NCBI GenBank assembly: GCA_017303975.1
Contig: JAFLBG010000001.1
Location: forward strand, 91,988-155,987
DNA from: Bacteroidota bacterium
GTDB lineage: Bacteria; Bacteroidota; Bacteroidia; JAFLBG01
Length of the DNA: 64,000 bases
Direction of reading: 5' to 3'
Shown here: positions 1-64,000 of the stretch, piece by piece
How the letters are laid out: every line of letters starts with the position of its first letter
How positions within the stretch are numbered: position 1 is the first letter of the stretch
Notes under the pieces: generated by a model
What the model saw: only the letters and a program-made list of their open reading frames with translations
Told to the model about the DNA's origin: nothing
Databases searched by the model: none
Made by a program: the position numbers and the translations under genes

Positions 1-1410
1 TATAGGTAGTTGCGGTAAAGCTTGCTACAGGCACAGCTGTTGGTGTATATGTAAGTTTAACATTGTCTACATAAATATTATTCCCTTTATTTCCTACACT
101 TACAATTCTTACTTTCACATTACTAGCACTAGAGTATGCGGCAAGGTTAATAGTTTCTTTACGCCACTGTGAGCTAGTAGGTTTGAAGGATGCATTAGTA
201 GCAGGAGCAGTTTTAAGAGAGCTTCCTCCTTTAGCATATACTTGCTGCCAAGTATTGCTACAATCTGTATTTATGAAAATAAGTAACGAATCTTTTTTGA
301 TTCCTCGTTGTGCATAAGCTACATCAAATGTTAGTGCCAGAGAGTTGTTGGCTCCTGAAACATTTACATATGGCGTTTCTAACGCATCCTGTTGTTTGTT
401 TACAGCATTGGTGCTGTGGTGTGTAATAACCGCGCAGCTGGTGCTTGTTCCAAACGCACCAACACCGGTAACACGTTTCCATTTGTTATTTGTTACGGGT
501 GGCGTGTATTTCCAGCCGGTAGGAATGAATGTGGTGGAAGAAAATCCTTCGTTAAATGGCAAGCTGGCTGTATTTGTGGGTTGAGTAACTTTTGTTAGAA
601 CTGTACCCATTGTTGAAGTGCAGCCTTTTGCATCCGTTACTTTCAAAACATATGTACCGGGATAAGCTGTATTAAGGTTTGGAGTTGTATTCCCATTGTT
701 CCATTCATATTGAAAAGGTGCTGTCCCTGATATAATAGTGCTTTTAATTTTTCCTTTTGGCATATTATTACAAGGATTTATAGGTGTGGTAGATAAACTA
801 AAGTCTAATACACATGCTAGAGATGTGGTTGAGCCTGCCAATACATGTGTATTGTGTGTTGTTTCCCAGCCAACATTTACAATATCCAAATATCCACCAC
901 CAGAAACAACATCTGCATGTATCTCAATCCACCCGTAATGAAAGGTGCCATCACCGGCAAGGAACTTTACAAATATATACGGCCTAACGTTAGATGGTGA
1001 TTGAAACCAGTTATACAGATAATTATTGGCGATTGAATAATAGTCGGAACCACTTCCCCAACCAGTTGACAGTTGACTACTCGAAAAGCTGCTCGAGTTT
1101 GTATTGGTTGGATATGCAGCTGCGGCTTTTTTTTGTGTAGTGCCATCATAATAGCTACCAACAAGCCCACTAGAAACAGAGTTGATGCTATTAATCGATT
1201 TTATTCCAACAAAATATTCGTAGGATCCCTGATATAAATCCGGAAAATAGGAGACCGTAAATTTATAGTCAGATGTGCCATCACTGTCAATGTCTACGCT
1301 AATAGACTCATTGGTGTTTAAGCGAATATTAAGGTTTTTTACTTGAACACTGCTGCTTAGTTTTAATGAAACTAAAAGCAGCAAAAATAATTGGGTTGTT
1401 TTTGCTTTCA
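1..1410 (-). CDS. Secreted multidomain surface protein, N-terminal part (partial: start codon at 1410, C-terminus lies beyond the window edge)
   Basis: Open minus-strand frame with no stop from 1410 to the window edge, which is probably why it is absent from the complete-ORF track. ATG at 1408-1410 encodes MKAKTTQLFLLLLVSLKLSS, a signal peptide. The body is Thr/Ser/Asn/Gly-rich beta-type sequence with WxxG/PKD-like motifs, similar to the other T9SS cargo proteins in the window. Only short ORFs occupy the other frames. Confidence 0.5.
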
Positions 1411-1626
1411 TGATATTATTTTTTAACTGGTTAAGTTGCCGCAAAACTATTCTCTTTATAACCACAATTCAAGAAAATGTGATGGGCGTTGTTCTTGGGT
1501 TTTTGCAATTAAGCATTTGGCAATGGTTGACTTTCAGGCAATTGTGAATTAGGGTTGTTCCGATTCTCTATTTTGATTTTCACTATTATATTTGACAGAT
1601 AGTAAGTAAATTTCCAGTAAAACCAA

Positions 1627-3141
1627 TTGCAACCAATGTCTGTGGTATCGCCTTTATTTAATCTTATACATAAACTATCTGTATATGAGCGCAATGAAAT
1701 AAAAAAATCAATAGAGCCTAAATCGCATCTGTTGTTGCTATTCAATTATTTAGTGAAAGCAAAAAATTATGATGAGAAATTATTGATGAAGGATAATCCC
1801 TTTGTTTTTAATAATGGGTATTTACGGAAATTAAAGTCTGCACTTAACAAACATATTTTAGATACTCTTGTAATTACAAATTCGTCTCAACAAGCAATAC
1901 ACGAGCTTACATTAGAGTACATGAGAGCCTCTGTGCTAGTTGAAAAGGGGCTTTTCGCAGACGCAAATAAAATATTAAATGAAGTAGTAGAGCAATGTAA
2001 AACTCACGGAGCATATCAACTTAACATAATGTGTTATGAGTTGCAGCTTATAACAGAACTGGCTAACAGCCCAACCATTGAGAGTTTAAAAGACAAAGCG
2101 AAAATAATGTCTTCAAGAATTGCCTATTGCTCTTCGCAAACGGGACTTCTATTCGATTTAAATTTTTTTAGAATACACAAATACAAGCAAATTGTAGATA
2201 TAAAAAATTACGAAGAGTGGATAGAAGAAATTCTTGCTAAACAGAAAGATGTAAAAGGAGAAAGAGAAAAACAGGCTTGTTATTTTCTATTAGGTACACT
2301 TTATTTTGATATCGGAAATATAAAGAAAGCACTGTCGGCTATTATGCATGCAAAAAAACTGGCATATCACCATGTACAAGTCACACACAGCTCTATAGAC
2401 TTGTATTATTATACCCTTATTATCTCGAAGCAATTGCGCTTATTAAGTAAATACAATTTATTTGGGAAGCAGTGGCAAAAATCGATGGAGGAGTTAAGTG
2501 TATTGAACAAAGATTTGATAACAAAAAAAATACATACGTTTTATGTTGAGCAAACGCAGGAAATCATTGATATAAACAATAGTCTATTTTATTATAAAAC
2601 AGGACGTCTTGACGAGCTTATTTATTTTATTGAAAAGAAATTTGTTAAACGTACCTACAACTTAACCGTTAGGAATTATTACGATCTTTTTAAATATGCC
2701 TGTATTGCGCATATGATAAAAGGTAACTATAACAAAGCCTACTATTGGGTAAATAAATTAACGGAATTGAACTCTCAACTTCATATGAATATGTCAATCA
2801 ATACCAATCTATTGCACTTGGCTATTCTTAATGAGTCAGCCATGTATAATTTAGAGTTGGAGGTTAAGAATGCGGATTATTTTATTAAAAAAAATAAAAT
2901 TTCCAATTGGCAATTGGTTGATTTTGTTGAGATACTTAAGGCATCAATAAAGCAAAAATCCGATGAGCAAATAAAAAAAATGTGGATTGATTTTGAATCG
3001 AGATTACTTAATAAAGGAGATAAAAAAAGTCAATCTTTTGTAAGCGATGATTGGTTGCCTTTTTATGTGAGAAGCAAAATTACAGAGCAGACTTTTTTAG
3101 AAATTTACACACAAGCAGCATCGTCTAACAGAATCAATTAA
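1627..3141 (+). CDS. Hypothetical alpha-helical protein (504 aa)
   Basis: Long ORF with Lys/Glu/Leu-rich helical composition and no recognisable catalytic motifs. The start may lie at a downstream Met. Confidence 0.45.
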   Translation: MQPMSVVSPLFNLIHKLSVYERNEIKKSIEPKSHLLLLFNYLVKAKNYDEKLLMKDNPFVFNNGYLRKLKSALNKHILDTLVITNSSQQAIHELTLEYMRASVLVEKGLFADANKILNEVVEQCKTHGAYQLNIMCYELQLITELANSPTIESLKDKAKIMSSRIAYCSSQTGLLFDLNFFRIHKYKQIVDIKNYEEWIEEILAKQKDVKGEREKQACYFLLGTLYFDIGNIKKALSAIMHAKKLAYHHVQVTHSSIDLYYYTLIISKQLRLLSKYNLFGKQWQKSMEELSVLNKDLITKKIHTFYVEQTQEIIDINNSLFYYKTGRLDELIYFIEKKFVKRTYNLTVRNYYDLFKYACIAHMIKGNYNKAYYWVNKLTELNSQLHMNMSINTNLLHLAILNESAMYNLELEVKNADYFIKKNKISNWQLVDFVEILKASIKQKSDEQIKKMWIDFESRLLNKGDKKSQSFVSDDWLPFYVRSKITEQTFLEIYTQAASSNRIN

Positions 3142-3149
3142 GTTGTATT

Positions 3150-3635
3150 GTGGAAAAACCATTAATAAATAAAAAATACACATTAGAAAAATTCCATGGC
3201 AAAGGAGGTTGGACCTTTGCGCGTATACCCGAAATTAAACAAGACAAAAAAGCACACTTTGGTTGGAGAAAGGTTAAAGGAACTATTGATGGTTATGAGA
3301 TAAAAAAATACCATTTGATGCCAATGGGTAATGGAATGCTCTTTTTACCTGTGAGAGCGGAGATTCGAAAAAAAATTGGGAAGAAAGAAGGAGATAGTGT
3401 TCATGTAATTTTGTATCCCGACAATGAACCCTTAGAAGTACCGGAGGAAATGTTGCTTTGTATGCAAGATGAACCGGAAGCGTTGCGCTTTTTCAATTCA
3501 ATATCTGAAAGCGAGCGTAAATACTATATACAATGGATTTATTCGGCTAAGAAAGAGGAAACAAAAATAAATAGGCTAGCAAAAACAATCAATAGACTAT
3601 TTAAAGGAATGAAAATGTATGATAAAGAAGAATAA
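3150..3635 (+). CDS. DUF1905 + YdeI/OmpD-associated (DUF1801-like) family protein
   Basis: 161 aa. N-terminal 'KGGWTFARIP...GYEIKKYHLMPMGNGMLFLPV' fits DUF1905. C-terminal 'EPEALRFFNSISESERKYYIQWIYSAKKEETKINRLAKTI' fits the YdeI/OmpD-associated bacteriocin-protection family. Confidence 0.7.
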   Translation: MEKPLINKKYTLEKFHGKGGWTFARIPEIKQDKKAHFGWRKVKGTIDGYEIKKYHLMPMGNGMLFLPVRAEIRKKIGKKEGDSVHVILYPDNEPLEVPEEMLLCMQDEPEALRFFNSISESERKYYIQWIYSAKKEETKINRLAKTINRLFKGMKMYDKEE

Positions 3636-3679
3636 AAATCTATTTAGAATACCGTATTAAAATTTACTCGCAAAAAAAT

Positions 3680-4156
3680 ATGCAACCAAGAATTGAAACG
3701 CTAAAAGAAAAAAAGCTCATTGGTAAAAATTTGAAAGTTTCCCTAACCAATAATAAAACTGTAGAACTGTGGCGTAGTTTTATGCCAAGGCGAAAAGAAA
3801 TAACGAATAATTTGACTACGGAACTGTTTTCCTTGCAAGTTTATGAGCCTTCCTATTTTGATAATTTTAATCCAAGTACAGAATTTGAAAAGTGGGCGTT
3901 AATTGAAGTTCCAGACTTTGAGAAAATTCCCGAAGGAATGCAAGCTTTCACCTTAGTAAGTGGACTGTATGCAGTTTTTTATTACAAAGGATTAAATACA
4001 GATACTAAAATATTTGAATACATTTTTGGAACTTGGCTGCCGAGTTCGGTCTACGTATTAGACCAAAGGCCTCATTTTGAAATAATGGGAGAAAAATATA
4101 AAAATGCCGATCCAAATTCGGAGGAAGAAATTTGGATACCTATAAAACCGAAGTAG
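3680..4156 (+). CDS. GyrI-like small-molecule-binding domain protein (AraC effector-binding fold)
   Basis: 158 aa, two-lobed GyrI-like pattern ('KLIGKNLKVSL...ELWRSFMPRRKEI' and 'YAVFYYKGLNTD...IFGTWLPSS...HFEIMGEKY'). Confidence 0.6.
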   Translation: MQPRIETLKEKKLIGKNLKVSLTNNKTVELWRSFMPRRKEITNNLTTELFSLQVYEPSYFDNFNPSTEFEKWALIEVPDFEKIPEGMQAFTLVSGLYAVFYYKGLNTDTKIFEYIFGTWLPSSVYVLDQRPHFEIMGEKYKNADPNSEEEIWIPIKPK

Positions 4157-4198
4157 TAACACGGTTTATTCTATTGCATTTGTATTAGTAATAAAAAG

Positions 4199-6280
4199 CT
4201 ATCGAAGCAACGACACGTGTCCCACATACGAATGGCGTCCATCAAATACGTCTAAAACAGCGGCCTTCCAAACATATACATCCTCTTGTGCAAGCGCAGA
4301 TCCATTATTTGCCTTTCCATTCCAAGGAATTGATTTTTCGGGAGATTCTGTTTGTCCTGTTGTATAAACGATGTTTCCCCATCTGTCAAAAATCCATAAT
4401 TGGTATTCTTTTATTCCCATTCCCACACCGTTAAATCCATCGTTATCTAAATCACCGTTAGGGGTAAAACAATTGGGCGCAAAGAAAGTAAAGGTTGGCT
4501 TTACTGTTATTTTTTTTACAGCAGAATCCTTGCAACCAAACTCATTTATTACATAAAGTGTGGTGGTGTATGTTTCTTGTTCGTTAGGATTCTCTAGATA
4601 TGGGAAAATGTGTTTAGGATTAGTTGTAGTAGAATCAACCATTCCATCGCCAAAGTGCCAATAAAATTTAGTTACCCCTGATGATTGGTCTGTATATAAA
4701 ACGGTTGGATCCAAATTGTCGGTTTCACTTGGGTTAATTGTGAAATCGGCATTTGGTATCGGGTATACTGTAATATAATTATTGATATTAAATGTTTGTG
4801 TACAACTCTTGTCTGATGTAACAGTTAACCCTATTCTGTAGCTGCCATCATTTGCAAAACAATGATTGGGATTGGGTTGAAAAGAAGTATTTCCATCTCC
4901 AAAATCCCAAACCCAATTATTTATCGAACCACTATTAATTACTGTCTGGTTTGAAAAGTCTGTGCAAAGCGGCATGCAGCCGGCTAATTTATTTGCAGAA
5001 AAATTTACAATCGCAGTGTCATACACATCTACAATTTTCAGTAAAGAATCTTTACAACCAAAATCACTTTCTACCACCAACTTAACAGTGTATGGGCCGG
5101 AGCCTGTATAGTTGTAATTTCCGTTTTGTGTAGTTAAACTATTGCCATCACCTAGCGACCAATTCCAGCCATTGATGGAGCCATTTGTAATGGAAGATTG
5201 ATCGGTTAAAACAGTTTGTTTTCCTAAGCAAACAGAGGGTGCTGTAAATGCAGCAACAGGAACATCATGTGCCGGAGGAAGCGTGTATGCATAGTTGTAG
5301 GAGCTCACACAAGAAATAAATGGAGTGCATACCAATTGAAAATTACCGGGAACGTTTGTGGTGATACATTGATTTGTTGTATTGATAGGGGTTCCGTTAG
5401 GATCTGTCCATGCATAGTTTTGCATGCCGGCCGGACCACAAATGGTGGTAACACTGTTTCCGCAAAACTCATCTGTTTGCAATACTTTGTTGGCCGGAGC
5501 ACATTCTGCATCTATATAGCAATAAGCCCAATCCACATTATAGACGCACCAGTCGTTAATTACTTCAATAGTTACAGTTTGGTTAACAAAAGGAGTTAAA
5601 TCAATATTTATATTTTGCCATGGAACATAACTTACGGTAAACATTTGTCCCATGGTATTTGGAGCTTGTATTGTTGATGTTGAAAAATTAGGAACACCAA
5701 CGGGCCCTGTTTGTGTAGAATAAAAGCAATCGTAATTAATACAAGAAATAACAGTTCCGGAAGCATCTTTAAATCTTATTTTTAAGCGTGCCGCCTCCGA
5801 TTGCGAGTGAGGATAATTTAAAATACACAAGGCAAATTTTAAAATGAACACAGGTGTTGCTGGGTTTACGATAAATGTTTGCGTTGCCATCGAATTTTGC
5901 ACAACATTAATATCACCCAACTTCAAAGAAAAATTTCCACCAGGACAAACAACGGGAAATCCGCAATAGGGGTCTGTTCCATTGCCTGATGTAATATTGC
6001 TGGGACCTGTAACTGTCCAACCATTTGTATTGCCATATTCAAAGTCCATGTTGGTACAAGAAGCCAATGGCGCTACATTACCGTTGTTTTTGTAGCTAGC
6101 CTGTTCTTGTTTGTTTTTATTGGCTGCGTTAATTTTTTGAATGTAACCCGGGATTAAAGAATCTGGTATTCCATGTTCTTTAAGATGTTTGGCACATCCA
6201 TCGTTGTCAAAATTTGTTGTTGTACTTAATAGTATACTAGAAGTAAACAACAGCAATAAGGCTGGTGTGGTTGCTTTCAT
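4199..6280 (-). CDS. T9SS type-B C-terminal sorting domain protein with three PKD-like domains (secreted adhesin-like)
   Basis: Signal peptide MKATTPALLLLFTSSILLS. Three W.FGDG PKD motifs. C-terminus 'FTPNGDLDNDGF...QLWIFDRWGNIVYTTG...WNGK...YVWK...GHVSLLR' is the classic TIGR04131 gliding-motility-associated CTD. Confidence 0.85.
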   Translation of the reverse strand: MKATTPALLLLFTSSILLSTTTNFDNDGCAKHLKEHGIPDSLIPGYIQKINAANKNKQEQASYKNNGNVAPLASCTNMDFEYGNTNGWTVTGPSNITSGNGTDPYCGFPVVCPGGNFSLKLGDINVVQNSMATQTFIVNPATPVFILKFALCILNYPHSQSEAARLKIRFKDASGTVISCINYDCFYSTQTGPVGVPNFSTSTIQAPNTMGQMFTVSYVPWQNINIDLTPFVNQTVTIEVINDWCVYNVDWAYCYIDAECAPANKVLQTDEFCGNSVTTICGPAGMQNYAWTDPNGTPINTTNQCITTNVPGNFQLVCTPFISCVSSYNYAYTLPPAHDVPVAAFTAPSVCLGKQTVLTDQSSITNGSINGWNWSLGDGNSLTTQNGNYNYTGSGPYTVKLVVESDFGCKDSLLKIVDVYDTAIVNFSANKLAGCMPLCTDFSNQTVINSGSINNWVWDFGDGNTSFQPNPNHCFANDGSYRIGLTVTSDKSCTQTFNINNYITVYPIPNADFTINPSETDNLDPTVLYTDQSSGVTKFYWHFGDGMVDSTTTNPKHIFPYLENPNEQETYTTTLYVINEFGCKDSAVKKITVKPTFTFFAPNCFTPNGDLDNDGFNGVGMGIKEYQLWIFDRWGNIVYTTGQTESPEKSIPWNGKANNGSALAQEDVYVWKAAVLDVFDGRHSYVGHVSLLR

Positions 6281-6520
6281 AAGAACTTATGGGTTAAGTT
6301 TGATATTTAATATACCAAACAAAATGTGTTAAGTCAAAACACAAAATCGATAATCGTTGGTTTCAAAAAGTAGTTTTTTCTACCACTTATAATTTATTTT
6401 ATTGAAAAACAGCGTGTTGCGAATAAAGTATTGTTGTAAATGATGGTTTTTACCAAATTGTCTATTTGATAAATTAAACCAAATGACTTAACTTAAGTCA
6501 AACAACAAAACAGATAGAAT

Positions 6521-7060
6521 ATGAAAAATACAGTAATGCAAGTTGCGGCAGCAATTATGTTTTTATTTTGTGCCAATGTAAGTATTGCACAGTCGGATGC
6601 AGCATCAGGAAATGCAGCTCAAAACAGAGCTGTTGCCTCAGGACAAATGAAACGCCCTCCAATAACCAAACCGAAAACAAAAGCCTTTTTAAGACGAACA
6701 GCTGTTGTTATACAAGCAGCAAAAGCTCAAGTGCAAAAAAATAAAAATTTCACAGGCGATTTATCAAAGGCAATTTCTCATCAGCGTTACGCAAAGCAAC
6801 TATATGCAAAAGGTATGTTGGTGCGTGCTGTACAACACTCTAAAATTGCAAGAATTTATACCAAAAAAGCAATAGCGGCTAATAAAGGAAATGAAACAGA
6901 AGAGTCTAGATTTACAGCCGAGGAAAACGAATTATTAGTTAACGCCCCCAAAGACGAGGAACTAACAGCTGATTTAACTAAACAAGGTTTAGCGCCTTCG
7001 AAAGATGAAGATGTGGTGTCTAAAGATGATTTGGATATTGATTTAAGTGATAAAGAATAA
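6521..7060 (+). CDS. Secreted Lys-rich hypothetical protein
   Basis: Signal peptide with AQ-S cleavage context, basic N-half, acidic C-tail. A terminator hairpin follows. Confidence 0.5.
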   Translation: MKNTVMQVAAAIMFLFCANVSIAQSDAASGNAAQNRAVASGQMKRPPITKPKTKAFLRRTAVVIQAAKAQVQKNKNFTGDLSKAISHQRYAKQLYAKGMLVRAVQHSKIARIYTKKAIAANKGNETEESRFTAEENELLVNAPKDEELTADLTKQGLAPSKDEDVVSKDDLDIDLSDKE

Positions 7061-7082
7061 GAGATAAAATACGTTAATGTGA

Positions 7083-7110
7083 GGGGGCTTTTTTCGAGCC
7101 CCCTTTTTTA
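7083..7110 (+). terminator. Rho-independent terminator between convergent genes
   Basis: GGGGGCT-tttttcg-AGCCCCC stem (7 bp) followed by TTTTTT on +. An A-tract precedes it, so it may serve the minus-strand gene as well, although the minus-strand downstream tract is not U-rich. Confidence 0.6.
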
Positions 7111-7128
7111 TTAAACGTTTTTCAAGAA

Positions 7129-9333
7129 CTACCTTAATAAGCTAACACAACCCATAACAGTTTTACTTTTATTTGTGAGTGCGTTGTTAAAATCTATTTT
7201 ATATATGTAAGTATCAATCTGACATAATCTGTTGTTGTAATACCCGTTCCAACCATCAGTGGTGTTGGTTGTTTCAAATACTTTATTTCCCCACCTATCA
7301 AAAATTCTGAATATATAGTTATTTACAACGCCAGAAATTTTCGGTGCAAATACTTCATTTTGCCCATTGTTATTAGGGGTAAAGGCGTTGGGTACGTATA
7401 ATACATAGTCTGAATCAACTTCTATTGTTACATCTGATGTGTCCGAGCAGATGGAGTCGGTCATTACAATTTGGCGAGCTCTATAAATACCGGCTTCTGT
7501 ATAACTGTGTTTTTCTGATAGAAAATCACACACATTGATAGATGTCCCATCCCCAAAATCTAAAAGACAATTTGTTCCATTTGAGCTTAGATCTGTAAAT
7601 GTTATATCTGGCTCTACCATGTTTGTAAATAATGGTGTGGCGGTAACACTTGCTGTTGGCATTTTAAAAACAGTTATTAAACTGTCCAATTTAAAATCAA
7701 ATACTTTGTTGCACCCAAAATTATTTGTGGCTAATATTTGTAAGCTAGCATTGTAAATCCCCGGAACATATGTATGTGCTACGGATGAAAGTTGAGAAGA
7801 GTCTCCATCTCCGAAATTCCAATGGTAGTTTAGTATGTTGCCGGAAGCATTTGTGGTGTCAACAAAATTGACGGTAAAAGGAGCGCACCCTTTTAATTTT
7901 TTCATTTTGAAATCCGCTGTTGCCATTGGATTTATTGTAACTGTTTTTGTCAGCACCTTTGTACAACCATTTTCCGATAAGGTAACTTTTACAATTTTGT
8001 TACCAGTTGAAGAATAGCTCACGCCACCAGGAGAATCAGCGGTAGAGCTTGCCGGTGTGGCAGATGTTCCAAAATTCCAACTATAATCTGTTGTGGGTGC
8101 ACCTTGCACAGGACCCGCAATTGAAAACCCAAAGCTATTTCCTGTTAAGCATTGTGGGGCGGGAGCGGTAAGTGTTGGGGAGAATAAAGGATATACTTTG
8201 AATGTTTTTTTTGTAGTTACCGAGCAAGAATCAAATTGGTCTCCGGTTAATGTAACGGTGTATGTACCTGGGTTGTTGTATGTATAGGATGGGTTTACGA
8301 AGTGAGATGTGTCGTTAGTTAAATTTACATCTCCAAAATCCCAGTGGTATTTAGTAATATTTGTACTCGTGCTAAAAAAATTAATTGTTAATCCCGAGCA
8401 AAATGTTTGTTGAGCCTGAATGCTAATAACTTTAGTAGGAGCACAGCTTACAACATTGAACTGAAAATCACGTTTGTTGATGCACAGTAAATTACCATTA
8501 CGGTATTCTTTTACGCAAACAGCAATAACATATTGCCCAGTATTATTTGGGGTACCAGCAATTAATCCTGTTTGGGGGTTAATTGAAAATGCAGATGATG
8601 CACCAAATGGTTTGATAGCAGAATATCCGCCTACATAGCTAACACTACTATAGGGTGGATTAAATGGGGGCTGTGGCATAGGGGTATAAGAATTGGCACC
8701 ATCAAACGGATTGCAGAGTTCATATGCCAGCGAATCTCCATCTGGATCGGTTGCTTCATGATCAAAAGAAAAAGGTTTTCCGGCACATAAATATATAGGC
8801 GGAAAGCTATTGTAATATGCACTACTATTTATTCCTAATGATGTATCTGGTATTGTAATTTGATATGTTGCACCAGTGCTGCCAGGACTAGAAAGATTAG
8901 AAATGGTGTTATTGCGACAACATCTTTGATACACAATGTTGTAACCGCCTGCAATTGGAGGAAGGTTAATTGTTGCTGTATAAATAGCCTCTTCTACGCA
9001 AACATTAGATGTTGACTTTACGCAAGGGTAGTTTAATACCGAAGGCACATTTATTGAATTGAATTGGTATGGTATAAGTATAGAATCAACCAGTGTGTTC
9101 GATGAATTAAATATTCCTATTGCAGCTAGTGTATCGTAGGGGGCTTGCCCATTTATACAATCCCTATACAACTTAAGTGTAATCAAGTAATTATTATTTC
9201 CTTGGGAGGTGTAATAAATCTCACCACCAACAATGTGTGTGGCTTTACTTTCAAACATAAGTAATAGAAAGAATACAAATGCAAGTATTGTTTTTAATGC
9301 TTTCATGGGTTTTGGGTGGTTAAGTTGTAGCAA
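7129..9333 (-). CDS. T9SS type-B C-terminal sorting domain protein with PKD-like domains
   Basis: Signal peptide MKALKTILAFVFFLLLMF. Several W.FGDG motifs. C-terminus 'FTPNNNGQNEVF...IFDRWGNKVFETT...WNG...YIYK...GCVSLLR' (TIGR04131-like). Confidence 0.85.
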   Translation of the reverse strand: MLQLNHPKPMKALKTILAFVFFLLLMFESKATHIVGGEIYYTSQGNNNYLITLKLYRDCINGQAPYDTLAAIGIFNSSNTLVDSILIPYQFNSINVPSVLNYPCVKSTSNVCVEEAIYTATINLPPIAGGYNIVYQRCCRNNTISNLSSPGSTGATYQITIPDTSLGINSSAYYNSFPPIYLCAGKPFSFDHEATDPDGDSLAYELCNPFDGANSYTPMPQPPFNPPYSSVSYVGGYSAIKPFGASSAFSINPQTGLIAGTPNNTGQYVIAVCVKEYRNGNLLCINKRDFQFNVVSCAPTKVISIQAQQTFCSGLTINFFSTSTNITKYHWDFGDVNLTNDTSHFVNPSYTYNNPGTYTVTLTGDQFDSCSVTTKKTFKVYPLFSPTLTAPAPQCLTGNSFGFSIAGPVQGAPTTDYSWNFGTSATPASSTADSPGGVSYSSTGNKIVKVTLSENGCTKVLTKTVTINPMATADFKMKKLKGCAPFTVNFVDTTNASGNILNYHWNFGDGDSSQLSSVAHTYVPGIYNASLQILATNNFGCNKVFDFKLDSLITVFKMPTASVTATPLFTNMVEPDITFTDLSSNGTNCLLDFGDGTSINVCDFLSEKHSYTEAGIYRARQIVMTDSICSDTSDVTIEVDSDYVLYVPNAFTPNNNGQNEVFAPKISGVVNNYIFRIFDRWGNKVFETTNTTDGWNGYYNNRLCQIDTYIYKIDFNNALTNKSKTVMGCVSLLR

Positions 9334-9755
9334 ATGTATGCTGGTGATACCTTTGGTGTCAAATCAAATTTTATCGCAGATTGGAGATTGAATCTCCAAC
9401 AAAAAATATAACAAGCTGATTGTGAGGAATAGATTGTTGAACTTGTGTAGGGCAGATTGGAGATTGATGGGTTTGAAATTGTTTTGAAAATATTTTCATT
9501 CTTACTTGCTAGAAAGAAACAAATTGGATTTCCTGTTAATATGCACTTTGCAGTTTTGGTTAGTCTGTTTTGTGTAGTGCCCACCCCTATTGAATGGATG
9601 GCTATTTTACTATGTTTTGATAAATAAAATAAAGTATGTTTTACATCAGTAATTATTGATGTAATTTTTGAATTAATGCTTGTTATAGAATTCGCATTAA
9701 TACTATATAATAACAATAAACAAACGCAAATACTTGCGTTTAATTTTGCTTTCAT
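9303..9755 (-). pseudogene. Doubtful ORF / possible remnant of a signal-peptide N-terminus
   Basis: Starts MKAKLNASICVCLLLLYS, signal-peptide-like and very similar to the N-termini of the neighbouring cargo genes. The remainder is low-complexity. It runs through the 16-nt direct repeat GCAGATTGGAGATTGA (x2) and overlaps the start of the 7129..9333 gene. Probably a relic or leader region rather than a functional gene. Confidence 0.2.
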
Positions 9756-10035
9756 GGGTTAGTTGAAGCTTAATTAAGTTGTGGCGAAATTATTTTAATA
9801 AACAATACCACGCAAAAAAAAATCACAATAATATTTCAATTTAAAAGCACATTATTTTATATAAATGGTTGTTATACAAATATTTACAATAAATAATATT
9901 TTGTATAAATGGTATAATACAAGCTAATTCATACCTGACAAATACGTTTTTTTTGCGATTTTTTTATTTTCGGTTTATTCGAATAGTCAATCTGGTAGGT
10001 GCAGTCGCTTAACAAATGGAATCTTAATAGGAAAA

Positions 10036-11448
10036 TTATTCTATTATTATTCTAGTCGAGTATTCGTTTATGGTAGCGTTGTATAGTCCTTGTGTCCAAT
10101 TTCGAGTATCAATTGTTTCTCTTTCTCCTGAAATTATTTTTTCCATAACAACCTTACCTAACATGTTCGTAATTTTTATAATGGTAGGACGGTTTTTGCT
10201 TTTAGTTTTTTGTTCTATTGTAATGAAATCTGCAGAAGGGTTTGGATAGATTGAAAAGTACTCTGTGAAATTTTTTAATAGGCTTGTGTTTGTTGAGTTG
10301 TACGTTAGAATCTTTATACCTGTCCAATTAGAAGAAAAGGGAATTCCTAGCGTGCATATGTAGGATAGAAATATTTTATTTTGATGAATACTTACCCCCC
10401 ATGTACCAATTGAGTTTAAACTACCCCCATAAAAGTTACAAGAATCGGGTTGTGATGGGTTGGTAACATCAATGATTAGTAAATCAGACTTGCCGGTTGA
10501 TAGATATGTTAAATTCAAAGTTGTATCAAGTGCAATTTCATTGGCATGTACAGGGCTAGTAAACCAGTTGTTGGTTGGGCAGTTATAGGGATTCCACCAG
10601 CCCACTAACTTCATCTGCGAAGTGTCTGCAATGCTTATAACCTCCATTCCACAATAATCTACAGCTAAATAAGCAAGTGTATCTTTTAATACAATATTGT
10701 TGTATGCTCTTGGCAAGTTAAGTGGGACATATAATGCCGGATTGCAAAATCGTCCGGTTTCTTTTGGGGAAAATTTGTTGACACAGTTAATTACCCTGAG
10801 TCCACCTGCATCATAACACAAATATACGATATCGTTTTTTACTTCCATTCCTCGGGCGTTATATAACCCAGGGTTGGGTGAAGAGACAGGATAATGGATT
10901 GTGGGTATAAATTGAGAAACAAAGGAAATGTTTGATGGGTTTGAAACATCTAAAATTAATAGTCCATTTGTCATTGCTCCCAAGTAAGCATAGTTACCTT
11001 CTACTTTAATAACTCCGGTTCCTCCTTTATTTGTATGCTTCCATGAATCGGTAACTATTGGAGTTGTAGGGTTTGTAACATCAATGATAGCCATTCCGGA
11101 ATATTGATTGTTGCTAAAATGATTGCCTGTAGCTAAGTATATATAATTACCTTTTTGTGTCAAGTGCATTACATCAAGTGTGTCAATTTGTTTTGTGAGA
11201 ACCGAAGCAATTAATGACGGAGTGGAAATGGTAGATATGTCGTAAATAGTTAGCCCACCTTCTTTATTTGCAACATACAAATAAGGTCTGTTTTGAACAT
11301 CATGAATCATGGTCATAACCATTGTTGAGCATACCGATGGTATATCCGCTTGGTGCTGTATCCCAAGTTGATTGCAGGTTTGCGAATAATTAAACAGGCT
11401 AATTGTTAAAAAAACAAATAAGATGATTTTATTGTCTTTTCGAATCAT
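10036..11448 (-). CDS. LVIVD-repeat beta-propeller protein with T9SS type-A C-terminal sorting domain
   Basis: Repeated '...YxYLAxG..GLxIxDVSNPxxP' LVIVD-like blades. C-terminus 'IYPNPSADFITIE...ITNMLGKVV...GLY' is TIGR04183-like. The ORF extends to 11487, but the signal peptide (MIRKDNKIILFVFLTISLF) begins at the Met at 11448. Confidence 0.7.
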   Translation of the reverse strand: MIRKDNKIILFVFLTISLFNYSQTCNQLGIQHQADIPSVCSTMVMTMIHDVQNRPYLYVANKEGGLTIYDISTISTPSLIASVLTKQIDTLDVMHLTQKGNYIYLATGNHFSNNQYSGMAIIDVTNPTTPIVTDSWKHTNKGGTGVIKVEGNYAYLGAMTNGLLILDVSNPSNISFVSQFIPTIHYPVSSPNPGLYNARGMEVKNDIVYLCYDAGGLRVINCVNKFSPKETGRFCNPALYVPLNLPRAYNNIVLKDTLAYLAVDYCGMEVISIADTSQMKLVGWWNPYNCPTNNWFTSPVHANEIALDTTLNLTYLSTGKSDLLIIDVTNPSQPDSCNFYGGSLNSIGTWGVSIHQNKIFLSYICTLGIPFSSNWTGIKILTYNSTNTSLLKNFTEYFSIYPNPSADFITIEQKTKSKNRPTIIKITNMLGKVVMEKIISGERETIDTRNWTQGLYNATINEYSTRIIIE

Positions 11449-11962
11449 GGTGTAATTGATTAAACTCATTTGATTTCCCTTTTGCAATCGAAAGTGTTTT
11501 CCAGTTTTCGTCAGTAATCATTTTTGCAAGAAAAGTAATTTGTCCTACGTGGTACGCGTAGTGAGCAATTTGACGGTTAATAGCTTCGTACACTTTATGT
11601 GGTTCGTTTCGAATAAAAATTATTTTTTCTAAATCATTTTCGTTTAGGCTTGTAAGCGTTGCAAATAGAACGCTCCAACCTTTTTGCCAAAACAATAGTA
11701 ATTCCTCTTTGTTGTGAGTATCAATTTCAAATTCTGTATCTCTGTTGCGCCATTCCTTTTCTCCATCCGTGGTTAAAAAATCGGTCCAACGCGATAGCAT
11801 ATTACCCGCCATGTGTTTCATGATAATGGCAATGCTATTGCTGTTTTTGTTTGGTAACCAAAATATTTTTTCGGTTTCAGAGATTTGTGCCAATGCTTTA
11901 TCAGCAAGTTGTTGGTAGGTTTTAAAAACTGAAATGCTATTTAATAAATATCCTTTTTCCAT
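11429..11962 (-). CDS. DinB_2/DUF1572 family protein
   Basis: 177 aa. 'HMAGNMLSRWTDFLTTDGEK...HYAYHVGQITFL' is typical of the DinB-like four-helix metal-binding family. Confidence 0.65.
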   Translation of the reverse strand: MEKGYLLNSISVFKTYQQLADKALAQISETEKIFWLPNKNSNSIAIIMKHMAGNMLSRWTDFLTTDGEKEWRNRDTEFEIDTHNKEELLLFWQKGWSVLFATLTSLNENDLEKIIFIRNEPHKVYEAINRQIAHYAYHVGQITFLAKMITDENWKTLSIAKGKSNEFNQLHHDSKRQ

Positions 11963-12030
11963 TTATTATAGAGTTTGTCATTCTGAACAATAGTGAAGAA
12001 TCTTTTTTTGTTTAGCATGTAGCAAAAATG

Positions 12031-13275
12031 CTACATCTCTTTTTCCCATTTCGCTACCACAACAGTTGCAAGGCAGTTGCCCAATACATTTACTGCAGTG
12101 CGTCCCATATCCATTAAACCGTCAATTCCTAGAATAATTAAAATTGGTTCTGGCGGTAAATGAAAGGAAGCAACTGTTGCAGATAGAATTACTAAAGATG
12201 CACGCGGAACACCGGCTACGCCTTTGCTGGTGAGCATCAGTGTAAGCACCATTATTATTTGTTGCGATAAGCTTAAATCAACTCCTGCTGCTTGTGCCAC
12301 AAATACCGAAGCAAGAGAAAGGTAAAGAGTTGTTCCATCTAAGTTAAAGCTATATCCGGTGGGCAATACAAAGGCAACAATTTTTCGAGGCACACCAAAT
12401 TTTTCTAAGTTTTCCATGGCAGATGGCAAAGCCGATTCGGAGCTTGCCGTAGCAAATGCAAGCATAATAGGTTCTTCTATGGCTTGTATAAATTTTTTGA
12501 TGGGAACTTTTACTAAGAGAGCAATGGGCAAGAGTATGAGTAAAACAAACGCAACTAATGCACCATAGAGAGTAAGTAGCAATTGTATCAAATTTTCAAA
12601 AACCCCCAATCCATACTTTCCTACCGTATAGGCAATAGCCCCAAAAACGGCTAAGGGAGCCAAGTACATAACCAAATGAGTAAATTTGAACATTACTTCC
12701 GAAATACTTTCTATCACGGTTAGTAATGGCTTTTTCTTTTCATCCTTTACCATTGCCATTCCAACACCAAATAATATACTAAATACTACTATTTGTAATA
12801 CCTGCCCTTCTGCGATAGATTTAGCAATGTTTTCGGGGAATATATGTAAAATTATATCGTGTGCAGATTGAGCTTTTCCAACTAAATTTTCAGGTAGTGT
12901 TGCATCGGGCGGAATAGGTGCACCAACTCCCGCTTTGGTAATATTAATAGCTGCAAGTCCAATGATAAGAGCAAATGTGGTTACTATTTCAAAATATATA
13001 ATTGATTTGATTCCAATTCTACCTACTTGTTTCAAATTAGAATGCCCCGCAATTCCCACAACCAGTGTACTAAAAAGAAGAGGAGCTATAATTGTTTTGA
13101 TTAGTTTTAGAAAAATGTCGCTAATTATTTTCAGCTCTTGCGCTATTGTTGGGAAATCGTACCCAAACAAAATTCCCATGATTAGAAATGCAAAAGTAAA
13201 TGTGGTGAGGTTTCTTTTTTTGTAAAGTAGAAATAGGATCCCTGCAAAAACAAATAAATGTATGAATACTAGCAT
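12031..13275 (-). CDS. Dicarboxylate/amino acid:cation (Na+/H+) symporter, DAACS family
   Basis: 414 aa polytopic protein. 'GVPRASLVILSATVASFHLP' and 'LDMGRTAVNVLGNCLATVVVAKWE' match GltP/DctA-type transporters. Confidence 0.85.
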   Translation of the reverse strand: MLVFIHLFVFAGILFLLYKKRNLTTFTFAFLIMGILFGYDFPTIAQELKIISDIFLKLIKTIIAPLLFSTLVVGIAGHSNLKQVGRIGIKSIIYFEIVTTFALIIGLAAINITKAGVGAPIPPDATLPENLVGKAQSAHDIILHIFPENIAKSIAEGQVLQIVVFSILFGVGMAMVKDEKKKPLLTVIESISEVMFKFTHLVMYLAPLAVFGAIAYTVGKYGLGVFENLIQLLLTLYGALVAFVLLILLPIALLVKVPIKKFIQAIEEPIMLAFATASSESALPSAMENLEKFGVPRKIVAFVLPTGYSFNLDGTTLYLSLASVFVAQAAGVDLSLSQQIIMVLTLMLTSKGVAGVPRASLVILSATVASFHLPPEPILIILGIDGLMDMGRTAVNVLGNCLATVVVAKWEKEM

Positions 13276-13635
13276 TCATAAAAATAGCGAAAGAAAATTA
13301 AACCGTAATTAGACAGTAGAAGCTTTTGAAAAAAGCGCACTATCTGTCTTAGTACGGGTAACCCCAACTTAGTATTAGTAAGGTTTCCTTACTTATTCAA
13401 ACCCCTAAAAGCCTTACTAATATTTAGTTGTAGGCAGTTGTATTTCCTAGCTGTCTATTTAGGGTTAAATCAGTTGTATTAAAGTAAGACGGCATGTTTG
13501 GTTAATTATTTCTAAGTAGTCAAAATCACGAAAATGCTTTAGAATACAGATTTATGCAACGGTTTTTATTCCCTAGTTTTAAATACCCAATAGTTTCTAA
13601 TATATTTAACAAATCAAACATTCATATACTTAGTA

Positions 13636-16600
13636 TTGGGCTCTAGAAATACATATTTGTTAATTCTTTTTTTGGCTTTGTTAAGTTTTGCCGGTGCTTT
13701 TATTGCCGAGCAAAAAAGGAGTGTTGGGTTTAAGGAATTAATAGAGAATTTTACAACCGTTTACCATCAAAAAGAGAAAGCGCAAGAGGTTGAGTTGACA
13801 AGATTTGGGGAACAAGCCAACGCCAATTATTCTTCCGAAAGTCCCGATTGGTTGGAGTCTTTGGAGCAAAACGGTATTTATCTGTTTCGTTTTAAGAACG
13901 ATTCTTGTGTGTATTGGAGCTCTAATAAAGTTCAATTGCCCACCGATGTTTTGCAAATACCAGATACTTTACAAGTTTTAAAACTTCAGACCGGCTATTA
14001 TCAGCTTAAAAAGAGAAGACAAAACAACTCGACTGTTATTATCTCTTTATTATTGCTAAAAAGGGAGTGGCCGCACCAAAACGAGTATTTGCAAAATGGT
14101 TTTGTCTTTGATTCGAATATTCCCTCCGGAACCATGCTGTTAATGCAGAAAGCTCCAAATTGTATTCCTGTTGTATCGTTATCAAAGAACACACTTTTTT
14201 ATTTACGATTTTACTCTAGTACCACAACCAATACTGCATTACAGTTTACGGCAATACTGCTCTACACACTTTCTTTCTTGCTTATATTACGCTTGGTAAT
14301 TGGTTGGCTGTCAGAAATAATCTCAAATCCGTTTTATTTTCTTGTTCTTTTGGGGTCCTTTTTAATAGGCATTGCTCTTCTCGTTAACACCTACCGAATT
14401 CCTAAGGTGTTGTTTGAATTAGATTTTTTTAACCCACAACTGTTTGCCGATGCTAATAGTTATTGGTTAAGCTCTATGGGAATGGTTTTTGTGAACACCC
14501 TGCTTTTGTTACTCTTTACCTATGTGGTAAACCAAAAACTTAAAAGAGCTACTCAACACACTCCGCTATTTTGGTTTCTTTTTTCTGTAGCATTGATTTG
14601 TCTATCTATTTTTGTTATCGACAATTATTTATACCTAATACAAAGCTTTGTCTTTAATTCCACAGCCGTATTTCAGCTCAACAATATTCTTTCATGGAAC
14701 ATTTACAGCTTATTAGGAATATTTAATTTATTGGTGTTTTTATTTTCTATTTATTTTTTTGTACGAGCTACAACAACCTCTATTAGGTACCATTCAAAAG
14801 CAGTGTATTCAATAGCGTCAATTGTTATAGGGTTTTGTCTTGTGCTTGTTTTTGCCGACTTGTATTTTGTAGAATTAAGCACAACCTTATTTTTAGTGGT
14901 GCTGCTGTACACTATTTTTTTATATCGAACAAGAAGTCAAATTACACCATTTGCTGTTGGGTTGATTTATATTATTATTTTTTCTGCCTATACCGTTTAT
15001 TTGTTTGAGAGGAAAAATTCTGAGAAAGAGTTTAACAATCTTTCTTCTTTTGCTGATAAGCTGGCGGAAGAGAAAGATGTAATTGCGGAGTATTTGTTTG
15101 AGGAGGTTAGCAATAAATTATCTACCGATACCGCTTTATTGGGTAGTTTGACGCCATCAACATTTTCTAGGTTTGAGAATGTTTTGTATGCTAACTATTT
15201 TGGAAACTATTGGACCAAGTATTCAATAAAGGCATTTGCATTCGATTCTGTTTGCTATCCGCTTCATAATAGTTTGCAGCCGGAGCTTACTAACAATACT
15301 TATTTCGATGAACTTATTTTTACAAACGGAGAGTCAACCTCGTGCGATAAATTTTTTTTTATTTCGAAGGATAAGGAGCAATACTATTTAGCAAAGATTC
15401 CCTTATACACCTCAACTAGTAATCACAAGCCAGCACACCTGTATGTAAAGTTTGAATCGCGTGCTACTACTGAGAATAGTGGGTTTCCGGAGCTACTGCT
15501 CGATAAAAAATTAATTTTAAAGTTTGATATAAGCCAATATTCCTATGCAGTATATAAGGAGAAAAAACTCGTTGCTAATTACGGAAAATACTATTACCCA
15601 TTTTTGTACAGCAGTTTATCCGACAAGGATTACCTTCATTTTACTTTTTCTCCAACACCCGAAACCAACGTAGTTATCAGTAAAGCAGCAGTAGGGTATA
15701 TCAGTAAATTGTCTGCTTTTTCTGTCTTTTTTTCATTGAGTGGACTAGTTGTGTTGTTGGTGTATTTCTTTTTTCTGCTGTATACAAACAAGGCTAAAGA
15801 AATATTCTCTACTTTAAAATGGAAAACCCAGACCATACTTGCATTACTGGTGTTTTTGGCGTGTACTGTATTTGCTATTTCTATTCTTGGGTTTATTAAA
15901 AGCCTAAACAAAAACGAAATGGAAAATAGCTTGAATCAGAAAATAAATTCTATACACAAAGAGCTACAACATAAGCTGGGCAACGAATTTACATTAGATA
16001 AGAATTACAGACCATATATAAATTCAATTCTAGCTAAATACGCCAACGTTTTTTCTACTGATATTATTTTATATGACATAAAGGGAGATTTAATAGCTTC
16101 CTCTAGTATGGCAATATTTGAAGAAGGTTTACTATCAGACAAAATGAACCCGTTAGCATTTGCGCAGTTAAACAAAAAATCGGCATCTAGGTATATACAT
16201 TCCGAACAAATAGGTAAGCTCACTTTTTTATCTGGATATATTCCGTTTAAGAATAAGAGTGGCGATGATATTGCCTACATCAATCTTCCGTATTTTGCGA
16301 AACAAAAATTATACGATAAGGAGATTGCGGTTTATTTATCTACCATCATTAACATATATAGTGTTTTGCTTGTACTTTCAGTACTAGTATCAATTAGTAT
16401 TGCCAATCAATTAACAAGTCCATTGCAGCTCATTCAGCAAAAACTGAGCACTCTTACGTTGGGTAAAAAGCACGAATTAATCGATTGGATAAAAGACGAT
16501 GAAATAGGCAAATTGGTTGCTGAATACAATAGAACTGTTTTAGAATTAGAACGCAGCGCCATTGCACTAGCTAAAAGCGAAAGGGAAAGCGCGTGGAAGG

Positions 16601-17244
16601 AAATGGCAAAGCAAGTGGCTCACGAAATAAAAAATCCGCTTACTCCTATGAAGCTCAATATACAGCACTTGCAGCGAATTCAAAAGGTGAGTAAAGACGA
16701 TTTTGAAAGCAAGTTCGAAAAGATTACAACATCGTTGCTCGAACAAATTGACGCGCTATCTCTTATTGCATCGGCCTTTTCTGATTTTGCGAAAATGCCT
16801 ACTTCTAATCTCGAGAAAATTAATCTAACCGAGCTGCTTATGGGAGCAACCGAGTTGTATAAAAATACTATCGCAATAAACACACATTTTGATAGTAATG
16901 TGGAAATTTTTATTTCAGCAGATAAAATTCAGTTGAGTAGAGCGCTATCTAATATTATAAAGAATGCAACACAAGCGGTTTCCGAGAAGAGAGAGCCCAA
17001 ACTTGATATATACCTAGAAAAGGAATCTGACCGTGTGGTGTTGCAGATAAGAGACAATGGAATTGGCATTTCCGATGAAATGAAACAAAAGATTTTTACC
17101 CCAAACTTTACAACCAAAACAACAGGAATGGGACTAGGGTTGTCTATGGTAAAAAATAGTATTGAAAGTTTTGGTGGTAACATTTGGTTTGAATCAGAGG
17201 TGGATAAGGGTACTACATTTTTTATTACTTTTCCAATGGTTTAA
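13636..17244 (+). CDS. Large polytopic sensor histidine kinase (N-terminal ~1000-aa multi-TM sensor region, C-terminal HisKA + HATPase_c)
   Basis: H-box 'VAHEIKNPLTPMKLNIQHL', N-box 'LSNIIKNATQAV', G-boxes 'IRDNGIGI' and 'GMGLGLSMV'. At least 10 hydrophobic segments precede the kinase core. Confidence 0.8.
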   Translation: MGSRNTYLLILFLALLSFAGAFIAEQKRSVGFKELIENFTTVYHQKEKAQEVELTRFGEQANANYSSESPDWLESLEQNGIYLFRFKNDSCVYWSSNKVQLPTDVLQIPDTLQVLKLQTGYYQLKKRRQNNSTVIISLLLLKREWPHQNEYLQNGFVFDSNIPSGTMLLMQKAPNCIPVVSLSKNTLFYLRFYSSTTTNTALQFTAILLYTLSFLLILRLVIGWLSEIISNPFYFLVLLGSFLIGIALLVNTYRIPKVLFELDFFNPQLFADANSYWLSSMGMVFVNTLLLLLFTYVVNQKLKRATQHTPLFWFLFSVALICLSIFVIDNYLYLIQSFVFNSTAVFQLNNILSWNIYSLLGIFNLLVFLFSIYFFVRATTTSIRYHSKAVYSIASIVIGFCLVLVFADLYFVELSTTLFLVVLLYTIFLYRTRSQITPFAVGLIYIIIFSAYTVYLFERKNSEKEFNNLSSFADKLAEEKDVIAEYLFEEVSNKLSTDTALLGSLTPSTFSRFENVLYANYFGNYWTKYSIKAFAFDSVCYPLHNSLQPELTNNTYFDELIFTNGESTSCDKFFFISKDKEQYYLAKIPLYTSTSNHKPAHLYVKFESRATTENSGFPELLLDKKLILKFDISQYSYAVYKEKKLVANYGKYYYPFLYSSLSDKDYLHFTFSPTPETNVVISKAAVGYISKLSAFSVFFSLSGLVVLLVYFFFLLYTNKAKEIFSTLKWKTQTILALLVFLACTVFAISILGFIKSLNKNEMENSLNQKINSIHKELQHKLGNEFTLDKNYRPYINSILAKYANVFSTDIILYDIKGDLIASSSMAIFEEGLLSDKMNPLAFAQLNKKSASRYIHSEQIGKLTFLSGYIPFKNKSGDDIAYINLPYFAKQKLYDKEIAVYLSTIINIYSVLLVLSVLVSISIANQLTSPLQLIQQKLSTLTLGKKHELIDWIKDDEIGKLVAEYNRTVLELERSAIALAKSERESAWKEMAKQVAHEIKNPLTPMKLNIQHLQRIQKVSKDDFESKFEKITTSLLEQIDALSLIASAFSDFAKMPTSNLEKINLTELLMGATELYKNTIAINTHFDSNVEIFISADKIQLSRALSNIIKNATQAVSEKREPKLDIYLEKESDRVVLQIRDNGIGISDEMKQKIFTPNFTTKTTGMGLGLSMVKNSIESFGGNIWFESEVDKGTTFFITFPMV

Positions 17245-17282
17245 TTATTTCTACATTATTTCGAAGTAATAGCCAAACAAAA

Positions 17283-19172
17283 ATGAAAAAAAAAGCAAGT
17301 GTATCCGTAGGCACACAAGCTCAATCGCTTGGAGCAAAGGCAAAGAACAAGTTTGCTTTAGTGGTTTTTGTTTTGTGCGTTGCATTATACGCCAACACCT
17401 TGAATCATGGCTATGCATTTGATGATGCAGTGGCTGTAACAGGAAATAAATTTACAAAGCAAGGAATTAGTGGAATACCTAGTTTGTTAACACAAGATTT
17501 TTTTGCCGGTATATACGATAAAGGATTGGAGCTTACAGGGGGTAGATATCGGCCACTTTCGTTAGTTACCTTTGCCATAGAATATCAGTTTTTCGGAGAA
17601 AGTCCATTTGTAAGCCATTTGGTAAATATTTTATTGTATGCTTTAACGTGTGCTCTTCTCTATTATACACTTGACAAGCTTATTCCCAATTCTTTTTTAC
17701 TTACAAGCACCGCAACCCTTTTATTTGCAGCGCACCCAATACACACCGAAGTAGTAGCCAATATTAAAAGTAGAGATGAAATTTTATGTTTTCTATTTTT
17801 GATTTTATCTATTCAACAGTATCTGGTTTATTTTAAGACCAATGCAACCAAGAGTCTTGGCGCTTCTTTGGTTTGTTATTTTCTGTCACTTTTATCAAAA
17901 GAGAACAGCATTACATTTTTGGCTATTTTACCTATCATGCTTTATTCCTTACTTAATAAAGGATTTAAGGAAAGTATAAGCAAGTCGGTCCCATTTTTTA
18001 TTACAGGATTTGTGTATGTGCTTATAAGGGCTTATTTGGTGGGTTTTATTGGTGCCGAGGTAAATCCCGATGTAATGGAAAACCCGTTTGTGGGTGTTGA
18101 TTTTATGACCAAGTTTGCCACCATTGCGGTTATCATGGGAAAATACGTAACCCTTCTTTTTTTTCCTCATCCACTTTCCAGCGATTATTCATTTAATCAA
18201 ATACCGTATGTTTCCATAAGTAATGGATATGCGCTTGTATCGATTGCTGTGTATGGATTTTTAGCTTTTTTTTCCAGCAAGAATATTCGTAAACTTCCTA
18301 TTATTTCATTCGGCATATTTTTTTATTTGCTAACTATTTCTTTGGTGTCAAACTTAGTATTCAATATTGGTGCGCCAATGGGCGAGCGTTTTTTATTCAT
18401 GCCATCATTAGGGTTTTGTTTGGTCTTGGCGGCATTGTTTACTATAGTTTTTAAACCTAAAGAAAACAACCAACTAAAGTTTTTACCCAAACTACATATT
18501 CCATTACTATTATTGCTATTGCTCTATTCGGCAAAAACTATTTCGCGAAACAAAGACTGGAAAAACAATCTCACACTTTTTGCGGCAGACGTTAAAACAG
18601 TTCCTAATAGCGCTAAAGCCCAATATTATTATGCAAATAACTTATTAAACGAATTAATTAATGATAAAACCAAAAATAATCCGAAAAGAAACGAATGGAT
18701 CGCGTTAGGTGTAAAGCACGCTACTCGAGCGGTTCAAATTAATCCAAAGTTTCATCATGCACACTATGCCCTAGGAATGTTGTACCAAGAGGCAAATAAA
18801 GGCGATTCTTCTCTTGCCTCGTTTAAGAGGGTTTTGGAGCTACAGCCTTCTCACATTCTTACGCAAGCTGCATTGGGCACTACGTATGGCAAATTACTTG
18901 GCGATTACGATAATGCTATAAAGTATTTACAAATAGCAGTAACCTATAATCCTAATGATGCCAGTGCTTTCGAAAACCTCGGGATTGCTTATGCCATGAA
19001 ACAGCAATTTAGCAATGCGTTGGGGGCGTTTGAAAAGGCAATGCAATTAAAACCTGCATCCGCTCAGTCGTATCTTAATTTGGCAATTACCTACCAAAAC
19101 ATGGGCGAGCAACAAAAGGCACAAGCGTTTTTTGATAAGGCATTTGCTATTGATCCTAGTTTAAGAAAGTAA
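17283..19172 (+). CDS. Polytopic membrane protein with C-terminal TPR repeats (PMT/TMTC-like N-terminal domain)
   Basis: About 450 aa of TM helices with a 'YAFDD' motif. This resembles the DUF1736/glycosyltransferase-39-like proteins that are fused to TPRs. The C-terminal 'AHYALGMLYQEANK...LELQPSH...' TPR units are clear. Confidence 0.55.
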   Translation: MKKKASVSVGTQAQSLGAKAKNKFALVVFVLCVALYANTLNHGYAFDDAVAVTGNKFTKQGISGIPSLLTQDFFAGIYDKGLELTGGRYRPLSLVTFAIEYQFFGESPFVSHLVNILLYALTCALLYYTLDKLIPNSFLLTSTATLLFAAHPIHTEVVANIKSRDEILCFLFLILSIQQYLVYFKTNATKSLGASLVCYFLSLLSKENSITFLAILPIMLYSLLNKGFKESISKSVPFFITGFVYVLIRAYLVGFIGAEVNPDVMENPFVGVDFMTKFATIAVIMGKYVTLLFFPHPLSSDYSFNQIPYVSISNGYALVSIAVYGFLAFFSSKNIRKLPIISFGIFFYLLTISLVSNLVFNIGAPMGERFLFMPSLGFCLVLAALFTIVFKPKENNQLKFLPKLHIPLLLLLLLYSAKTISRNKDWKNNLTLFAADVKTVPNSAKAQYYYANNLLNELINDKTKNNPKRNEWIALGVKHATRAVQINPKFHHAHYALGMLYQEANKGDSSLASFKRVLELQPSHILTQAALGTTYGKLLGDYDNAIKYLQIAVTYNPNDASAFENLGIAYAMKQQFSNALGAFEKAMQLKPASAQSYLNLAITYQNMGEQQKAQAFFDKAFAIDPSLRK

Positions 19173-19380
19173 AATCGCCTTTTGCTTATAGAATGACACA
19201 TTAGTCGGACGAAAAAGAGATTTAGCGCGCCTCAAAAGCACATTTTTTAATTCTAAGGCAAATGCAATTCATTGATTTTCAGTCGCAAAGAAAAATTGTT
19301 GGTTTTTTGTTCACAATTTTTGGTGTTTTAAAAAAAGGGTGTACATTTGCAACCATAATAACCTTAAAAACAATTAAAAA

Positions 19381-19581
19381 ATGAAAAAATTAGTATTTTT
19401 AGCTGCAGTTATCGTAGCTTCTCTTGCTTCTTGCAAAAAAGACAGAACTTGTACTTGTAAGTATGACTACATGGGTGTTACTTCTTCAACTAGCTACACA
19501 GCAAAATTGAAAAAGAAAGATGCTAAAACATGGTGTGAAGGTAATGGAACAAGCTCTTACTACACTTGTACATTAGACTAA
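19381..19581 (+). CDS. Small Cys-rich lipoprotein (66 aa)
   Basis: Lipobox LASC. The mature part has a C-x5-C-x-C ... C ... C pattern. A terminator follows. Paralogous in pattern to 20620..20868. Confidence 0.55.
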   Translation: MKKLVFLAAVIVASLASCKKDRTCTCKYDYMGVTSSTSYTAKLKKKDAKTWCEGNGTSSYYTCTLD

Positions 19582-19606
19582 TTCTATTTTACATTGAATA
19601 AAAAAA

Positions 19607-19631
19607 GCCTCGCATTTGCGAGGCTTTTTTT
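19607..19631 (+). terminator. Rho-independent terminator
   Basis: GCCTCGCA/TGCGAGGC stem followed by TTTTTTT. It sits inside the 5' extension of the 19594 ORF, which argues for the later start at 19645. Confidence 0.6.
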
Positions 19632-19644
19632 ATATCTTGACTTT

Positions 19645-20586
19645 ATGAAGTTTAGAAAAATTGCGTTAATTCTTATTAGCCTTTTAATAGGTGTAACCTT
19701 TATTTTTTCAGGGTATAGCAAACTATTTCCTATTGAGCCATTTGAATACACCTTTGTAGATATTGGTGTGGGCAACTGGTACACATCTCCATTTATTGCT
19801 AGATTACTTATTGCCATTGAGTTTTTTATCGGTGTTTTTTTCTTGCTAAATACCTATTTAAACAAGCGTATATTTTATTTTACGCAGGGGATGCTTGCTT
19901 TTTTTACCATTTATTTGGCTGTGCAAATTGCAATTAATGGTAATAATGGTAATTGCGGCTGCTTTGGTACTATGCTTGTTTTTACCCCACTGGAAGCCAT
20001 TCTTAAAAACATTGTTTTAGCTGTATTGGTATGGGTTTTAACTCGCTTTCATTCCGATGTTTTTTCGTTACAAAAATTTCGATTGTTTTTAATTTTGTTT
20101 TTGGCTCTTACTTCTATTCTAATCCCGTTCATTTTTAACCCTATTCAATTATCTTATTCAGAAGCCTATTTAAATGCTAATAGAGATAGTTCATTCAAGT
20201 TAGAGTTAGATTCACTGTATGTTAATGCGAAGCGAAATGTGCCACCCAAATCCTTGTCTCAAGGGAAACACGTACTTACATTCTTTAGTTTAACGTGTAA
20301 TCATTGCCGAGTAGCCGCCAAAAAGTTGCGTATAATGAAAGAGTTGAATCCTTCTTTACCGCTCTATTTTGTTTTAAACGGAAAAGAAGACAAACTCAAA
20401 TTCTTTTTTGAGGATACACGCAGCCAAAATATTCCACATTGCATGCTTCCGGCCAGACCCTTTATTTTTCTTGCCGGGACAGAGCTGCCATCTATTTATT
20501 TGGTAAACAATTCGGTTGTGGAATCATCGCTTAATTATTTTGAGCTAGACCAAAAAGAAATAGAGAATTGGTTGCAGAAGCCATAG
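19645..20586 (+). CDS. DoxX/MauE-like membrane protein fused to a C-terminal thioredoxin-like (CxxC) domain
   Basis: Four TM helices with a 'GNCGCFG' motif, as in MauE/DoxX. The C-terminal soluble domain has 'FFSLTCNHCRVAAKKL', a thioredoxin/TlpA-type CxxC. Start chosen at MKFRKIALIL, downstream of the terminator hairpin. Confidence 0.65.
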   Translation: MKFRKIALILISLLIGVTFIFSGYSKLFPIEPFEYTFVDIGVGNWYTSPFIARLLIAIEFFIGVFFLLNTYLNKRIFYFTQGMLAFFTIYLAVQIAINGNNGNCGCFGTMLVFTPLEAILKNIVLAVLVWVLTRFHSDVFSLQKFRLFLILFLALTSILIPFIFNPIQLSYSEAYLNANRDSSFKLELDSLYVNAKRNVPPKSLSQGKHVLTFFSLTCNHCRVAAKKLRIMKELNPSLPLYFVLNGKEDKLKFFFEDTRSQNIPHCMLPARPFIFLAGTELPSIYLVNNSVVESSLNYFELDQKEIENWLQKP

Positions 20587-20619
20587 CTATTAAACTACAC
20601 ATTTGCTAAAATTTTTTAA

Positions 20620-20868
20620 ATGAAAAAATTATTATCTCTGGTGCTTATAGCGGTTAGCGTTTTAACGTCATCGTGCTTTAGAAAAAAATACGATTGCGAT
20701 TGTACTTATGCAGACGCCTTTTCTGGTGCTGTTGTAAAAACTGAAACAGAAGAAATTCGTGCAAAAACTAAAGCGGGCGCACTTATAGAGTGTGATGATA
20801 TCGAAATGTCAAAAGAGGGTATTGCGGGTTTAAACAACAATGTAAGCTGTGTGTTAGAAAGAAACTAA
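20620..20868 (+). CDS. Small Cys-rich lipoprotein (82 aa)
   Basis: Lipobox LTSSC, then C-x6-C-x-C ... C ... C. Same cysteine architecture as 19381..19581. Confidence 0.55.
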   Translation: MKKLLSLVLIAVSVLTSSCFRKKYDCDCTYADAFSGAVVKTETEEIRAKTKAGALIECDDIEMSKEGIAGLNNNVSCVLERN

Positions 20869-22115
20869 CTCAATGCCTGCTCCATATCTGCAATAATATC
20901 ATTATAATTTTCAACCCCTACAGATAGTCGCACCATTTTATCGGTGATTGAAAAATATTTTTTTTCTGCTTGATCAACATCTGCATGTGTCATGGTATAT
21001 GGGTGTTCGGCCAAACTCTCTGTACTACCAAGGCTTACAGCTAGTTTTATTAGCTTTAATTTATTTAAAAAAGAAAATGCTGCCGGCTCTCCTCCTTTAA
21101 TATCAAAGGATAGCATAGCACCGGCACTCAAACACTGTTTTTTAAATACATGGTATTGTTCTGTTTGTTCTGCTGTTATATTTCCTAAATAATACACCTT
21201 TTCTACTTTAGGATGTTGGTTTAAAAATTCAGCCACTTTGGTAGCATTAAATGCTTGAATATCCATTCTCGCTTTTAATGTTTCTAGGCTGCGCAGCAGC
21301 AACCACCCTGTCCAAGGGCCGGCCATGTTGCCCAAAAATGTACGCAATGTTTTTACACGCTTAATCAACTCGTTGGAGCCTAGACACGCACCGGCAATTA
21401 CATCGCTATGTCCACCAATATATTTGGTGGCAGAATATAAAACCAAGTCGGCTCCATGTTTTAAGGGGTGTTGCCACAATGGCCCCATGTATGTATTATC
21501 TACTGCCAACAAAACCTCTTTTCCTATGGTAGAAAAATTGCGTGCTATTTCTTTGCTCGACTCAATGTCTATCAAGTCGTTTGTTGGATTGGCAGGCGTT
21601 TCGATATATACAAGGGCAAGGCTATTTGCATGCCCGCTTTTTTCAACCAACTCAATTATTTCTTTTTGGCTTTGCCCTACTTTAAAGCCAAGGGTGTGAA
21701 TACCAAATTTCGGAAGAATTTTTTTTATGAAATGGTCTGTTCCTCCATACAACGGGTTGCTGTACAGCAATAAATCTCCGGGTTTCAAAAACTCTAATAA
21801 TACTGTTGTAATAGCAGACATGCCACTTTCAAACACGGCACAATCCTCTGCCTCATCCCATAGGGTTAGTCGGTCTTCCAGAATCTCCAAATCGGGATTA
21901 TTAATTCTACTGTAAATTAACCCTTGTTCTTCCCCTTCCCTTGCAGCGCGCAATCCGTAAGCTACTTCAAAAAAAGCTTTTCCCTCTTCTGCGTTTTTAA
22001 ACACAAATGTAGATGTTTGAAAAATCGGACTTTTTATTGCACCCTCTGATAGTTCTGGCTTGTAGCCATAGGACATCATTAAGCTTTCCGGGCGCATTTT
22101 TTTCTTGATACTCAT
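20865..22115 (-). CDS. PLP-dependent trans-sulfuration enzyme (methionine gamma-lyase / cystathionine gamma-synthase/beta-lyase family)
   Basis: 'SATKYIGGHSDV' is the PLP-lysine motif of the Cys/Met-metabolism PLP family. Overall length ~400 aa. The start may be a downstream Met (MMSYGYK). Confidence 0.75.
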   Translation of the reverse strand: MSIKKKMRPESLMMSYGYKPELSEGAIKSPIFQTSTFVFKNAEEGKAFFEVAYGLRAAREGEEQGLIYSRINNPDLEILEDRLTLWDEAEDCAVFESGMSAITTVLLEFLKPGDLLLYSNPLYGGTDHFIKKILPKFGIHTLGFKVGQSQKEIIELVEKSGHANSLALVYIETPANPTNDLIDIESSKEIARNFSTIGKEVLLAVDNTYMGPLWQHPLKHGADLVLYSATKYIGGHSDVIAGACLGSNELIKRVKTLRTFLGNMAGPWTGWLLLRSLETLKARMDIQAFNATKVAEFLNQHPKVEKVYYLGNITAEQTEQYHVFKKQCLSAGAMLSFDIKGGEPAAFSFLNKLKLIKLAVSLGSTESLAEHPYTMTHADVDQAEKKYFSITDKMVRLSVGVENYNDIIADMEQALS

Positions 22116-22121
22116 ATTTTT

Positions 22122-23816
22122 TTACTCTTTATAAAACTTAATAGGTGTGGTGTAATCATTTAAATATAAAAAATACAAACCGCTACTAAGTGAAGATACA
22201 TCAATACGTGTAGCAGATACCACTTCGTTATTTAAAACTATTTTCCCTGTTACATCTGTTAGTGTATATTTTCTAATTGTTTGTTGTTCTACTTCCCAGT
22301 TTACTTGCAAAACAGTGCTGGCGGGGTTGGGATAAACAATAAATGGATGTTGTGATTTGTTTGTATTGTAAACACCTAGCGGATTCTCCGAAATTTTGTA
22401 AACATACACATCCGCAAATGCTTTGGCTGTAATTGCTACAGGGCTGCCGGAAGGGTTGAAATTAGCTGTTTGGAAAAAGTAGCCTGTACTATAAATTTTA
22501 CGGTCGTAGCTAACAGCAATAGCCAAGCCCATTTGGTCGCCAGAACCGGTAACGGGAGCTACCCAGGTGAAATTACCTGCCGAGTCGAGCTTTTGAACAT
22601 ACCCATCAAATGAAAAAGCTGTAGAGCTTAGTGTGTGTGATCCTGAGCCCGGGTCAAAATCATTTGTGTTTTCAAAATATCCCGTTGTAAAAACTCCTGC
22701 ATTATCATCAACCGCAATAGCCCAAGCAATACTGTTTCCGCCCCCAGCTACCTGTTTCGCCCAAATATAATTTCCAACATAACCCATTTTACATACAAAC
22801 GCATCGTTGCCCGATGAAACCAAATTAGCGCTACCCAACCCCGAATCAAAGTCGGCTGCGCCTCCGTTGAAATAGCCTGTTGAATATATATTCTCGTCTT
22901 TATCAATAGCAATACCGTTTATTCGTTCATCGCCACTACCCGAAATTGTTTTAACCCAAACAGTGCTTCCCGTTGGAGAAAGCTTGCAGACAAAGGCATC
23001 CGAACCCCCGCTTGCTGTTATATAGTTTGAGGATGTGCTAGGGTCAAAATCTACCGTGCCTTTAAAACCTCCTGCAACAATAACTTCGTTTACGCTAGTA
23101 GTAGCAATGGATGTGGCCTCTTCGTCATTACTTCCGGTTAAGCTAATTGCCCAACTAAAATTCCCCATGTTGTCTAGTTTACACACAAAAGCGTCTTTGT
23201 TTACAGCAGAAATATTTTTATTTGATGTGCTCGGATCAAAATCTACAGTACCTGTAAAATGCCCCGCTACCAATATATTCATCGATTTGTCGAGGGCAAT
23301 GGCAGTTCCATATTCAGAAGAAGTTCCTGCCAGATGTTTTACCCAGCCAAAGTTTCCTGCAGAATCGAGTTTCAACACAAAAATATCATTCGACCCCGAA
23401 ACGGACGAAAGGCTTGCTGTTCCGGCATTTGGATTAAAATCAACAGTGCCACTAAAGTAACCGGTAACATAGATATTTCCTAAGGTGTCAACCGCTAGTG
23501 CGCTCCCCATCTCATAATCAGAACCACCGATGCTTTTTATCCATTTAAAATTTCCTACAGAGTCTAATTTGCTGATAAAAATATCTGTACCGCCCTGCGA
23601 TGCTTTATTTGCTAAGGAGGAAAGATTTGGGTCAAAATCAACGGTGCCATAGAAAAGCCCTGTGGTGTAAATATTCCCCCACTTATCTGTTGCAATGGCT
23701 CTGGGTTCTTCATCCATTGTTCCACTAAAAGCTTTTGCCCAGTTTAATTGTTGTGCAGATATAACAGCGGAAAGACTTATAAGTAGAAAGAATAAGGAAC
23801 TTCTGGCTTTTATCAT
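22122..23816 (-). CDS. SBBP-repeat beta-propeller protein with T9SS type-A C-terminal sorting domain
   Basis: Signal peptide. Roughly 9 repeats of 'G..D.G.AIA.D..GN.Y.TG.F.GT.DFDP' (SBBP, PF06739). C-terminus 'IVYPNPAST.LQV...LTDVTGKIV...SSGLYFL' is TIGR04183-like. Confidence 0.75.
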   Translation of the reverse strand: MIKARSSLFFLLISLSAVISAQQLNWAKAFSGTMDEEPRAIATDKWGNIYTTGLFYGTVDFDPNLSSLANKASQGGTDIFISKLDSVGNFKWIKSIGGSDYEMGSALAVDTLGNIYVTGYFSGTVDFNPNAGTASLSSVSGSNDIFVLKLDSAGNFGWVKHLAGTSSEYGTAIALDKSMNILVAGHFTGTVDFDPSTSNKNISAVNKDAFVCKLDNMGNFSWAISLTGSNDEEATSIATTSVNEVIVAGGFKGTVDFDPSTSSNYITASGGSDAFVCKLSPTGSTVWVKTISGSGDERINGIAIDKDENIYSTGYFNGGAADFDSGLGSANLVSSGNDAFVCKMGYVGNYIWAKQVAGGGNSIAWAIAVDDNAGVFTTGYFENTNDFDPGSGSHTLSSTAFSFDGYVQKLDSAGNFTWVAPVTGSGDQMGLAIAVSYDRKIYSTGYFFQTANFNPSGSPVAITAKAFADVYVYKISENPLGVYNTNKSQHPFIVYPNPASTVLQVNWEVEQQTIRKYTLTDVTGKIVLNNEVVSATRIDVSSLSSGLYFLYLNDYTTPIKFYKE

Positions 23817-23898
23817 ATTCTCCTTAAGTTACTCATTTTGCGGATTTTTTGTGCAATACAAAACAATACAATCTGCTAAGTTGTTAATAACCTAGATT

Positions 23899-23931
23899 TT
23901 TTGGTGGAATACCTATTTTTAGGTATTTTTG
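23899..23931 (+). promoter_or_regulatory. Candidate Bacteroidetes-type promoter of the suf operon (TTG at -33, TAnnTTTG at -7) with a palindrome in the spacer
   Basis: TTG at 23901-23903. TATTTTTG at 23924-23931, which matches the Bacteroidetes sigma-A -7 consensus TAnnTTTG. 20-nt spacer. The palindrome AATACCT-attttt-AGGTATT (23908-23927) lies between the two elements, about 30 nt upstream of the sufA start. Confidence 0.4.
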
Positions 23932-23960
23932 TATTTAGAATTAATCTAAATAGGGATTTT

Positions 23961-24287
23961 ATGATAACAGTATCAGATAATGCCAAGCAACAGGCACTTC
24001 ATTTAATGAAGCAAGACAATAAGCCCGAAGGTGCTTTTATTCGTGTTGGTGTAGAGGGTGGAGGCTGCTCCGGATTGAGTTATAAGCTTGAATTTGACAC
24101 CGAACTAAAAGAGGGGGATCAACAGTTTGAAGATAAGGGAATAAAAATAGTGGTGGACAAAAAAAGCTTTTTATACTTGGTTGGAACAGAGCTTGATTTT
24201 TCGGGTGGACTAAACGGAAAAGGATTTGTATTTAATAATCCTAATGCATCGAGAACTTGTGGGTGTGGGGAATCGTTTGCAGTATAA
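23961..24287 (+). CDS. sufA: Fe-S cluster insertion protein, HesB/IscA/SufA family
   Basis: 'FIRVGVEGGGCSGLSY...' with the C-terminal 'CGCGESF' motif. The internal Met at 23961 was chosen as start because the upstream extension covers the promoter palindrome. Confidence 0.85.
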   Translation: MITVSDNAKQQALHLMKQDNKPEGAFIRVGVEGGGCSGLSYKLEFDTELKEGDQQFEDKGIKIVVDKKSFLYLVGTELDFSGGLNGKGFVFNNPNASRTCGCGESFAV

Positions 24288-24296
24288 AATAGTTTT

Positions 24297-24776
24297 TTAG
24301 TTCGTTAGTTCACCAGTTTTTAGTAAAAAATGGCAACAATAGATAGGTTTGAAGATTTAATAGCTTGGCAAAAAGCTAAAAAATTGGCACTGGGTGTATA
24401 TACTCTTACAAATGTTGGGATTTTTTCTAAAGACTTTGGATTGCGAGATCAAGTGAGGCGATCTTCTATTTCTGTTGTATCTAATATTGCAGAGGGTTTT
24501 GAACGCAAAGGGAACAGAGAGTTTTTACAATTCTTATATATTTCGTTGGGGTCTTTAGGCGAGTTAAAAACTCAAATTGAAATTGCTTTTGAACTCAACT
24601 ATTTTTCAGAAAACGAATACAAAAATATTTTACCCCAAATAACAGAAGTGAGAAAAATTATAAATGGTTTAATTTCTAGTTTAAAGGATAGTGATTTTAA
24701 GGGAATAAAATTTAAGTATTCATAGTACTCGTAAACTGAAATACTAACAAACTGGCAAACTTGAATACTAGTAAAC
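24297..24776 (+). mobile_element. IR-bounded four-helix-bundle cassette 1 (imperfect ~20-bp inverted repeats)
   Basis: Left arm TTAGTTCGTTAGTTCACCAGTTTTTAGTA (24297-24325). Right arm TACTAACAAACTGGCAAACTTGAATACTAG (24747-24776). The reverse complement of the left arm aligns with the right arm at about 17 of 20 positions (tactaa-aaactgg-..aact). Confidence 0.35.
24330..24725 (+). CDS. Four helix bundle protein (TIGR02436 / PF05635 23S rRNA-intervening-sequence protein family), copy 1
   Basis: 'FEDLIAWQKAKKL...VYTLT...FGLRDQVRRSSISVVSNIAEGFERKGNREFLQFLYISLGSLGELKTQIEIAFEL' matches the family consensus. Confidence 0.85.
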   Translation: MATIDRFEDLIAWQKAKKLALGVYTLTNVGIFSKDFGLRDQVRRSSISVVSNIAEGFERKGNREFLQFLYISLGSLGELKTQIEIAFELNYFSENEYKNILPQITEVRKIINGLISSLKDSDFKGIKFKYS

Positions 24777-24786
24777 AAAAAAACTG

Positions 24787-26238
24787 ATGAACACAACTAT
24801 AGAAGAACACATCTCCTCCGATTATAAATACGGCTGGAGCACAGATATAGAAATGGACAATGCCCCAAAAGGCTTGAGTGAGGATATTGTGCGATTTATT
24901 TCCAAGAAAAAAAACGAACCGGAGTGGTTATTGGAATATAGGTTAAAAGCCTACAAACATTGGCTTACATTAGAAGAGCCACGGTATTGGCCACATTTGA
25001 ATTATCCTAAAATAGATTTTCAAAACATTATATATTACGCGGCACCTAAGCCACAAAAAAAATTAAACAGTCTAGACGAAGTTGATCCGGAACTTTTAAA
25101 AACCTTCGAAAAGCTTGGTATATCGCTCGAAGAACAAAAACGTATTTCTGGTGTAGAATCTAAAATTGCTGTAGATGCAGTAATTGATAGTGTTTCGGTA
25201 AAAACTACATTTAAAGAAACGTTAGCAGAGAAAGGAATTATTTTCTGCTCCTTCAGTGAGGCTGTGCACGAGCACCCGGAATTGATTAAACAATACATGG
25301 GCACTGTAGTGCCTTATACAGATAATTATTATGCAGCATTAAACTCTGCTGTTTTTAGCGATGGCTCGTTTTGTTATATACCAAAAGGAGTTCGTTGCCC
25401 AATGGAACTATCAACTTACTTTAGAATTAACTCAGCCGGTACCGGCCAATTTGAAAGGACGTTGTTAGTTGCCGATGAAGGTGCTTACGTTAGCTACTTG
25501 GAAGGCTGCACTGCTCCTATGCGCGATGAAAATCAGTTGCACGCTGCGGTGGTAGAAATTGTAGCTCATAAAAATGGAGAAGTAAAATACAGCACCGTTC
25601 AAAACTGGTACCCGGGCGACAAAGAGGGCAAGGGTGGTATTTACAATTTTGTAACCAAGCGTGGAATTTGTTTAGGAGATAATTCTAAAATTTCTTGGAC
25701 ACAAGTTGAAACCGGCTCTGCCATTACTTGGAAATACCCAAGTGTAATTTTAAAAGGAAATAATTCGGTTGGTGAGTTTTATTCGGTGGCTGTTACAAAC
25801 AACTACCAGCAAGCAGATACAGGCACCAAGATGATTCACTTAGGAAAAAACACTCGCAGCACCATTATATCAAAAGGAATTTCCGCAGGCTTTAGTAATA
25901 ATAGTTATAGAGGATTAGTGCGTGTAGCAAAAGGTGCCACCAATGCACGAAATTTTTCTCAATGTGATTCCTTGCTAATGGGCGACAAATGCGGAGCACA
26001 CACATTTCCGTACATTGAAATAAAAGATAAATCAGGCATAGTAGAGCACGAAGCTACTACTTCAAAAATTGGAGAAGATCAATTGTTTTATTGCAAACAA
26101 CGTGGAATTGACACAGAGAAAGCCATAGGACTTATTGTAAACGGCTATTGCAAAGAAGTTTTTAATCAGTTGCCTATGGAATTTGCGGTGGAAGCACAGA
26201 AATTATTAGCGGTTTCACTAGAAGGGTCTGTGGGATAA
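24787..26238 (+). CDS. sufB: Fe-S cluster assembly protein SufB
   Basis: 483 aa with SufB-characteristic blocks throughout. Confidence 0.95.
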
Positions 26239-26246
26239 AAAGTTAT

Positions 26247-26728
26247 AAAGTTTAAAGTTGGAAAGTTTGAAATCAAATAATATTAATGGCAACAATAGAA
26301 CGATTTGAGGATTTAAAAGTTTGGCAAAAAGCACGACAGCTGAACAAAGAAATATATAAAGTATCTAATACGGGTGCTTTTTCAAAAGATTTTGGATTAC
26401 GCGATCAAATAAGACGTTCAAGTATTTCTATCGTATCTAATATTGCTGAGGGTTATGAAAGAAATGGTACTAAAGAATTCAACCAGTTTTTATCAATAGC
26501 AAAGGCTTCTGCGGCAGAATTAAGAGCGCAGCTTTATGTTTCCTTTGATTTAGAATATATTTCTGAACAAGAATTTAATACCCTAATCTCTATTGTTCTT
26601 GAGGTTAGCAAAATGCTTTCCGGATTAATGAGTTATTTACAAACAACCGAAATAAAAGGGAATAAATTTAAAGAAAGTGCTGAATTGTATGGTACGAATC
26701 AACTTTAAACTTTCCAACTTTAAACTTT
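26247..26728 (+). mobile_element. IR-bounded four-helix-bundle cassette 2 (perfect 22-bp inverted repeats)
   Basis: AAAGTTTAAAGTTGGAAAGTTT at 26247-26268 is the exact reverse complement of AAACTTTCCAACTTTAAACTTT at 26707-26728. The arms enclose the whole 4HB gene. The right arm starts within the stop codon and abuts the sufC start. Confidence 0.5.
26286..26708 (+). CDS. Four helix bundle protein (TIGR02436 / PF05635 family), copy 2
   Basis: 'FEDLKVWQKARQL...IYKVS...FGLRDQIRRSSISIVSNIAEGYERNGTKEFNQFLSIAKASAAELRAQLYVSFDL'. Confidence 0.85.
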   Translation: MATIERFEDLKVWQKARQLNKEIYKVSNTGAFSKDFGLRDQIRRSSISIVSNIAEGYERNGTKEFNQFLSIAKASAAELRAQLYVSFDLEYISEQEFNTLISIVLEVSKMLSGLMSYLQTTEIKGNKFKESAELYGTNQL

Positions 26729-26733
26729 AAACT

Positions 26734-27480
26734 ATGTTGACTATAAAAAACCTACACGCAGGAATCGAAGACAAAGAAATTCTAAAAGGATTTTCATTAA
26801 ATGTTAAACCTGGAGAAGTTCATGCAATCATGGGTCCTAATGGATCGGGAAAAAGTACATTGGCTAGTGTGCTTGCAGGACGCGAAGATTATACCGTTAC
26901 CGATGGAGAAGTAACTTTTAAAAACAAGAACTTATTGGAGTTATCTCCTGAAGATAGAGCAAGAGAAGGCGTGTTTCTTGCATTTCAATATCCAATAGAG
27001 ATTCCTGGTGTAAGCAATATCAATTTTTTAAAGACGGCCATTAACGAAATTCGTGCGTACAAAGGCATGGAAGCAATGGAAGCAAAAGACTTTTTAAAAT
27101 TGGTAAAGGAAAAGCAAGCCATGGTGGAGTTACAAGGCACGCTGGCAAACCGCAGTGTTAACGAAGGTTTTAGCGGGGGAGAGAAAAAACGAAACGAAAT
27201 TTTTCAAATGGCCATGCTGGAGCCAAGCTTAGCTATACTTGATGAAACTGACTCCGGACTTGACATTGACGCTTTGCGTATTGTAGCCAGCGGTGTAAAT
27301 AAATTACGCAACAAAGACAGATCGTTTATTGTTATTACGCACTACCAACGTTTACTAGATTATATAGTTCCTGACTTTGTGCATGTAATGTATCAAGGAA
27401 AAATTGTAAAATCAGGTGGAAAAGAATTAGCGCTAGAGCTGGAGAAAAACGGATACGATTGGGTGAAGGAGTTAGTTTAA
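26734..27480 (+). CDS. sufC: Fe-S cluster assembly ATPase SufC
   Basis: Walker A 'GPNGSGKST', ABC signature 'FSGGEKKR', Walker B 'LAILDETDSGLD'. Confidence 0.95.
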   Translation: MLTIKNLHAGIEDKEILKGFSLNVKPGEVHAIMGPNGSGKSTLASVLAGREDYTVTDGEVTFKNKNLLELSPEDRAREGVFLAFQYPIEIPGVSNINFLKTAINEIRAYKGMEAMEAKDFLKLVKEKQAMVELQGTLANRSVNEGFSGGEKKRNEIFQMAMLEPSLAILDETDSGLDIDALRIVASGVNKLRNKDRSFIVITHYQRLLDYIVPDFVHVMYQGKIVKSGGKELALELEKNGYDWVKELV

Positions 27481-27663
27481 AGTTAGAAAGTCAAATTCTC
27501 CCCTTGAGAGCTTGTCCGCCTCTGGCGGAGGAGATATAGAGGGGTGTGTAGGGGAAATTGTGCGGTTTTAAATGTTTAATAGATTAACAACTTAATATCA
27601 CAAATTGTGACATGAAGTTGAATTACTAACAACAAAGAACTTTGAACAAAGAATTAATTTATA
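27481..27663 (+). repeat. 183-bp sufC-sufD spacer: degenerate IR-bounded element containing a GC-rich REP-like hairpin core
   Basis: Left AAAGTTAGAAAGT (27482-27494) and right AAGAACTTTGAACAAAG (27638-27654) are in inverted orientation and belong to the same AAAGTT heptamer family. The core at 27488-27545 (..CCGCCTCTGGCGG.. GAGGGGTGTGTAGGGGAA) is an inverted, diverged copy of the 70-bp GC-rich repeat at 28984 and 29875. It also holds the palindrome TCACAAATTGTGA (27613-27625). Confidence 0.4.
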
Positions 27664-28983
27664 ATGAACACAACCATAAAAACAAACATACCAACAGCAC
27701 TTTTAAGCTATCTTGAAAGTACCGCTGCAACACACGCCAATCAATCATTTCGAACCCAAGCGCTTGATAGCTTGTTAAACCAAGGGTTGCCTAACAAAAA
27801 AAGTGAAGAATATAAATATTCTCCGGTAGAAAAATTCTTCAAAGAGTTAAACTTTAGTTCAAAAGGAAATTCGCCTAATGCAGACATATTCAAAACCCTT
27901 AATTATCCTAAGCTACGAGGAGTCGAAGTTTTTGCAATTAATGGAATTATTGTGGCGTCTAGTCACACTGAGCCTGTCGAAGTGTCTGGGAGTACTATTA
28001 AAATCCAATCCCTAAAACAAGCGATGTTAGAAAACAATAAAATCGCAGATACATATCTCGGTCAACTTTCTTCCAAAAACCAAGACCCTTTCATTGCCTT
28101 AAACAATGCAGCTTTTGAAGATGGTATATTTATTCATCTGGAAAAGAACGCAATAGTAGAAGAGCCAATTCACATTATCAATTACGTTACCTCCCAAGAA
28201 AACTGTTTAATTCAACCGCATCATTTATTTGTATTTGAAGAAAACTCTCAAACCACAATTATTGAAACTACTATAATTAAAGGTAGTAGCGTTGGCTTTG
28301 TTTATAATAGTTTGGTGGAAATGCAAGCAGCAGAAAATTCTAAAATAAATTATTATCGCTTGCAGCTGGGATCTAAGTCGGATGATACTAAAAAAGCTGC
28401 AGTATTTAACACACAAATAAATCAAGAGAAAAATTCTACCGTAGATACTAATACAATTACCATCAATACTTCTTGGTTACGCAATAATCATAACATTGTT
28501 TTAAATGGTACCAATTGTGAAGCACATTTAAACGGTTTGTTTTTAATAAACAACCATCAGCACGTTGATAATCACACCTTGGTTGACCACCAGCAACCGC
28601 ATTGCCAAAGCAATCAGTTGTACAAAGGAATTTTAAGTGATAAGTCGACCGGAATATTCAATGGAAAAATATTTGTTCGCAAGGATGCACAAAAAACAAA
28701 TGCATATCAATCAAGCAAAAATATTTTGTTGAGTGACGATGCTACAATCAATGCAAAACCACAATTAGAAATTTATGCCGATGATGTAAAGTGTTCGCAC
28801 GGTTCATCAACAGGCAAGATTGACACGGATGCCCTGTTTTACTTACGTGCACGGGGAGTTGGCGAAGAATCCGCCAGAAGGCTCTTATTACATGCTTTTG
28901 CAAATGATGTGATTGAAACTATAAAAAACGAAGAGTTGCAAATGACTATTAAAGAAATTATAGAAAAGCAACTTTATGTATAA
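27664..28983 (+). CDS. sufD: Fe-S cluster assembly protein SufD
   Basis: 439 aa with SufB/SufD-family C-terminal beta-helix motifs ('ILLSDDATINAKPQLEIYADDVKCSHGSSTGKID'). Confidence 0.9.
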   Translation: MNTTIKTNIPTALLSYLESTAATHANQSFRTQALDSLLNQGLPNKKSEEYKYSPVEKFFKELNFSSKGNSPNADIFKTLNYPKLRGVEVFAINGIIVASSHTEPVEVSGSTIKIQSLKQAMLENNKIADTYLGQLSSKNQDPFIALNNAAFEDGIFIHLEKNAIVEEPIHIINYVTSQENCLIQPHHLFVFEENSQTTIIETTIIKGSSVGFVYNSLVEMQAAENSKINYYRLQLGSKSDDTKKAAVFNTQINQEKNSTVDTNTITINTSWLRNNHNIVLNGTNCEAHLNGLFLINNHQHVDNHTLVDHQQPHCQSNQLYKGILSDKSTGIFNGKIFVRKDAQKTNAYQSSKNILLSDDATINAKPQLEIYADDVKCSHGSSTGKIDTDALFYLRARGVGEESARRLLLHAFANDVIETIKNEELQMTIKEIIEKQLYV

Positions 28984-29056
28984 ACACACCCCTAGCCCCT
29001 CTCAAGAGGGGAACCTACGCACACTTCCCTACTTGAGGAGGAATTATGGAGGTGTA
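28984..29056 (+). repeat. GC-rich ~72-bp REP-like repeat, copy A (two GC hairpins)
   Basis: ACACACCCCTAGCCCCTCTCAAGAGGGGAACCTACGCACACTTCCCTACTTGAGGAGG...GGAGGTGTA. It contains hairpins CCCCTCT-ca-AGAGGGG and a TCCCT.C-ttga-GGAGG stem. About 90% identical to copy B at 29875..29946. A 3' half-copy lies at 29476..29506. Confidence 0.7.
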
Positions 29057-29093
29057 CCACAAGAGTGCAATTATATAAACAACAAATTGGATA

Positions 29094-29507
29094 ATGTTTG
29101 ACATCTGGCACATAGCTATTCCTGTAACTAATATAGAAGAATCCATTTCTTTCTATTGCGATTTTCTTGGCTTCATTTTTATTGGAACCGATGAGAATCA
29201 CAACAAAAAGCAAGCTTTTATTAAAACTCCTGGTGGTAATATGTCTATCGAATTATTTATTGAAAGCAACAGCATTAACAAAAAAATGCCCGATCATATT
29301 GCTTTTGAGTGCGATGATATTGAAACCTACATTAATAAATTAAAAAGCAAAAACGCAACTATTCCTACGCACCTTAATTCTTATGATAATGGTGTTCGCT
29401 TTTTTTCCTTGATAGATCCACAGGGTATTCCTTTGCATTTTTTTAAAGGAAGAAAACTTTATGAAGATTCATTAATTCCCTCCTTGAGGAGGGCCAGGGA
29501 GGTGTAA
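29094..29507 (+). CDS. VOC family protein (glyoxalase/bleomycin-resistance/dioxygenase fold)
   Basis: 'WHIAIPVTNIEESISFYCDFLGF' at the N-terminus and 'DHIAFECDDIETYINKL' fit VOC. The C-terminal 'SLRRAREV*' is encoded by the half-repeat. Confidence 0.65.
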   Translation: MFDIWHIAIPVTNIEESISFYCDFLGFIFIGTDENHNKKQAFIKTPGGNMSIELFIESNSINKKMPDHIAFECDDIETYINKLKSKNATIPTHLNSYDNGVRFFSLIDPQGIPLHFFKGRKLYEDSLIPSLRRAREV

Positions 29508-29512
29508 ATAAT

Positions 29513-29947
29513 ATGAAACATAAATTTATTACATATAACCCAAAACTAAAAGAACTCGCTCGTAGGTTGCGCAACAATAGCACAAAGTCTGAGATTAAGC
29601 TATGGAACTATTTAAAAGGCGATAAATTACTAGGGTATGACTTTCACCGACAAAAGCCTATTGGTAATTATATTTGTGATTTCTTTTGTAAAGAATTAAT
29701 GTTGGCTATTGAGGTGGATGGCTATTCACATACACTAGAAGATGTACAAAAAAAAGATATTGAAAAGCAGAAGTATCTTGAAAGTCTAAACATTACTATT
29801 CTTAGATTTACGGATACAGAAATTTTTGAACAGATTGATAACGTTATTAGAAAAATAGAGCATTGGGTGAGAGAACACACCCCTAGCCCCTCTCAAGAGG
29901 TGAACCTACGCACTTCCCTCCTTGAGGAGGGACTAAGGGAGGTGTAA
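29513..29947 (+). CDS. DUF559 endonuclease-domain protein (Vsr-like PD-(D/E)xK family)
   Basis: 'ARRLRNNSTKSEIKLWNYLKGDKLLGYDFHRQKPIGNYICDFFCKELMLAIEVDGYSH' is the DUF559 signature. The C-terminal 24 aa are translated from repeat copy B. Confidence 0.85.
   Translation: MKHKFITYNPKLKELARRLRNNSTKSEIKLWNYLKGDKLLGYDFHRQKPIGNYICDFFCKELMLAIEVDGYSHTLEDVQKKDIEKQKYLESLNITILRFTDTEIFEQIDNVIRKIEHWVREHTPSPSQEVNLRTSLLEEGLREV
29875..29946 (+). repeat. GC-rich ~72-bp REP-like repeat, copy B
   Basis: Direct repeat of 28984..29056 at about 90% identity. With copy A it brackets the VOC + DUF559 pair. Confidence 0.7.
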
Positions 29948-29968
29948 AATTAAATTAATACTAAAGAG

Positions 29969-31186
29969 TTGTACAACATAACTAACATAAGCGACCAATT
30001 CCCAATACTTTCAGAGAAGGTAAATGGCAAACCATTGGTTTATTTGGACAATGCCGCCACTGTTCAAAAACCAAAACAAGTTATTGATGCTATTGTAAAT
30101 TACTATACACACACCAACGCAAATATTCACAGAGGTGTTCATACGTTGAGTCAAAAAGCTACAGATGCTTATGAGCAAGCACGAAAAAAAGTAGCTGACT
30201 TTATTGGTGCCTCAACTAACGAAATAGTATTTACGCGTGGTACCACAGAATCAATAAATTTAGTTGCGGAAACCTTCGGAAAAAAATTTATTTCAGCAGG
30301 AGATGAAATTGTAATTACAGAAATGGAGCATCACAGTAATATTTTGCCTTGGCAAAAATTATGTGAAGAAAAAGGGGCAAAATTAATTGTTGCACCAATC
30401 AACAACTCTGGAGAATTGATGCTCAATGAATTTGAAAAATTACTCTCCCTAAAAGCCAAGTTGATTGCAATTACCCATGTATCAAACACATTGGGGACAA
30501 TTAATCCAATAAAAAAAATAATAGAATTAGCTCATTCCAAAAATATATTTGTTCTTATAGATGGTGCACAGGCTGTGCCACACCTAAAAGTAAATGTAAA
30601 AGAGCTTGATGCCGATTTCTATTGCTTTAGTGGACACAAGATGTACGCACCTACGGGAATTGGTGCATTGTATATAAAAGAAAAGTGGTTGGCTCAATTG
30701 CCCACTTATCAGATTGGTGGTGGTGTTATAAAAACGGTTTCGTTTACCAAAACAGAATATATAGATGGACCTTTAAAATACGAAGCTGGTACTCCCAATA
30801 TTGCCGGTGCCATAGGACTTAGTGCAGCTATAGATTTTATGAATGAAATTGGTATTGAAACCATTCAGCATCATGAAGAAAAGTTGCTGCGTTATGCAAC
30901 AGAACAAATAACGCAACTGGAAAAAATAAAAATTATTGGGACAGCGACTGAAAAAGCTGGTGTGCTATCCTTCATTGTGGAAGGAGCACATCCATTCGAT
31001 GTTGGAACACTGTTAGATAAAATGGGTATTGCTGTTCGTACGGGACACCACTGCACACAACCCTTGATGGAAAAATATAAAATTCAAGGTACCGTGCGCG
31101 CTTCCTTTGCTTGTTATAATACCATTGAGGAAATAGATGTATTTTTGGAGGGATTAAAAAAGACGATTAGGATGTTAGTTGGGTAA
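29969..31186 (+). CDS. sufS: Cysteine desulfurase SufS (class V aminotransferase)
   Basis: 'FSGHKMYAPTGIGALY' PLP-lysine region and 'RTGHHCTQPLM' active-site Cys loop. Confidence 0.95.
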   Translation: MYNITNISDQFPILSEKVNGKPLVYLDNAATVQKPKQVIDAIVNYYTHTNANIHRGVHTLSQKATDAYEQARKKVADFIGASTNEIVFTRGTTESINLVAETFGKKFISAGDEIVITEMEHHSNILPWQKLCEEKGAKLIVAPINNSGELMLNEFEKLLSLKAKLIAITHVSNTLGTINPIKKIIELAHSKNIFVLIDGAQAVPHLKVNVKELDADFYCFSGHKMYAPTGIGALYIKEKWLAQLPTYQIGGGVIKTVSFTKTEYIDGPLKYEAGTPNIAGAIGLSAAIDFMNEIGIETIQHHEEKLLRYATEQITQLEKIKIIGTATEKAGVLSFIVEGAHPFDVGTLLDKMGIAVRTGHHCTQPLMEKYKIQGTVRASFACYNTIEEIDVFLEGLKKTIRMLVG

Positions 31187-31198
31187 TAAAAGGTGGGT

Positions 31199-31652
31199 GA
31201 TTGACTAGTCCGATAGTCTGTTAGTCAATTAGTCAGAAAGCTTACAGTAAATGAATTATGGCAACGATACAAAAATTTGAAGATATTGTAGCTTGGCAAA
31301 AGGCGAGGGAATTAAATAAGCGGATTTATTTGCTTACAACCAACTCTGCGATTGCAAAGGATTATGGATTACGCGACCAAATGAGAAGATGTTCAATTTC
31401 TGTGATGTCGAATATTGCAGAAGGATTTGAAAGAACCGGAGATAAAGAGTTTGCAAGATTTTTGAGCATTGCGATGGGATCGTGTGCCGAATTAAAGTCA
31501 CAACTTTATGCAGCACTGGATGTTGGATTTATAACTGAAATGGAATTTAATTCAGTTGTTATTCTCGTTGATGAAACTGGAAAGTTAATACAATCATTCA
31601 GAAAATATTTACGACTAACAGACTAGCGGACTTTTTAACTAACAGACTATAA
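31199..31652 (+). mobile_element. IR-bounded four-helix-bundle cassette 3 (19/20-bp inverted repeats, duplicated arm motif)
   Basis: AGTCCGATAGTCTGTTAGTC (31207-31226) pairs with GACTAACAGACTAGCGGACT (31613-31632), matching at 19 of 20 positions. A second unit, TAACTAACAGACTAT (about 31637-31651), pairs with ATAGTCTGTTAGTCA. The arms bracket the 4HB gene between the sufS stop and the sufE start. Confidence 0.5.
31258..31626 (+). CDS. Four helix bundle protein (TIGR02436 / PF05635 family), copy 3
   Basis: 'FEDIVAWQKARELNKRIYLLT...YGLRDQMRRCSISVMSNIAEGFERTGDKEFARFLSIAMGSCAELKSQLYAALDV'. Confidence 0.85.
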   Translation: MATIQKFEDIVAWQKARELNKRIYLLTTNSAIAKDYGLRDQMRRCSISVMSNIAEGFERTGDKEFARFLSIAMGSCAELKSQLYAALDVGFITEMEFNSVVILVDETGKLIQSFRKYLRLTD

Positions 31653-32084
31653 ATGACAATAAGCGCCATAGAAAAAGAAATTATAGACGAGTTTTCCTTA
31701 TTTGATAATGACTGGGAAAGTAAGTACGAGCACCTTATCGATTTAGGGAAGTCTCTTCCGTTAATTAACGAAAAGTACAAAACAGAAGATAGGCTTATAA
31801 AAGGCTGTCAAAGTCGTGTTTGGCTTCATTCAGAATTGAAAAATGATACTATTGTGTTCACCGCAGACAGTGACGCTATCATAACTAAGGGTATTGTAGC
31901 ACTTTTGATTCGTGTGTTGTCAAACCAAACTTCTGAAAATATTATAAATGCAAAGTTAGACTTTATAGATAAAATTGGATTGAAAGAGCACCTCTCACCT
32001 ACACGAGCCAATGGTTTGGTTAGTATGATAAAACAAATGAAACTGGATGCAATAATCCTAAAACAAAATGAAAATGAAGAATAA
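31653..32084 (+). CDS. sufE: SufE family cysteine desulfuration (sulfur acceptor) protein
   Basis: 'LIKGCQSRVWLHSEL...IFTADSDAIITKGIVALL' carries the conserved Cys of SufE. Confidence 0.85.
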   Translation: MTISAIEKEIIDEFSLFDNDWESKYEHLIDLGKSLPLINEKYKTEDRLIKGCQSRVWLHSELKNDTIVFTADSDAIITKGIVALLIRVLSNQTSENIINAKLDFIDKIGLKEHLSPTRANGLVSMIKQMKLDAIILKQNENEE

Positions 32085-33741
32085 TTATGATTTTGTAAGT
32101 GATTTCTATGAAGATATAGCGCTTGTTTTAAAAAACAATAAACTAGGAATTATAGATAAAGAAGGCGAACTAATTTTACCACCTACTAAATATACCTATG
32201 TAGGTAGTGTAAGCAAGCTGAATGAAGAGTTTATTAACGGCATGAAGAGAGATGGACTTATTGTTATTTCCATTGATGGTAAATTTGGATTTATTGATAA
32301 AACCGGAAAGGAAATAATTCCCATAATATATGATCAGATTAATTATTTCTATGGGGATTTATACATAGTTAAAAAGGATGAAAAGTTTGGATTAATTGAC
32401 AAAGGAGTGAAGCAAATTGTTCCTATGATTTATGACTCCATTAACTCAATACCCAATAATGGTAAATACGATTACGCAACAAACACTATTTCATACCCTG
32501 TTGATGGGTATTACCAGGTTACAAAAGGTGACAAGTTTGGTTTTATCAATTATAAAGGAGTTGAAACGGTGCCTGTTGAATATGATTATGATGATTATAC
32601 AATTCAAATTGATGAGGATGTGATAAGTGTTAGTAAAAACGGGAAGTGGGGAATAATAAATATGCACAACGAGGTGGTAGTTCCATTTGTTTATGACTCG
32701 ATAAAGGAATCAAGAGGGCTTGGTGTATTTCCTGCAATGAAAAATGACGCATGGGGTATTATTGATAAAACCGGAAAGGAAATAGCTCCATTAATATATG
32801 ATGACGCATATAATAATTTTAGTGATTTTTCTGTGGTTCAGAAGGATGAAAAATTTGGTGGTATAGATCCTTCGGGGAAACTTATTATAGAATTAATTTA
32901 TGATGAATTTCAAGTAGATCCTTATGATGGGGAACCTGTGCTAATCTCAGAAGGAATATTTTCCGTTAAAAAAGATGGCAAATGGGGGCATTTAGCGGTT
33001 TCAGGAAAAGAAATAACACCAACTATTTATGATAGTGCTGGTTCCTTCAGAAATGGAACCGCATTAGTTAGGGTCAAAGATAAGATCGGCAGGGTTAATG
33101 CGAATGGAGACGAAGTAATTCCATGTAAATATGGGAAACTACAAGCTTTTGAAGATGATAAATTTTTTATTGCCTCTACGAAAAAAGGCTTCGTAAACAA
33201 CAAGACCAATGGTGTTATAAATAACAAAGGAGAAATCGTTGTTCCATTGGAATACGAATTCATTAGCCCGTTATCTATTACTAATTTGGTGGGAGTAATG
33301 AAAGATGATAAAGTAGGATGCATAGATCTCTTTACTAAAAAAGATATTATCCCTATTATTTATGATCGCATAGGCACATTGGATAATGAGCACGAACGAA
33401 AAACTTTCGCAACTGAAACGGGTGAAACGCTGGAAGAGAAAACACATCCGTTTTTACTACGGGTTTTAAAAGACGAAAAGGTCGGGGTTTTTGATAAAAC
33501 CGGAAAAACAATAATTCCGATAGAATACGATGCGGTAAACCCAATAACAGAAGGGGATTTGTGGTTATTTGAACTAGTTAAAGAAGGGAAACTAGGTATT
33601 ATGAACGAGTCGGGAAAATTAATTTTGCCACTTGAGTTTGATGATAAAGCGGTACTTCTGAAGAGAGGAATCTTAACTCTTGAAAAAAATGGAACAACCT
33701 TTTCGTTTAATCAAGAGGGAACGAAAATAGAAAATGTATAG
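32068..33741 (+). CDS. WG-containing (KWG) repeat protein
   Basis: At least 12 tandem ~35-aa repeats of the form 'KFGFIDKTGKEIIPIIYD' (PF14903). Confidence 0.8.
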   Translation: MKMKNNYDFVSDFYEDIALVLKNNKLGIIDKEGELILPPTKYTYVGSVSKLNEEFINGMKRDGLIVISIDGKFGFIDKTGKEIIPIIYDQINYFYGDLYIVKKDEKFGLIDKGVKQIVPMIYDSINSIPNNGKYDYATNTISYPVDGYYQVTKGDKFGFINYKGVETVPVEYDYDDYTIQIDEDVISVSKNGKWGIINMHNEVVVPFVYDSIKESRGLGVFPAMKNDAWGIIDKTGKEIAPLIYDDAYNNFSDFSVVQKDEKFGGIDPSGKLIIELIYDEFQVDPYDGEPVLISEGIFSVKKDGKWGHLAVSGKEITPTIYDSAGSFRNGTALVRVKDKIGRVNANGDEVIPCKYGKLQAFEDDKFFIASTKKGFVNNKTNGVINNKGEIVVPLEYEFISPLSITNLVGVMKDDKVGCIDLFTKKDIIPIIYDRIGTLDNEHERKTFATETGETLEEKTHPFLLRVLKDEKVGVFDKTGKTIIPIEYDAVNPITEGDLWLFELVKEGKLGIMNESGKLILPLEFDDKAVLLKRGILTLEKNGTTFSFNQEGTKIENV

Positions 33742-33773
33742 CCATAGGCTCTAAAAATAAATAGATAAGAATT

Positions 33774-34103
33774 ATGCCTGCAATAATAGTAACAAACAAT
33801 ACAGAGCTTACTCAAAAGGTAATTGATGTAATTAAAAGCTGTTATGATCCTGAAATACCAGTAGATATATGGGAATTAGGACTCATCTATGAAATAAATT
33901 TGAACGATGATGCAGAACTTAGTGTACAAATGACACTAACATCTCCGTCTTGCCCAGTTGCAGAAACTTTGCCCCCTGAGGTAGAGCAAAAATTAAGAGA
34001 TATTCCAGGAATAAAATCGGCTAAAATTAATTTGACTTTTGAGCCACCATGGGAAAAAAGTATGATGAGTGATGTAGCTCAGTTGGAGCTGGGGTTTATG
34101 TAG
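33774..34103 (+). CDS. DUF59 / MIP18-family Fe-S assembly protein (SufT-like)
   Basis: 'CYDPEIPVDIWELGLIY...LTSPSCPV' is the DUF59 signature. Confidence 0.8.
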   Translation: MPAIIVTNNTELTQKVIDVIKSCYDPEIPVDIWELGLIYEINLNDDAELSVQMTLTSPSCPVAETLPPEVEQKLRDIPGIKSAKINLTFEPPWEKSMMSDVAQLELGFM

Positions 34104-34153
34104 TTTGTGGGTACAGTAGCTAGAACAAAGTAATTAGTAGTAAGAAAAACAAG

Positions 34154-34660
34154 ATGGATGAAATAATCAATAAAGTAGCACAAAGCGGATTGGTGGAGTT
34201 GAATTTGGAAGAATATTTTCCAAAAGGAGAGCGCATTTTACTCGATATTAAAGACAATTTATTTCAAGGTTTGATTTTGAAGGAAAAAGATTTTCGTGTG
34301 TTTATTGAACAAGAAAATTGGAGCAAATACCAAGATAAATATGTTGCTGTGTATTGTTCTGTTGATGCGGTTATCCCAACATGGGCGTATATGCTATTAA
34401 CAGTAGCGCTTGAGCCGTATGCAAAAAAAATTGTCTTTGGTACAGAAGAAGTGTTAAATTCCATTTTACTAAATGAATCGCTTCAAAAAATCAATGTTGA
34501 TGACTATGTTGATAAACGCATAATCATAAAAGGTTGCAGCAATTTACCCGTTCCAACAAATGCCTTTGTGGAAATTACGCGCATACTTAAACCTGTTGCC
34601 AAAAGTATCATGTATGGCGAAGCATGTTCTACGGTTCCTTTGTATAAAAAGAAAGCTTAG
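34154..34660 (+). CDS. Conserved Bacteroidetes hypothetical protein (DUF2480-like) at the end of the suf cluster
   Basis: 168 aa with no motifs I can tie to a function. Its position downstream of the suf genes is typical for DUF2480 in Flavobacteriia, but that is recalled rather than checked. Confidence 0.45.
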   Translation: MDEIINKVAQSGLVELNLEEYFPKGERILLDIKDNLFQGLILKEKDFRVFIEQENWSKYQDKYVAVYCSVDAVIPTWAYMLLTVALEPYAKKIVFGTEEVLNSILLNESLQKINVDDYVDKRIIIKGCSNLPVPTNAFVEITRILKPVAKSIMYGEACSTVPLYKKKA

Positions 34661-34869
34661 TTTACAAATAAGTATAAGAATCGTGTCTTACGCGTTCTTC
34701 TGAAGATCACATATCTCCTTTTAATATTCTCTTTCATGAGTGCTTGTATTAGTTATTATAATGTCTTTTTATACATTATAACGCAAAAAGCATGCCTAAG
34801 GTTTACCTAATTTGATAAAAGGTGTAAAATGGCCTATAAATGGCTGTTATATACCAGTGAGTAAAAATC

Positions 34870-36144
34870 TTACATTAAGTCCTTACCAATATCTTTTCTA
34901 TAATAGATTCCATCGTAGCAAATAGATGATATGGTTTTATAGCTTCTATCAACAGCTTCTTTTATTGAATCTCCATATGATGTAACCGCTAGCACCCTTC
35001 CTCCTGCAGTTTTAGTCTTTCCTTTCTCTTGTTGAGTACCTGCATGAAATAATATACTTTCGGTCGGTTTTTCCAATCCCAATAATTCAATTCCTTTTTT
35101 ATATTCACCCGGGTAACCTCCGGAAACAAGCATTACCGTGGTTGCAAATCGTGAATCAATATCAATTTTTGTTTTATCAAGAGTTTGATTTGCTACAGCC
35201 TCGAACAACTCAACTAAATCGTTTTTAATTCTTGGTAACACAACCTCTGTCTCTGGATCGCCCATGCGGCAATTGTATTCAATTACATAAGGATCTCCTC
35301 CGCAGTTCATTAATCCAATAAAAATAAAACCCTTATAATCTATAGTATCATTTCTTAGCCCTGCTATGGTTGGCTTAACAATTCTTTCTTCTACTTTTTT
35401 TATAAATGTCTCATCCGCAAAAGGTACGGGCGATACAGCGCCCATTCCACCTGTATTCAGTCCGGTATCTCCATCTCCAATACGTTTGTAATCTTTTGCT
35501 GCCGGCAATAGTAAATATGATTTCCCATCTGTAAGCACAAACACAGACAATTCAATGCCGTGTAAAAACTCTTCAATAACAACTGTTTGAGAAGCTGCTC
35601 CAAATTTTGAATTAGCTAACATTTCTGTTAACTCCATCTCCGCTTCTCTTAATGTAGTCGGAATAACAACACCTTTTCCTGCTGCCAATCCATCTGCCTT
35701 TAATACATACGGAGGTTTTAGTGTTTTCAAAAAATCTATTCCATCAGAAAGTGTATCCTTTGTAAAGCTTTTGTATTGAGCTGTTGGAATATTATTTTTT
35801 ATTAGAAATTTTTTTGAAAACTCTTTGCTTCCCTCCAGTTGCGCACCCTGCTGGCTAGGACCTATAACAGGAATATTCTTTAATTCTAAATCATCTTTAA
35901 AAAAATCATAAATGCCTTTAACCAAAGGGTCTTCAGGACCCACAACAACCATATTTATTTTATTGGCAAGAACGAAAGATTTTACTTGTACGAAGTCTGT
36001 TGGGGAAATAGCAACATTCTCTCCACAACTGGAAGTTCCTGCATTTCCGGGTGCGATAAATAATTTAGCCAACTTTTTACTTTGCTTGAGCTTCCATGCG
36101 AACGCGTGTTCTCTACCACCCGATCCTAATAATAGAATATTCAT
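34870..36144 (-). CDS. purD: Phosphoribosylamine--glycine ligase
   Basis: 'MNILLLGSGGREHAFAWKL', an ATP-grasp core, 424 aa. Confidence 0.95.
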   Translation of the reverse strand: MNILLLGSGGREHAFAWKLKQSKKLAKLFIAPGNAGTSSCGENVAISPTDFVQVKSFVLANKINMVVVGPEDPLVKGIYDFFKDDLELKNIPVIGPSQQGAQLEGSKEFSKKFLIKNNIPTAQYKSFTKDTLSDGIDFLKTLKPPYVLKADGLAAGKGVVIPTTLREAEMELTEMLANSKFGAASQTVVIEEFLHGIELSVFVLTDGKSYLLLPAAKDYKRIGDGDTGLNTGGMGAVSPVPFADETFIKKVEERIVKPTIAGLRNDTIDYKGFIFIGLMNCGGDPYVIEYNCRMGDPETEVVLPRIKNDLVELFEAVANQTLDKTKIDIDSRFATTVMLVSGGYPGEYKKGIELLGLEKPTESILFHAGTQQEKGKTKTAGGRVLAVTSYGDSIKEAVDRSYKTISSICYDGIYYRKDIGKDLM

Positions 36145-36231
36145 TTATAGTGTATTATTTCTCTGAAATTACTACTTTTTATATAAGTTAAACAAATGAT
36201 TATTGTGTTGTAATCATAAAGTCATAAACTC

Positions 36232-36453
36232 ATGAATCTAAATAATAATAAAGACCCTCTACACGGAATTACTCTTGAAATGATACTAAACTATTTGCTA
36301 GAATACTATGGCTGGGTGCAACTTGGAGAATTAATTAAAATAAATTGTTTTATTGAGAATCCGAGTATTAAATCGAGCCTGACATTTTTAAGAAAAACAC
36401 CCTGGGCTCGTAAGAAAGTGGAGCGGCTTTATATAGATACAATTGTAAAATAA
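36232..36453 (+). CDS. VF530/DUF2132 family small DNA-binding protein
   Basis: 'DPLHGITLEMILNYLLEYYGWVQLGELIKINCF...SSLTFLRKTPWARKKVERLY'. Confidence 0.7.
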   Translation: MNLNNNKDPLHGITLEMILNYLLEYYGWVQLGELIKINCFIENPSIKSSLTFLRKTPWARKKVERLYIDTIVK

Positions 36454-36468
36454 AACCTTCTTAAAAAA

Positions 36469-36948
36469 GTGAAATCAGCAAGCCTAAACGACTTAAAAAA
36501 GGAATTGCAAGTATTGCAGCCTAAAGAATTAATTGATTTGTGTATAAGCCTTGCCAAATACAAACGGGAGAGCAAAGAGTATTTGGACTACTTGCTTTTC
36601 GAATCAACCAACAAAGAACTTTTTGTTAGCACTGTTAAAACAGAAATAGACGAGCATTTCGAAAATTTAAAACAACAAGAAAATTTGTATTATGTAAAAA
36701 AGGGTTTGCGTAAAGTGTTGCGAATACTTAGCAAATACAGCAAGTTTTTAAATGATAAGTCTCATTCGGCCGACATCCATATTTACTTTTGCAAAAGCTT
36801 GAAGGATTCAGGTATTCCATACCACAAAAGCGCTTTGATTGTAAATTTATACGCACAGCAACTAAAAAAAATAAACTCGTTGGTTGATGCACTTCACGAA
36901 GACCTACAACAGGATTATATAGCCGATTTAGAAAAATTGAAAGAATAG
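36469..36948 (+). CDS. Hypothetical helical protein
   Basis: 159-aa ORF, co-oriented and 15 bp after the previous gene, with protein-like composition. Confidence 0.45.
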   Translation: MKSASLNDLKKELQVLQPKELIDLCISLAKYKRESKEYLDYLLFESTNKELFVSTVKTEIDEHFENLKQQENLYYVKKGLRKVLRILSKYSKFLNDKSHSADIHIYFCKSLKDSGIPYHKSALIVNLYAQQLKKINSLVDALHEDLQQDYIADLEKLKE

Positions 36949-36950
36949 AT

Positions 36951-38849
36951 TTAGTTTTCCATTCCCTTCACAATATCTTCAACCACTGATGGATCAAGTA
37001 GTGTAGAGGTATCTCCCAAACTAGAAATTTCTCCTTCTGCAATTTTTCGTAAAATTCTGCGCATTATTTTTCCGGAGCGGGTTTTCGGCAACCCCTTTAC
37101 AACTTGTATTTTATCAGGCTTTGCGATTGCTCCCATGTAGTTTGATACGGTTGCAATAATTTCCTTTTTCAACACATCAATATCCTTCCTGCCATTTTCG
37201 TCAATTACAAAGGCATAAATTCCCCATCCTTTGATATCGTGTGGAAATCCTACTACTGCGCTTTCTACAATATCAGCATGTTGATTGATTGCATTTTCAA
37301 CCTCTGCCGTTCCAAGCAAATGTCCTGAAACCTTTATGACATCATCTACACGACCGGTTATTCGGTAGTATCCATCTGCATCACGCTTGCATCCATCGCC
37401 TGTAAAATAATAATTTTTGTAGTGTGAAAAATAGGCATCTCTGCAACGCTCGTGGTTTCCGTATGTAGTGCGGATGATAGATGGCCAAGGAAACTTTATA
37501 CACAATCGTCCTTCTACATTGTTTCCAACTAGTTCTTTCCCATTTTCATCTACCAAAACTTGTTGAATTCCGGGCAAAGGAAGTGTAGCGTATGCCGGTT
37601 TTGTTTTCGTAATTCCTGCTAAAGGCGAAATCATAATTCCTCCGGTTTCGGTTTGCCACCACGTATCAACAATAGGACAATTTCCCTTTCCAATATTGTC
37701 ATGGTACCATTGCCAAGCTTCTTCATTAATGGGTTCTCCAACACTTCCCAAAACACGTAAGCTATCTAGTTTGTATGGTCTAACAAAATCTAATCCCAAT
37801 GCTTCTAAGGAACGGATGGCTGTTGGAGCCGTGTAAAATATATTCACTTGGTGCTTATCTATAATTTCCCAAAACCTGCCTGCATCCGGAAATGTAGGAA
37901 TGCCTTCAAACATTAATGTTGTTGCACCCGCTAGCAGTGGCCCATAAATTAAATACGAGTGTCCTGTAATCCAACCCACATCGGCAGTACACCAATACAC
38001 CTCTCTGGAATTGTATTGAAATACATTCCTAAATGTATAGTCGGTATAAACCATGTATCCGGCTGTTGTGTGAACAACACCTTTTGGTTTGCCAGTAGAA
38101 CCGGAAGTGTAAAGTATAAAAAGTTTATCTTCCGAATCCATTGTTTCTGCTTCGCAAATACTCGTTACTTTCTTTATTTCATCATGCCACCAAGCATCTC
38201 TATCGACATTCATTTCAATAGATTCATTTATTCTTTTGCACACAATTACTTTTTGTACAGAAGGACAATGTTGCAATGCCTCATCAATAATAGGTTTTAG
38301 GCTAATCGTTTTATTTCCTCTAAACCCACCATCGGCTGTAATTACTAAAGAACACGAAGCGTCATTTATTCTATCGGCTACGGAGTTATACGAGAACCCT
38401 GCGAATACAACTGAATGTATTGCTCCGATTCTAGCGCAAGCCAGCACTGCAATTGCAAGCTCCGGTATCATGGGCATGTAAATACAAATTCTGTCTCCCT
38501 TTTTTGCTCCATTGTTTTTTAAAACATTTGCGAATTGAGAAACCTGTTGATGCAGCTCGTTATAGGTTATGTGAAGTGCTTGCTCTTTAGGGTTGTTCGG
38601 CTCCCAAATAATAGCTGTTTGGTTGCCTTTTTCTTTTAAGTGCCGGTCTAAACAGTTTTCTGTAATGTTTAATTTACCACCTTCAAACCATTTTACGTTG
38701 GGCTCTTCAAAATTCCAATTTAGAATATGATCCCATTTTTTTCTCCATGTAAAATGCGATGCTTTTTCTGCCCAAAATTCTTTAGGATTAGCAATGCTTT
38801 TAGCATACTCTGCATGGTATTGCTCTAAACTGGTAATTCGATTCGACAT
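36951..38849 (-). CDS. acs: Acetyl-CoA synthetase (acetate--CoA ligase)
   Basis: 632 aa. AMP-binding motif 'YTSGSTGKPKG', an Acs-specific N-terminal domain and the C-terminal 'SGKIMRRILRKIA'. Confidence 0.95.
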   Translation of the reverse strand: MSNRITSLEQYHAEYAKSIANPKEFWAEKASHFTWRKKWDHILNWNFEEPNVKWFEGGKLNITENCLDRHLKEKGNQTAIIWEPNNPKEQALHITYNELHQQVSQFANVLKNNGAKKGDRICIYMPMIPELAIAVLACARIGAIHSVVFAGFSYNSVADRINDASCSLVITADGGFRGNKTISLKPIIDEALQHCPSVQKVIVCKRINESIEMNVDRDAWWHDEIKKVTSICEAETMDSEDKLFILYTSGSTGKPKGVVHTTAGYMVYTDYTFRNVFQYNSREVYWCTADVGWITGHSYLIYGPLLAGATTLMFEGIPTFPDAGRFWEIIDKHQVNIFYTAPTAIRSLEALGLDFVRPYKLDSLRVLGSVGEPINEEAWQWYHDNIGKGNCPIVDTWWQTETGGIMISPLAGITKTKPAYATLPLPGIQQVLVDENGKELVGNNVEGRLCIKFPWPSIIRTTYGNHERCRDAYFSHYKNYYFTGDGCKRDADGYYRITGRVDDVIKVSGHLLGTAEVENAINQHADIVESAVVGFPHDIKGWGIYAFVIDENGRKDIDVLKKEIIATVSNYMGAIAKPDKIQVVKGLPKTRSGKIMRRILRKIAEGEISSLGDTSTLLDPSVVEDIVKGMEN

Positions 38850-38946
38850 GGTTTCTTGGTTTGATTAACTATATTTAACTAGTGCGTTATACTAAATTTA
38901 AGTATGTTTATCACGCTTAAAACATAGACATAAATATAGATAATCA

Positions 38947-39882
38947 ATGGAAACAATTGAAAAGCCTTTTTCTAAAATGCCCGTTTCGACACGATTTTGG
39001 TTGTTGTGGTTGTTATTATTTATTGCTACTGCTTTTGCATCCCTCATTTCTTCGCTGGTAATAATGAATATGACTGGCATTAAAAGTTTAGAGGGGCTTT
39101 CGATATTATCTGATTTAAGTAATCCCGATGTTGTTTTTGTTTTGAAAATGACTCAATTGATTAGCGCTGTTGGTGCGTTTATTATACCGGCTCATATTTT
39201 TGCAACCCTGAGCAGTACTAATTATCGAGGATATTTAAACCTTACTGCTGCTAATAGAAACAATCAGTATGTGCTGGCAATCGTATGTATGATATCAGCA
39301 TTGCCACTTGTAAACTGGTTGGCAACAATTAATTCATCCCTTCATTTACCCGATGCTTTGCAGTCGGTAGAAGCATGGATGCGAAAAAGTGAAAAGGAAG
39401 CTGAGCAAGTTACAGAGGCTTTTTTGAGAATGTCAGGATTTAAGGATTTGGGATTGAATATATTTATAATCGGTTTCATTGCAGCATTTGCCGAAGAGTT
39501 ATTTTTTAGAGGGGCATTGCAAAAAGTGCTTAAAGAGTGGACTAAGAGCGAGCATGCTGCGGTTTGGATTTCTTCTGCCCTTTTTAGTGCATTGCACATG
39601 CAGTTTTTAGGCTTTGTGCCTAGATTATTGCTGGGTGTAATGCTGGGTTACATGAAAGAATGGTCAGGCTCGCTCTGGGTGCCAATTCTAGCACATTTTG
39701 TAAATAATGCAGGAGCGGTATTGCTTAGTTTTTTGATACAAAAAGCCATTATCTCTGATACTACAGAAGATTTAGGAGCTTCCGGTAACGATTGGATATT
39801 TGTAGTGTTGAGCGGAATACTACTTTCCGCACTTTTATTTTATTTTTTTAAAAACAGATTAAAACCACAAACTACGCTTTAA
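38947..39882 (+). CDS. CPBP family intramembrane glutamic endopeptidase (CAAX protease-like)
   Basis: 'AEELFFRG' and 'FSALH...H' motifs in a polytopic protein. Confidence 0.75.
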   Translation: METIEKPFSKMPVSTRFWLLWLLLFIATAFASLISSLVIMNMTGIKSLEGLSILSDLSNPDVVFVLKMTQLISAVGAFIIPAHIFATLSSTNYRGYLNLTAANRNNQYVLAIVCMISALPLVNWLATINSSLHLPDALQSVEAWMRKSEKEAEQVTEAFLRMSGFKDLGLNIFIIGFIAAFAEELFFRGALQKVLKEWTKSEHAAVWISSALFSALHMQFLGFVPRLLLGVMLGYMKEWSGSLWVPILAHFVNNAGAVLLSFLIQKAIISDTTEDLGASGNDWIFVVLSGILLSALLFYFFKNRLKPQTTL

Positions 39883-39919
39883 GAATAGTTTTTTTATCTT
39901 ACTTTAGCGGAAATATTTA

Positions 39920-40007
39920 GGAGAGGTGTCCGAGTGGTTGAAGGAGCACGCCTGGAAAGTGTGTATACTCCAAAAGGGTATCGCGGGTTCGAATCCCGCC
40001 CTCTCCG
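39920..40007 (+). tRNA. tRNA-Ser (anticodon GGA)
   Basis: GGAGAGG acceptor stem paired with CCTCTCC. Anticodon loop CTGGAAA. Long variable arm. T-arm GGTTCGAATCC. Confidence 0.9.
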
Positions 40008-40056
40008 CATCTATTATTAAGTCAGTTTTTAAAGGTTCAACTTTCTATTATCGGCA

Positions 40057-42285
40057 GTGGTATTTAGCGTCAGAAACATTCTTTCCTTTTTTCTTTTTTT
40101 CTGTTCATTTGCCCTTACGGCATCAAGCCCTACCGATTCTATTTATTTATCTATAAAAACCTCAAACATAGATAATGATATTGATTCACTTTATAGTATT
40201 GGTTCTACTATTTACCGAGGTAACCCTGAATTGGCAAGGGATTTGGCTAACAAGATGATAATTTTAAATAGGAATTCGAAAAATAAAACAACAAATTTTT
40301 CTAATGCGAATCATCTACTAGGTATTTCTTATTTAGCACAAAACGATATTACAAATGCCCTAATCTATTGCAGAAAAGCATACTCTCTGCGCAAGAAAGC
40401 AAATGATTTGAAGGGTGCCGTAATGAGCCTATCAAATATTGGAATATGCTATGAAATACAAAGCCAGTACGATAGTGCGATGGTGTACTATACCAAATGT
40501 TTATCTATAGACCACCAATTAAAAGATAGTGTTGGGTTAGGGTACGATTATATAAATATTGGCAATGTTTACTGGAGCGAGTACAAATTGGATTCTACTA
40601 TTTACTATTATAAAAAAGCATTTAATCTAAGACTTGAACTAAGAGATACGGTAGGGATTGCTACTTGTTTGTCTAATCTAGCGGGTGTTTGCATTGAATT
40701 TAAAAAATATAAGGACGCTATTTCTTATTGTAGGGAAGCGGAGAAAATAGTGCAGAAGATCGATGATAAATACTCATTGGGAGTTATTTACAGTCAAATT
40801 GGAGCATCCTACCAAAATCTTCTCCGGGAAGATTCTGCAACCACTTATTTTGAGCGGGCGCTGACAATCTATACGCAAATAAATCATAAAAGAGGAATTG
40901 CAAAATCACAATCTCGTTTAGCAAAATTATATTATACTCAGAAAAAGCAGAAAGAAGCTCTTGACCTACTAACTAATAGTATAGCAATATACAGAGCCGG
41001 TTCTTTTATTAATGAATTAATTCCGGATTTAAAATTAGCGGCACAAATTAGCTTCGAGAATAACGATTACGACAATGCAATTGTGTTGTGCAAAGAGTCT
41101 TATACATTGGCCGGCAATAAAAACCAGTCGGATTATCAAGCAGAATGTGCAGAACTGCTTGGGTTGTGTTACCAGAAAAAAGGAAATTACCAATTAAGAT
41201 CCCTGTATTTAGATTCGGCTCTTTTGTTTCTAAAGAAAATACGCAATATGGAGAAGTCCTCTGCCATTGACTTTGCGGCCTATAAAACTGATATAGAAAC
41301 TAAAAGCAAAAAAATAGAAATTGATAAATTAAATCTTGAAAAAGAAAAGCAAAAATTGGCAATTAAAAACAGGAATAATACCATTGCTTTTACTATAGTG
41401 GCATTGGTGTTGTTCTTCGTGTTATCTGTAATTGCCTATCGAAAGTTTTATAAAGAAAAAAAGTTGAAGGCAGAGCTAGAGCGTAAGAATGCAGCTATAG
41501 AAAGACAGAAAAAAATAATAGAAGATAAGAACAATGATATCTTTAAGAGTATAAGTTATGCTGAAAAAATACAACAAGCCTTTTTGCCTAATCCTATTAA
41601 CTTGAATATCTACTTTGCAGATAGTTTTATTTTGTATTTGCCAAAAGATGTGGTAAGTGGCGATTTTTACTGGATTGAAAAAAGAGAGGAATCTATTTAT
41701 TTTGCTGCTGTAGATTGCACTGGACATGGTGTTCCGGGGGCAATCATGTCTTCGTTGGGGTATTCTATTTTGAACCAAGCTCTCTTCGAACGTAAGCTAG
41801 ATAAGCCTAGCGAAATTTTATTTTTCTTAAGTAAGACATTAAACGCACTACTGAAGCAAGATGATAAATCCGTAAAAGATGGAATGGACATTGTGCTGTG
41901 TAAGTTTAATAAGACAACAAAAATACTTACACTTTCCGGAGCAATGAATCCGGCTTATTTTATATCAGACAATATTTTTAAGGAATATAAAACATCAAAA
42001 ACACAAATAGGATATCACAAACAAAAAGATGCTTCAGAGTACCAAGATGTTGAAATACCTGTAAAAAGAGGAGATTGTTTGTATCTATTATCCGATGGAT
42101 TCGCTGACCAATTTGGGGGACCCAAAAATAAAAAATACAAATATGCCCCTTTAAAAGAGTTGTTGCTTTCTATTCATTCACAAAAAATGAATGCACAAAA
42201 ACAGTTGCTCCACAATACTTTTCTTTCTTGGAAGAAAGAAGAAGAGCAGACGGACGATGTGTTATTAATGGGAATTAGATTTTAG
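40057..42285 (+). CDS. TPR-repeat / transmembrane / PP2C-type (SpoIIE-like) serine phosphatase
   Basis: Signal peptide, then about 8 TPR units, a coiled coil, one TM helix (IAFTIVALVLFFVLSVIAY), and a C-terminal 'DCTGHGVPGA...DGMD...SDGFADQ' PP2C/SpoIIE domain. Confidence 0.75.
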   Translation: MVFSVRNILSFFLFFCSFALTASSPTDSIYLSIKTSNIDNDIDSLYSIGSTIYRGNPELARDLANKMIILNRNSKNKTTNFSNANHLLGISYLAQNDITNALIYCRKAYSLRKKANDLKGAVMSLSNIGICYEIQSQYDSAMVYYTKCLSIDHQLKDSVGLGYDYINIGNVYWSEYKLDSTIYYYKKAFNLRLELRDTVGIATCLSNLAGVCIEFKKYKDAISYCREAEKIVQKIDDKYSLGVIYSQIGASYQNLLREDSATTYFERALTIYTQINHKRGIAKSQSRLAKLYYTQKKQKEALDLLTNSIAIYRAGSFINELIPDLKLAAQISFENNDYDNAIVLCKESYTLAGNKNQSDYQAECAELLGLCYQKKGNYQLRSLYLDSALLFLKKIRNMEKSSAIDFAAYKTDIETKSKKIEIDKLNLEKEKQKLAIKNRNNTIAFTIVALVLFFVLSVIAYRKFYKEKKLKAELERKNAAIERQKKIIEDKNNDIFKSISYAEKIQQAFLPNPINLNIYFADSFILYLPKDVVSGDFYWIEKREESIYFAAVDCTGHGVPGAIMSSLGYSILNQALFERKLDKPSEILFFLSKTLNALLKQDDKSVKDGMDIVLCKFNKTTKILTLSGAMNPAYFISDNIFKEYKTSKTQIGYHKQKDASEYQDVEIPVKRGDCLYLLSDGFADQFGGPKNKKYKYAPLKELLLSIHSQKMNAQKQLLHNTFLSWKKEEEQTDDVLLMGIRF

Positions 42286-42287
42286 AT

Positions 42288-43244
42288 TTATTTTGTAGAA
42301 GCCCTAAATAGTCTGTCGTTTATGGCTTTTCCGATTCCATCATTTGGAACTTTTTCGGCATAAACAATATCTACATCAAGTTCATCAATTTTTCGCAAAA
42401 AATTGAAAAGGTTTTTTCCCGCTTCTTGTAGGTTGTTACCGGGTGTTAAAATCAATTGATTCTTCTTTTCAATTTTATCGGAATAGCTCTTATAGACAAT
42501 CGCACCCACTTTTTTTGTAACATCTATTTGCGCATCCTGTAAGGAATCTACTAAAACTAATTTCTTTTTTGGTGCATAGTGAGATGCTATTTGCCCTGGT
42601 GCTACAGGGTTTGATGAATTGTTAAGTTGCACCTTGCACGAGCCAATTACGTGTTCAATCTCCTCTATTGTTAATCCTCCTAGACGATAAATTACCGGAT
42701 GATTATTTTCAAAACCAACAATAGTAGATTCTATACCTACTTTACATTCTCCACCATCTAAAATGTATTTTATTTTTTGGCCTAATTGGGCATTTACATG
42801 TTGTGCTTGCGTTGGACTTACATACCCAAAAGGATTTGCACTGGGTGCTGCTAAAGGGAAATCTAGTGAATTTAGAAGTTGTTGGGTAAGCGTGTGATTG
42901 GGAATCCGCATTCCTACAGTATCTAGACCGGATGTTACAATGTCCGGAATGATAGATTTTTTGGGTAATACAACAGTTATTGGGCCTGGAGAAAATCTTT
43001 CAAAGAGAAGTTTTGCTTGATTGGGAAATACAGAAACATACTTTTCAATTTCAGCTATATCCTTTACATGAACAATAAGTGGGTCAAACGTAGGTCGCTC
43101 TTTTATTTCAAAAATTTTTAAGCAAGCATTTGCATCTAAAGCATTAGCAGCAAGCCCGTAAACGGTTTCGGTTGGAATACCAACACAATCGCCATTTTTA
43201 AGATGTTGTGCCGCTGCTATTAAATCTATTCCAATACTTGCCAT
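42288..43244 (-). CDS. L-threonylcarbamoyladenylate synthase (Sua5/YrdC/TsaC family, with Sua5 C-terminal domain)
   Basis: 'IGIPTETVYGLAANA' YrdC motif. Length 318 aa. Confidence 0.85.
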   Translation of the reverse strand: MASIGIDLIAAAQHLKNGDCVGIPTETVYGLAANALDANACLKIFEIKERPTFDPLIVHVKDIAEIEKYVSVFPNQAKLLFERFSPGPITVVLPKKSIIPDIVTSGLDTVGMRIPNHTLTQQLLNSLDFPLAAPSANPFGYVSPTQAQHVNAQLGQKIKYILDGGECKVGIESTIVGFENNHPVIYRLGGLTIEEIEHVIGSCKVQLNNSSNPVAPGQIASHYAPKKKLVLVDSLQDAQIDVTKKVGAIVYKSYSDKIEKKNQLILTPGNNLQEAGKNLFNFLRKIDELDVDIVYAEKVPNDGIGKAINDRLFRASTK

Positions 43245-43396
43245 TTACCAAAAGTAGAAAAAATAAATTTGTCATTCGCGCAGTGTGCGCACCTTTACCA
43301 AAAATTTAAACCTAGGTAAAGGAAATCGTTCGACTTGCTTTTGCCCTATTCAAGTGAAATATGCGTACCTTGCGCAACTATAAACAAAATATATTT

Positions 43397-44653
43397 ATGC
43401 AATTTCAGTCACTGCAAATAATTGAACCAATTTTAAAAGCGTTGCAAGAAGAAGGTTATACCACACCAACACCTATTCAAGCACAATCTATTCCCATTGT
43501 TTTGCAAGGCACTGATTTGTTGGGTTGTGCTCAAACAGGAACAGGGAAAACTGCAGCATTTGCAATCCCTATTTTGCAATTATTAAGTGCAAATAAAACC
43601 TTCGATAGAAAAAAAAGAGTAAGAAGTTTAATCGTTACGCCTACCAGAGAGCTCGCAATACAAATAGGAGAAAGCTTTAGAGCGTATGGCAGATACACCG
43701 GATTAACGTGTACTGTAATTTTGGGCGGTGTAAATCAAAATCCTCAAGCAACTGCTCTACGAAATGGGGTGGATATTGTAATTGCAACTCCAGGAAGGCT
43801 TCTGGATTTGATGAATCAAGGGTATTTAAGTTTGCGCGATGTTGAGATATTTGTTTTAGACGAAGCCGATAGGATGCTTGATATGGGATTTATTCATGAT
43901 GTTAAGAGATTACTTGTTGCACTTCCTAAGCAAAGACAATCGCTTTTTTTCTCGGCAACCATGCCTCCTGAAATCGTAAAGCTTGCAGGTAGCATTTTAC
44001 AAAATCCCTCTAAAGTAACCGTTACACCTGTCTCATCAACGGTGGATATTATACAACAGTGTATTTATTTTGTAGATAAAGGAAACAAAAACGCCTTGCT
44101 GATAGAAATTTTGAAAGACCCAAATATAAAAACGGCTTTGGTCTTTACTCGGACGAAGCATGGCGCTGACAAGGTTGTGAAGGTTTTATTGAAACACAAT
44201 ATAAAAGCCGAAGCCATACATGGCAATAAAGCACAAAATGCAAGACAGCGTGCGTTGACAAATTTTAAAGCACAAACAACACGTGTACTAGTGGCCACAG
44301 ATATTGCTGCACGTGGAATTGATGTGGATGATTTAGAATATGTAATAAATTACGAAATGTCCAACATTGCTGAAACCTACGTACACCGCATTGGAAGAAC
44401 CGGAAGGGCAGGGGCAAAGGGAACGGCTATTTCTTTTTGTGATGCGGAAGAAAAGGAATATTTGCGCGATGTAGAAAAACTTATTAATAAAAGAATACCT
44501 GTTATAGATAATCATCCATTCCCTTTAATGGATCACAATCCTGTAAAAGCGCCAAAACAGCAGCAAGGACGAAGAAATGGAGGGCACTCAAGACCAAAGG
44601 GCGATGGAAATAGACCTCAAAGTAGATTTGCGAAATCAAGATCGAGGTGGTAG
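43397..44653 (+). CDS. DEAD-box ATP-dependent RNA helicase
   Basis: Q-motif, 'AQTGTGKT', 'PTRELA', 'DEAD', 'SAT' and 'HRIGRTGRAG' motifs, plus an Arg/Gly-rich C-tail. Start taken at MQFQSL. Confidence 0.9.
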   Translation: MQFQSLQIIEPILKALQEEGYTTPTPIQAQSIPIVLQGTDLLGCAQTGTGKTAAFAIPILQLLSANKTFDRKKRVRSLIVTPTRELAIQIGESFRAYGRYTGLTCTVILGGVNQNPQATALRNGVDIVIATPGRLLDLMNQGYLSLRDVEIFVLDEADRMLDMGFIHDVKRLLVALPKQRQSLFFSATMPPEIVKLAGSILQNPSKVTVTPVSSTVDIIQQCIYFVDKGNKNALLIEILKDPNIKTALVFTRTKHGADKVVKVLLKHNIKAEAIHGNKAQNARQRALTNFKAQTTRVLVATDIAARGIDVDDLEYVINYEMSNIAETYVHRIGRTGRAGAKGTAISFCDAEEKEYLRDVEKLINKRIPVIDNHPFPLMDHNPVKAPKQQQGRRNGGHSRPKGDGNRPQSRFAKSRSRW

Positions 44654-44666
44654 CTACTTATTAGCT

Positions 44667-46739
44667 TTATCTTATTGTTGAACCGTTTTGTATATCGCTT
44701 TTCTCGGGCGATACAAAACACAGAGATCCATCACTATTCTCCGCCATTAAAATCATGCCTTGCGATTCTATTCCTTTTATTTTGCGAGGTGCAAGGTTTA
44801 TTAGGATGCTTACCTTTTTTCCAATAATTTCCTCTGGTTTGTAGTGCTCTGCAATACCCGATACTACTATACGTTGATCGATACCGGTATCAATTTTTAA
44901 TTTCAACAATTTATCTGCTTTTGGAACTTTTTCTGCCTCTAGAATAGTTCCTACACGAATATCCATTTTGCTAAACTCATCGAAAGTAACTTCCGGCTTT
45001 GCAGCCTCAATCAACTTGGTAGTTGCAGCATTCATTTTTTTTGATTCTTCTAATTTATTTATTTGTGCCTCTACTAATGGGTCTTCTACCTTTTCAAATA
45101 GTAATGCTGCGGGTTGAATAACATGCCCTTCTTTTAGCAAGTCAATAGCTCCAGTGCCACTCCATAAAACACCAGACATATTAAGCATTTTCGATAATTT
45201 ACTCGCTGTAAAAGGCAAGAATGGCTCCATTAACACAGAGAGATTAGCACATGTTTGCAGTGAAATGTGCAATATTGCTTTTACTTTTTCCGGCTCTGTT
45301 GCTTGCAGTTTCCAGGGTTCGGTATCTGCCAAAAATTTATTTCCAATACGCGCCAAATTCATAAGTTCTGTAAGTGCTTCCCGAAATTTAAAGTTCTCTA
45401 TTGCAGTAGCAATTTTTACGGGAACATCTTTTATCTGATCGATAATAGATTTATATTCACTTTCATAACCAGCCATCGAAGGTACTTTCCCGTCATAGTA
45501 TTTATGGGTAAGGACAATAGTTCTGTTTACGAAATTTCCAAGTATAGCAACTAATTCACTGTTGTTTTTTAATTGAAAATCTTTCCATGTAAAATCATTA
45601 TCCTTTGTTTCCGGCATGTTGGAGCATAGGGTGTAACGCAGTACATCTTGCTTGTCTTTAAAATCAAGCAAATATTCATGTAACCAAACAGCCCAATTGC
45701 GAGAGGTGGAGATTTTATCGCCTTCTAAATTCAAAAATTCATTAGCCGGCACATTATCTGCTAACACATACTCTCCATGCGCCATGAGCATAGCAGGAAA
45801 AATAATACAGTGAAAAACAATATTGTCTTTCCCAATAAAATGAACCAATTTAGTTTCCTTATCCTTCCAGTACAGCTCCCAATTGGAAAGTTTATTAGAA
45901 CTTTGAACTTTAAACTTTGAACTTTCAAAGTACTCCTTAGTAGCGGAAATATATCCAATAGGTGCGTCAAACCAAACATACAGCACTTTTCCTTCTGCAT
46001 CTTTTACAGGCACTTTTACACCCCAATCCAAATCACGCGTCATAGCGCGAGGCTGTAACCCTTGATTTAACCACGATTTACACTGCCCATACACATTGGT
46101 TTTCCAGTCTTTGTGAGAATCAATATAGCTTTCAATGTCTGGTTGCATTTTATCTAATGGCAAAAACCAATTTTTTGTTTTTTTCAAAACCGGCTTTTCT
46201 CCACTTAATGTAGAACGCGGGTTTATTAAATCAGTTGGGTTTAAAGAACTGCCGCACTTTTCACACTGATCGCCATAGGCGTTCTCATTACTACATTTGG
46301 GGCAAGTGCCAACAATGTATCTATCTGCCAAAAACTGATTGGCTTTTTCATCAAAGTATTGTTCTGTTACTTCTTCTGTAAATATTTTTTTATCATACAA
46401 ATTTTTAAAAAACTCGGAAGCGGTCTCGTGATGAATCTTTGCAGATGTACGCGAATAGGTGTCGAAAGAAATTCCAAACTCAGCAAAAGCATCCCCCATT
46501 ATCTTGTGGTACTTGTCCACCACTTGCTGCGGAGTTATATCCTCTTTCTTTGCCTTAATGGTAATAGGTACACCATGTTCGTCTGAACCGCAAATAAAAA
46601 GCACGTCTTTACCAATAGCTCGTAAATAACGCACATAAATATCGGCCGGTAAATAGCATCCCGCCAAATGACCAATATGAACCGGTCCATTTGCATAAGG
46701 CAACGCTGCTGTAATTAAATATCGTTTAGGGTTTTGCAT
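44667..46739 (-). CDS. metG: Methionine--tRNA ligase
   Basis: 'HIGH' (PVHIGHLAG), 'KMSKS', Zn-knuckle cysteines and a C-terminal tRNA-binding domain. It also contains an unusual heptamer-repeat insertion (see findings). Confidence 0.95.
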
Positions 46740-46809
46740 AATAGCCACAAATTACGAAATATGTTACAGGCACTGAAGAACTTTGTTCGAAAAAATTTAA
46801 CTTGCGTAT

Positions 46810-49800
46810 ATGTATAAGCACATATTATTTATTTTGTTTTTTGTCGTTGGCAGTTTAGCTAATGGGCAGAATGTGGTGGCTTCATTCCAAGTTCCCACTA
46901 ACGATTCTATTTGTGTAAATAATCAAATCACCCTTTTGTTAACGGGGAGTACAGGTGATTCTATTCAAATTAAGTGGGGAGAGGGGTTGTCGGAAACTGT
47001 TACCGCTCCCTACAATAAGGTGGCTCATGTTTATTCTACAACAGGCGTTTTTACCCTAACTATCACTGCATACGACCAACCAAACCCTGTTGCAGTTGGT
47101 ACATTAACTATCACTGTGCTTGCAGCTCCGATGGTTGATTTTTCATATTCTTTTTCTGATCCATGCGCCAAGCCGAATATAAATGTGCAATTTACAAATC
47201 AGTCTGTGGCGGGCCTATTTAATTTTTCTTGGAATTTTGGTGATGGTACTATTGCCGGCACATCTACCCTAGAGAACCCGACATATTCGTATGCTCAACC
47301 AGGTGGCTATGTTGTGTCCTTAACAGCTCAAAATACGGTTTGTTCGAATACCAAATCAAAACCTATCTTATTTCCTAATGATAGCACTCTAGTATCTGCC
47401 ATTAACTATACTGTAGGCTGCCCTTGCAACAGCATCAACTTTTCTGCTCCCGGCACTGCTACTAATTGGACATGGTATTTTGGAGATGGTGCTACTGCTT
47501 CAGGACAGAATGTAGCGCATGCATTTCCGGAACCGGGCGAGTATTTAGTGAGTGTTGTAGGCTCAAACACCGGTACCGGTTGTGAATACAAGAAAGCAAC
47601 ACTACTTACCGTTTGTTCTGGAGATATAAATATTGGTAGTTCTAAATCGAACAACAATTGGTTTTTCTTTAACAACAACGGACTTGATTTCTCGGGAGCT
47701 AATCCTGTATTTGTTGGTGGAGGACAAATGAATCCTAGTACCGGAGAGGGTGGTGCAACTATAAGCGATCCTAAAACAGGCGCATTGTTATTTTACACCA
47801 ATGGACAAACCATATACAATGCTAATCATGCTGTGATGACCAATGGTAATGGTATTTTGAGCGGGGTGTCAGCCACTGAAAGTGCATTGATTATACCCAA
47901 CCCTGGTAATATAAAACAATACTATGTGTTTACAAGTAGTGGCGCATCTAGCGGAAGTCAAGGGTATCGCTATTCTATTGTGGACATGTCTTTGAGTGGA
48001 GGATTAGGAAGCGTAACAACCAAGAATGCGGCCCTGTTTTTAAAATCAGGTTTTCAGTCAGAAGTATTAAAAGGGGCTGTTAAAAAGGTAGCAGAAAATT
48101 GTAATCTAGCAGAATACTGGGTAATTGTGCCTACCAGCCAAGATACATTTAGAACGTATTTGGTTTCTTCGTCCGGAATTGCCGCACCCGTTATAAGTAG
48201 TTTGGCAAATCCTGCTGTTGCTAAAAAAATGAATAGAGCGGTTATGGGAAGCGCTATATCTCCCAACAGAAGAATGTACGCTGTTATAGAAGGTACTGTT
48301 TCCTCTACTCAGTACAACAGAATCAGATTAGTCGATTTTGATCTAAATACCGGCATTTTATCTAATCAACAAATTATTGAGCCTGGAATTGAACAGCTAT
48401 ATGGTATTGCATTTTCCCCCGATAATACTAAGTTGTATGCTGGTGGAAAAAACTATATTATTCAAATCGATTTAACAAATAATAATTTTCCTACATACAT
48501 ACCGGTGTCGGGTTTAGTTGCTAGTATGCAATTAGCACCAAATAATAAAGTATATTTTGTAAGACCTGATAGCACTTGGCTTAGTGAAATACAAAATCCC
48601 AACAATCCCGGTCTTTCATGTAACCTCATTGTAAATAGCATTTACATGAATGGAAATAAACTACGGTATGGATTGCAAAATGCCGCCCCCATTCACTTTT
48701 CTATACCAGATACAGCTCAATCCAACCTTAGTGTAAATTTAACACCAAGCCAGTGCTCGTTAACTTTACCAATTGTGAATCTTTCTGATACACTTTCAAA
48801 ACCTCCATGTACATTCTATACCAACGATACGCTTCGTTACCAGTGGAGTTTTGGAGATGGCGGCACCTCTAACGTGTATAATCCTGGAATACATACATAC
48901 AGTGTTGCAGGTACTTATTCGGTGCAATTGGTAGTAAGCAGACCAAGAACTTGCACTGCAGATACATTTATAACTACAGCAAATGCTGTTGTTCCTCCTG
49001 CGGTTGCTTCCGTTACTCTTTCTTCTTTTTGCGACAGTACTTTTTTTAAAAATAATTGGTATTTAAATTCATCCACAGTTCTAGATACGCTTATTGCAGC
49101 GTCCTATAGCGGTTGTGATAGTGTTGTACAATATAATTTGGTAATACATAAAAGCAACAATATAGCCTCTATTAGTACTATTGTTTGCGGTGGTTATACA
49201 AGTCCCGCTGGTAAAATCTATACCCAATCCGGCATATACAAAGATACCATTGCAACCTACTTGGGTTGTGATAGTATAATTACAATTAATTTGTCTGTTA
49301 CTGCAAACGCTATTTTAAATAACAGTCTTACGGCATCTTGTGATAGTGTTTTATTTAAAAGTAAATGGTACTATACTAATCAAGTAGTTTCTGATACTGC
49401 TATTGGTGTGGCTCCGGGTGGGTGTGATAGTATTGTAAATACAACTATTCAAATAAATAATTCGATCGCAACAAATGGCAATGTCAATATATGTAATGGG
49501 CAATCTGTTTTTATACACGGGATTTCACGCTCTACTAGTGGTGTTTATTCTGGTAATTTTTTAAGAAGCAATGGCTGTGACAGTATTTCAAATATAAACT
49601 TGTCCGTTTTGGCTCCTATACAATCTACTGTTTCTGTATCTGCTTGCGATAGCGCGTTTGTAAAGGGAGCATGGCAATACACCTCTCAGCTAGTAAAAGA
49701 CACGCTGTTTGGAGCTAGCGCCACAGGCTGCGATAGTATTGTTGTTACAGATATTACAATTCTTACAGCTCCCATTGCACTTGTATCTCCTGTTACAGCT

Positions 49801-50265
49801 TCTGTTTATCCGGGAAATAGTTTAGTGTTGCAATCTTCTCTTGCAGCAGCTTATTTGTGGGATGGTGGTGAAACAACAGCTTCAATTACGATAACTCCAA
49901 CGCAAAACGATGACTACTGCGTTAAAGCATTTAATGGATCGTGTTTTGATACCGCCTGTGCTTTTGTGTATGTTTTAGATTGTGATGCCGGGAAACTGTT
50001 TATTCCCAACGCTTTCTCGCCTAACGGTGATAAAGAAAACGATGTTTTATGCATTTATGGTACGGAGTGTTTCGGTTCTTTCGAGTTTTCTGTTTATGAC
50101 AGATGGGGGGCATTGGTGTTTAAAACAACAGATTTAATGCAGTGTTGGGATGGAACTGATGGCGGTAAAAAATTGAACACAGCCGCATTTAGTTTTTCAT
50201 TTATTGGGATAACAAAGAAACAGGAAAATGTGCAGATAAACGGAACTATAAATTTAGTTCGATAA
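46810..50265 (+). CDS. T9SS type-B C-terminal sorting domain protein (1151 aa) with PKD domains and tandem Cys-containing ~40-aa repeats
   Basis: Signal peptide. W.FGDG motifs. Five tandem repeats ending 'GCDS[IV]'. C-terminus 'FSPNGDKENDVL...VYDRWGALVFKTT...WDG' is TIGR04131-like. Confidence 0.85.
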   Translation: MYKHILFILFFVVGSLANGQNVVASFQVPTNDSICVNNQITLLLTGSTGDSIQIKWGEGLSETVTAPYNKVAHVYSTTGVFTLTITAYDQPNPVAVGTLTITVLAAPMVDFSYSFSDPCAKPNINVQFTNQSVAGLFNFSWNFGDGTIAGTSTLENPTYSYAQPGGYVVSLTAQNTVCSNTKSKPILFPNDSTLVSAINYTVGCPCNSINFSAPGTATNWTWYFGDGATASGQNVAHAFPEPGEYLVSVVGSNTGTGCEYKKATLLTVCSGDINIGSSKSNNNWFFFNNNGLDFSGANPVFVGGGQMNPSTGEGGATISDPKTGALLFYTNGQTIYNANHAVMTNGNGILSGVSATESALIIPNPGNIKQYYVFTSSGASSGSQGYRYSIVDMSLSGGLGSVTTKNAALFLKSGFQSEVLKGAVKKVAENCNLAEYWVIVPTSQDTFRTYLVSSSGIAAPVISSLANPAVAKKMNRAVMGSAISPNRRMYAVIEGTVSSTQYNRIRLVDFDLNTGILSNQQIIEPGIEQLYGIAFSPDNTKLYAGGKNYIIQIDLTNNNFPTYIPVSGLVASMQLAPNNKVYFVRPDSTWLSEIQNPNNPGLSCNLIVNSIYMNGNKLRYGLQNAAPIHFSIPDTAQSNLSVNLTPSQCSLTLPIVNLSDTLSKPPCTFYTNDTLRYQWSFGDGGTSNVYNPGIHTYSVAGTYSVQLVVSRPRTCTADTFITTANAVVPPAVASVTLSSFCDSTFFKNNWYLNSSTVLDTLIAASYSGCDSVVQYNLVIHKSNNIASISTIVCGGYTSPAGKIYTQSGIYKDTIATYLGCDSIITINLSVTANAILNNSLTASCDSVLFKSKWYYTNQVVSDTAIGVAPGGCDSIVNTTIQINNSIATNGNVNICNGQSVFIHGISRSTSGVYSGNFLRSNGCDSISNINLSVLAPIQSTVSVSACDSAFVKGAWQYTSQLVKDTLFGASATGCDSIVVTDITILTAPIALVSPVTASVYPGNSLVLQSSLAAAYLWDGGETTASITITPTQNDDYCVKAFNGSCFDTACAFVYVLDCDAGKLFIPNAFSPNGDKENDVLCIYGTECFGSFEFSVYDRWGALVFKTTDLMQCWDGTDGGKKLNTAAFSFSFIGITKKQENVQINGTINLVR

Positions 50266-50880
50266 CCCTTTTGTAGCTGTTTCAAGTGCTGCTAAAAACT
50301 CCTGTTGAATACGTACACCCTTATCTTTTGCGTACCAGGCGTGCACTGCTGCATACATTTGTTCTTTAGGGGTAGTAGGATTTTTCTTATACTCCAATAC
50401 TATATTCTGTGCGTCTTTCGGTCGAGGCCCCCAATGACCTAGAACACTAAGAGTTTCCGAGTCTAATACTACGATTATTGGAATTGCTTTAGCACCGTTG
50501 GTTAGAAACAAATCTATTATTTTGGGGTTCTTGTCGCGCAGAATATACTTTGCGGTTATATTACTATTTAACAAGCATAGTTTGTTAATGACAGGAAGTA
50601 TTTGTGAAGCATCTCCACACCAACCTTCGGTAATTATCAAAAGTGTAATCTTTTTATTGATAGCAGCTATTTTGTTTTTTACATCATCGGCTACAACAGC
50701 TATTTTATCCCACTTATTCATCCGTTGCACATTCATCTTTGTGTAATCAACCATTGATTCTGAATGGTCCGTACCTGTTGTTTGATGTTGTTCTAATAAA
50801 TTATCAATTAATGAGCGGTATTGAGAGTAGCTTATAGCGTTATTGAGTAATTCCTGTGTAATTAGAGTGTTCATATGCAT
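50254..50880 (-). CDS. Thioredoxin family protein (Thioredoxin_9-like)
   Basis: 'ITEGWCGDASQILPVINKL'. Confidence 0.65.
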   Translation of the reverse strand: MHMNTLITQELLNNAISYSQYRSLIDNLLEQHQTTGTDHSESMVDYTKMNVQRMNKWDKIAVVADDVKNKIAAINKKITLLIITEGWCGDASQILPVINKLCLLNSNITAKYILRDKNPKIIDLFLTNGAKAIPIIVVLDSETLSVLGHWGPRPKDAQNIVLEYKKNPTTPKEQMYAAVHAWYAKDKGVRIQQEFLAALETATKGLSN

Positions 50881-50931
50881 AAAGGTATTTAAAACTTTTC
50901 GTAAACTTGTTTACTGTCAATAACAATATAA

Positions 50932-51837
50932 ATGAGTTTTATCATTCCTCCATTCCTAAAAAAAAACGACACTATAGTCATTGTTGCTCCTGCGCGCAAA
51001 GTAACTAAAGCAGAATTGTCTCCTGCCATAAAAACCATACAGAGCTGGGGATTAAAGGTGGTGTTGAGTAAAAATTTGTTTGAAGAAAAGAATCAATTCT
51101 CTGGAACGGATGAACAGCGCACAAAAGACTTGCAAGATGCCTTAGACAATAAAAACATAAAAGCCATCTTTTGTGCACGAGGTGGATACGGCACGTTAAG
51201 ACTTATTGATAAATTGAATTTTACAAAATTTAAAAAGAATCCTAAGTGGATTATTGGCTTTAGCGATATTACAGTATTGCATGCACACATCAACCAAAAT
51301 TTGAATATCGCAACCATGCATGCTCCAATGCCATTGACCTTCAACAAAAACAAGGAGGCTGTTGAAACGCTTAGTAAATCATTGTTTGGAGAAGTTAACA
51401 AGTACACATTTTCATCAGAAATAATAAATGCGCCAAAAGCCAATAAGATAGAAGGCGCTGTGGTAGGTGGAAATTTATCCTTGCTGTATGCTATGCAAGG
51501 AAGCTCATCACAAGTAAACACAAAAAACAGAATAGTATTTATAGAAGATCTGGATGAATACCTTTACCACATAGACCGCATGGTGCTTAGCTTAAAACGG
51601 TCCGGTTTTTTTAAAGGCTGTAAGGCCTTGCTAGTAGGCGGAATGAGCGACATGAAAGACAACACCATTCCGTTTGGGAAAAATGCAAAGGAAATAATTG
51701 TGGATAATTTAAAAGAGTTGAAACTCCCTATTCTATTTAACTTTCCGGCTGGTCATATTGATGAAAACAACACCATTGTTTTCGGTAAAAAGGCTCTGAT
51801 TACATTAACTACTAAGAAAGCTGAATTTTCAAATTAA
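50932..51837 (+). CDS. LD-carboxypeptidase (peptidase S66, LdcA-like)
   Basis: 'IVIVAPARKV', 'GFSDITVLH' (nucleophile Ser), 'VGGNLSLL', 'FIEDLDEYLYHIDR'. Confidence 0.8.
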   Translation: MSFIIPPFLKKNDTIVIVAPARKVTKAELSPAIKTIQSWGLKVVLSKNLFEEKNQFSGTDEQRTKDLQDALDNKNIKAIFCARGGYGTLRLIDKLNFTKFKKNPKWIIGFSDITVLHAHINQNLNIATMHAPMPLTFNKNKEAVETLSKSLFGEVNKYTFSSEIINAPKANKIEGAVVGGNLSLLYAMQGSSSQVNTKNRIVFIEDLDEYLYHIDRMVLSLKRSGFFKGCKALLVGGMSDMKDNTIPFGKNAKEIIVDNLKELKLPILFNFPAGHIDENNTIVFGKKALITLTTKKAEFSN

Positions 51838-51851
51838 CTATTCTATTAAAA

Positions 51852-52520
51852 TTAGTCAATACTTTTTTTATACCCAGTTGGGATTTGAAATTTACCGTCA
51901 TCTAGTACTTTCTTTTGAATTTTAGTAACCTCCAAACGACCTATTTCTGTACCCGACAAGCTACTTTCAATAGCTAAAAAAGGAAACATTCCATCTGTGC
52001 CTGTTAGTCGCAAATAATACTGAGAAATCTTTTCTTTTCTATTCAACACTTTCATAAAACTAGAAAAGAACCCAAACCCTCCGGGTGCCATCCAGTAAGC
52101 AACTTGTGTGTTTTCTGCTTTGTTTTTAACAATGTACTCTGTGCATTTATAATTGTGAAGCACTTTTGTGTTTTTAGTTTTTATTATTTCAAAATTAGTT
52201 GCGGTGCCTGCATACTTTTTTACCGGCTGATCAAAATACGATTTGCGCTGATGACTAACCGCAGTAATTTTTTCTGCCTTCGTATCAATTAAAAAAGAGC
52301 CTTCGGTATTTTCATATTTAGCACCAACCTCATCCACACGAATCATGCTACCTTTTACATAATACATGTAATTACTTGTATCCACCTCTGTTTGCTTTTT
52401 GAATTCTATGGTGCCCTCAAACCCTTGAGCAGAGATAGATGTGGAAATAAGCAAGCAAAACAGAAAGTTATAAATTGATTTCATAGTTCTAAATTTTTTA
52501 ATTGCATTTTTTATATTCAT
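51852..52520 (-). CDS. Secreted hypothetical protein
   Basis: Signal peptide with an AQG cleavage context. 222 aa, beta-rich. Confidence 0.5.
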   Translation of the reverse strand: MNIKNAIKKFRTMKSIYNFLFCLLISTSISAQGFEGTIEFKKQTEVDTSNYMYYVKGSMIRVDEVGAKYENTEGSFLIDTKAEKITAVSHQRKSYFDQPVKKYAGTATNFEIIKTKNTKVLHNYKCTEYIVKNKAENTQVAYWMAPGGFGFFSSFMKVLNRKEKISQYYLRLTGTDGMFPFLAIESSLSGTEIGRLEVTKIQKKVLDDGKFQIPTGYKKSID

Positions 52521-52704
52521 CCGTGTTTGACTGATTTAGTTATATGGATGTTTGGTTATATAATTTAACTGTAATTAGTTCTTATACTAAAGTAACTGAA
52601 GTTTTGGCAAATAAACAATTGAAGTTTATAAAGAAGTATTCGTGCACGATTCAGCCAGTAGTATAAAAAAACGTCTTCTTATAGGACTAACATATAAACT
52701 ACGA

Positions 52705-55700
52705 CTAGCGAATTAAACTTACATGACCCGAATACGAATGCTGTTTACCAAACACATCTTTTAGGCTTACCTTCCAAACATATACACCTTCTTGCGCTAA
52801 ATCTGTTCCTCCTGCAACTTTTCCATCCCATGGTGTGGCAGTATCTGGCGAAGTTGTTTTTCCGGTAGTGTAAATAATGTTTCCCCAACGATCAAATATC
52901 CAAAGCTGATAACTCGTTATCCCTATTCCTTTTCCATTAAAATAATCATTTAGCCCATCGCTATTAGGTGTAATTGAATTGGGTGCATAAAACGAAAAAC
53001 TTGGTTTTATACGTATGCATTTCTTTGTAGAGTCTATACACCCCATATTTGTTGTCGCAATTAGGTTGATACAATAATTGCCCGTGTCAGAATAGGCGTG
53101 TGAGGCATTAAAACTAGTAGCACTATTTGTTGTCGAATTTTTTTCTCCAAAGTCCCATTGGTACCATGTTGCCCCATTGGTTTGGTTAGTAAAATAAATT
53201 ATCGGGTCTATCAGTTCTGTTTGAGTAGTACTTGGCATAAAATCTACACTAGGTAGTGGGCTTACAGCTATTGCGTTATTCTTTTTTACTGTAGCTGTGC
53301 AACCCTTTGAATCTGTTGCTGTCAGCGCCAAATCATAAATTCCTGTTGTATTATAACAATGCAAAACAGAATCTAATAATGAATTGACACCATCTCCAAA
53401 TGCCCAATTTAATTGATAATTTATATTTGATATTGGCTTAAATAAAATACAATTTCCCAAACAAACAGAAGAATCAGTGTACATAAAATCGATTACAGGT
53501 TTAGGAAAAATTGCTAACGTGTCATAATAATTAACGCTGCACCCCTTACTATCAGTTATATTCAGTGTGTAATTCACCGGAGTACTAATGCTTGTTTGAA
53601 GTGTGCCTGAGTTTATTGCAAAGGGTAACCATGTGTAGGTGTAGCCGCCATTCCCGCCCATCGCATTTGCAACAAGGTACGTACTATCGTTACCACAAGC
53701 AAAACTATTTCCAATTGTAGATGCTAGTAGTGGTGCAGGCTCGGTAAGAGATAATGTATCTGTCAATATACAGTTATTGCTATCGGTTATTTGAACATAA
53801 TACAGTCCGGCTATTAAATTTTTTACTGTGTCATTGTTTGAAATTGTTACACCTACGGTATTAGTCCATTGTATAGTGAAAGGAGAGACTCCCGAAATAA
53901 TAGATACATATCCCGTGCCATTGGAATCGGCATTGCAGCTTGGTGAGGTAAACGCTAAAGAAGTTGAAATAGCCGGTGCCACTCCTATAGCAACATACGC
54001 TGTATCAACTTTTACAATACAAGAATTGTCCTTTACCTGAACAAAATGATTACCTACAGATAAAGCTCCTGAGTTTGCATTGGTTGATCCGTTACTCCAT
54101 TGAAAACTATAGGCTGGAAGTCCGCCTGCAACAGATAGCACTTGAGCAGACCCATTCGAGTTGCCACATGCTGCAAATGCTTTGGTGGTAATAAGGAGTG
54201 TGTCTTCGGAGCAAGAAACGCCAGATGATATTTTATATACCGAAGAAGGATTTGAACTGTAGTCGCCATAGCCGCATGCATATAAGTTTCCATTCACGGC
54301 CCTTATACAAGAAGCTCCAAGTGGAGCTGCCAGTTGATTTACAAGATTTAGTGCGGTATCAAAAACTAAAATTTTTGGAGCAAATATAGCGGTATCACCG
54401 TAAGCAAAAATATTTCCACATTTATCTATAGTAATAGCAACTTGATTGCCAATGCCCATTGATAATGGAACAGAGGCATTGATTGCTCCGTTAGACTTAT
54501 TACACCTATACAAATAATAGTTTTTGTAAAATGGTTCGGGTACAATGAAAAAAACATATTTATCAAAATTGCTAATGTTGTTGCCCCCATTAGAAATAGT
54601 TGGGATTTGTATATTCCAGAGAATATTCAAATTTTTATCCACACGCATAAATCGTTGACTTGCAGCATCAACTCCCAATCCAAAAATATCTCCATTTGTT
54701 TCATCAATAGTAATTGATCCCATGTCATACCCACCAATACCGGACCCCGATACTTTGTTAGAAATAGTTTTAGTTGTACTGTCAAATACCGCAAAACAGG
54801 CGTTTCCGGATTGAGTAGATCCAACACCTGCTGCAATCCCATTTGTTTTGCAATTGAAATCAATATCCCATACCTCAAATAGATCCAGTGTATTTACAGT
54901 TGCAATCCAGTTTACTTGCCCATGGGTAGAAACACTGGCAATAGCACTAGATGGACCACCCGAATTAGACATTGCAGCAACATAACTCGTTCCCCCATGC
55001 GTAGTTTTAACATCAGCAACCGTTGCCCCGGTAATATACAATCTCCATTGTAATGCACCATTCATGTCTAATTTATTTAACCAAACCGTTGTCGTTTGAT
55101 TAATTGCTTCTAATACGTAGGTGTTTTCTAACGAGTCCACATCTAATGTAAAATAAGAATCGAAGGTTCCGGTGTTGCTATAAATCCATGGGTCTATCAC
55201 AAGTGTGTCGCTGTTGTTGTATTCTTGAACTTGAAAACGTACAATGTTTTTATTAAGCATAAAATTAGATGGGTGAAAAACCTGTTGTTGTTTTTGTGTT
55301 AAAAATGACTTTGGGGCACTCTCTGTTATTTTTCCGTTTTTAGTGCGAATTTGCAAGTTGCCTGTGTTTGTTATTTGTACATTAGTTGTACCGTTGTATT
55401 CAAGTGCAATTTGCTCACTTTTCGCACCGGGTAAAAGAATGATATTGTATTTAATTTTCCCGCTACTATCCACTAAATACTCTACGTTAATATTCGGATA
55501 AATATTTTCTAGAACAATTTTTCTAACACCCCTACAAGTTATTTGAGGTCTGCCATTGGCTCCATTATCCAACACATACATGTAGTTTAAGGGCAGTGTG
55601 TCAATACCTTTAATAGAAAAGTTTTTATTTGCTCCTATCCACCTTATTTTAACATACTCCGTAATTAGCTCTTGCTTTTCTTTTTCCTCTTTTTTAAACT

Positions 55701-55977
55701 TCATAAAATAATTTCGGAGGCGATTTTCTTTTTTTATAGTTGTTAGTTTGTAAATTATTTCTGCAGAGTCGGTTATAAAAACCGACAAATTTGAATGGTC
55801 GGTTCCGGCAACAATCTTTCCTGAGGCGAAAGGATTGTAATTAAACTGCCCGTTGTTTTGAATAAATGAAAAACTGCCGGCTCCGTTATATGCCCAGTAT
55901 TGAGGGTTTCCTGAGTAGGCTTTTGTGGCAAAAATCAAAAGCGCAATAGTAACCAGCAATTTGGATAAAAAATTCAT
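52705..55977 (-). CDS. T9SS type-B C-terminal sorting domain protein (>1000 aa) with PKD domains
   Basis: The ORF runs to 56034, but the signal peptide MNFLSKLLVTIALLIFATKAYS starts at 55977. C-terminus 'ITPNSDGLNDYF...QLWIFDRWGNIIYTTG...WDGK...YVWK...GHVSLIR' is nearly identical to the CTD of the 4199..6280 protein. Confidence 0.8.
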   Translation of the reverse strand: MNFLSKLLVTIALLIFATKAYSGNPQYWAYNGAGSFSFIQNNGQFNYNPFASGKIVAGTDHSNLSVFITDSAEIIYKLTTIKKENRLRNYFMKFKKEEKEKQELITEYVKIRWIGANKNFSIKGIDTLPLNYMYVLDNGANGRPQITCRGVRKIVLENIYPNINVEYLVDSSGKIKYNIILLPGAKSEQIALEYNGTTNVQITNTGNLQIRTKNGKITESAPKSFLTQKQQQVFHPSNFMLNKNIVRFQVQEYNNSDTLVIDPWIYSNTGTFDSYFTLDVDSLENTYVLEAINQTTTVWLNKLDMNGALQWRLYITGATVADVKTTHGGTSYVAAMSNSGGPSSAIASVSTHGQVNWIATVNTLDLFEVWDIDFNCKTNGIAAGVGSTQSGNACFAVFDSTTKTISNKVSGSGIGGYDMGSITIDETNGDIFGLGVDAASQRFMRVDKNLNILWNIQIPTISNGGNNISNFDKYVFFIVPEPFYKNYYLYRCNKSNGAINASVPLSMGIGNQVAITIDKCGNIFAYGDTAIFAPKILVFDTALNLVNQLAAPLGASCIRAVNGNLYACGYGDYSSNPSSVYKISSGVSCSEDTLLITTKAFAACGNSNGSAQVLSVAGGLPAYSFQWSNGSTNANSGALSVGNHFVQVKDNSCIVKVDTAYVAIGVAPAISTSLAFTSPSCNADSNGTGYVSIISGVSPFTIQWTNTVGVTISNNDTVKNLIAGLYYVQITDSNNCILTDTLSLTEPAPLLASTIGNSFACGNDSTYLVANAMGGNGGYTYTWLPFAINSGTLQTSISTPVNYTLNITDSKGCSVNYYDTLAIFPKPVIDFMYTDSSVCLGNCILFKPISNINYQLNWAFGDGVNSLLDSVLHCYNTTGIYDLALTATDSKGCTATVKKNNAIAVSPLPSVDFMPSTTQTELIDPIIYFTNQTNGATWYQWDFGEKNSTTNSATSFNASHAYSDTGNYCINLIATTNMGCIDSTKKCIRIKPSFSFYAPNSITPNSDGLNDYFNGKGIGITSYQLWIFDRWGNIIYTTGKTTSPDTATPWDGKVAGGTDLAQEGVYVWKVSLKDVFGKQHSYSGHVSLIR

Positions 55978-56749
55978 TTTTATGTGTTTTACATCGAAAT
56001 TAAAATCAAGAAAAATTAAAGTAGAAATTCTCAATTATTTGTTTATCCAATCAATAAATAAGCAAAACGAAAACACTAACAATGTGGCAAGCATCATCTC
56101 TTTTAGAAGAGGAATGGTGTTGTACCTTCTAGCATCTAATTGATATAATCGTTTCTCATTAATGAAGTTAAGATTTGTTTTCATTTGCATGTGTCTTTAA
56201 GTTGTTGATTATCAATAGTATTGGCGTGTTGTCATTATCGTTTATAGTAAGCTAGTGACAGATAGCAATTTCATAGCATTTTACTTGTTACTTCTTTTTC
56301 TACCAATATATATTCTAACTGATTAATCGACCACACTATTTTGTAAGAATCTAATACTCCTAAAATAAATAAAATGATGAAAATGCACATGGGTAGGTGA
56401 TTGAAAAATGCTCCCCCTTCAATTTAGCTATAGTTAGGCTTGCGTTTTCAATAGTAAAAAATTGTATAAATCTTTACACAATTAGGATACTTATTCTGTT
56501 GCTGATTTAGAAATATTAGCAGAATCTATAGGAGCAAATAGCGAATCCATTTTTTGTTTAGCAGCATCTTTCTTTTGACGCTCTGTTTGCTCGTTTGGAA
56601 GACAGCCACAAAACAATACCAACAAAAAAGCAGCACAACTTATTCTATAATTCTTGTTTAACATATTTTAATATACAAATATTCCTGTTTTGTTATAATT
56701 TAGCCCTACAATTTAATTCTTAATTACTAATTTTTAATTTATACAAATC

Positions 56750-57355
56750 ATGGCCTTTGAATTACCTAAACTACCTTATGCATATAATGCATTAGAAACA
56801 CATATTGATGCAAAAACAATGGAAATACACCATAGCAAGCACCATCAAGCATATGTAACTAATTTAAACAATGCAATTAAGGACACAGATGCTGACAAAC
56901 TAAGTATCGAAGAAATTTGCAAAAACATCTCCAAATATCCAATGCCGGTAAGAAACAACGGGGGCGGACATTTCAACCACTCGTTATTTTGGACTATTCT
57001 AAAACCTCAAGGTGGAGGAGAACCAACAGGTGCTCTTGCTGAAGCTATTAATAAAGCATTTGGAACATTTGCTGATTTTAAAACACAATTTGCAGCTGCT
57101 GCAACAACCCGATTTGGTTCTGGTTGGGCATGGTTGTCAGTTAGTGGAGGCAAACTTGTAGTTAGCTCTACACCTAATCAAGATAACCCTTTAATGGATG
57201 TTGCTGAAGTAAAAGGCACTCCAATTTTAGGACTAGATGTTTGGGAGCATGCGTATTATTTGCATTACCAAAACCGCAGACCAGACTACATTGCAGCCTT
57301 TTGGAATGTAGTAAATTGGGATGAAGTGGCACGCAGATTTGCTGAAGCGAAATAA
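56750..57355 (+). CDS. sodA: Fe/Mn superoxide dismutase
   Basis: 'HHSKHH', 'FGSGWAWL', 'DVWEHAYY'. Confidence 0.95.
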
Positions 57356-57372
57356 CATTACTTAATTCTTCG

Positions 57373-57422
57373 AAGAAATGCCGAATTCATTCTTATAAAG
57401 AGCGTTTCGGCATTTCTTATTT
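57373..57422 (+). terminator. Probable Rho-independent terminator after sod
   Basis: AAGAAATGCCGAA ... TTCGGCATTTCTT (13-bp arms, long loop) followed by ATTTTATT. Confidence 0.45.
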
Positions 57423-57462
57423 TATTACAGTCGTTTTCTTACTTTAGTACTTACTAATTTAA

Positions 57463-58764
<1,302 letters not shown>

Positions 58765-59010
58765 ATTCAAAGTTTTCTACCCATTCATGATTTTTCTTTA
58801 GTTCCATTTCAGCGAGGGAACAACTCAACACAACACAATTTAATAATTAAGACTTACCTCTTCAACTCTATATTTAAAGGGTTGAAGGGGTAAATGTGTG
58901 CCGTAAAAATTTATTTACGCCCACCCGACAGAGCAATCTCTAAATTTATTATATTTAGTAACGAACAAGCATCTTGTACACTTGTTGTAATTAATTAATT
59001 ATTCACGTAT

Positions 59011-60339
59011 ATGGATACCCTTAAAGAAAAATTTGTAGCAAAAGCTACACCAATGGCAGCTGAGGTTAAAGCCTTAATTAAAGAACATGGTGATGTTAAA
59101 CTTGGAGAATATACTGTAGCTCAAGTTTATCAAGGGATGAAGGGGATGATAGGACTAGTAACCGAAACGTCTAAGTTAGATGCAGAAGAAGGTATTCGCT
59201 TTAGAGGATACACCATTCCTGAGTTGCGCGAGAAGCTGCCAAAAGCTCCCGGAGGTACAGAACCATTGCCGGAAGGGATTTTTCATTTAATGTTATTGGG
59301 TGAACTACCAACAGAAGAAGATGTTCACAATGTGAGTAATAACTGGGCTCGCAGAGCGATTGTTCCAAAACACGTGTTTGACGTATTAGATAAATTACCC
59401 GCAAACATGCATCCTATGACTATGTTTAGCATTGCAGTAACTGCCATGCAAACAGAATCATTATTTGCAGCAGCATACAGAAAAGGCGTAAATAAAAAAG
59501 AATATTGGGACCACACCTACGAAGATTCTATGAATTTAATTGCACGCCTACCAAGGGTTGCGGCTTATATTTATAGAAAAAAATACAAAGATGATGTGCA
59601 TATTGAACCAGATCCTAAATTAGATTGGGCTGCAAACCTTGCTCACATGATGGGTTACGAAGAGTTTAATGTAAAACGTTTGATGCGCATGTACATGACT
59701 ATCCATGCGGATCACGAGGGTGGAAACGTTTCTGCGCACACTACACACTTAGTTGGCTCTGCATTGAGCGACCCATATTTATCTTTTGCATCCGGAATGA
59801 ATGGATTGGCGGGACCTTTGCATGGTTTGGCAAATCAAGAGGTAATAAAATGGATTTTGGATATGCGCAAAGAGCTAGGTGTTGATCTACCAACCGAAAA
59901 GCAAATTGCAGATTATATACACAAAACATTAGTCGAAGGAAAAGTTGTACCAGGCTACGGACATGCGGTATTGCGAAAAACAGATCCTCGTTTTTCTGCA
60001 CAACAAGATTTTTATAATAGATACATTAAAGAAGGTGGAAAAGGAGATGATTTGTGTGAAATAGTACAAATGATTTACAAAGTTGCTCCTCCTATTTTAG
60101 AATCTACCGGAAAAATTAAAAACCCATGGCCTAATGTAGATGCGCATTCCGGAGCATTATTAATGCACTACGGAATTGTAGAATTTGATTTCTACACCGT
60201 ATTGTTTGGTGTTTCAAGAGCATTAGGAGTATTAGCGTCTTTAATTTGGGACAGAGCATTGGGTCATCCAATTGAACGTCCAGGATCGGTTACTACCGAA
60301 GGAATTAAGAAGAAGATTGCAGCTGCTGTAAAACAATAA
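59011..60339 (+). CDS. gltA: Citrate synthase
   Basis: 'GYGHAVLRKTDPR' signature with His/Asp catalytic blocks. 442 aa. Confidence 0.93.
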   Translation: MDTLKEKFVAKATPMAAEVKALIKEHGDVKLGEYTVAQVYQGMKGMIGLVTETSKLDAEEGIRFRGYTIPELREKLPKAPGGTEPLPEGIFHLMLLGELPTEEDVHNVSNNWARRAIVPKHVFDVLDKLPANMHPMTMFSIAVTAMQTESLFAAAYRKGVNKKEYWDHTYEDSMNLIARLPRVAAYIYRKKYKDDVHIEPDPKLDWAANLAHMMGYEEFNVKRLMRMYMTIHADHEGGNVSAHTTHLVGSALSDPYLSFASGMNGLAGPLHGLANQEVIKWILDMRKELGVDLPTEKQIADYIHKTLVEGKVVPGYGHAVLRKTDPRFSAQQDFYNRYIKEGGKGDDLCEIVQMIYKVAPPILESTGKIKNPWPNVDAHSGALLMHYGIVEFDFYTVLFGVSRALGVLASLIWDRALGHPIERPGSVTTEGIKKKIAAAVKQ

Positions 60340-60348
60340 CAATAGTTT

Positions 60349-60425
60349 GAAGGTTATAAAGTTGAAAAGTTTGAAAGTTGTTCTTTACTTTAAACTTTCT
60401 AAACTTTCCGATTTTAAACTAACGT
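60349..60425 (+). repeat. Solo palindromic element of the AAAGTTT-heptamer family (IR arms adjacent, no cargo)
   Basis: Left GGTTATAAAGTTGAAAAGTTTGAAAGTTG. 7-nt loop. Right CTTTAAACTTTCTAAACTTTCC. Arm complementarity is about 17 of 20. The left arm is about 80% identical to the left IR arm of 4HB cassette 2 (26241-26273). It fills the whole gltA-to-UbiD-like spacer. Confidence 0.6.
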
Positions 60426-62321
60426 ATGTATAAATCCTTACAACACTTTGTAGATGCGCTTGAAAAAGCAGGCGAATTAATTCGCATCAAAGAATATGTA
60501 AATCCGCATTTAGAAATTACAGAGATTGTAGATCGTATTTCCAAATCGGAAAACAATAAAGCGCTGCTATTCGAAAACACAGGCACCTCATTTCCGTTGC
60601 TTATCAATTCCATGGGTTCATACAAGCGCATGTGTATTGCACTTGGGGTAAACGAACTAGATGACATAGCAAAAGAAATCGAGGGATTATTCAAATCGTT
60701 GGCATCACCGAAAGAAGGAATTCTAGATAAACTGAAGATGCTTCCAATGCTTGGTGAAATATCGTCTTGGATGCCCAAAACTATTTCAGGAAAAGGAGCA
60801 TGTCAAGAAGTGGTGATGGAAAAACCTGATTTGACAAAACTACCCGTAATGAAATGCTGGCCGGAAGATGGCGGTCCATTTATTACATTACCCGTTATCA
60901 ATACCATTGAGCCCAATACCGGAATACGAAATGTAGGAATGTATCGTATGCAAATTTTTGGTCCTGCATTAACCGGAATGCATTGGCATAAACACAAAGT
61001 ATCCGCAGGACATTTCAATGAATATAAAAAACTGGGCAAGAAAATGCCTGTAGCTGTTGCTCTTGGGGGCGACCCTGTTTATACGTATGCCGCTACAGCT
61101 CCACTTCCTCCTAATGTGGACGAATACATGCTTGCGGGCTTCTTACGAAAAAGGAAAGTAGAATTGGTAAAGTGTTTAACACAAGATATACATGTTCCGG
61201 CTGATGCCGATTTTATTATTGAAGGCTATGTAGATCCTGCAGATGAATTAATTTGGGAGGGGCCATTCGGAGACCACACCGGCTATTATTCCCTGGCGGA
61301 TTACTATCCAAAATTTCATGTTACATGTATTACACATAAAAAGAATGCTATTTATCCATCTACCATTGTTGGTATTCCTCCGCAAGAAGATGCTTGGATA
61401 GGTAAAGCAACAGAACGTATTTTTTTGGCTCCTATAAAAATGACATTGGTGCCTGAAATACTAGATATGGAGCTGCCTATAGAAGGAGTGTTTCACAACC
61501 TCACGATTGTTAAAATAAAAAAAGAATTTCCAGGTCACGCACAAAAAGTGATGAATGCCATGTGGGGTGCAGGACAGATGATGTTCAATAAAATTTTGGT
61601 AATTGTAGATGAGCATGTAACGATTCAAAATTATTTGGATGTAGCGCAAGCAATAAGTAAAAATGTAAATCCATCTTCTGATATCTATTTGGGCCAAGGA
61701 CCAATGGATGTGCTTGATCACTCTTGTTCTAAATTTGCATTTGGCGGGAAAATGGGAATAGATGCTACAACGAAATTTCCAGAAGAAATTTCTAAGTCCG
61801 AAATCCTAATTTCTAAATCCGAAATAAATACTAAAGAAATTAAAAATAAATATTCAGAAATAATAGATATTAATGTAACGCTTGCCAATATTGGAGTTTT
61901 AGCTGTTTTAATTTCTGTAAAAAAGAATAAGAAAAAGCATATTAAATGGCTGAATGAAGAATTGTTTAAGTTGGAAGAGTTTAAGCAATTTAAGTTTGCG
62001 ATTTATGTAGAGGAAACTGTAGATGCTTTTGATATAAAAGATGTTATTTGGCGCTGGGCAAATAATATAGACGCGCGTAGAGACACCTACATTATTGAAA
62101 CAGAAACAACATCACATGTAGGTTTTGATGGAACTCGTAAAACAAAAGAGCTAGATAATTTTGATCGTGATTGGCCTAATATTATATGTTCTGACGAAGC
62201 TACTATAAAAGCAATTGACGAAAAATGGAATACATTGGGACTAGGAACCTTTGTTTTCTCTCCCTCCATAAAATACCAAAAGCAGATGTACAAAGGTGGA
62301 GCGGTGGTAACAGAAAACTAA
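60426..62321 (+). CDS. UbiD-family (menaquinone-biosynthesis-type) decarboxylase with a long C-terminal extension
   Basis: 'GPFITLP...GMYRMQ...GGDPV' UbiD core of about 490 aa, then a further ~140 aa. Contains a 21-nt tandem duplication (ISKSEIL/ISKSEIN). Confidence 0.8.
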   Translation: MYKSLQHFVDALEKAGELIRIKEYVNPHLEITEIVDRISKSENNKALLFENTGTSFPLLINSMGSYKRMCIALGVNELDDIAKEIEGLFKSLASPKEGILDKLKMLPMLGEISSWMPKTISGKGACQEVVMEKPDLTKLPVMKCWPEDGGPFITLPVINTIEPNTGIRNVGMYRMQIFGPALTGMHWHKHKVSAGHFNEYKKLGKKMPVAVALGGDPVYTYAATAPLPPNVDEYMLAGFLRKRKVELVKCLTQDIHVPADADFIIEGYVDPADELIWEGPFGDHTGYYSLADYYPKFHVTCITHKKNAIYPSTIVGIPPQEDAWIGKATERIFLAPIKMTLVPEILDMELPIEGVFHNLTIVKIKKEFPGHAQKVMNAMWGAGQMMFNKILVIVDEHVTIQNYLDVAQAISKNVNPSSDIYLGQGPMDVLDHSCSKFAFGGKMGIDATTKFPEEISKSEILISKSEINTKEIKNKYSEIIDINVTLANIGVLAVLISVKKNKKKHIKWLNEELFKLEEFKQFKFAIYVEETVDAFDIKDVIWRWANNIDARRDTYIIETETTSHVGFDGTRKTKELDNFDRDWPNIICSDEATIKAIDEKWNTLGLGTFVFSPSIKYQKQMYKGGAVVTEN

Positions 62322-62331
62322 AATTATTCAT

Positions 62332-62821
62332 TTGAACACACAAGTACTTGAAATAAAAAAACAGGCAGATGCAATAATTGATGAAAATGAGCGAATAAGA
62401 TATTTATGTTTTCAGGCATACTCTTTTTTAGGTGGAGCCGAGAATATTGGAATATCTATTTTGGATTATGCTAAGCAAGTAGCAAAAAAAATGGTCTTGA
62501 AGAATTACCCATTATTGTTAATAATGCCAAATGCAGGCTTTATTAAGAAATGAGCAACTACAAGGTCGCCTCTATTTTATCAACTATTCTTTACAGAAGA
62601 TAGAGGCTTACCCTACTATAGAAGATTCCTTAAAAATTGGAACCAATACTTCAGCAGCAAATTATTTCTCTAAGATTTACAATTATTCTAAAGGATTTGT
62701 GTTAGAAAGCGATCAGTTGATAACGCAAATACAAACAACACCTTCCCTTGCTCCCGGCTTATATACCATTTCCGCGTCTAGCAACAATAACTTTTACAAT
62801 AGAAAAATTGTTGTGAGGTAA
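62332..62821 (+). pseudogene. Two overlapping small ORFs (73 and 96 aa), possibly one frameshifted gene
   Basis: The ORFs 62332..62553 and 62531..62821 overlap by 23 nt in different frames. No recognisable motifs. Confidence 0.25.
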
Positions 62822-62833
62822 CACCATTTTTTT

Positions 62834-62909
62834 GGTGGAGAATATCGGATTCGAACCGATCACCTCTTCACTGCCAGCGAAGCGCTCTAGCCAAATGAGC
62901 TAATTCCCC
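62834..62909 (-). tRNA. tRNA-Ala (anticodon GGC)
   Basis: On the minus strand: GGGGAAT acceptor with a G3:U70 pair, anticodon loop CTGGCAG, T-arm GGTTCGAATCC, 3' ACCA. Confidence 0.85.
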
Positions 62910-62979
62910 AATTAGTGCAAATATAAAAAACTTCTTGCCACAAATAGCTTTTATAAATGGCAAAACGAAAATTGGGCAA

Positions 62980-63435
62980 TTATTTCTTAAACGATTTTTT
63001 GCTTGCCTTATCCATTCTTCTAGTTTCTTTTCCGCCAATGCCAAGTAGTTTAAATCCTTTTCTCTTTTTCTTTTTGTAGAAAGATTCTCCTCGTTTGCCG
63101 GTAGGTTTAAATTTCTTTTTTCGTTTGTAAGAAAAAGCATCGGCTGTCATATTGTATCCGCCACGCACACCCCTCGACCGCATACGTGCACTGTAGTCAC
63201 TTTGGTGCGAATTTTGCCTTGAGCCTAAAGAAAATTTTTTTCGCTTCGATTTAGACATTTTTCTTCTTTGCTTAGAAGAAATTCCTCTTGAGTGCTTTAC
63301 GCTGTGCGAGCGCTTTCTGGAACTAAACGGGTCAGAGTCAGGACCACCTGCATACGCAGAAACAGAATATCCATCGAATGTACTCGATAAAAAAAATAAG
63401 ATTAAAATAAATACTCCAATGAGTTGTTTGGACAT
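62980..63435 (-). CDS. Secreted, extremely basic low-complexity protein
   Basis: Signal peptide MSKQLIGVFILILFFLSSTF. The mature part is about 35% Lys/Arg with Ser/Gly (KRKKKFKPTGKRG...). Confidence 0.45.
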   Translation of the reverse strand: MSKQLIGVFILILFFLSSTFDGYSVSAYAGGPDSDPFSSRKRSHSVKHSRGISSKQRRKMSKSKRKKFSLGSRQNSHQSDYSARMRSRGVRGGYNMTADAFSYKRKKKFKPTGKRGESFYKKKKRKGFKLLGIGGKETRRMDKASKKSFKK

Positions 63436-63448
63436 AAAATTAATTCAA

Positions 63449-64000
63449 CTAAAAGATACTATTTTTTCTTCTTCTTGTCGTGCTTCTTGGCGTTTTCCCA
63501 AATAACATGCCAAACAAGCCTCTTACCAAGGATTTGCCAATTTCTTTAGTTACCGGGCTCCCCAATACTTGTTCCATGGTCGATTTTTCGGGCTTTGTTT
63601 TTTCTTTTTTCTGCTCGGTAGTTTTTTCGGATGTAGCATTATTTTGTGCAGCAATCCGCTCTGTTAAAATATCGTGTGCGCTTCTGCTATCTAGCTGTTC
63701 CTGATATTTTTTGTACAAGTCAGAATTCGCAATATGTGTAGTAAACTCATCTTCTGTAAGCATTCCCATCATAGATCTTGGCGGAAATAAATGAGTTACG
63801 GCCGGAGTGGTTGGTATTCCTTTTTCATTCAACACCGTTACCAATGCCTGGCCAATTCCCATAGATGTCAATACTTTTTCAATAGCATAGAACTCGGTGG
63901 TGGGGTATGTTTTAGCGGTCTTTTTTAAATTGTCGGCATCGTTTGGTGTAAAAGCTCTTAACGCGTGTTGTATTCTGTTCCCGAGTTGCCCCAATACACT
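63449..64000 (-). CDS. C-terminal part of a HerA-like / DUF853-family NTPase (partial, continues beyond window)
   Basis: The frame is open to the window edge. The C-terminal tail 'LVRGLFGMLFGK...RRRKNS' and the preceding helical region resemble YjgR/DUF853 C-termini. Confidence 0.4.
   Translation of the reverse strand, partial: SVLGQLGNRIQHALRAFTPNDADNLKKTAKTYPTTEFYAIEKVLTSMGIGQALVTVLNEKGIPTTPAVTHLFPPRSMMGMLTEDEFTTHIANSDLYKKYQEQLDSRSAHDILTERIAAQNNATSEKTTEQKKEKTKPEKSTMEQVLGSPVTKEIGKSLVRGLFGMLFGKTPRSTTRRRKNSIF

Follow-up and report, generated by a model that had tools for sequence, protein, structure and literature searches.

Three intergenic spacers of the suf operon in a Bacteroidota bacterium house inserts that, judged from their sequences, belong to a widespread family of cassettes of ~0.42-0.6 kb. 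A cassette comprises a tandem array in which 3-6 heptamer-like units share an RGT core, an open reading frame (ORF) of the PF05635 family and a reverse-complement array. The best reading, by analogy, is that these are the same type of element as the ORF-bearing intervening sequences (IVS) of 23S rRNA, accommodated in the spacers of a protein operon. With a probability that we put at roughly 0.55, the inserts are IVS-type cassettes residing in mRNA, where pairing of the arms into a stem would place the insert in a loop, draw the flanking cistrons together and provide a substrate for RNase III. No description of an operon-resident IVS-type architecture outside rRNA was found in the literature searched.

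Organization of the suf operon

The window, that is, the whole stretch of DNA analysed, is 64,000 nucleotides long. The features of the operon, in which 4HB denotes a four-helix-bundle protein, are as follows:

23924-23931, + strand, TATTTTTG, candidate Bacteroidetes-type -7 promoter box, ~30 nt upstream of sufA
23961-24287, + strand, sufA, Fe-S biosynthesis A-type carrier (PF01521, 73 bits)
24330-24725, + strand, 4HB-1, PF05635/TIGR02436 four-helix-bundle protein, 131 aa (profile matches)
24787-26238, + strand, sufB (PF01458, 260 bits)
26286-26708, + strand, 4HB-2, 140 aa (profile matches; PDB 2gsc, E 2.6e-14)
26734-27480, + strand, sufC, ABC ATPase
27664-28983, + strand, sufD (profile match)
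29969-31186, + strand, sufS (PF00266, 499 bits)
31258-31626, + strand, 4HB-3, 122 aa (profile matches)
31653-32084, + strand, sufE (70-73% identity to sufE of relatives)

The order on the + strand, sufA-4HB-sufB-4HB-sufC-sufD-(VOC, DUF559)-sufS-4HB-sufE, agrees with that of the initial annotation, which had placed all suf genes on a single strand and described three spacers enlarged to 0.4-0.5 kb. These spacers measure 499, 495 and 466 bp, and each indeed holds one 4HB gene in the operon orientation. The assignment of the encoded proteins to the IVS family is equally clear, as all three exceed both curated HMM cutoffs, with 121-135 bits against 33.8 for PF05635 and 116-122 bits against 24 for TIGR02436. 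Homology extends to two solved structures, the pentameric four-helix bundle 2gsc (Xanthomonas XCC0516; E 2.6e-14) and 2rld (1e-4). The three proteins are 48-55% identical to one another and no further 4HB copies occur within the 64 kb window; judged by this divergence the paralogues are old, and no recent mobility was caught.

Avd, the accessory protein of diversity-generating retroelements (DGRs), is homologous, with the same pentameric four-helix-bundle fold family; it is likewise encoded in a compact element and binds structured RNA. However, an Avd identity was rejected for the proteins of the window, which are flanked by suf genes and fall below the cutoff of 80 for the NF033474 equivalog: 4HB-1 and 4HB-2 reach only 22-27 bits and 4HB-3 gives no NF033474 match at all. 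Neither a reverse transcriptase nor template/variable repeats were found near the cassettes, whose neighbours are suf genes.

TATTTTTG is the only -7 box motif positioned to drive the suf operon, and as the motif occurs at chance frequency window-wide, it is this position that supports it. No Bacteroidetes-type -7 box (TAnnTTTG) was detected in the left spacers of the three cassettes, in keeping with the earlier statement that the 4HB genes lack an obvious promoter. Terminator-like sites on the + strand are absent from within and beside the three cassettes, and the sole + strand match in the operon (25725-25744) lies within the sufB coding sequence. Since the cassettes run in the direction of the operon and lack their own promoter and terminator, they are most simply regarded as being transcribed within the suf mRNA. 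In Riemerella RA-YM, RNA-seq showed that a 4HB gene between sufA and sufB responds to iron like its neighbours (PMC5609570).

Arms and predicted stems

Each 4HB gene in the window is bracketed by inverted arms:

24290-24324, + strand, left arm of cassette 1, ~4 TAGTTnn(n) units (sequence; tandem period 8; duplex z -5.4)
24733-24777, + strand, right arm of cassette 1, AAACT-type units (sequence; duplex with left arm)
26239-26272, + strand, left arm of cassette 2, AAAGTTn x4.4 (TRF; inverted repeat)
26700-26733, + strand, right arm of cassette 2, AACTTTA x4.6 (TRF; inverted repeat; 30 pairs, z -10.8)
31206-31236, + strand, left arm of cassette 3, TAGTCnnn x3.9 (TRF; inverted repeat)
31612-31650, + strand, right arm of cassette 3, two registers (inverted repeat; 28 pairs, z -6.7)

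The arms of cassette 1 begin 3 nt past the sufA stop and end 9 nt ahead of the sufB ATG. The left arm of cassette 2 directly adjoins the sufB stop, and its right arm overlaps the 4HB-2 stop, with the last base immediately preceding the sufC ATG; the right arm of cassette 3 similarly runs across the 4HB-3 stop, to a point 2 nt ahead of the sufE ATG. All are built of tandem 7-8-nt units with an RGT core (AAAGTTn, TAGTCnnn, TAGTTnn), a feature that the initial annotation had overlooked while describing the inverted repeats as specific to each cassette. The unit sequences do differ between cassettes, but the RGT-core heptamer design is common to them and arm similarity tracks 4HB relatedness.

The perfect 22-mer reported earlier for cassette 2 is contained in a 26-nt inverted repeat of 96% identity (26246-26271 / 26704-26729). 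The 19/20 pair and duplicated arm motif of cassette 3 were recovered as a 20-nt repeat of 95% identity (31207-31226 / 31613-31632) with a second register (31213-31234 / 31629-31650, 86%). The imperfect repeat ascribed to cassette 1 did not appear as a clean repeat but as an interrupted duplex of 26 pairs (24291-24326 / 24741-24777). Duplex energies, computed from the spacers only and compared with 500 shuffles, were -23.8, -34.9 and -36.7 kcal/mol for cassettes 1, 2 and 3 (z -5.4, -10.8 and -6.7), and in each case 0/500 shuffles did as well. The long-range stem was present in both the MFE and the centroid folds of cassettes 2 and 3 but was ambiguous in cassette 1. With 26 bp and 20 bp, respectively, and one mismatch apiece, the stems of cassettes 2 and 3 fall in the size range of known RNase III substrates, whereas the interrupted stem of cassette 1 has no run long enough for an obvious one.

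In the suf transcript both arms would pair in vivo into a stem of 20-30 bp, looping out the 4HB cistron and leaving only a few nucleotides between the upstream stop and the downstream start. Looping out would make the insertion tolerated, in the way that an rRNA IVS extends a native helix, and the arrangement may be of benefit to expression of the operon. The stem would also present a canonical RNase III substrate; cleavage there would release the 4HB segment and divide the polycistronic mRNA.

Other junctions and ORF-less hairpins

The remaining two junctions of the operon, sufC/sufD and sufD/sufS, are also occupied, which had been overlooked previously, and a further hairpin lies elsewhere in the window:

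27474-27648, + strand, sufC/sufD spacer, arm-like relic (I16; fold z -2.7)
28983-29968, + strand, sufD/sufS insert of another kind, 988 bp, VOC + DUF559 (profile matches)
29094-29507, + strand, VOC gene, within the sufD/sufS insert
29513-29947, + strand, DUF559 gene, within the sufD/sufS insert
60343-60421, + strand, ORF-less hairpin, AAAGTTn / AACTTTn units (fold z -2.8)

The sufC/sufD spacer is probably an ORF-less cassette relic. It contains a left-arm-like AGTTTAAAGTTAGAAAGT, complementary to the right arm of cassette 2, and a right-arm-like AACTTTGAAC, which together enclose a GC-rich hairpin; the arm-only duplex is weak (z -1.8). The VOC + DUF559 insert, which is missing from the closest relatives, is flanked by ~75-nt double-hairpin direct repeats (28983-29060 and 29874-29948). 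The hairpin at 60343-60421 fills the spacer between a citrate synthase gene (stop at 60339) and a UbiD-family gene (ATG at 60426). In 9/10 ORF-less hairpins the RGT arm is 5' relative to transcription, a fixed polarity that argues for a strand-specific role.

Comparison with related operons

The close relatives compared were loci L001-L007 and L025, with SufB 84-88% identical. Occupancy of the suf junctions varies among relatives, being empty, filled, differently filled or hairpin-only. The empty spacers foreseen in the initial annotation were found as junctions of 13-45 bp, and the hairpin-only spacer that it also predicted is represented by an ORF-less hairpin at the sufB/sufC junction of L013 (11438-11570); such a distribution fits a cassette that comes and goes. 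The right arm of cassette 2 is 33/34 identical to that of its L002 orthologue, while sufB is only 43% identical at 4-fold sites; between orthologues this arm is 33/34 and 31/34 identical against 35-43% at the sufB 4-fold sites.

Variable occupancy also favours an unlikely alternative, a DNA-level mobile element, in which a transposase or recombinase encoded at another locus would recognise the heptamer arrays as terminal or subterminal repeats, with the 4HB gene as cargo or an accessory, the ORF-less hairpins as MITE-like derivatives and any RNA stem as a by-product. The existence of ORF-less versions and the decay of the stem in some old copies point the same way. However, the surroundings of the cassettes examined contain no transposase or recombinase gene, comparison of filled with empty junctions did not define a target-site duplication, and near-identical within-genome copies are absent from the 64 kb of genome covered. 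Moreover, the arms are kept in orthologous, evidently immobile copies past synonymous saturation, and the polarity of the ORF-less hairpins is fixed with respect to transcription.

Survey of the cassette family

The family was surveyed in 79 cassettes from genomes and metagenomes, a sample of loci biased by suf-seeded searches. Tandem arrays, predominantly of period 7, were present on 81% of left and 80% of right flanks, the 95th-percentile array score being zero in controls of shuffled flanks and ORF interiors. RGT occurs in 45/48 arm units, where ~20% would be expected for a random 7-mer, although the rotation rule used for phasing the units favours RGT. Left and reverse-complemented right units agreed within 1 mismatch in 32/39 cassettes (15% under random pairing), with a median of 4.1 units per arm. 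Alignment of the left flank with the reverse-complemented right flank gave a median score of 35 across the 79 cassettes, as against 15 for the cross-locus and direct-repeat controls, and long-range MFE pairs had a median of 33 versus 17 with swapped right flanks (p 1e-6). Only about half of the cassettes lie above the 95th percentile of the cross-locus control. It had been proposed that a 4HB gene at such a locus without inverted repeats would speak against the cassette, and this was found in part: the sufB/sufC orthologue in L006 has an intact gene and has lost the long-range stem. Taken with the proportion just mentioned, this decayed copy indicates that the stem is not indispensable.

The arms are set tightly between the neighbouring genes, with a median of 1 nt from the upstream stop to the left arm (IQR -4.5 to 6.5) and of 5 nt from the right arm to the downstream ATG (IQR 2 to 19), so that the juxtaposition of stop and start at the stem base, suggested originally for the suf operon, holds family-wide. 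This near single-nucleotide regularity tells against the mobile element, as does the wide variation of the units between cassettes outside the RGT core; the conserved core itself suggests sequence recognition and speaks for it. The host operons are diverse and many are unrelated. One 4HB clade with identical GAGTGAT arms occupies at least 4 different sites, as a mobile element would. Such an element would also account for the symmetric mismatch spectrum of the arms: a strand-specific test was neutral (G:U 57 vs A:C 44, p 0.23), and since G:U shows no excess over A:C on the sense strand, the arms could be maintained at the DNA level by gene conversion or recombinase recognition.

Neighbouring genes are mostly co-oriented with the cassette, both upstream (55 vs 12 opposite) and downstream (46 vs 15). 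Invertons are common in Bacteroidota, and inverted repeats of 20-30 bp around segments of a few hundred bp are their usual signature. It is nevertheless highly improbable that a recombinase flips the 4HB segment and so switches the downstream suf genes: all 16/16 intact suf-operon cassettes, and most others, are co-directional with the operon, the arms vary in sequence from one cassette to the next, which the sites of one invertase would not do, the ORF has been conserved without disruption, and there is no adjacent recombinase gene.

Arms and ORFs are inherited together, arm similarity following 4HB similarity (Mantel rho 0.36, 0/2000 permutations). This correlation favours a further reading, distinctly unlikely in our estimation, in which the arrays are cognate binding sites of the encoded protein, predicted to be an Avd-like, positively charged, pentameric 4HB barrel, and the cassette is a self-contained RNA-protein or DNA-protein module. 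By binding its own repeat stem the protein would regulate its translation, protect the stem from RNase III or bring the enzyme to it, or aid the propagation of the cassette. A cryo-EM structure shows the Avd pentamer, a homologue, bound to a structured RNA element (bioRxiv 10.1101/2023.10.23.563531). The ~4 units per arm are near the five subunits of a pentamer, the 4HB ORFs are intact across cassettes with many invariant residues, and the arms are better conserved than synonymous sites and than the adjacent linkers (0.61 vs 0.43 identity). However, plain linkage would give the same arm-protein correlation, ORF-less hairpins persist without a local protein, and unrelated cassettes likewise show arms above linkers (0.52 vs 0.38), which leaves the clade-specific signal in the arms modest. 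A broader version, tentative and rather unlikely, is that the cassette is an autonomous RNA-protein module whose 4HB protein binds its own repeat stem and which enters the stop/start junctions of operons as well as rRNA helices. The protein might then control whether RNase III cleaves or translation is coupled, or it might spread the cassette by way of an RNA intermediate, comparable to Avd partnering a reverse transcriptase.

Relation to known elements

The reading of the inserts as IVS-type cassettes in mRNA draws on their resemblance to the ORF-bearing 23S rRNA IVS of Coxiella burnetii, Leptospira, Xanthomonas and Brucella, with which they share the protein family (S23p is PF05635) and a sense-strand ORF in the loop of an inverted-repeat stem. 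In Coxiella, tandem heptamers lie just upstream of the S23p ATG within the stem, which RNase III cleaves in its middle (PMC4990558); the window cassettes, with periods of 7-8, have the same tandem-repeat 5' arm by the ORF start. A length of ~0.43-0.5 kb, a sporadic distribution and looping out of the host transcript, which is predicted for the cassettes, are further common traits (PMC4990558). They differ in that the host of the cassettes is a polycistronic mRNA and not a 23S/16S rRNA gene, and no rRNA family was detected in the window by Rfam. The cassette arms abut stop and start codons, whereas the IVS extends rRNA helix 25 or 45; the cassette ORFs are intact and conserved, whereas that of Coxiella is decaying and apparently untranslated; and excision by RNase III, demonstrated for the IVS, is predicted for the cassettes.

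A precedent for inverted-repeat elements cut by RNase III in mRNA is provided by the Correia elements of Neisseria (PMC2649163). These (CREE/NEMIS), like MITEs such as ERIC, lie beside or between genes, and CREE are co-transcribed, form long mRNA hairpins that are bound or cleaved by RNase III and affect the expression of neighbours (PMC2649163). The ORF-less hairpins of the window (60343-60421) and of L013 resemble them in being short and non-coding, with terminal inverted repeats. Correia elements are non-coding, ~100-160 bp long and near-identical in hundreds of copies, with defined terminal inverted repeats and TA target duplications, in contrast to the conserved ORF, variable heptamer-array arms and old, diverged copies of the cassettes. 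The three ORF-bearing cassettes depart from MITE- or Correia-like elements in that they are not short and non-coding and, within the 64 kb, are 48-55% identical copies with different arm units.

Integron gene cassettes are also promoterless, co-oriented small ORFs with imperfect palindromes, but attC is a single palindrome at one cassette end, the 3' end, and the cassettes are stacked by intI. This identity was rejected, as each ORF here lies between two arms and the cassettes occur one by one in housekeeping operons, separated in the window by suf genes. Intergenic direct repeats of the heptamer TAACTGA, known from Beggiatoaceae, Cyanobacteria and some Bacteroidetes, likewise form tandem heptamer arrays that directly precede start codons, and they occur in the same phyla (PMC4679880). 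They are direct arrays of one heptamer, without a complementary array or an associated ORF family.

Implications

To our knowledge, few small genes without an explained role are as common in Bacteroidota, Cyanobacteria and other phyla as those of PF05635/TIGR02436, and the rRNA IVS has been without a known origin or function for more than 30 years. The rRNA IVS would, on the present findings, be one habitat of a more general element with a fixed anatomy, which also lives in ordinary operons, sits precisely at the junction of a stop codon with the start codon that follows and has ORF-less derivatives. Should the 4HB protein prove to act with its own repeat stem as an autonomous module, a first function could be assigned to the large and enigmatic 'four helix bundle protein' family, and operon-resident intervening elements would constitute a new class. 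Processing of the stems would mean that the transcripts of many Bacteroidota operons, the essential suf operon among them, are divided there into separate mRNAs, which would bear on the annotation of operons, the reading of RNA-seq data and our understanding of how selfish insertions are tolerated in transcription units.

The suf operon and its inserted genes

The initial annotation described the suf genes as lying on one strand with three enlarged spacers, and the gene assignments agree with this; each of the three spacers holds a single ORF in the operon orientation (cassettes 1, 2 and 3).

Genes of the suf operon and four-helix-bundle (4HB) ORFs in the window (sufA, sufB, sufC, sufD and sufS assigned by profile search)
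23961-24287, + strand, sufA
24330-24725, + strand, 4HB-1 ORF, in the 499-bp sufA/sufB (A/B) spacer
24787-26238, + strand, sufB
26286-26708, + strand, 4HB-2 ORF, in the 495-bp sufB/sufC (B/C) spacer
26734-27480, + strand, sufC
27664-28983, + strand, sufD
29969-31186, + strand, sufS
31258-31626, + strand, 4HB-3 ORF, in the 466-bp sufS/sufE (S/E) spacer
31653-32084, + strand, sufE

All three ORFs scored far above the cutoffs of both family models (121-135 bits for PF05635, cutoff 33.8; 116-122 bits for TIGR02436, cutoff 24), thus upholding the earlier family assignment, and are 48-55% identical to each other. The 4HB-2 protein is similar to 2gsc, a solved pentameric four-helix bundle from Xanthomonas (E 2.6e-14). 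Against the DGR Avd model (cutoff 80), 4HB-1 and 4HB-2 reached only 22-27 bits and 4HB-3 had no match. No fourth copy was found within the 64 kb window, and the 4HB proteins had no match in PADLOC, searched for a link to defence systems, or in a tblastn search of 50,697 phage records. An Rfam scan of the window returned two tRNAs and nothing else.

The Bacteroidetes -7 box (TAnnTTTG) occurs at 23924-23931, 5' of sufA, and in none of the left spacers of the three cassettes, in keeping with the earlier suggestion that the 4HB genes have no promoter of their own. No + strand terminator-like site lies inside or adjoining any cassette, the sole such match in the operon (25725-25744) being within the sufB coding sequence. 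Promoters and terminators belonging to the cassettes thus found no support in these scans. A sigma-70 scan of the window, for which the model is unsuited to Bacteroidota, gave matches at chance level. In Riemerella RA-YM, a 4HB gene lies between sufA and sufB and RNA-seq showed a similar iron response for all three (PMC5609570).

Arms and predicted stems of the window cassettes

The arms, inverted arrays on the left and right of each 4HB ORF, are tandem repeats and not arbitrary sequence, built from units of 7-8 nt (AAAGTTn x4.4, TAGTCnnn x3.9 and TAGTTnn x4) with complementary units in the right arms. The perfect 22-bp pair first noticed in cassette 2 is contained within an inverted repeat of 26 nt (26246-26271 / 26704-26729, 96%), and that of cassette 3 was recovered at 31207-31226 / 31613-31632 (95%) together with a second register. 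The imperfect repeat attributed to cassette 1 was not found as a clean repeat, but an interrupted duplex of 26 pairs is present (24291-24326 / 24741-24777). Spacer-only duplex energies for cassettes 1, 2 and 3 gave z values of -5.4, -10.8 and -6.7, each better than 500 of 500 shuffles, and for cassettes 2 and 3 the long-range stem is recovered in the MFE fold and the centroid fold alike.

We favour, with a probability of roughly 0.55, a reading in which the cassettes act at the RNA level. The cassette would be transcribed as part of the operon and its arms would pair, looping out the 4HB cistron and placing the upstream stop beside the downstream start; the insertion would thereby cause little harm, by the same logic as an rRNA intervening sequence (IVS) that lengthens a native helix. 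The AU-rich stem of 20-30 bp would be a canonical RNase III substrate, and cleavage of inverted-repeat elements in mRNA by RNase III has a precedent in Correia elements (PMC2649163).

The 428-nt 23S IVS of Coxiella burnetii has inverted repeats that form a stem, cut in its middle by RNase III, and the loop holds the S23p ORF; three to four GACAGAT heptamers in tandem make up the 5' arm, with the ATG directly downstream, and the heptamer copy number differs between strains (PMC4990558). The window cassettes share the ORF in the loop of such a stem and the tandem-repeat 5' arm, but are not resident in rRNA, which is the defining feature of an IVS; the remaining anatomy is common to both. This arrangement outside rRNA was not found described in the searchable full texts, and an earlier account in subscription journals is possible.

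Suf loci of relatives

A SufB-seeded scan, limited to one genome for each species, gave 80 loci. The nearest relatives are Bacteroidota MAGs with SufB identities of 84-88%, and junction occupancy varies among them.

Junctions occupied in related suf loci
L001, B/C only
L002, B/C only
L006, B/C only
L003, S/E only; spacers A/B 20 bp, B/C 45 bp
L004, A/B and B/C
L007 and L025, none; B/C spacer 13-14 bp

Empty spacers therefore exist in related operons (B/C in L007 and L025, A/B in L003), and the hairpin-only spacer, sought as a check, is present in locus L013, where sufB and sufC are separated by an ORF-less hairpin of AAAGTTn units placed precisely at their junction (z -3.4). Orthologous B/C cassettes (amino-acid identity 68-80%) are shared by the window, L002 and L006; that of L001 belongs to a different 4HB lineage (49%). 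At the C/D junction of L150, a PF05635-like gene is split between two frames (3135-3383 and 3392-3520; whole 3135-3520) and is apparently a decaying copy. The initial annotation had set 4HB genes lacking inverted repeats in relatives against its own model; L006 goes part of the way towards such a case, the gene being kept and the long-range stem lost, and this counts against the RNA-level reading. A transposable element acting at the DNA level is in our estimate an unlikely explanation; no target-site duplication could be defined, because filled and empty junctions have no alignable common spacer.

Other repeats and ORFs were observed in these loci. The 'empty' sufB/sufC spacer of L003 (2014-2058) has four direct heptamers, ACGAATn, that lack any complementary counterpart, similar to the start-codon-proximal heptamer direct repeats of Beggiatoaceae, Cyanobacteria and some Bacteroidetes (PMC4679880). 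A link between the cassettes and the TAACTGA direct repeats of that paper, which makes no mention of the PF05635 family, was rejected as those repeats lack a complementary partner array (PMC4679880). In L001, the sufA/sufB spacer (5632-5793) has a different repeat, gtcattccgaacgaaagtgaggaatc, and a hydrophobic 93-aa ORF without a Pfam match lies between sufS and sufE (11019-11300).

Cassettes across genomes and metagenomes

Scanning metagenomes with a 4HB profile yielded 80 further loci, and 79 cassettes flanked by 100 nt or more on either side formed the general survey set. Left flanks matched reverse-complemented right flanks with a median score of 35, against 15 for the cross-locus and direct-repeat controls; 52% of cassettes exceeded the 95th percentile of the cross-locus control, which is inflated because units are common to many cassettes. 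In MFE folds, the median number of left-right pairs was 33 and fell to 17 after right flanks were swapped (p 1e-6). Many cassettes have weak stems, which counts against the RNA-level reading.

Arrays of at least three units were present in 81% of left and 80% of right flanks, the 95th-percentile array score of the controls being zero, and the period was 7 for 48 of the 64 left arrays and 50 of the 63 right ones. The RGT core was found in 45 of 48 units (e.g. AGTTTCA, AGTCCAA, AGTGATG), a count to be read with a rotation rule for unit phasing that favours RGT and with its expected presence in about 20% of random circular 7-mers. In 32 of 39 cassettes, the left unit and the reverse complement of the right unit differed by no more than one mismatch (15% of random pairs).

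The elements have a median length of 494 bp, the left arm beginning a median of 1 nt past the upstream stop and the right arm stopping a median of 5 nt short of the downstream ATG. Neighbours were co-oriented in 55 of 67 cases upstream and 46 of 61 downstream. Orientation and architecture led us to reject an inverton, which we consider highly improbable, and an integron. Host contexts include GH20/DUF5009, RNase J/SDR, sugar ABC transporter, gpmI/thrC, HlyD/AcrB, ribF, GT4 and BREX-like genes. Flavobacterium johnsoniae and F. columnare (gmk-4HB-nadD) are further carriers. The suf operon is repeatedly occupied (A/B, B/C, C/D, D/S and S/E junctions); an exclusive suf-specific function was rejected, since suf operons account for only 4-5 of the 80 metagenomic loci and the other contexts are unrelated.

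Inheritance of the arms and ORF-less hairpins

Arm similarity increases with protein identity (Mantel rho 0.36, 0 of 2000 permutations), and a clade with GAGTGAT-type arms was found at no fewer than four different sites. Recognition of the repeats by the cognate protein is doubtful as an explanation, less probable still than a DNA-level element; in its favour, Avd is an established binder of structured RNA.

Right arms of orthologous B/C cassettes were identical at 33/34 and 31/34 positions, and sufB 4-fold sites at only 35-43%. Arms were more alike than adjoining linkers in related pairs (0.61 vs 0.43, p 4e-11), with a similar offset in unrelated pairs (0.52 vs 0.38). The clade-specific component of arm conservation is modest, and weaker than single examples imply, because RGT-type units are also common to unrelated cassettes. 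G:U and A:C arm mismatches on the sense strand were neutral (57 vs 44, p 0.23) and thus do not tell RNA-level from DNA-level maintenance of the arms; this neutral outcome is among the points that weigh against the RNA-level reading.

A hairpin without an ORF, built from AAAGTTn / AACTTTn units, occupies the citrate synthase-UbiD spacer of the window (60343-60421), with the same stop/start geometry as the cassettes. Paired inverted arrays in all fetched sequence comprised a wide, ORF-bearing class of 35 pairs about 400-500 nt apart and a narrow class of 13 raw pairs less than 150 nt apart, a few of them artefacts of direct repeats. Among ORF-less hairpins whose flanking genes are co-directional, the RGT arm lay 5' relative to transcription in 9 of 10, a polarity that lends modest support to a strand-specific role.

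Other inserts and repeats

The D/S junction of the window carries an insert (28983-29968) encoding a VOC/glyoxalase protein (29094-29507) and a Vsr-like endonuclease of the DUF559 family (29513-29947), which was found in none of the closest relatives (sufD/sufS gaps 2-49 bp). It is bracketed by direct repeats of about 75 nt (28983-29060 and 29874-29948, 98% over 40 nt), each comprising a pair of GC-rich hairpins, CCCCTCTCAAGAGGGG and TCCCTCCTTGAGGAGGGA, with a third, partial copy at 29473-29508; both proteins end in repeat-encoded ...REV. The sufC/sufD spacer (27474-27663) opens with AGTTTAAAGTTAGAAAGT, which is 94% complementary to the cassette 2 right arm across the whole of sufC, and alternative pairing could therefore loop out sufC. 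This spacer also has a GC-rich hairpin (27496-27545) related to the DUF559-associated repeats in inverted orientation.

Elsewhere in the window, the methionyl-tRNA synthetase gene metG contains an in-frame (AAAGTTC/T)x4 heptamer array (45898-45925, - strand), which corresponds to a 7-residue insertion (~SKFKVQS) when compared with the MetRS of Pyrococcus (1rqg). Eight occurrences of the AAAGTT x3 pattern were counted in the window where 0.66 would be expected, five in the cassette 2 arms and three in metG. A separate hairpin at 13365-13430 (22 nt, 86% complementary, 22-nt loop) is not of the heptamer-array type.

A Flavobacteriales MAG (L019) has three other suf-operon inserts (7311-7838, 10089-10415 and 11724-12101). 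Its sufB/sufC insert encodes a 175-aa protein without a Pfam match, also present in L023 (11446-11976); the sufD/sufS insert is a divergent PF05635 gene that has inverted arms of its own (z -5.6); and at sufS/sufE lies a gene with a PDDEXK_3 (GxxExxY-type) nuclease fold, its left spacer pairing with a right spacer built of tandem repeats (z -4.2). Residence in operons between inverted repeats may therefore extend to other families of small ORFs.

Follow-up and report, generated by a model that had tools for sequence, protein, structure and literature searches.

Four-helix-bundle (4HB) proteins of the PF05635/TIGR02436 type are among the commonest unexplained small proteins of bacterial genomes, and one homologue search returned >7,800 of them. 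To our knowledge, the only context in which the PF05635 family has been studied is the intervening sequence (IVS) of 23S rRNA, the origin and purpose of which have been in question since around 1990. The related Avd proteins of diversity-generating retroelements (DGRs) bind nucleic acid and a reverse transcriptase.

In the helix-45 IVS of Coxiella, an S23p ORF lies in the loop of a stem formed by the termini, and the IVS is excised by RNase III (PMC4990558). Three tandem GACAGAT heptamers (two in some strains) and one degenerate copy directly precede the ATG, the 5′ cut of RNase III falls at the start of the first repeat, and the ORF is reported to be decaying and untranslated (PMC4990558). 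A separate line of work, in Xanthomonas and cyanobacteria, describes arrays of heptanucleotides that are often paired convergently and to which no function or gene is assigned (PMC4692102). One Xanthomonas array, GGGAATC ×4 beside bccP, overlaps the XCC0516 start, and XCC0516 is the 4HB protein crystallised as PDB entry 2GSC (PMC4692102 supplement); neither the link to 4HB genes nor the anatomy of the IVS was drawn for the Xanthomonas repeats in that study (PMC4692102).

Here we describe 4HB genes that lie between the cistrons of a suf operon of a Bacteroidota bacterium and are bracketed by complementary tandem arrays. The stretch analysed is 64,000 nucleotides long (the window) and has a G+C content of 36%. 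Like the 23S rRNA IVSs of Leptospira and Coxiella burnetii (helix 45), the locus has a protein of this family in the loop, inverted repeats able to form a long stem around the S23p ORF (23 nt perfect and 26 nt at 96% here), tandem heptamers of variable copy number just before the ORF, a sporadic distribution suggesting gain and loss (PMC4990558) and, as we propose for the window module, a place within the host transcript. The rRNA IVS sits in helix 25 or 45, whereas the window modules occupy the sufB/sufC, sufA/sufB and sufS/sufE mRNA spacers; the Coxiella ORF is decaying, whereas the window ORF is under strong purifying selection; and RNase III excision, demonstrated for the rRNA IVS, would be expected here by analogy. 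No rRNA was found in 160 related loci, and so the comparison rests on the published Coxiella description. With the Xanthomonas GGGAATC and cyanobacterial STRR repeats the locus shares intergenic 7-nt tandem arrays of few to many copies, often in inverted pairs, and, as in Xanthomonas, a copy number that varies between relatives (PMC4692102). The Xanthomonas repeats are described as G-quadruplex-forming, whereas the A/T-rich units of the window cannot form quadruplexes.

Three 4HB modules in one suf operon

Exactly three 4HB genes were found in the 64 kb by tblastn, all within the suf operon, which reads on the + strand sufA, 4HB-1, sufB, 4HB-2, sufC, a 183-nt spacer, sufD, VOC and DUF559 genes, sufS, 4HB-3 and sufE (Table 1). 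Mutual identity among the three proteins is about 50%, and all three genes are flanked by complementary short-period arrays with a different unit in each. Each module consists of two such arms and a 4HB gene, which is its defining and only gene.

Table 1 Modules, arms and neighbouring genes of the suf operon, and related arrays elsewhere in the window
Feature	Positions	Strand	Array unit (5′; 3′)	Flank z	Remarks
Module 1	24291–24785	+			sufA/sufB junction
Module 1, 5′ arm	24291–24319	+	AGTTnnnn
Module 1, 4HB ORF (copy 1)	24330–24725	+	AGTTnnnn; AAACT	−4.0
Module 1, 3′ arm	24757–24785	+	AAACT
sufB	24787–26238	+			Host gene upstream of module 2; Pfam SUFBD_core, E = 3e-77
Module 2, 5′ arm	26239–26272	+	AAAGTT-type, 7–8 nt		Core 26246–26268; starts 1 nt past sufB stop
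Module 2, A/T-rich leader	26272–26285	+			14 nt, before the 4HB ORF
Module 2, 4HB gene (copy 2)	26286–26708	+	AAAGTTT; AAACTTT	−6.9	423 bp, 140 aa; PF05635 23S_rRNA_IVP / TIGR02436
Module 2, 3′ arm	26700–26733	+	AAACTTT		Core 26707–26729; spans last 4HB codons and stop; abuts sufC ATG
sufC	26734–27480	+			Host gene downstream of module 2; Pfam ABC_tran; operon order kept in 80 related loci
Third copy of arm motif	27474–27491	+			AGTTTAAAGTTAGAAAGT; overlaps sufC stop codon
Module 3	31207–31632	+			sufS/sufE junction
Module 3, 5′ arm	31207–31226	+	TAGTC
Module 3, 4HB ORF (copy 3)	31258–31626	+	TAGTC; GACTA	−5.4
Module 3, 3′ arm	31613–31632	+	GACTA		Overlaps stop codon
Array of related units	45898–45925				In frame within metG
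Gene-less hairpin	60355–60415	+	AAAGTT; AAACTTT		Between citrate synthase and ubiD; −19.7 kcal/mol, z −3.0

For module 2, the first-pass annotation had reported a perfect 22-bp inverted repeat enclosing the 423-bp ORF, with the right arm starting inside the ORF stop codon and sufC 5 nt beyond the arm, had judged such a repeat very unlikely by chance and had supposed that heptamer relatives exist. These observations hold throughout. The sequence AAAGTTTAAAGTTGGAAAGTTT occupies 26247–26268 and its exact reverse complement 26707–26728; the perfect repeat is in fact 23 nt long (cores in Table 1), and the arms reach 26 nt at 96% complementarity once the perfect core is extended. The right arm begins at base 2 of the 4HB TAA stop codon (26706–26708), and the sufC ATG at 26734 is 5 nt past position 26728. 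Both arms are short tandem arrays, one of AAAGTT(T/A/GG) units and the other of AAACTTT units, and thereby the suspected heptamers proved real.

No perfect inverted repeat in the window with arms within 700 nt is longer than this one, and a perfect repeat of at least 18 nt occurred in only 0.5% of 200 first-order Markov random windows. The 22-mer has two matches only in the window, with up to 3 mismatches permitted, and two matches were obtained in 0/100 shuffles. We rejected a chance origin on the basis of these shuffles and Markov windows and of the control genes described below. Predicted RNA folds of the copy-2 region contained the long-range stem in both the minimum free energy (MFE) and centroid structures, as did those of the copy-3 region. 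The arms of module 1 are degenerate (72% complementary; whole-region fold z −0.5). A search of the operon (23500–34800) against Rfam gave no matches.

From profile searches, copy 2 is assigned as a full-length member of both PF05635 (E 1e-39; 135 bits, cut-off 33.8; full-length profile 1–106 covered) and TIGR02436, 'four helix bundle protein' (122 bits, cut-off 24). Its nearest solved relative is PDB 2GSC, XCC0516 of Xanthomonas campestris (E 2.6e-14; five chains), which we take to be a pentameric toroid, and there is also sequence similarity to PDB 2RLD. An identical protein is recorded from a Bacteroidetes MAG (P0001). Among orthologues of copy 2 (the 140-aa lineage), dN/dS was 0.05–0.18 with saturated synonymous sites (dS at least 1); because neutral sequence would be randomised at such distances, these ratios indicate that the protein is functional and that the gene is under strong purifying selection. 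None of the 4HB proteins matched a defence-system model in PADLOC, and only 9 loci with distant relatives were found on viral contigs (IMG/VR), so the family is not mainly phage-borne.

The four-helix-bundle fold is homologous to that of DGR Avd (PF22296 bAvd, E 6e-6; PHROG 3206, E 1e-9; NF033474, 27 bits), but the NF033474 score lies under the equivalog cut-off of 80 bits. Both neighbours of copy 2 are suf genes, with no reverse transcriptase beside it, and no direct repeat resembling a template/variable (TR/VR) pair was found in 23800–30100. A DGR was rejected on these three grounds.

Complementary arrays at other 4HB genes

The survey covered 80 suf loci, obtained in a SufB-based scan with one genome per species, and 80 further 4HB loci, obtained in a metagenome scan with a 4HB alignment. 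For each gene, the best duplex between a 70-nt upstream flank and a downstream flank made of the final 25 nt of the ORF and the 60 nt after it was scored as a z value against shuffles. Across 83 4HB genes from genomes and metagenomes the median flank z was −3.3, with 54% below −3, versus a median of −0.07 and 2.3% below −3 for 259 non-4HB control genes from the same loci (Mann–Whitney p = 3e-19). Complementary arrays are thus specific to 4HB genes, although in about one-third of these genes flank complementarity was not significant within the 70/85-nt windows.

The elements that we inspected have a common design, a tandem array before the gene and the reverse complement of that array after it, in which the unit varies from element to element: examples of pairs are CAGAGTTC/GAACTCTG, GTTTCAAG/CTTGAAAC, AAGTCCA/TGGACTT, GAGTGAT/ATCACTC and CGTTCAAAN/NTTTGAACG. 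The period was 7 in 26/45 upstream arms and 31/45 downstream arms, followed by 8 and 9. Heptamer arrays stood on both sides even in relatives at 32–39% identity (IMG/VR contigs). As the units differ in sequence while the design is constant, conservation applies to complementarity, periodicity and position and not to sequence. A literature search gave no account of inverted arrays around non-rRNA 4HB genes, and Rfam holds no family for such array-bracketed modules.

These data bear on whether a generic intergenic hairpin, such as a terminator, a REP-like element or a simple-sequence repeat, flanks the 4HB gene by accident. Arrays or convergent pairs do occur without a 4HB gene, at 60355–60415 of the window and in four other loci (L104, L115, L075 and L047), and most of the 186 GGGAATC arrays of Xanthomonas have none (PMC4692102). 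However, complementary flanks are found in 54% of 4HB genes versus 2.3% of controls, 34 of the 50 reverse-complementary array pairs found by strict array calling enclose a 4HB gene (loops 400–650 nt), and the arms move with the gene between sites. The annotation had itself raised the prospect of a ubiquitous terminator-like repeat; the window holds no further copy of the 22-mer, and only three other sites in its 64 kb carry related arrays, so this is not a ubiquitous terminator-like sequence. An intrinsic terminator in particular was rejected, because such a terminator is a short G+C-rich hairpin with a T-run after it, whereas here the arms are A/T-rich, the loop is 432 nt and AAACTATG comes after the right arm. 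We consider an accidental hairpin very improbable.

A different possibility is that the arrays are binding sites of the 4HB protein, in a self-regulating or self-propagating system of protein and repeat in which complementarity is a by-product of the same sites being present at either end. Protein subfamily tracks unit type, with MSKKIE.. proteins accompanying GAGTGAT and M.VKNFEDLE proteins accompanying the 9-nt CGTTCAAAN units; many arms have 3–5 units, and the 2GSC entry has five chains; a loose (A)GT(T) core is present in 41–43 of 45 5′ arms; and the nucleic acid and reverse transcriptase binding of Avd relatives would fit such a role. Co-variation of protein and unit is, however, equally expected from co-inheritance, the number of units varies (3 to >11), and inverted exact complementarity over 23–40 nt exceeds what an operator array needs. 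On balance we think that binding sites are an unlikely explanation of the arrays. The 5′ arms are also G+T-rich in 43/45 elements, with G exceeding C in 44/45; this polarity is symmetric under reverse complement and hence uninformative on the transcribed strand, and we dropped it as a candidate strand-specific signal.

Position in host operons and a proposed role in the transcript

In the metagenome loci, the upstream neighbour lies on the same strand as the 4HB gene in 56 cases versus 9 on the opposite strand, and the downstream neighbour in 55 versus 9, with short gaps; 86% of modules are sense-oriented within operons. Neighbouring genes span 152 Pfam families, the commonest being SufB/D (4) and ABC ATPases (4). 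A 4HB gene between gmk and nadD of Flavobacterium columnare is listed in PMC5524665. The arms, with a median length of 30 nt, are fitted closely to the host cistrons: the left arm starts a median of 4 nt past the upstream stop codon, and the right arm extends from about the 4HB stop codon to a median of 7 nt ahead of the next start codon. Formation of the stem would, with this geometry, bring the host stop and start to ~11 nt from each other, similar to the 10–11 nt of empty sufB–sufC junctions (L007, L025 and L020).

Complementarity of the arms is retained over long evolutionary distances. Near-perfect arms are kept in the window and in L162, L164 and L002 despite saturated dS, and only in L006 have they decayed. 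One stem position is G–C in the window and L164, G–U in L002 and A–U in L169, and other paired differences among orthologue arms change G–C to U–A and U–A to C–G. Covariation is given here as explicit examples, a column-wise count having been dropped, since the tandem units slip in register and any alignment of the arms is then arbitrary. Read from the arm sequences, these changes argue for maintenance of pairing, either by selection or by conversion between arms. Arm mismatches showed no strand asymmetry (43 of G–U type versus 38 of A–C type), and duplex energies did not differ between sense and antisense (53:47); on these measures, RNA pairing is inseparable from DNA pairing or from recombination that homogenises the arms.

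We favour, with some reserve, the reading that module 2 is an IVS-type module in a suf intercistronic spacer, looped out by an RNA stem. The module comprises a 5′ array, an A/T-rich leader, a 4HB (S23p/Avd-like) gene under purifying selection and a reverse-complement 3′ array over the stop codon; it shows no sign of a mobility gene of its own and would be read within the sufA-B-C-D-S-E transcript. Pairing of the arrays in the transcript would give a 26–30-bp helix that loops out the 4HB cistron; at the base of this helix, only a few nt would separate the stop of sufB from the start of sufC, a spacing that would mimic the junction of insert-free genomes. The 23S rRNA IVS encodes a protein of this family, and by analogy with it the helix is probably a substrate of RNase III, which by cutting it would free a 4HB mRNA capped by the stem. 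Another possibility, which may also act alongside cleavage, is that the arms are melted by ribosomes ending on sufB and on the 4HB gene, so that translation of sufC stays coupled. Over evolution, arms and gene are gained, lost and moved together. Counting against the IVS-type reading, an RNase III cut within a polycistronic mRNA would sever the operon transcript, the arms of module 1 are weak, about one-third of 4HB genes have no significant flank complementarity, gene-less hairpins occur, and the mismatch and energy measures above do not tell RNA pairing from DNA pairing. Lying inside essential operons such as suf, the modules may matter for the processing and translation of polycistronic mRNA in Bacteroidota.

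Gain, loss and relocation of the whole module

At the sufB/sufC junction, a 4HB gene is present in L001, L002, L004 and L006, as well as in the distant L031 and L061, and the junction is empty in L003, L007, L025, L012, L020 and L073. This pattern departs from the relationships of the host genes: SufB of L007 and L025 is about 90% identical to that of L002/L006, versus 87% for the window, and yet the module common to the window, L002 and L006 is missing from L007 and L025. The gene at this junction in L001 and L004 belongs to another 4HB lineage (63% identical mutually and ~50% identical to the window copy), and the sufS/sufE copy of L003 is closer to the window sufB/sufC copy than to the window sufS/sufE copy. 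The closest homologues of the window protein (72–84% identical) are all encoded in suf operons but at two junctions, sufB/sufC (P0002, P0006 and P0027) and sufA/sufB (P0010, P0012, P0013, P0015 and P0025), and AAAGTT/AAACTTT arms accompany all of them at either junction. Metagenome proteins 69–86% identical, with the same unit type, stand beside non-homologous neighbours. Arms and gene are therefore gained, lost and relocated together.

The first-pass annotation had taken the inverted repeat as evidence that the 4HB gene is the cargo of a discrete element. Presence and absence at one junction, together with occurrence at two suf junctions, bear out the discrete module; the transposon-like cargo is not supported. 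A DNA transposon or MITE-like element would have the arms as terminal inverted repeats recognised by a transposase whose gene lies elsewhere, with the 4HB gene as a passenger. It would account for the presence/absence pattern and for the same arms and gene at two suf junctions and in unrelated contexts, and the gene-less hairpins resemble non-autonomous derivatives; the absence of G–U/A–C asymmetry would likewise fit symmetry at the DNA level. MITEs share with these modules inverted termini, presence/absence polymorphism and gene-less derivatives. Target-site duplications outside the arms, which the annotation had proposed to look for, were found in 0/3 window modules, and direct repeats of at least 4 nt outside the arms occurred in 4% of 45 elements versus 8% of permuted pairs. 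No transposase, integrase or reverse transcriptase recurred among 116 neighbouring proteins, although a transposase could lie elsewhere in the genome. Unlike the termini of MITEs, the arms are tandem arrays, with 3 to >11 units among orthologues, and their sequences differ completely between elements, leaving no common terminus for a transposase to recognise. The strong sense bias within operons also sets the modules apart from MITEs, and the 4HB gene is always there and under purifying selection, unlike arbitrary cargo. We regard transposition of this kind as quite unlikely.

Gene-less hairpins of the same kind exist, and so the arrays may live independently of the gene. A broader conjecture, which we rate as improbable, is that 4HB modules are the autonomous form, and gene-less heptamer-array hairpins, including Xanthomonas GGGAATC and cyanobacterial STRR, the non-autonomous form, of an unrecognised class of element. 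The arrays would then be upheld or spread by a pentameric 4HB protein of Avd-like type that recognises them in either RNA or DNA; no conventional transposase would be needed, and RNase III might cut out an RNA intermediate along the way. In that case the intervening sequences of rRNA, the 4HB modules between cistrons and the heptamer repeats found genome-wide would all belong to one system. Taken together, the packaging, orientation and relocation of the gene make a single testable object of the intervening sequences of rRNA, the over-represented heptanucleotide repeats and the scattered paralogues of 4HB genes, and a simple annotation rule for 4HB modules follows.

Partial modules were seen at several sites. 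L166–L168 have an additional 3′ fragment of a gene and, with it, a second right arm, and in the sufA/sufB spacer of L162 there are apparent arm remnants from which the gene is absent. In the window itself, AAAGAACTTTGAACAAAG lies at the far end of the 183-nt sufC–sufD spacer from AGTTTAAAGTTAGAAAGT, and the pair resembles what is left of an arm where no 4HB gene is present. Both the window and other loci also have solo hairpins of this type.

Suf junctions and arrays in related loci

Tandem 7–8-nt arrays persist as solo arrays, without a 4HB gene, in several sufB–sufC spacers of related loci, for example as (ACGAATnn)x4 in L003 and (AGTTAGT)x11 in L026. At the sufA|sufB junction of three other loci (L166–L168), an intact 4HB module is followed downstream by a partial second 4HB gene, represented by its 3′ end (..EIKGSKFMEEGFVYG.TQL), and then by a second right arm, which suggests either insertion in tandem or unequal recombination between arrays. 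In a further locus (L169), the same junction carries a different small cassette, which pairs a 62-aa ORF with a 156-aa DUF2204-like nucleotidyltransferase and is followed by an AAAGTT-type array; the suf junctions of these bacteria seem to gather various kinds of small accessory genes. In certain genomes, 4HB genes are adjoined by very long arrays, several in a row, with the longest stretches reaching up to 185 nt for an 8-nt unit and up to 325 nt for a 7-nt unit, as if such repeats were capable of massive expansion (L120 and L129).

Features of the window and related loci. Loci prefixed L come from other genomes, metagenomes or viral contigs, with locus positions after the colon.
Feature	Position	Details
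4HB 3′ fragment and second right arm	L166:2924-3072; L167:2924-3194; L168:2924-3196	sufA|sufB
Different small cassette	L169:265-960	sufA|sufB
Solo arrays	L003:2017-2058; L013, L026, L039, L058, L074 around 7430-7710	sufB–sufC spacers
Very long 4HB-adjacent arrays	L120:1741-1925, 3374-3500, 4422-4545; L129:3590-5284	
(GAACTTT)x4 heptamer array	window 45898-45925	within metG, minus strand, ORF 44667-46748
Gene-less hairpin of AAAGTT / AAACTTT units	window 60355-60415	between co-oriented citrate synthase and ubiD genes
Second-longest perfect inverted repeat in window	window ~19598-19634	arms about 17 nt, loop 3 nt
G+C-rich repeat family	window 28983-29022, 29874-29913, 29476-29493, 29914-29931, ~27508-27560	suf operon
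VOC/glyoxalase ORF	window 29094-29507	between sufD and sufS
DUF559 endonuclease-like ORF	window 29513-29947	between sufD and sufS
WG-repeat protein gene, 557 aa	window 32068-33741	suf operon, between sufE and SufT-like gene

Relatives in Xanthomonas and on viral contigs

In Xanthomonas campestris, one G-rich heptamer repeat listed in a published table, array no. 15 (XCC0516–XCC0517; GGGAATC-type, 4 units), overlaps the start codon of XCC0516 and adjoins bccP (PMC4692102, supplementary file 2). PDB entry 2GSC is the structure of the XCC0516 product, a 4HB protein, and the authors of that study left the heptamer repeats and the 4HB gene family unconnected (PMC4692102). Distant 4HB relatives with 32–39% identity were also found on IMG/VR contigs (L173–L180), where heptamer arrays lie at both flanks in pairs such as GGCAGAA/TTCTGCC and ATAGGGT/CTATCCC. 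Such distant loci on contigs classed as viral numbered only nine among the 2.9 million IMG/VR viral contigs searched.

Other repeats in the window

The heptamer array within the methionyl-tRNA synthetase gene metG matches the 4HB arms in unit type and is in frame, coding for part of the protein. The gene-less hairpin, built from the arm units of the sufB|sufC module, either derives by deletion from a 4HB module or represents an independent array pair. The second-longest perfect inverted repeat has the look of an ordinary hairpin.

The suf operon of the window also contains a second, G+C-rich repeat family unrelated to the 4HB arm arrays. This comprises a 40-nt direct repeat (98% identical) and shorter palindromic copies, with an inverted copy in the sufC–sufD spacer, and encodes the C-terminal tails (..LEEGLREV) of the VOC/glyoxalase and DUF559 ORFs. 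Separately, the WG-repeat protein gene is an unusual member for a suf operon.

Follow-up and report, generated by a model that had tools for sequence, protein, structure and literature searches.

Here we describe a widespread family of small genetic elements in which a gene for a DUF559 protein, a Vsr-like PD-(D/E)xK nuclease, lies between inverted copies of a 30-nt hairpin motif that we call M. The core unit, consisting of an inverted M, the DUF559 gene and a second M, measures only about 0.45 kb, and the comparison of strains shows that the element moves. With moderate confidence, we interpret the family as a selfish system of the REP/RAYT or MITE type built on the nuclease, of which the window (the whole 64,000-nucleotide stretch of DNA that was analysed) would carry a composite copy.

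DUF559 is a very large family of 'unknown function' whose members are routinely annotated as 'very-short-patch-repair endonuclease'. A large subfamily that has its own hairpin ends, moves between sites and leaves gene-less derivatives offers a concrete and testable role for these proteins, and M provides a defined candidate DNA substrate for DUF559 biochemistry.

An insert at the sufD/sufS junction

The inserted DNA occupies positions 28984-29968 (985 bp), exactly at the junction of sufD and sufS, and the order of features is sufD / M-rcM' / VOC / rcM' / DUF559 / M-rcM' / sufS, where rcM' denotes a diverged inverted copy of M (Table 1). In relatives with 49-53 % SufD identity no spacer separates the two genes, the stop codon of sufD lying directly against the sufS start or overlapping it, and the whole interval is therefore inserted DNA. 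This agrees with the first-pass annotation, which had placed a VOC and DUF559 gene pair as an insertion between the two suf genes and had suggested a comparison of the sufD-sufS spacers of relatives; in these the insert is absent and the genes abut. Such distant relatives show only that sufD and sufS normally abut and do not provide a true empty site for the locus, the collections holding no close relative with an empty site (best SufD match 53 % identity). SufD of the window is full length, with a C-terminus that ends at the same point as that of its relatives, and the N-terminus of SufS falls short of that of relatives by about 9 residues.

The insert has the same orientation as the suf operon. 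No TAnnTTTG sequence precedes VOC or DUF559 on the + strand of the insert, the sole + strand match (29669-29676) lying within the DUF559 ORF, and no terminator-like site was found within the insert. Because the cassette appears to have no promoter or terminator of its own and is co-oriented with the operon, it is probably expressed by read-through.

Table 1. Features of the sufD/sufS region (positions in the window)
Feature	Position	Strand	Description
sufD	27664..28983	+	Pfam SUFBD_core E=3.5e-78; left boundary of insert; stop TAA 28981-28983
M, left half of copy A	28984..29013	+	head ACACACCCC, linker TAG, intact hairpin CCCCTC-TCAA-GAGGGG, AA
rcM', right half of copy A	29025..29056	-	diverged inverted M, CCCTCC type; hairpin broken by point changes
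VOC/glyoxalase-fold gene	29094..29507	+	Pfam Glyoxalase E=1.7e-14; read as passenger cargo
rcM' half copy	29476..29506	-	hairpin CCCTCC-TTGA-GGAGGG intact; left terminal inverted repeat of DUF559 unit
DUF559 (Vsr-like PD-(D/E)xK) nuclease gene	29513..29947	+	Pfam PF04480 E=1.2e-29
M, left half of copy B	29875..29904	+	right terminal inverted repeat of DUF559 unit; encodes HTPSPSQEVN
rcM', right half of copy B	29914..29946	-	hairpin TCCCTCC-TTGA-GGAGGGA intact; encodes ...LLEEGLREV
sufS	29969..31186	+	Pfam Aminotran_5 E=1.4e-149; right boundary of insert; TTG start

The repeat unit is a 30-nt motif

Two copies of a sequence of about 72 nt, A (28984-29056) and B (29875-29946), stand in direct orientation and are spaced 891 bp apart. 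They are identical at 66 of 74 positions (89 %), as the first-pass annotation had estimated at about 90 %; their GC content of 53 % and 57 %, in a window of 36.1 %, is a little lower than the 60 % that it gave. A 23-mer common to both copies occurs twice in the window, with 0.00 occurrences expected by chance. The half copy claimed between the two genes (29476-29506) is real and matches the right arm of B at 30 of 35 positions. Both of the hairpins described for each copy are present, but one is intact and the other point-mutated in each: the second hairpin is broken in A (TCCCTAC/GGAGGAA) and the first in B (CCCCTC/GAGGTG). Since the two hairpins are inverted copies of each other (26/36 identical), all 72 nt fold together into a single long, imperfect palindrome; z-scores of the fold for the two copies are -3.7 and -4.2 as RNA, and -2.3 and -2.4 as DNA.

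The 72-bp direct repeat had been taken as the basic unit. It is instead a doublet of the 30-nt motif M, made up of the head ACACACCCC and the hairpin, followed by rcM', and M itself is the unit, usually present as an inverted pair around DUF559. The M copy next to sufD begins one base past the sufD stop, its hairpin has a DNA fold of -5.4 kcal/mol, and an identical 30-mer is present in Arenibacter, Lutibacter and MAG loci. The half copy between the genes ends 6 nt upstream of the DUF559 ATG. At the other end of the gene, the hairpin of the M copy is broken by one change (GAGGTG), which leaves a fold of -1.6 kcal/mol (z = 0), and no stop codon stands behind this copy, so that the DUF559 ORF continues to a TAA (29945-29947) composed of the end of rcM' and base 29947. 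Mutations have affected two of the four hairpins that flank the genes, and the window copy is therefore probably decaying.

The label 'REP-like' given by the first reading is apt, though the motif spans phyla, which is more than that reading had seen. The best Rfam hit of the window repeat, whalefall-1, reaches 18.5 bits against a gathering threshold of 37, and M in eight further loci has no Rfam match. Local tandem duplication or slippage could in principle yield two direct repeats 891 bp apart and would carry no wider meaning; we regard this origin of A and B as vanishingly improbable, given that the intervening DNA is not duplicated, that VOC and DUF559 are unrelated and that the motif is present in hundreds of unrelated loci.

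The two genes and their C-terminal tails

Among 5.8 billion proteins no close (word-sharing) homologue of the VOC protein was found, and its distant relatives (at most 45 % identity) end in ..GR.IYE... VOC was considered as regular cargo of the element and rejected, there being no close homologue and no M-type tail on 18 distant relatives (E<=1e-10). Judged by these comparisons, it appears to be a one-off passenger.

The DUF559 protein of the window scores 102.8 bits with PF04480 against a curated cut-off of 20.6 and matches PDB 3HRL, an 'endonuclease-like protein' (E=3.4e-19). It has the conserved core residues of the PD-(D/E)xK type (D...ExDG..H): D56, E67, G70, H73, K85 and R98 are invariant among 40 homologues and D69 is nearly so, and all are found in the window protein. 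Its Pfam matches (DUF559, MTES_1575, DUF5889, DUF2726) do not include the Vsr profile PF03852, and the scan returned DUF559-type profiles only, with no recognised transposase family. The genes flanking DUF559 are sufD, VOC and sufS, with no C5-cytosine methylase gene beside it.

The last 27 codons of DUF559 are M, a spacer and rcM', and the last ~9 codons of VOC (IPSLRRAREV*) are encoded by the rcM' half copy. Both ORFs finish in ...REV* via AGG GAG GTG TAA, as the first-pass annotation had observed in stating that they terminate within the repeat. It had further suggested that these tails are not functional protein, a view that we share: because different reading frames are used across the one DNA motif (HTPNPSQEGN versus NTPLPLSRGE), because the position of the stop codon varies, within the motif or beyond it, and because the REV ending is found at this locus alone, the tails are best seen as translated repeat DNA, by-products rather than functional peptide. 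In 85 of 120 homologues the left half of the tail, HTPxPSQEG, gives the appearance of protein conservation, but what is conserved is the DNA. For annotation, tails such as ..HTPNPSQEGN and ..REV, together with several 'fusions', would represent translated repeat DNA.

DUF559 genes elsewhere carry M at their ends

To place the window copy among its relatives we used 78 DUF559 genes of the subfamily from metagenomic loci, retrieved independently by protein similarity alone. M accompanies 68 of the 78, inverted upstream and/or as the last codons (..HTPNPSQEGN*), with 46 genes having it at both ends, 22 at one end and 10 at neither; the inverted upstream copy occupies the same position as in the window at 53 of the 78 loci. 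The first reading had proposed that the repeat belongs with DUF559 genes and that other such genes may end in it, and these 68 independent loci support both proposals and contradict a repeat unique to the suf locus. At the Arenibacter, Lutibacter and MAG loci each DUF559 gene has an inverted M in front of it and, at its end, an M that supplies the final 10 codons.

The ends behave as parts of the element. Heads of M (forms ACAC(A)CCCC or ACCCACCCC) always point towards DUF559; the head variant (ACAC or ACCCAC) is the same at both ends in 38 of 40 elements (Fisher p=3e-8); and the end type is shared with the nearest protein neighbour in 33 of 38 cases (permutation p<0.0005). Since the heads face the gene, co-vary at the two ends and follow the protein clade, the ends are inherited together with the gene, as opposed to being targets that were there beforehand. 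The two ends of one element are 87 % identical, ends of different elements show 80-81 % nucleotide identity, and the coding DNA shows 64 %.

A plain inverted pair of M around DUF559 is the commonest layout. Direct repeats of the M family (36-143 nt) on both sides of the gene, as in the window, recur as a minority layout. The contexts are unrelated (suf, argH/GH130, glycosyltransferases, rarA/rhomboid), and DUF559 runs in the same direction as the gene upstream of it at 29 of 34 loci.

That DUF559 genes are recognised selfish insertions had been put forward as established. The searchable literature on DUF559 makes no such statement, and it yielded no account of the motif sequence, of mobile DUF559 genes or of Vsr-like elements bounded by inverted repeats; support for the idea comes from the data of the present analysis.

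Movement and persistence

Two strains, L009 and L137, whose flanks are 96-97 % identical differ in the sites that are occupied. In L009 the argH/GH130 junction is occupied, whereas that of L137 is empty; past GH130 it is L137 that has the filled site, and L009 has nothing there but a bare core hairpin. Strains of Arenibacter have one, two or three DUF559 modules in differently ordered arrays, each module boundary being a 16-nt core hairpin. These arrays of core/S/D modules, and the core-S arrays of L137, form BIME-like clusters, and changes of copy number in arrays could come from ordinary unequal crossing-over.

Apart from the TT...AA, which is part of the repeat, about 50 elements show no short target duplication, and one insertion has a 62-nt host duplication, which fits neither classical transposition nor simple homing. 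Some elements occupy the same locus in genomes that are only ~70 % identical, which indicates that elements can persist for long; such persistence fits domestication as well as selfishness.

The arrays bear on another view, in which the doublets are folded recombination sites of an integron- or dif-like module between promoterless cassettes, DUF559 being one cassette among others; cassettes would leave as circles and be integrated by a recombinase in trans or by RecA acting on direct repeats. Co-oriented promoterless ORFs separated by imperfect palindromes in direct orientation have this appearance, as do the doublets that flank DUF559 on both sides at several loci, the shuffled module order among Arenibacter strains and locus L187, at which a methylase, an unknown ORF and DUF559 each lie between M copies. 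We nevertheless hold this view to be improbable: the ORFs annotated at 24.3-32.1 kb of the window (suf genes, PF05635, VOC and DUF559) include no integrase-like gene, cargo other than DUF559 is rare beside M and does not recur, VOC has no relatives that carry M, and the commonest layout is an inverted pair around the gene instead of direct sites.

M apart from DUF559

A scan of genome collections with a 17-nt core gave at least 120 stretches, most of them with the full head and hairpin motif, from Bacteroidota, Ignavibacteria, Planctomycetota, Verrucomicrobiota, Patescibacteria, Gammaproteobacteria and others; all counts of M given here are samples of these collections and not totals. M without a gene exists as solos, as doublets (head-to-head or tail-to-tail) and in mosaic arrays, and ~90 % of the copies among the matches listed have no DUF559 within a few kb. 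Adjacent copies are spaced 0-60 nt apart in inverted-then-direct order (27 pairs), less than 60 nt apart in direct-then-inverted order (24 pairs) or 251-700 nt apart (24 pairs, nearly all of which enclose DUF559). Loci that carry M contain about 3-4 (~3.7) extra copies per 100 kb, and the window has one locus in its 64 kb. Ten of 66 solo copies lie within long ORFs.

In a set of 160 motif-seeded loci, DUF559 is the only gene family that recurs beside M across the bacterial ones (7 loci). Representatives of two smaller neighbour clusters (5 and 4 loci) come from IMG/VR contigs. The neighbour clusters were formed without a Pfam scan, and none of them was recognised as an HUH-like family. Phages were considered as vehicles for M and rejected: 2.9 million viral contigs yielded 40 stretches, none with DUF559.

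The abundance of M far from any DUF559 raises the question of whether it is a host-level, REP-like structural element into whose palindromes DUF559 merely inserts, as IS1397 and ISPpu9 do in REPs, without a part in its spread. M might then serve mRNA 3' end stability, translation attenuation or the binding of nucleoid or topoisomerase proteins, and host processes or some other enzyme would spread and maintain it. Solo copies indeed show no significant orientation bias relative to neighbouring genes (18 vs 9), DUF559 bodies in arrays sit exactly at core hairpins, and REPs are known targets of insertion sequences (PMC1525189). However, such a role does not account for heads that face the gene and co-vary with each other and with the protein clade; M hardly differs between phyla, whereas host-specific structural repeats are normally lineage-specific; and no U-tract or terminator signal follows M. 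We consider the host-element explanation rather unlikely.

Action at the RNA level is a further candidate. The inverted ends would pair in the operon transcript, RNase III would cut the stem and the small ORF would be excised from the mRNA, sparing the host genes, as in 23S rRNA intervening sequences with PF05635 genes. Consistent with it are three PF05635 genes in the same operon, each with its own inverted repeat, the co-orientation of DUF559 with its upstream gene noted above, and a long form of M with an extra hairpin of variable sequence and strand-asymmetric loops (TTC 10 times, GAA 0 times). Apparent 'UUCG tetraloops' in this long form proved to be 4-bp stems with TTC triloops and not classical c(UUCG)g. 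On the other side, 156 of 170 unique M hairpins are perfectly Watson-Crick paired with no G-T wobble on the M strand, a conservation that is partly circular as the detector demands perfect stems, and with such hairpins wobble asymmetry was uninformative as a test of RNA structure. Solo and doublet copies of M occur on either strand relative to genes, an Rfam match is absent, and an RNA role leaves the spread of the motif unexplained. Excision from RNA is thus highly improbable as the explanation of the element.

Comparison with known systems and a proposed mechanism

The closest parallel to the selfish system that we favour is that of REPs and RAYTs, in which the RAYT gene always lies between two inverted REPs made of a head and a palindrome, REPs are dimorphic and BIMEs flank the gene (PMC2817692). 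As in REP/REPIN, RAYT and BIME mosaics (PMC2817692, PMC3116915, PMC3333891), M combines a conserved head with a GC-rich imperfect palindrome; inverted copies flank the gene near or on its stop codon (in the window 29476-29506 on the - strand and 29875-29904 on the + strand); one gene may have two different repeat variants beside it; intergenic DNA contains scattered singlets and inverted doublets that lack a gene; clusters alternate in orientation, with linker modules between repeats; and the repeat variant follows the protein phylogeny. The protein differs, being a DUF559/Vsr-like PD-(D/E)xK nuclease instead of an HUH Y1 (IS200/IS605-like) transposase, and so does the head, which is GT(A/G)G or CGTC in REPs and one of the two M forms here. 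Unlike RAYTs, which are typically single-copy, DUF559 genes are often multi-copy and tandem; M is nearly invariant across phyla where REPs are lineage-specific, and its density, as estimated above within M-carrying loci, is apparently lower. A high copy number, above 100 per genome and mostly extragenic, is characteristic of REP/RAYT systems.

With insertion sequences and MITEs the elements share inverted ends (26-30 nt) around one small ORF, versions that lack the gene but retain these ends, and site occupancy that varies between strains. They differ in having no known transposase fold, no short target duplication among the ~50 elements, a unit of only ~0.45 kb and ends that are more conserved than the gene. 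Vsr, DUF559 and I-Bth0305I have been placed in one clade (PMC3424549), and free-standing homing endonuclease genes of the I-Bth0305I Vsr-like family are likewise small nuclease genes of this fold clade, wedged into conserved operons, sporadic in distribution and dependent on host transcription. Unlike them, DUF559 is flanked by inverted hairpin repeats. No single conserved host target of DUF559 elements was found, and because the insertion contexts are unrelated, M itself would have to serve as the target of any homing. Integron cassettes and attC sites resemble the elements in their promoterless co-oriented ORFs, imperfect palindromes that can fold as single strands and variable module order, and differ from them in that IntI is absent nearby, the sites are unrelated to attC and the cargo is nearly always DUF559.

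For the window, a stepwise, repeat-mediated insertion, as first proposed, is plausible. A 72-nt M-rcM' doublet would have stood at the sufD/sufS junction; a unit of rcM', DUF559 and M would have entered the centre of this doublet, or recombined with it, leaving one doublet on each side; and the VOC gene would have been captured between two rcM' copies. At low confidence, we propose that the DUF559 nuclease may nick or cut M hairpins or palindromes, and that copying or recombination may then carry the gene-bearing unit into M sites without a gene, in a manner resembling homing. To our knowledge, no activity of any DUF559 protein on M has been described, and we know of no precedent for a lone PD-(D/E)xK nuclease as transposase.

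It is conceivable, as a tentative extension, that DUF559 and M form a second, independently evolved and phylum-spanning system of the REPIN/RAYT type, with the nuclease recognising and propagating the hairpin repeat. If true, the idea of a nuclease that maintains hairpin repeats would extend beyond HUH enzymes and beyond Proteobacteria, the ~0.45-kb unit would rank with the smallest bacterial mobile elements that are autonomous, and the hundreds of 'HTPNPSQEGN'-type tails on database proteins would have an explanation.

Several cassettes of this kind can be tolerated within an essential operon such as suf. The suf operon of the window is interrupted three times by PF05635 ('23S rRNA intervening sequence protein') genes, each within its own inverted repeat. 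These cassettes resemble the DUF559 element in being small ORFs within inverted repeats in the same operon; unlike the PF05635 cassettes, each of which has an AT-rich repeat of its own, all DUF559 elements have one GC-rich M in common.

The insert between sufD and sufS

In three groups of relatives (SufD identity 49-53%) the sufD stop abuts or overlaps the sufS start, and therefore all 985 bp between the two genes are inserted DNA, as the first-pass annotation had proposed for its VOC + DUF559 pair. SufD keeps a normal C-terminus; the start of SufS is a TTG that leaves it about 9 codons shorter than in relatives. The collections contained nothing closely related to the source MAG. Bracketing repeats A and B agree at 66 of 74 aligned positions (89%, close to the 90% first claimed) and share a 23-mer present at two places in the window (chance expectation 0). 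Their GC content is well above the 36% of the window, at 53-57% rather than the reported 60%. The half copy noticed between the two genes was recovered, and both ORFs do end ...REV* within the repeat.

The left arm of the 72-mer is a 30-nt motif of head and GC-rich hairpin, M (ACACACCCCTAG-CCCCTC-TCAA-GAGGGG-AA). The right arm, rcM' (TTCCCTCC-TTGA-GGAGGGA-CTAAGGGAGGTGT), is the reverse complement of M in diverged form, with 26 of 36 positions identical. Because its two hairpins are inverted copies of one another, the 72-mer folds as a single long imperfect palindrome. Of the two hairpins originally described per copy, both arms are present, but one in each is point-mutated: rcM' in A and M in B (GAGGTG).

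In 29 of the 34 loci that could be assessed, DUF559 points the same way as the gene upstream of it. On the + strand of the insert the Bacteroidota -7 motif (TAnnTTTG) was not found ahead of VOC or DUF559, its sole match lying inside the DUF559 ORF, and a search of the insert for terminator-like sites returned none. Most simply, the insert genes would be expressed by read-through.

Positions of features in the window and in fetched loci (L-numbers)
Feature	Sequence	Positions	Remark
Repeat A	window	28984-29056	pairwise alignment with B
Repeat B	window	29875-29946	pairwise alignment with A
Half copy of repeat	window	29476-29506	
VOC/glyoxalase-fold ORF	window	29094-29507	
DUF559 ORF	window	29513-29947	
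DUF559 gene-plus-ends unit	window	29476-29904	
TAnnTTTG match (+)	window	29669-29676	
PF05635 gene, upstream of sufB	window	24330-24700	AT-rich inverted repeat 24291-24319/24757-24785
PF05635 gene, between sufB and sufC	window	26286-26708	AT-rich inverted repeat 26246-26271/26704-26729, 96% complementary
PF05635 gene, between sufS and sufE	window	31258-31626	AT-rich inverted repeat 31207-31234/31613-31650
557-aa ORF	window	32068-33741	just 3' of sufE
Methylase and 198-aa ORF cassettes	L187	751-3008	
Glycosyltransferase region	L007	3116-3690	inverted M 3176-3201; M 3660-3687
DUF3800-VIII RNA match (-)	L156	731-794	
argH 3' duplication	L009	3746-3808, 4580-4642	
argH 3' stretch, single	L137	~630-700	
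M in tandem repeats	L239	2150-2420	
M in tandem repeats	L253	7700-8300	IMG/VR contig UViG_2636415943_000003

DUF559 genes and M ends form one unit

The suggestion that DUF559 genes elsewhere might end in the same repeat was borne out by M-type tails in most of 120 homologues. Tails of the form ..TPxPSQEG.. were found in 85; 20 stop within the head, 4 read the same DNA in another frame or a stem variant (NTPLPLSRGE, THPQPLQGGE), and 11 are not M-like. At about 60% identity nearly all homologues end ...EKHTPNPSQEGN*, which is translated M, and the stop comes 1 to 13 residues after PSQEG. The conservation of the tail sits at the DNA level, not the protein level. In Arenibacter, Lutibacter and one MAG, an inverted M lies 10-50 nt ahead of every DUF559 start and M forms the end of every DUF559 gene; these copies are identical or near-identical to the window's M, with proteins only about 60% identical.

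A metagenome scan seeded by the DUF559 protein, without use of M, gave 78 full genes, of which 46 have M at both ends, 22 at one and 10 at none by a strict detector requiring perfect stems. In 38 of 40 elements the two ends carry one and the same head variant (Fisher p=3e-8), and the nearest protein neighbour has a matching end type 33 times out of 38 (permutation p<0.0005). Ends are 80-81% identical between elements, coding DNA 64%, and the two ends of one element 87%. Gene and M ends exist as a unit of about 0.45 kb and are inherited together.

The commonest DUF559 layout is a plain inverted M pair; direct repeats of M units also flank other DUF559 genes (e.g. L213, L215, L173). Other M-bracketed cargo exists and is rare. 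In L187 a DNA methylase of the N6/N4 type (Pfam E=8e-51) and an ORF of 198 aa with no family assigned, each between inverted M and M, lie directly upstream of a like-bracketed DUF559, forming a three-cassette array. Such arrays might recall integron-like cassettes, a reading that covers less of the data than a REP/RAYT-like or MITE-like selfish system built on DUF559. The VOC protein gave no close homologue, and distant relatives end ..GR.IYE.. without an M-type tail; VOC is a one-off passenger between two rcM' copies.

In L007 an inverted M lies in frame within a group-1 glycosyltransferase ORF (..NPLLRGARGVL..) whose stop falls in an M copy, so that M copies enclose the C-terminal portion of a host gene in the manner of a cassette. 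Downstream of the DUF559 element in L156, without M overlap, is a near-threshold Rfam DUF3800-VIII RNA match (36.5 bits, E=0.004; gathering score 40.2).

M without the gene

A search of 185,579 species genomes with the 17-nt core of M gave at least 120 stretches in many phyla; among the matches listed, most have the full head-plus-hairpin motif and only 16 of 146 hits have DUF559 within the same stretch. Across 160 motif-seeded loci, DUF559 is the sole gene family recurring beside M in bacterial loci, two smaller neighbour clusters (5 and 4 loci) having representatives on IMG/VR contigs. Seeds left out, motif-bearing loci hold about 3.7 extra M copies per 100 kb. Adjacent pairs with heads facing number 27 at 0-60 nt (gene-less mini-elements) and 24 at 251-700 nt (nearly all DUF559); 24 have hairpins facing at <60 nt, the window's doublet type. 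Window-like doublets of CCCCTC and CCCTCC stems also occur in L031, L063, L156 and L179. Gene-less derivatives and mosaic clusters are found, as is a spread across phyla. Less probably, M might be a host structural repeat that DUF559 merely targets, which explains less of the data than does a selfish system.

A long form of M (L025, L036, L039, L045, L062, L078, L081, L122 and others) has an additional hairpin between head and core, whose sequence varies with pairing kept (GCCC/GGGC, GGCGC/GCGCC, GTCC/GGAC and others); stems of >=5 bp occur in 41% vs 11% in shuffles. Loops are TTC in ten cases and GAA in none, and this asymmetry between the strands is a hint of a single-stranded form. RNA-level processing is another less probable reading, and again accounts for less of the data than the selfish-system reading.

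In L239 and L253, tandem repeats of 116 nt and 230 nt contain M, and another repeat (GTCATTCCGAATGCAGCGCAGCGAAATTGAGGAATCTC) is present in the same region. The viral-database contig of L253 carries M at least 10 times over 44 kb, with DUF559 absent from the fetched parts.

Site occupancy differs between strains

The number of DUF559 genes between a rarA-like gene (MgsA/RarA-type AAA ATPase) and a rhomboid gene is 1, 2 or 3, depending on the Arenibacter strain. The region is an array of two kinds of module, S (146 nt) and D (DUF559, 424 nt), with a 16-nt core hairpin at every boundary and module order differing among strains. L009 and L137, two strains from one metagenome with flanks 96-97% identical, differ at two sites. 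At the argH/GH130 junction L009 has an 833-bp insert (S, inverted M, DUF559, M, S) and L137 is empty; downstream of GH130, L009 has S-core-S only and L137 S-core-D-core-S-core-S... The L009 insert lies between two direct copies, 62-63 nt long and 98% identical, of the argH 3' end; L137 has a single copy and no insert. This duplication far exceeds the length of an ordinary target-site duplication. About 50 elements showed no short target duplication. Some elements share a locus in genomes only about 70% identical, and therefore long persistence is also possible.

Known relatives and a possible history

REP/REPIN with RAYT is the closest known organisation. Two inverted REPs, each a head plus palindrome, always flank the RAYT gene; a single gene may be flanked by two REP variants, or by BIMEs (PMC2817692). 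The flanking by two inverted head-plus-palindrome repeats is the same here, but the head sequence differs, as does the enzyme (HUH in RAYT, DUF559 here). Vsr, DUF559 and I-Bth0305I, a homing endonuclease, group in one PD-(D/E)xK clade (PMC3424549). The only solved relative of DUF559, 3HRL, has no known function, and the openly searchable literature gave nothing on motif M or DUF559 mobility. The nuclease may act on M; the sufD|sufS junction would have had an M-rcM' doublet into which an rcM'...DUF559...M unit moved, giving a doublet on each side, and VOC would have been captured between rcM' copies.

Other features near the suf operon

Three PF05635 genes ('23S rRNA intervening sequence protein', four-helix-bundle) interrupt the suf operon, each with its own AT-rich inverted repeat. 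Relatives L011 and L015 have none, and L013 and L014 one, between sufS and sufE. The 557-aa ORF, with ~34-residue repeats (..KDGKWG.ID..G..IIP..YD..), shows up as direct-repeat families D2 and D4.

What the first reader, a model, noticed from the sequence alone, without database searches (positions are those of the whole stretch)
45898..45931. Heptamer-repeat element (GAACTTT x4 with palindromic tail) inside the metG coding sequence, apparently in frame
What the sequence shows:
- The plus strand reads GAACTTTGAACTTTAAACTTTGAACTTTCAAAGT. This is the same heptamer family as the intergenic IR arms. It ends in a perfect 8-bp hairpin ACTTTGAA/TTCAAAGT.
- It lies within metG (minus strand) and is translated as ...[25 protein letters not shown].

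From memory of other flavobacterial MetRS sequences (not checked): this segment, between the conserved 'GYISATKE' and '[21 protein letters not shown]' blocks, is about 8 aa shorter there. If that holds, the repeat is an in-frame insertion that the enzyme tolerates, reminiscent of Rickettsia palindromic elements inserting into ORFs.
Basis: partly seen in the sequence, partly recalled or inferred. Interest (0 to 1): 0.6.

Follow-up and report, generated by a model that had tools for sequence, protein, structure and literature searches.

The report
In-frame heptamer repeat insert in MetRS
A short repeat (four 7-base units with small inverted ends) sits in frame in a loop of the essential enzyme methionyl-tRNA synthetase. 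It belongs to a repeat family found between genes in the same genome, and related bacteria carry other, unrelated repeats at the same spot.

Summary
Window 45898-45931 is GAACTTT x4 plus CAAAGT, inside an intact metG (minus strand), read as SSKFKVQSS.

It is an insertion. Half of the 120 closest MetRS read K[DE]L-T[PK]D-W here, 12-13 residues shorter. None shares this segment.

The same AAAGTT words form the inverted arms around a PF05635 gene between sufB and sufC, and an ORF-less inverted repeat at 60343-60421. The metG copy shares 13 nt with one suf arm and 12 nt with the other.

The site is the only large internal indel site in these MetRS. 60 of 120 carry inserts, up to 45 residues longer than baseline, from several unrelated DNA families (heptamer arrays, GC hairpins, double hairpins). 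Proteins 97-98% identical elsewhere carry unrelated inserts.

AAAGTTC arrays giving the same peptide also lie in frame in PyrF, MoaA, PolA and other genes in metagenomes, and in the UbiD-like linker of relatives.

Best reading: a small repeat element tolerated in a permissive loop, analogous to Rickettsia palindromic elements. The insertion mechanism is inferred, not shown. This copy has no significant RNA structure. I rate it a new variant of a known kind, interest about 0.6.

The parts
44667..46748 (-). metG (methionyl-tRNA synthetase) ORF. The NCBI product P0001 starts at the ATG at 46739 (690 aa). It is intact, with the PVHIGHLAG (HIGH) and KISTS (KMSKS-type) motifs, zinc knuckles and a C-terminal tRNA-binding domain.
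   Evidence: 100% match, Pfam PF09334/PF08264/PF01588. PDB 1rqg, E 1e-175.
45882..45932 (-). Variable loop segment Y273-N289 ([17 protein letters not shown]), between anchor residues E272 and W290. It is 39 nt longer than the LTPD form of relatives.
   Evidence: Alignments; coil 277-288, pLDDT 64-73.
45898..45925 (-). Heptamer array: 4 units (GAACTTT x3, AAACTTT x1 on the + strand; AAAGTTC/AAAGTTT in the coding sense), read as S-S-K-F-K-V-Q-S-S.
45914..45931 (.). Palindromic tail ACTTTGAA-ct-TTCAAAGT (an inverted heptamer at the 5' end of the insert in the coding sense).
   Evidence: 7-bp stem, whole region z -0.9.
45885..45904 (.). Second small hairpin AAAGTT-TATTAG-AACTTT. In the coding sense, TAAACTTTCCAA matches the right arm of the sufB-sufC cassette 12 of 12.
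26239..26272 (+). Left inverted arm (AAAGTT heptamer array) of the PF05635 cassette between sufB and sufC.
   Evidence: arms joined fold at -32.5 kcal/mol, z -9.4.
26286..26708 (+). PF05635 (23S rRNA-intervening-sequence protein, Avd-like four-helix bundle) gene, the cargo of the cassette.
   Evidence: E 1e-39.
26700..26733 (+). Right inverted arm (AACTTT heptamer array) of the same cassette.
60343..60421 (.). ORF-less inverted repeat of AAAGTT/AACTTT words between the upstream ORF 59011..60339 and the UbiD-like gene.
   Evidence: z -3.1.
27476..27655 (.). sufC-sufD spacer: AAAGTT-type words at both ends enclosing a GC-rich hairpin element.

Best explanation
The metG segment is a miniature, ORF-less copy of a genome-wide repeat element built from tandem 7-nt words (AAAGTTN) with short inverted ends. 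It became inserted between two anchor residues (F274 and W290) of a loop in the second half of the MetRS catalytic domain, and it is translated.

It persists for three reasons:
- Its length keeps the reading frame.
- The AAAGTTC unit has no stop codon in any frame in this orientation. A 7-nt period gives the same 7-residue peptide (KVQSSKF) in all three frames.
- The loop tolerates almost any sequence.

In this genome the same words form the inverted stems that bracket PF05635 genes, and they form ORF-less hairpins between genes.

The loop acts as a hot spot. In relatives it is repeatedly filled, emptied and refilled with different repeat families. One possible reason is that resident repeats and hairpins promote deletion and attract further, nested insertions.

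Shown: the insertion, the family membership, the hot spot, and recurrence in other genes. Inferred: the insertion mechanism (transposition-like, or templated copying from other copies, followed by slippage) and the neutrality of the peptide.
For: - Insertion. None of 120 closest MetRS has the segment. About half read K[DE]LT[PK]DW. GTDB species representatives do the same.
- Family. AAAGTT arrays lie at 26239-72, 26700-33 and 60343-60421. 13-nt and 12-nt exact matches link the metG insert to the two suf-cassette arms.
- Hot spot. This is the only large internal indel site in the alignment, occupied in 60 of 120 sequences. Inserts come from several unrelated families, and insert DNA was read in 12 loci of relatives.
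- Turnover. P0014/P0019 and P0030/P0086 are 97-98% identical outside the loop yet carry unrelated inserts. P0062 (with insert) and P0118 (without) are 96.8% identical. L208 and L209 are syntenic and 94-96% identical in DNA, but carry a 33-nt GC hairpin versus an 87-nt AATCAAG array plus extra sequence.
- Same family nearby in the same genome: L083 intergenic inverted repeat 2187-2269, and L084 12171-12209.
- Recurrence. They lie in frame in PolA, a P-type ATPase, PrmC, MoaA, PyrF and RseP with the same [10 protein letters not shown] peptide. They align as insertions against PDB homologues of PyrF and MoaA.
- Second hot spot. UbiD-like proteins of relatives carry SSKFKVQSS in their linker.
- Stop-codon filter. 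C-unit arrays lie in ORFs in the sense orientation (18 of 45), G-unit arrays in the antisense orientation (18 of 40), and A/T-unit arrays mostly outside ORFs.
- Structure. Coil 277-288 with pLDDT 64-73. There is a 7-aa gap against 1rqg and a 13-aa gap against human 5gl7.
Against: - No target-site duplication or defined element ends could be identified. Both boundaries coincide with conserved anchor codons (TTT/TTC and TGG), so the insertion point is not resolved.
- No transposase or other mobilising enzyme is linked to the element.
- In 7 of 11 loci with insert DNA, no convincing second copy of the insert's family was found in the 6-22 kb available. L085 gave one 13-nt match of doubtful meaning.
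- In PolA and in the UbiD-like linker the arrays replace native sequence with little net length change. Simple insertion does not explain that.
- The neighbour-joining tree used to argue for independent events has no support values.
- Only 64 kb of this genome was examined.
Confidence: 0.7

Rival explanations
1. Local microsatellite birth. A chance heptamer duplication in the loop expanded by replication slippage, with no transfer from other copies. Resemblance to the intergenic arrays would reflect a shared mutational bias toward AAAGTT-type words.
For: Tandem heptanucleotides are classic slippage substrates and the commonest long simple-sequence repeat class in prokaryotes (Mrazek 2007, as summarised in PMC4679880). 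Copy number varies between otherwise identical copies, for example L108 with 3 versus 4 units. No target-site duplication or element ends were found.
Against: The insert also carries inverted words at both ends, and these match the two arms of the suf cassette. The same unit recurs in unrelated genes and in genomes of 21-68% GC. Nearly identical MetRS carry unrelated, non-tandem hairpin inserts at the same site. Slippage alone does not produce inverted repeats.
Confidence: 0.15
2. The insert is functional. Either the lysine-rich peptide was selected (for example for tRNA or partner contact), or the mRNA hairpin was selected for processing or translational pausing.
For: Inserts in relatives are strongly structured as RNA: L083 z -6.5 and L084 z -5.0. 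Half of the relatives keep some insert. The peptide [10 protein letters not shown] is basic.
Against: The window's own insert has no significant structure (z -0.9). Insert peptides in close relatives differ in charge, length and composition: acidic NQDTSIKNQD, glycine-rich SPSGRAGEG, or none. The model confidence is reduced and the segment is coil.
Confidence: 0.07
3. Ancestral low-complexity loop that has simply diverged; no insertion took place.
For: The loop varies naturally across MetRS, for example in P. abyssi, Flavobacterium and Pedobacter. The aromatic anchor (L/Y/H)F before the loop is shared with P. abyssi.
Against: No orthologue shares the segment or its length. Lengths range up to 45 aa longer than baseline among proteins 75-98% identical. 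The DNA is a near-perfect 7-nt tandem array, which is not expected of an old coding sequence.
Confidence: 0.03

Closest known systems
Rickettsia palindromic elements (RPE; Ogata et al. 2000, from memory)
   Same: Short repeated DNA with inverted symmetry. It is inserted in frame in housekeeping genes, is translated, sits at permissive surface positions, and also occurs between genes.
   Different: RPEs are about 100-150 bp with conserved family consensus sequences, and they are restricted to Rickettsia. This element is about 47 nt, is built from tandem 7-nt words, has only short inverted ends, and shows no sequence similarity to RPEs. It comes from an uncultured Bacteroidota genome.
Geobacter metallireducens multicopy element of four tandem heptanucleotides (GGGACCG; Aklujkar et al. 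2009, PMC2700814)
   Same: [quoted passage not shown]
   Different: The unit is different (GC-rich). That paper proposes the element as a regulatory RNA element. It describes no orthologue-based proof of in-frame insertion, no hot spot, and no link to PF05635 cassettes.
TAACTGA heptamer direct repeats of Beggiatoaceae, Cyanobacteria and five Bacteroidetes (MacGregor 2015, PMC4679880)
   Same: These are heptamer arrays dispersed mainly between genes. Some lie inside ORFs in the orientation free of stop codons and give a 7-residue periodic peptide (LSVISYQ). The same stop-codon filter argument applies.
   Different: TAACTGA arrays sit mostly just upstream of start codons. Intragenic cases lie at protein ends or in hypothetical proteins. 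No inverted arms, no hot spot in a conserved enzyme, and a different unit.
Cyanobacterial STRR heptamer repeats and small dispersed repeats (Mazel 1990; Elhai 2008; from memory, not read here)
   Same: Tandem heptamers are abundant between genes. Very small mobile repeats nest inside heptamer arrays and inside each other. That resembles the compound inserts seen here (P0062, P0019, L169).
   Different: Different phylum and different units. In-frame occupation of one loop of an aminoacyl-tRNA synthetase was not described, to my knowledge.
23S rRNA intervening sequences carrying a PF05635 ORF (Leptospira and Coxiella type; from memory)
   Same: A PF05635 gene is enclosed by a long inverted-repeat stem. 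In the window, three such cassettes lie in the suf operon.
   Different: Here the cassettes lie in mRNA operon spacers, not in rRNA. The stems are made of tandem 7-8-nt words that differ between cassettes. RNase III excision has not been tested.

Membership tests
Methionyl-tRNA synthetase (host gene) | Class I catalytic core with HIGH and KMSKS motifs, anticodon-binding domain, and full-length similarity to solved MetRS | tested here: met
   (PF09334, PF08264, PF19303, PF01588); 1rqg E 1e-175 over residues 9-558 and 582-689. The motifs PVHIGHLAG and KISTS are visible in the translation.
Tandem heptanucleotide repeat (long simple-sequence repeat) | Head-to-tail copies of a 7-nt unit, more than expected by chance | tested here: met
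   period 7, 4.0 copies, 90% matches; 6 matches against 1.58 expected.
Dispersed repeat family within the same genome | Several copies of the same word arrays at unlinked sites | tested here: met
   sites at 26239-72, 26700-33, 45885-931, 60343-421 and 27476-95 within 64 kb. The rest of the genome was not available.
In-frame repeat insertion in an ORF (RPE-like behaviour) | Present in one orthologue and absent at the same position in close orthologues; reading frame kept; gene otherwise intact | tested here: met
Rickettsia palindromic element family (membership) | Sequence similarity to an RPE consensus and a long (about 100-150 bp) palindromic structure | tested here: not met
   The element is about 47 nt, and its RNA fold is not significant (z -0.9). 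There is no Rfam match in the window. Direct comparison with RPE consensus sequences was not possible with these tools.
MITE (miniature inverted-repeat transposable element) | Terminal inverted repeats | tested here: inconclusive
   Short inverted heptamers lie at both ends. Full inverted arms are seen in L083 and at 60343-421. The metG copy is mostly one-armed.
MITE (miniature inverted-repeat transposable element) | Target-site duplication and a cognate transposase | tested here: not met
   No flanking direct repeat beyond conserved codons was seen. No transposase is associated in the window. Only PF05635 genes are linked to the arrays.
PF05635 / IVS-like cassette | PF05635 ORF enclosed by complementary arms | tested here: met
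   This holds for the three cassettes in the window, not for the metG copy, which has no ORF.; also L184 and L196.
PF05635 / IVS-like cassette | Excision of the stem-loop from the transcript by RNase III | not testable with these tools
   This needs RNA 5'/3'-end mapping.

The most novel reading that the evidence does not exclude
The heptamer arrays, GC hairpins and PF05635 genes may be parts of one uncharacterised mobile system in Bacteroidota and other phyla. In this reading, IVS-like cassettes consist of a PF05635 (Avd-like) gene enclosed by stems made of tandem 7-8-nt words. Their ORF-less derivatives spread between genes and into permissive loops of essential proteins, and they insert preferentially into earlier copies. 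That preference would create hypervariable 'landing pads' such as the MetRS F274-W290 loop and the UbiD-like linker. The PF05635 protein would bind or process the heptamer stems.
Probability: 0.25. Interest if true: 0.75.

Novelty: new variant of a known kind. Interest (0 to 1): 0.6.

Why it matters
In-frame selfish or repeat DNA in essential genes is textbook only for Rickettsia. Here the same behaviour appears in free-living, uncultured Bacteroidota, with a different kind of element (7-nt tandem words).

One defined loop of an aminoacyl-tRNA synthetase turns over inserts between proteins that are 97-98% identical elsewhere. This has three consequences:
- It gives a natural map of where MetRS and a UbiD-family enzyme tolerate arbitrary peptides.
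- It is a caution for alignment-based phylogeny and annotation. Many arrays are called as small hypothetical ORFs.
- It offers a handle on the unknown function of the very abundant PF05635 '23S rRNA IVS protein' genes, which here are always bracketed by such arrays.

Tried and rejected
- RNA structure as the reason for the window's insert: rejected, z -0.9.
- Rfam: only two tRNAs in the window, and nothing at any repeat.
- Plasmid collection search with the region: no match.
- Literature search for the DNA or peptide strings AAAGTTCAAAGTTC, GAACTTTGAACTTT, SSKFKVQ and KFKVQSS: no paper.
- Literature searches on PF05635 with inverted repeats, and on RPE-like in-frame insertions in aminoacyl-tRNA synthetases: nothing specific.
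- Protein search with a synthetic (SSKFKVQ)x6 peptide: only short hypothetical ORFs called over long arrays, uninformative about host genes.
- Target-site duplication: none seen.
- Second copies of the insert family in the flanks of L005, L063, L081, L082, L206, L208 and L209: none convincing in 6-22 kb.
- L181 'GKLKVESL' inside an alcohol-dehydrogenase-like ORF: judged native sequence rather than an insertion.
- One look-up returned no DNA (P0018).

Full report
**1. The observation**

Window 45898-45931 (+) reads GAACTTT GAACTTT AAACTTT GAACTTT CAAAGT. Tandem Repeats Finder gives period 7, 4.0 copies and 90% matches. The palindrome ACTTTGAA (45914-21) and TTCAAAGT (45924-31) is real, with a 2-nt spacer.

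A second small hairpin lies on the other side: AAAGTT-TATTAG-AACTTT at 45887-45904. The element therefore spans about 45885-45931.

It lies in ORF 44667..46748 (-). This is MetRS: a 100% match to P0001, a 690-aa methionine--tRNA ligase of an uncultured Bacteroidetes MAG. Similarity to P. abyssi MetRS 1rqg is E 1e-175. The repeat is read as SSKFKVQSS within ...[33 protein letters not shown]...

A 14-mer of two units with up to 2 mismatches occurs 6 times in the window against 1.58 expected. All six matches lie in three heptamer arrays.

**2. It is an insertion**

I aligned the 120 closest MetRS (73-77% identical to the query). About half read K[DE]L-T[PK]D-WE at this point, 12-13 residues shorter than the window. 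None contains the [13 protein letters not shown] segment.

Among GTDB species representatives:
- Most Bacteroidia read KELTPDW.
- Flavobacterium reads KEWAAREGKDW, 9 residues shorter than the window.
- Pedobacter has its own conserved 24-residue insert.

Solved MetRS align with a gap here: 7 residues for 1rqg and 13 for human 5gl7.

An AlphaFold2 model built on 68 sequences places a helix at 261-276, a coil at 277-288 and a short helix at 289-294. Block pLDDT is 73 and 64 across 271-290, against 92 in the next block. The segment is thus a poorly defined loop in the second half of the catalytic domain, after the connective-peptide/zinc region. I did not compute solvent exposure.

**3. It belongs to a repeat family of this genome**

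The same AAAGTT/AACTTT words occur elsewhere in the window:
- They form two inverted arrays at 26239-26272 and 26700-26733. These bracket a 140-aa ORF lying between sufB and sufC. That ORF is PF05635, '23S rRNA-intervening sequence protein', E 1e-39.
- They form an ORF-less inverted repeat at 60343-60421 (RNA z -3.1).
- AAAGTT-type words also flank the sufC-sufD spacer.

The metG insert shares AAAGTTTAAAGTT (13 nt) with one arm of the suf cassette. In the opposite orientation it shares TAAACTTTCCAA (12 nt) with the other arm. It therefore looks like a miniature, ORF-less, largely one-armed version of such an inverted repeat.

**4. The cassettes**

The window holds three PF05635 genes, all in the suf operon: 24330-24725, 26286-26708 and 31258-31626. 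Each is bracketed by complementary arrays of 7-8-nt words, and the word differs between cassettes: TTAGTTC-like, AAAGTTT and TAGTCNNN.

When the two arms of each cassette are joined artificially, they fold with z -2.2, -9.4 and -7.4.

Two unrelated metagenome contigs show the same arrangement with yet other words: GTAAACG in L184 and GTTGATT in L196. The arms are complementary within a cassette while the word differs between cassettes. This points to selection for a stem rather than for a specific sequence, as in rRNA intervening sequences. That inference is untested.

**5. The MetRS loop is a hot spot**

In the 120-sequence alignment this is the only substantial internal indel region. It is occupied in 60 sequences, with loops up to 45 residues longer than baseline.

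Insert DNA obtained from relatives shows several unrelated families:

| Locus | Insert |
|---|---|
| L083 | A complete inverted heptamer repeat, GTTCGAA-type (RNA z -6.5) |
| L081, L082, L209, L206 | AATCAAG arrays (peptide NQDTSIKNQD) |
| L063 | TCGAAAT x4 |
| L005, L208 | GC-rich hairpin TCTCCC-TTGA-GGGGAGA... (peptide SP.GRAGEG) |
| L084 | Two inverted GTCATNCTGAACTTGATTCAG units (RNA z -5.0) |

Some inserts are compound, for example P0062, P0019, P0063 and P0029.

Turnover is fast:
- P0014 and P0019, and P0030 and P0086, are 97-98% identical outside the loop but carry unrelated inserts.
- P0062 (21 extra residues) and P0118 (no insert) are 96.8% identical.
- L208 and L209 are syntenic, and their metG DNA is 94-96% identical on both sides. 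Between the same TTGTTT and TGGGAA boundaries they carry 33 nt and 87 nt of unrelated sequence.

In an unsupported neighbour-joining tree, insert-bearing and insert-free proteins interleave.

Copies of the insert's family lie nearby in the same contig for the window, for L083 (inverted repeat just upstream of metG) and for L084 (just downstream). No convincing copy was found in the 6-22 kb available for the other loci.

The window itself has GC-rich hairpin elements of the SP.GRAGEG type in suf operon spacers.

**6. The same arrays occur in other genes**

A metagenome scan for three consecutive AAAGTTN units reached its 120-locus limit. The contigs range from 21% to 68% GC.

Many arrays lie in frame in recognisable housekeeping genes and give the same peptide:
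- [10 protein letters not shown] appears in the PolA 5'-exonuclease domain, a P-type ATPase, a 2-oxoacid:ferredoxin oxidoreductase subunit, PrmC, MoaA, PyrF and RseP.
- In the opposite orientation, NFQLSTF appears in Fmt and Glf.

Gene identities come from conserved motifs and, for three of them, from PDB matches. Against solved homologues:
- The PyrF array is a roughly 14-residue insertion.
- The MoaA array is a roughly 23-residue insertion.
- The PolA array mostly replaces native residues, with a net gain of 5.

The unit decides where arrays survive:
- AAAGTTC has no stop codon in the sense orientation. 18 of 45 such arrays lie in ORFs of at least 150 aa, in the sense orientation.
- AAAGTTG is stop-free only in the antisense orientation (18 of 40).
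- AAAGTTA and AAAGTTT have stops in both orientations and lie mostly outside ORFs.

Because 7 and 3 share no factor, an array encodes the same 7-residue period in every frame. Only the total length must be a multiple of 3.

**7. A second hot spot in the window**

The UbiD-family menaquinone-biosynthesis decarboxylase (60426-62321) has, in its linker, ISKSEIL-ISKSEIN. This is encoded by two 21-nt repeats of AAATCCG-type heptamers at 61788-61829.

In its 120 closest homologues the same linker position carries:
- SSKFKVQSS (P0123, P0132, P0133, P0139);
- SPKSEVRS (P0131);
- NQQLTT repeats (P0175);
- full inverted versions (P0133, P0164).

These often come with little net change in length. At least three heptamer families are thus shared between the MetRS and UbiD-like hot spots.

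P0123 and MetRS P0035 both list a longest contig of 60,487 bp, so they are probably from one genome. In that genome the AAAGTTC array would sit in the UbiD-like gene rather than in metG. This is an inference from contig length only.

**8. Mechanism**

Shown:
- an in-frame insertion of a dispersed repeat;
- tolerance in a loop;
- a stop-codon and frame filter;
- rapid gain, loss and replacement at the same site.

Inferred: how copies arrive. The options are transposition-like movement of ORF-less derivatives of the inverted-repeat cassettes, templated copying or gene conversion from other copies through microhomology, and subsequent slippage.

I found no target-site duplication, no defined ends and no transposase. 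The hot-spot behaviour could reflect three things:
- Everything between F274 and W290 is unconstrained.
- Resident arrays and hairpins promote deletion.
- Elements may prefer to insert into earlier elements. The compound inserts suggest this, and it recalls the nested small dispersed repeats of cyanobacteria (from memory).

The window's copy has no significant RNA structure (z -0.9), so an RNA-level role for this particular copy is unlikely.

An array of 4 units in an essential gene is also a mutational liability. Any change of +/-1 or +/-2 units shifts the frame.

**9. Comparison with known systems**

In behaviour this is closest to Rickettsia palindromic elements. It is not a member of that family: its size, its build and the absence of a long palindrome all differ.

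Dispersed 'four tandem heptanucleotide' elements at intergenic and intragenic sites were noted in Geobacter metallireducens (PMC2700814). TAACTGA heptamer arrays, some inside ORFs in the stop-free orientation, were described in Beggiatoaceae, Cyanobacteria and five Bacteroidetes (PMC4679880).

I found no paper containing this repeat or its peptide, and none describing PF05635 cassettes with heptamer-array stems. No Rfam family matches.

**10. Verdict**

It is one visible instance of a wider, apparently undescribed pattern.

I rate it a new variant of a known kind, interest about 0.6. The main open points are the insertion mechanism and the relation to PF05635.

Noticed in passing
window 24290-24777, 26239-26733, 31199-31650: Three paralogous PF05635 (23S rRNA-IVS protein, Avd-like) genes are inserted in the suf operon: upstream of sufB, between sufB and sufC, and between ORFs 29969..31186 and 31653..32084. 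Each is enclosed by complementary arrays of 7-8-nt words, and the word differs between cassettes.
   Followed up: partly
window 61788-61829 (in ORF 60426-62321): The UbiD-family menaquinone-biosynthesis decarboxylase has a 2 x 21-nt repeat (AAATCCG-type heptamers) read as ISKSEIL-ISKSEIN in its linker. Homologues carry other heptamer-array peptides at the same position, including SSKFKVQSS. This is a second in-frame hot spot.
   Followed up: partly
window 27497-27560 and 28990-29045: GC-rich hairpin elements (for example CCCCTC-TCAA-GAGGGG) lie in suf operon spacers of an otherwise 36% GC window. They are of the same type as the SP.GRAGEG-encoding MetRS inserts of relatives. The one in the sufC-sufD spacer is nested between AAAGTT-type words.
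   Followed up: partly
L108:738-757 and 1778-1804: Two copies of an AAAGTTG array with identical GC-rich flanks lie on one GC-rich contig. They differ by one unit (3 versus 4), which indicates a dispersed element with copy-number slippage in a quite different organism.
   Followed up: no
L169 (MoaA-like ORF, residues ~87-112): A compound in-frame insert: an AAAGTTC array ([12 protein letters not shown]) is followed by a second 7-residue periodic segment (NPQSAIRNPQ), suggesting two heptamer families side by side.
   Followed up: no
L178:418-437: An AAAGTTC array is flanked by TTTAGGG repeats (plant-type telomere unit). This contig is probably eukaryotic, so not all metagenome hits are bacterial.
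   Followed up: no
L081, L082, L084, L206-L209 (upstream of metG): A conserved 117-aa ORF without any Pfam hit lies between the Peptidase_S66 gene and metG in most relatives.
   Followed up: no
window 62980-63435 (-): A 151-aa ORF is extremely rich in K, R and S, and overlaps another small ORF (62868-63140) next to a tRNA at 62836-62909. Its coding status is unclear.
   Followed up: no
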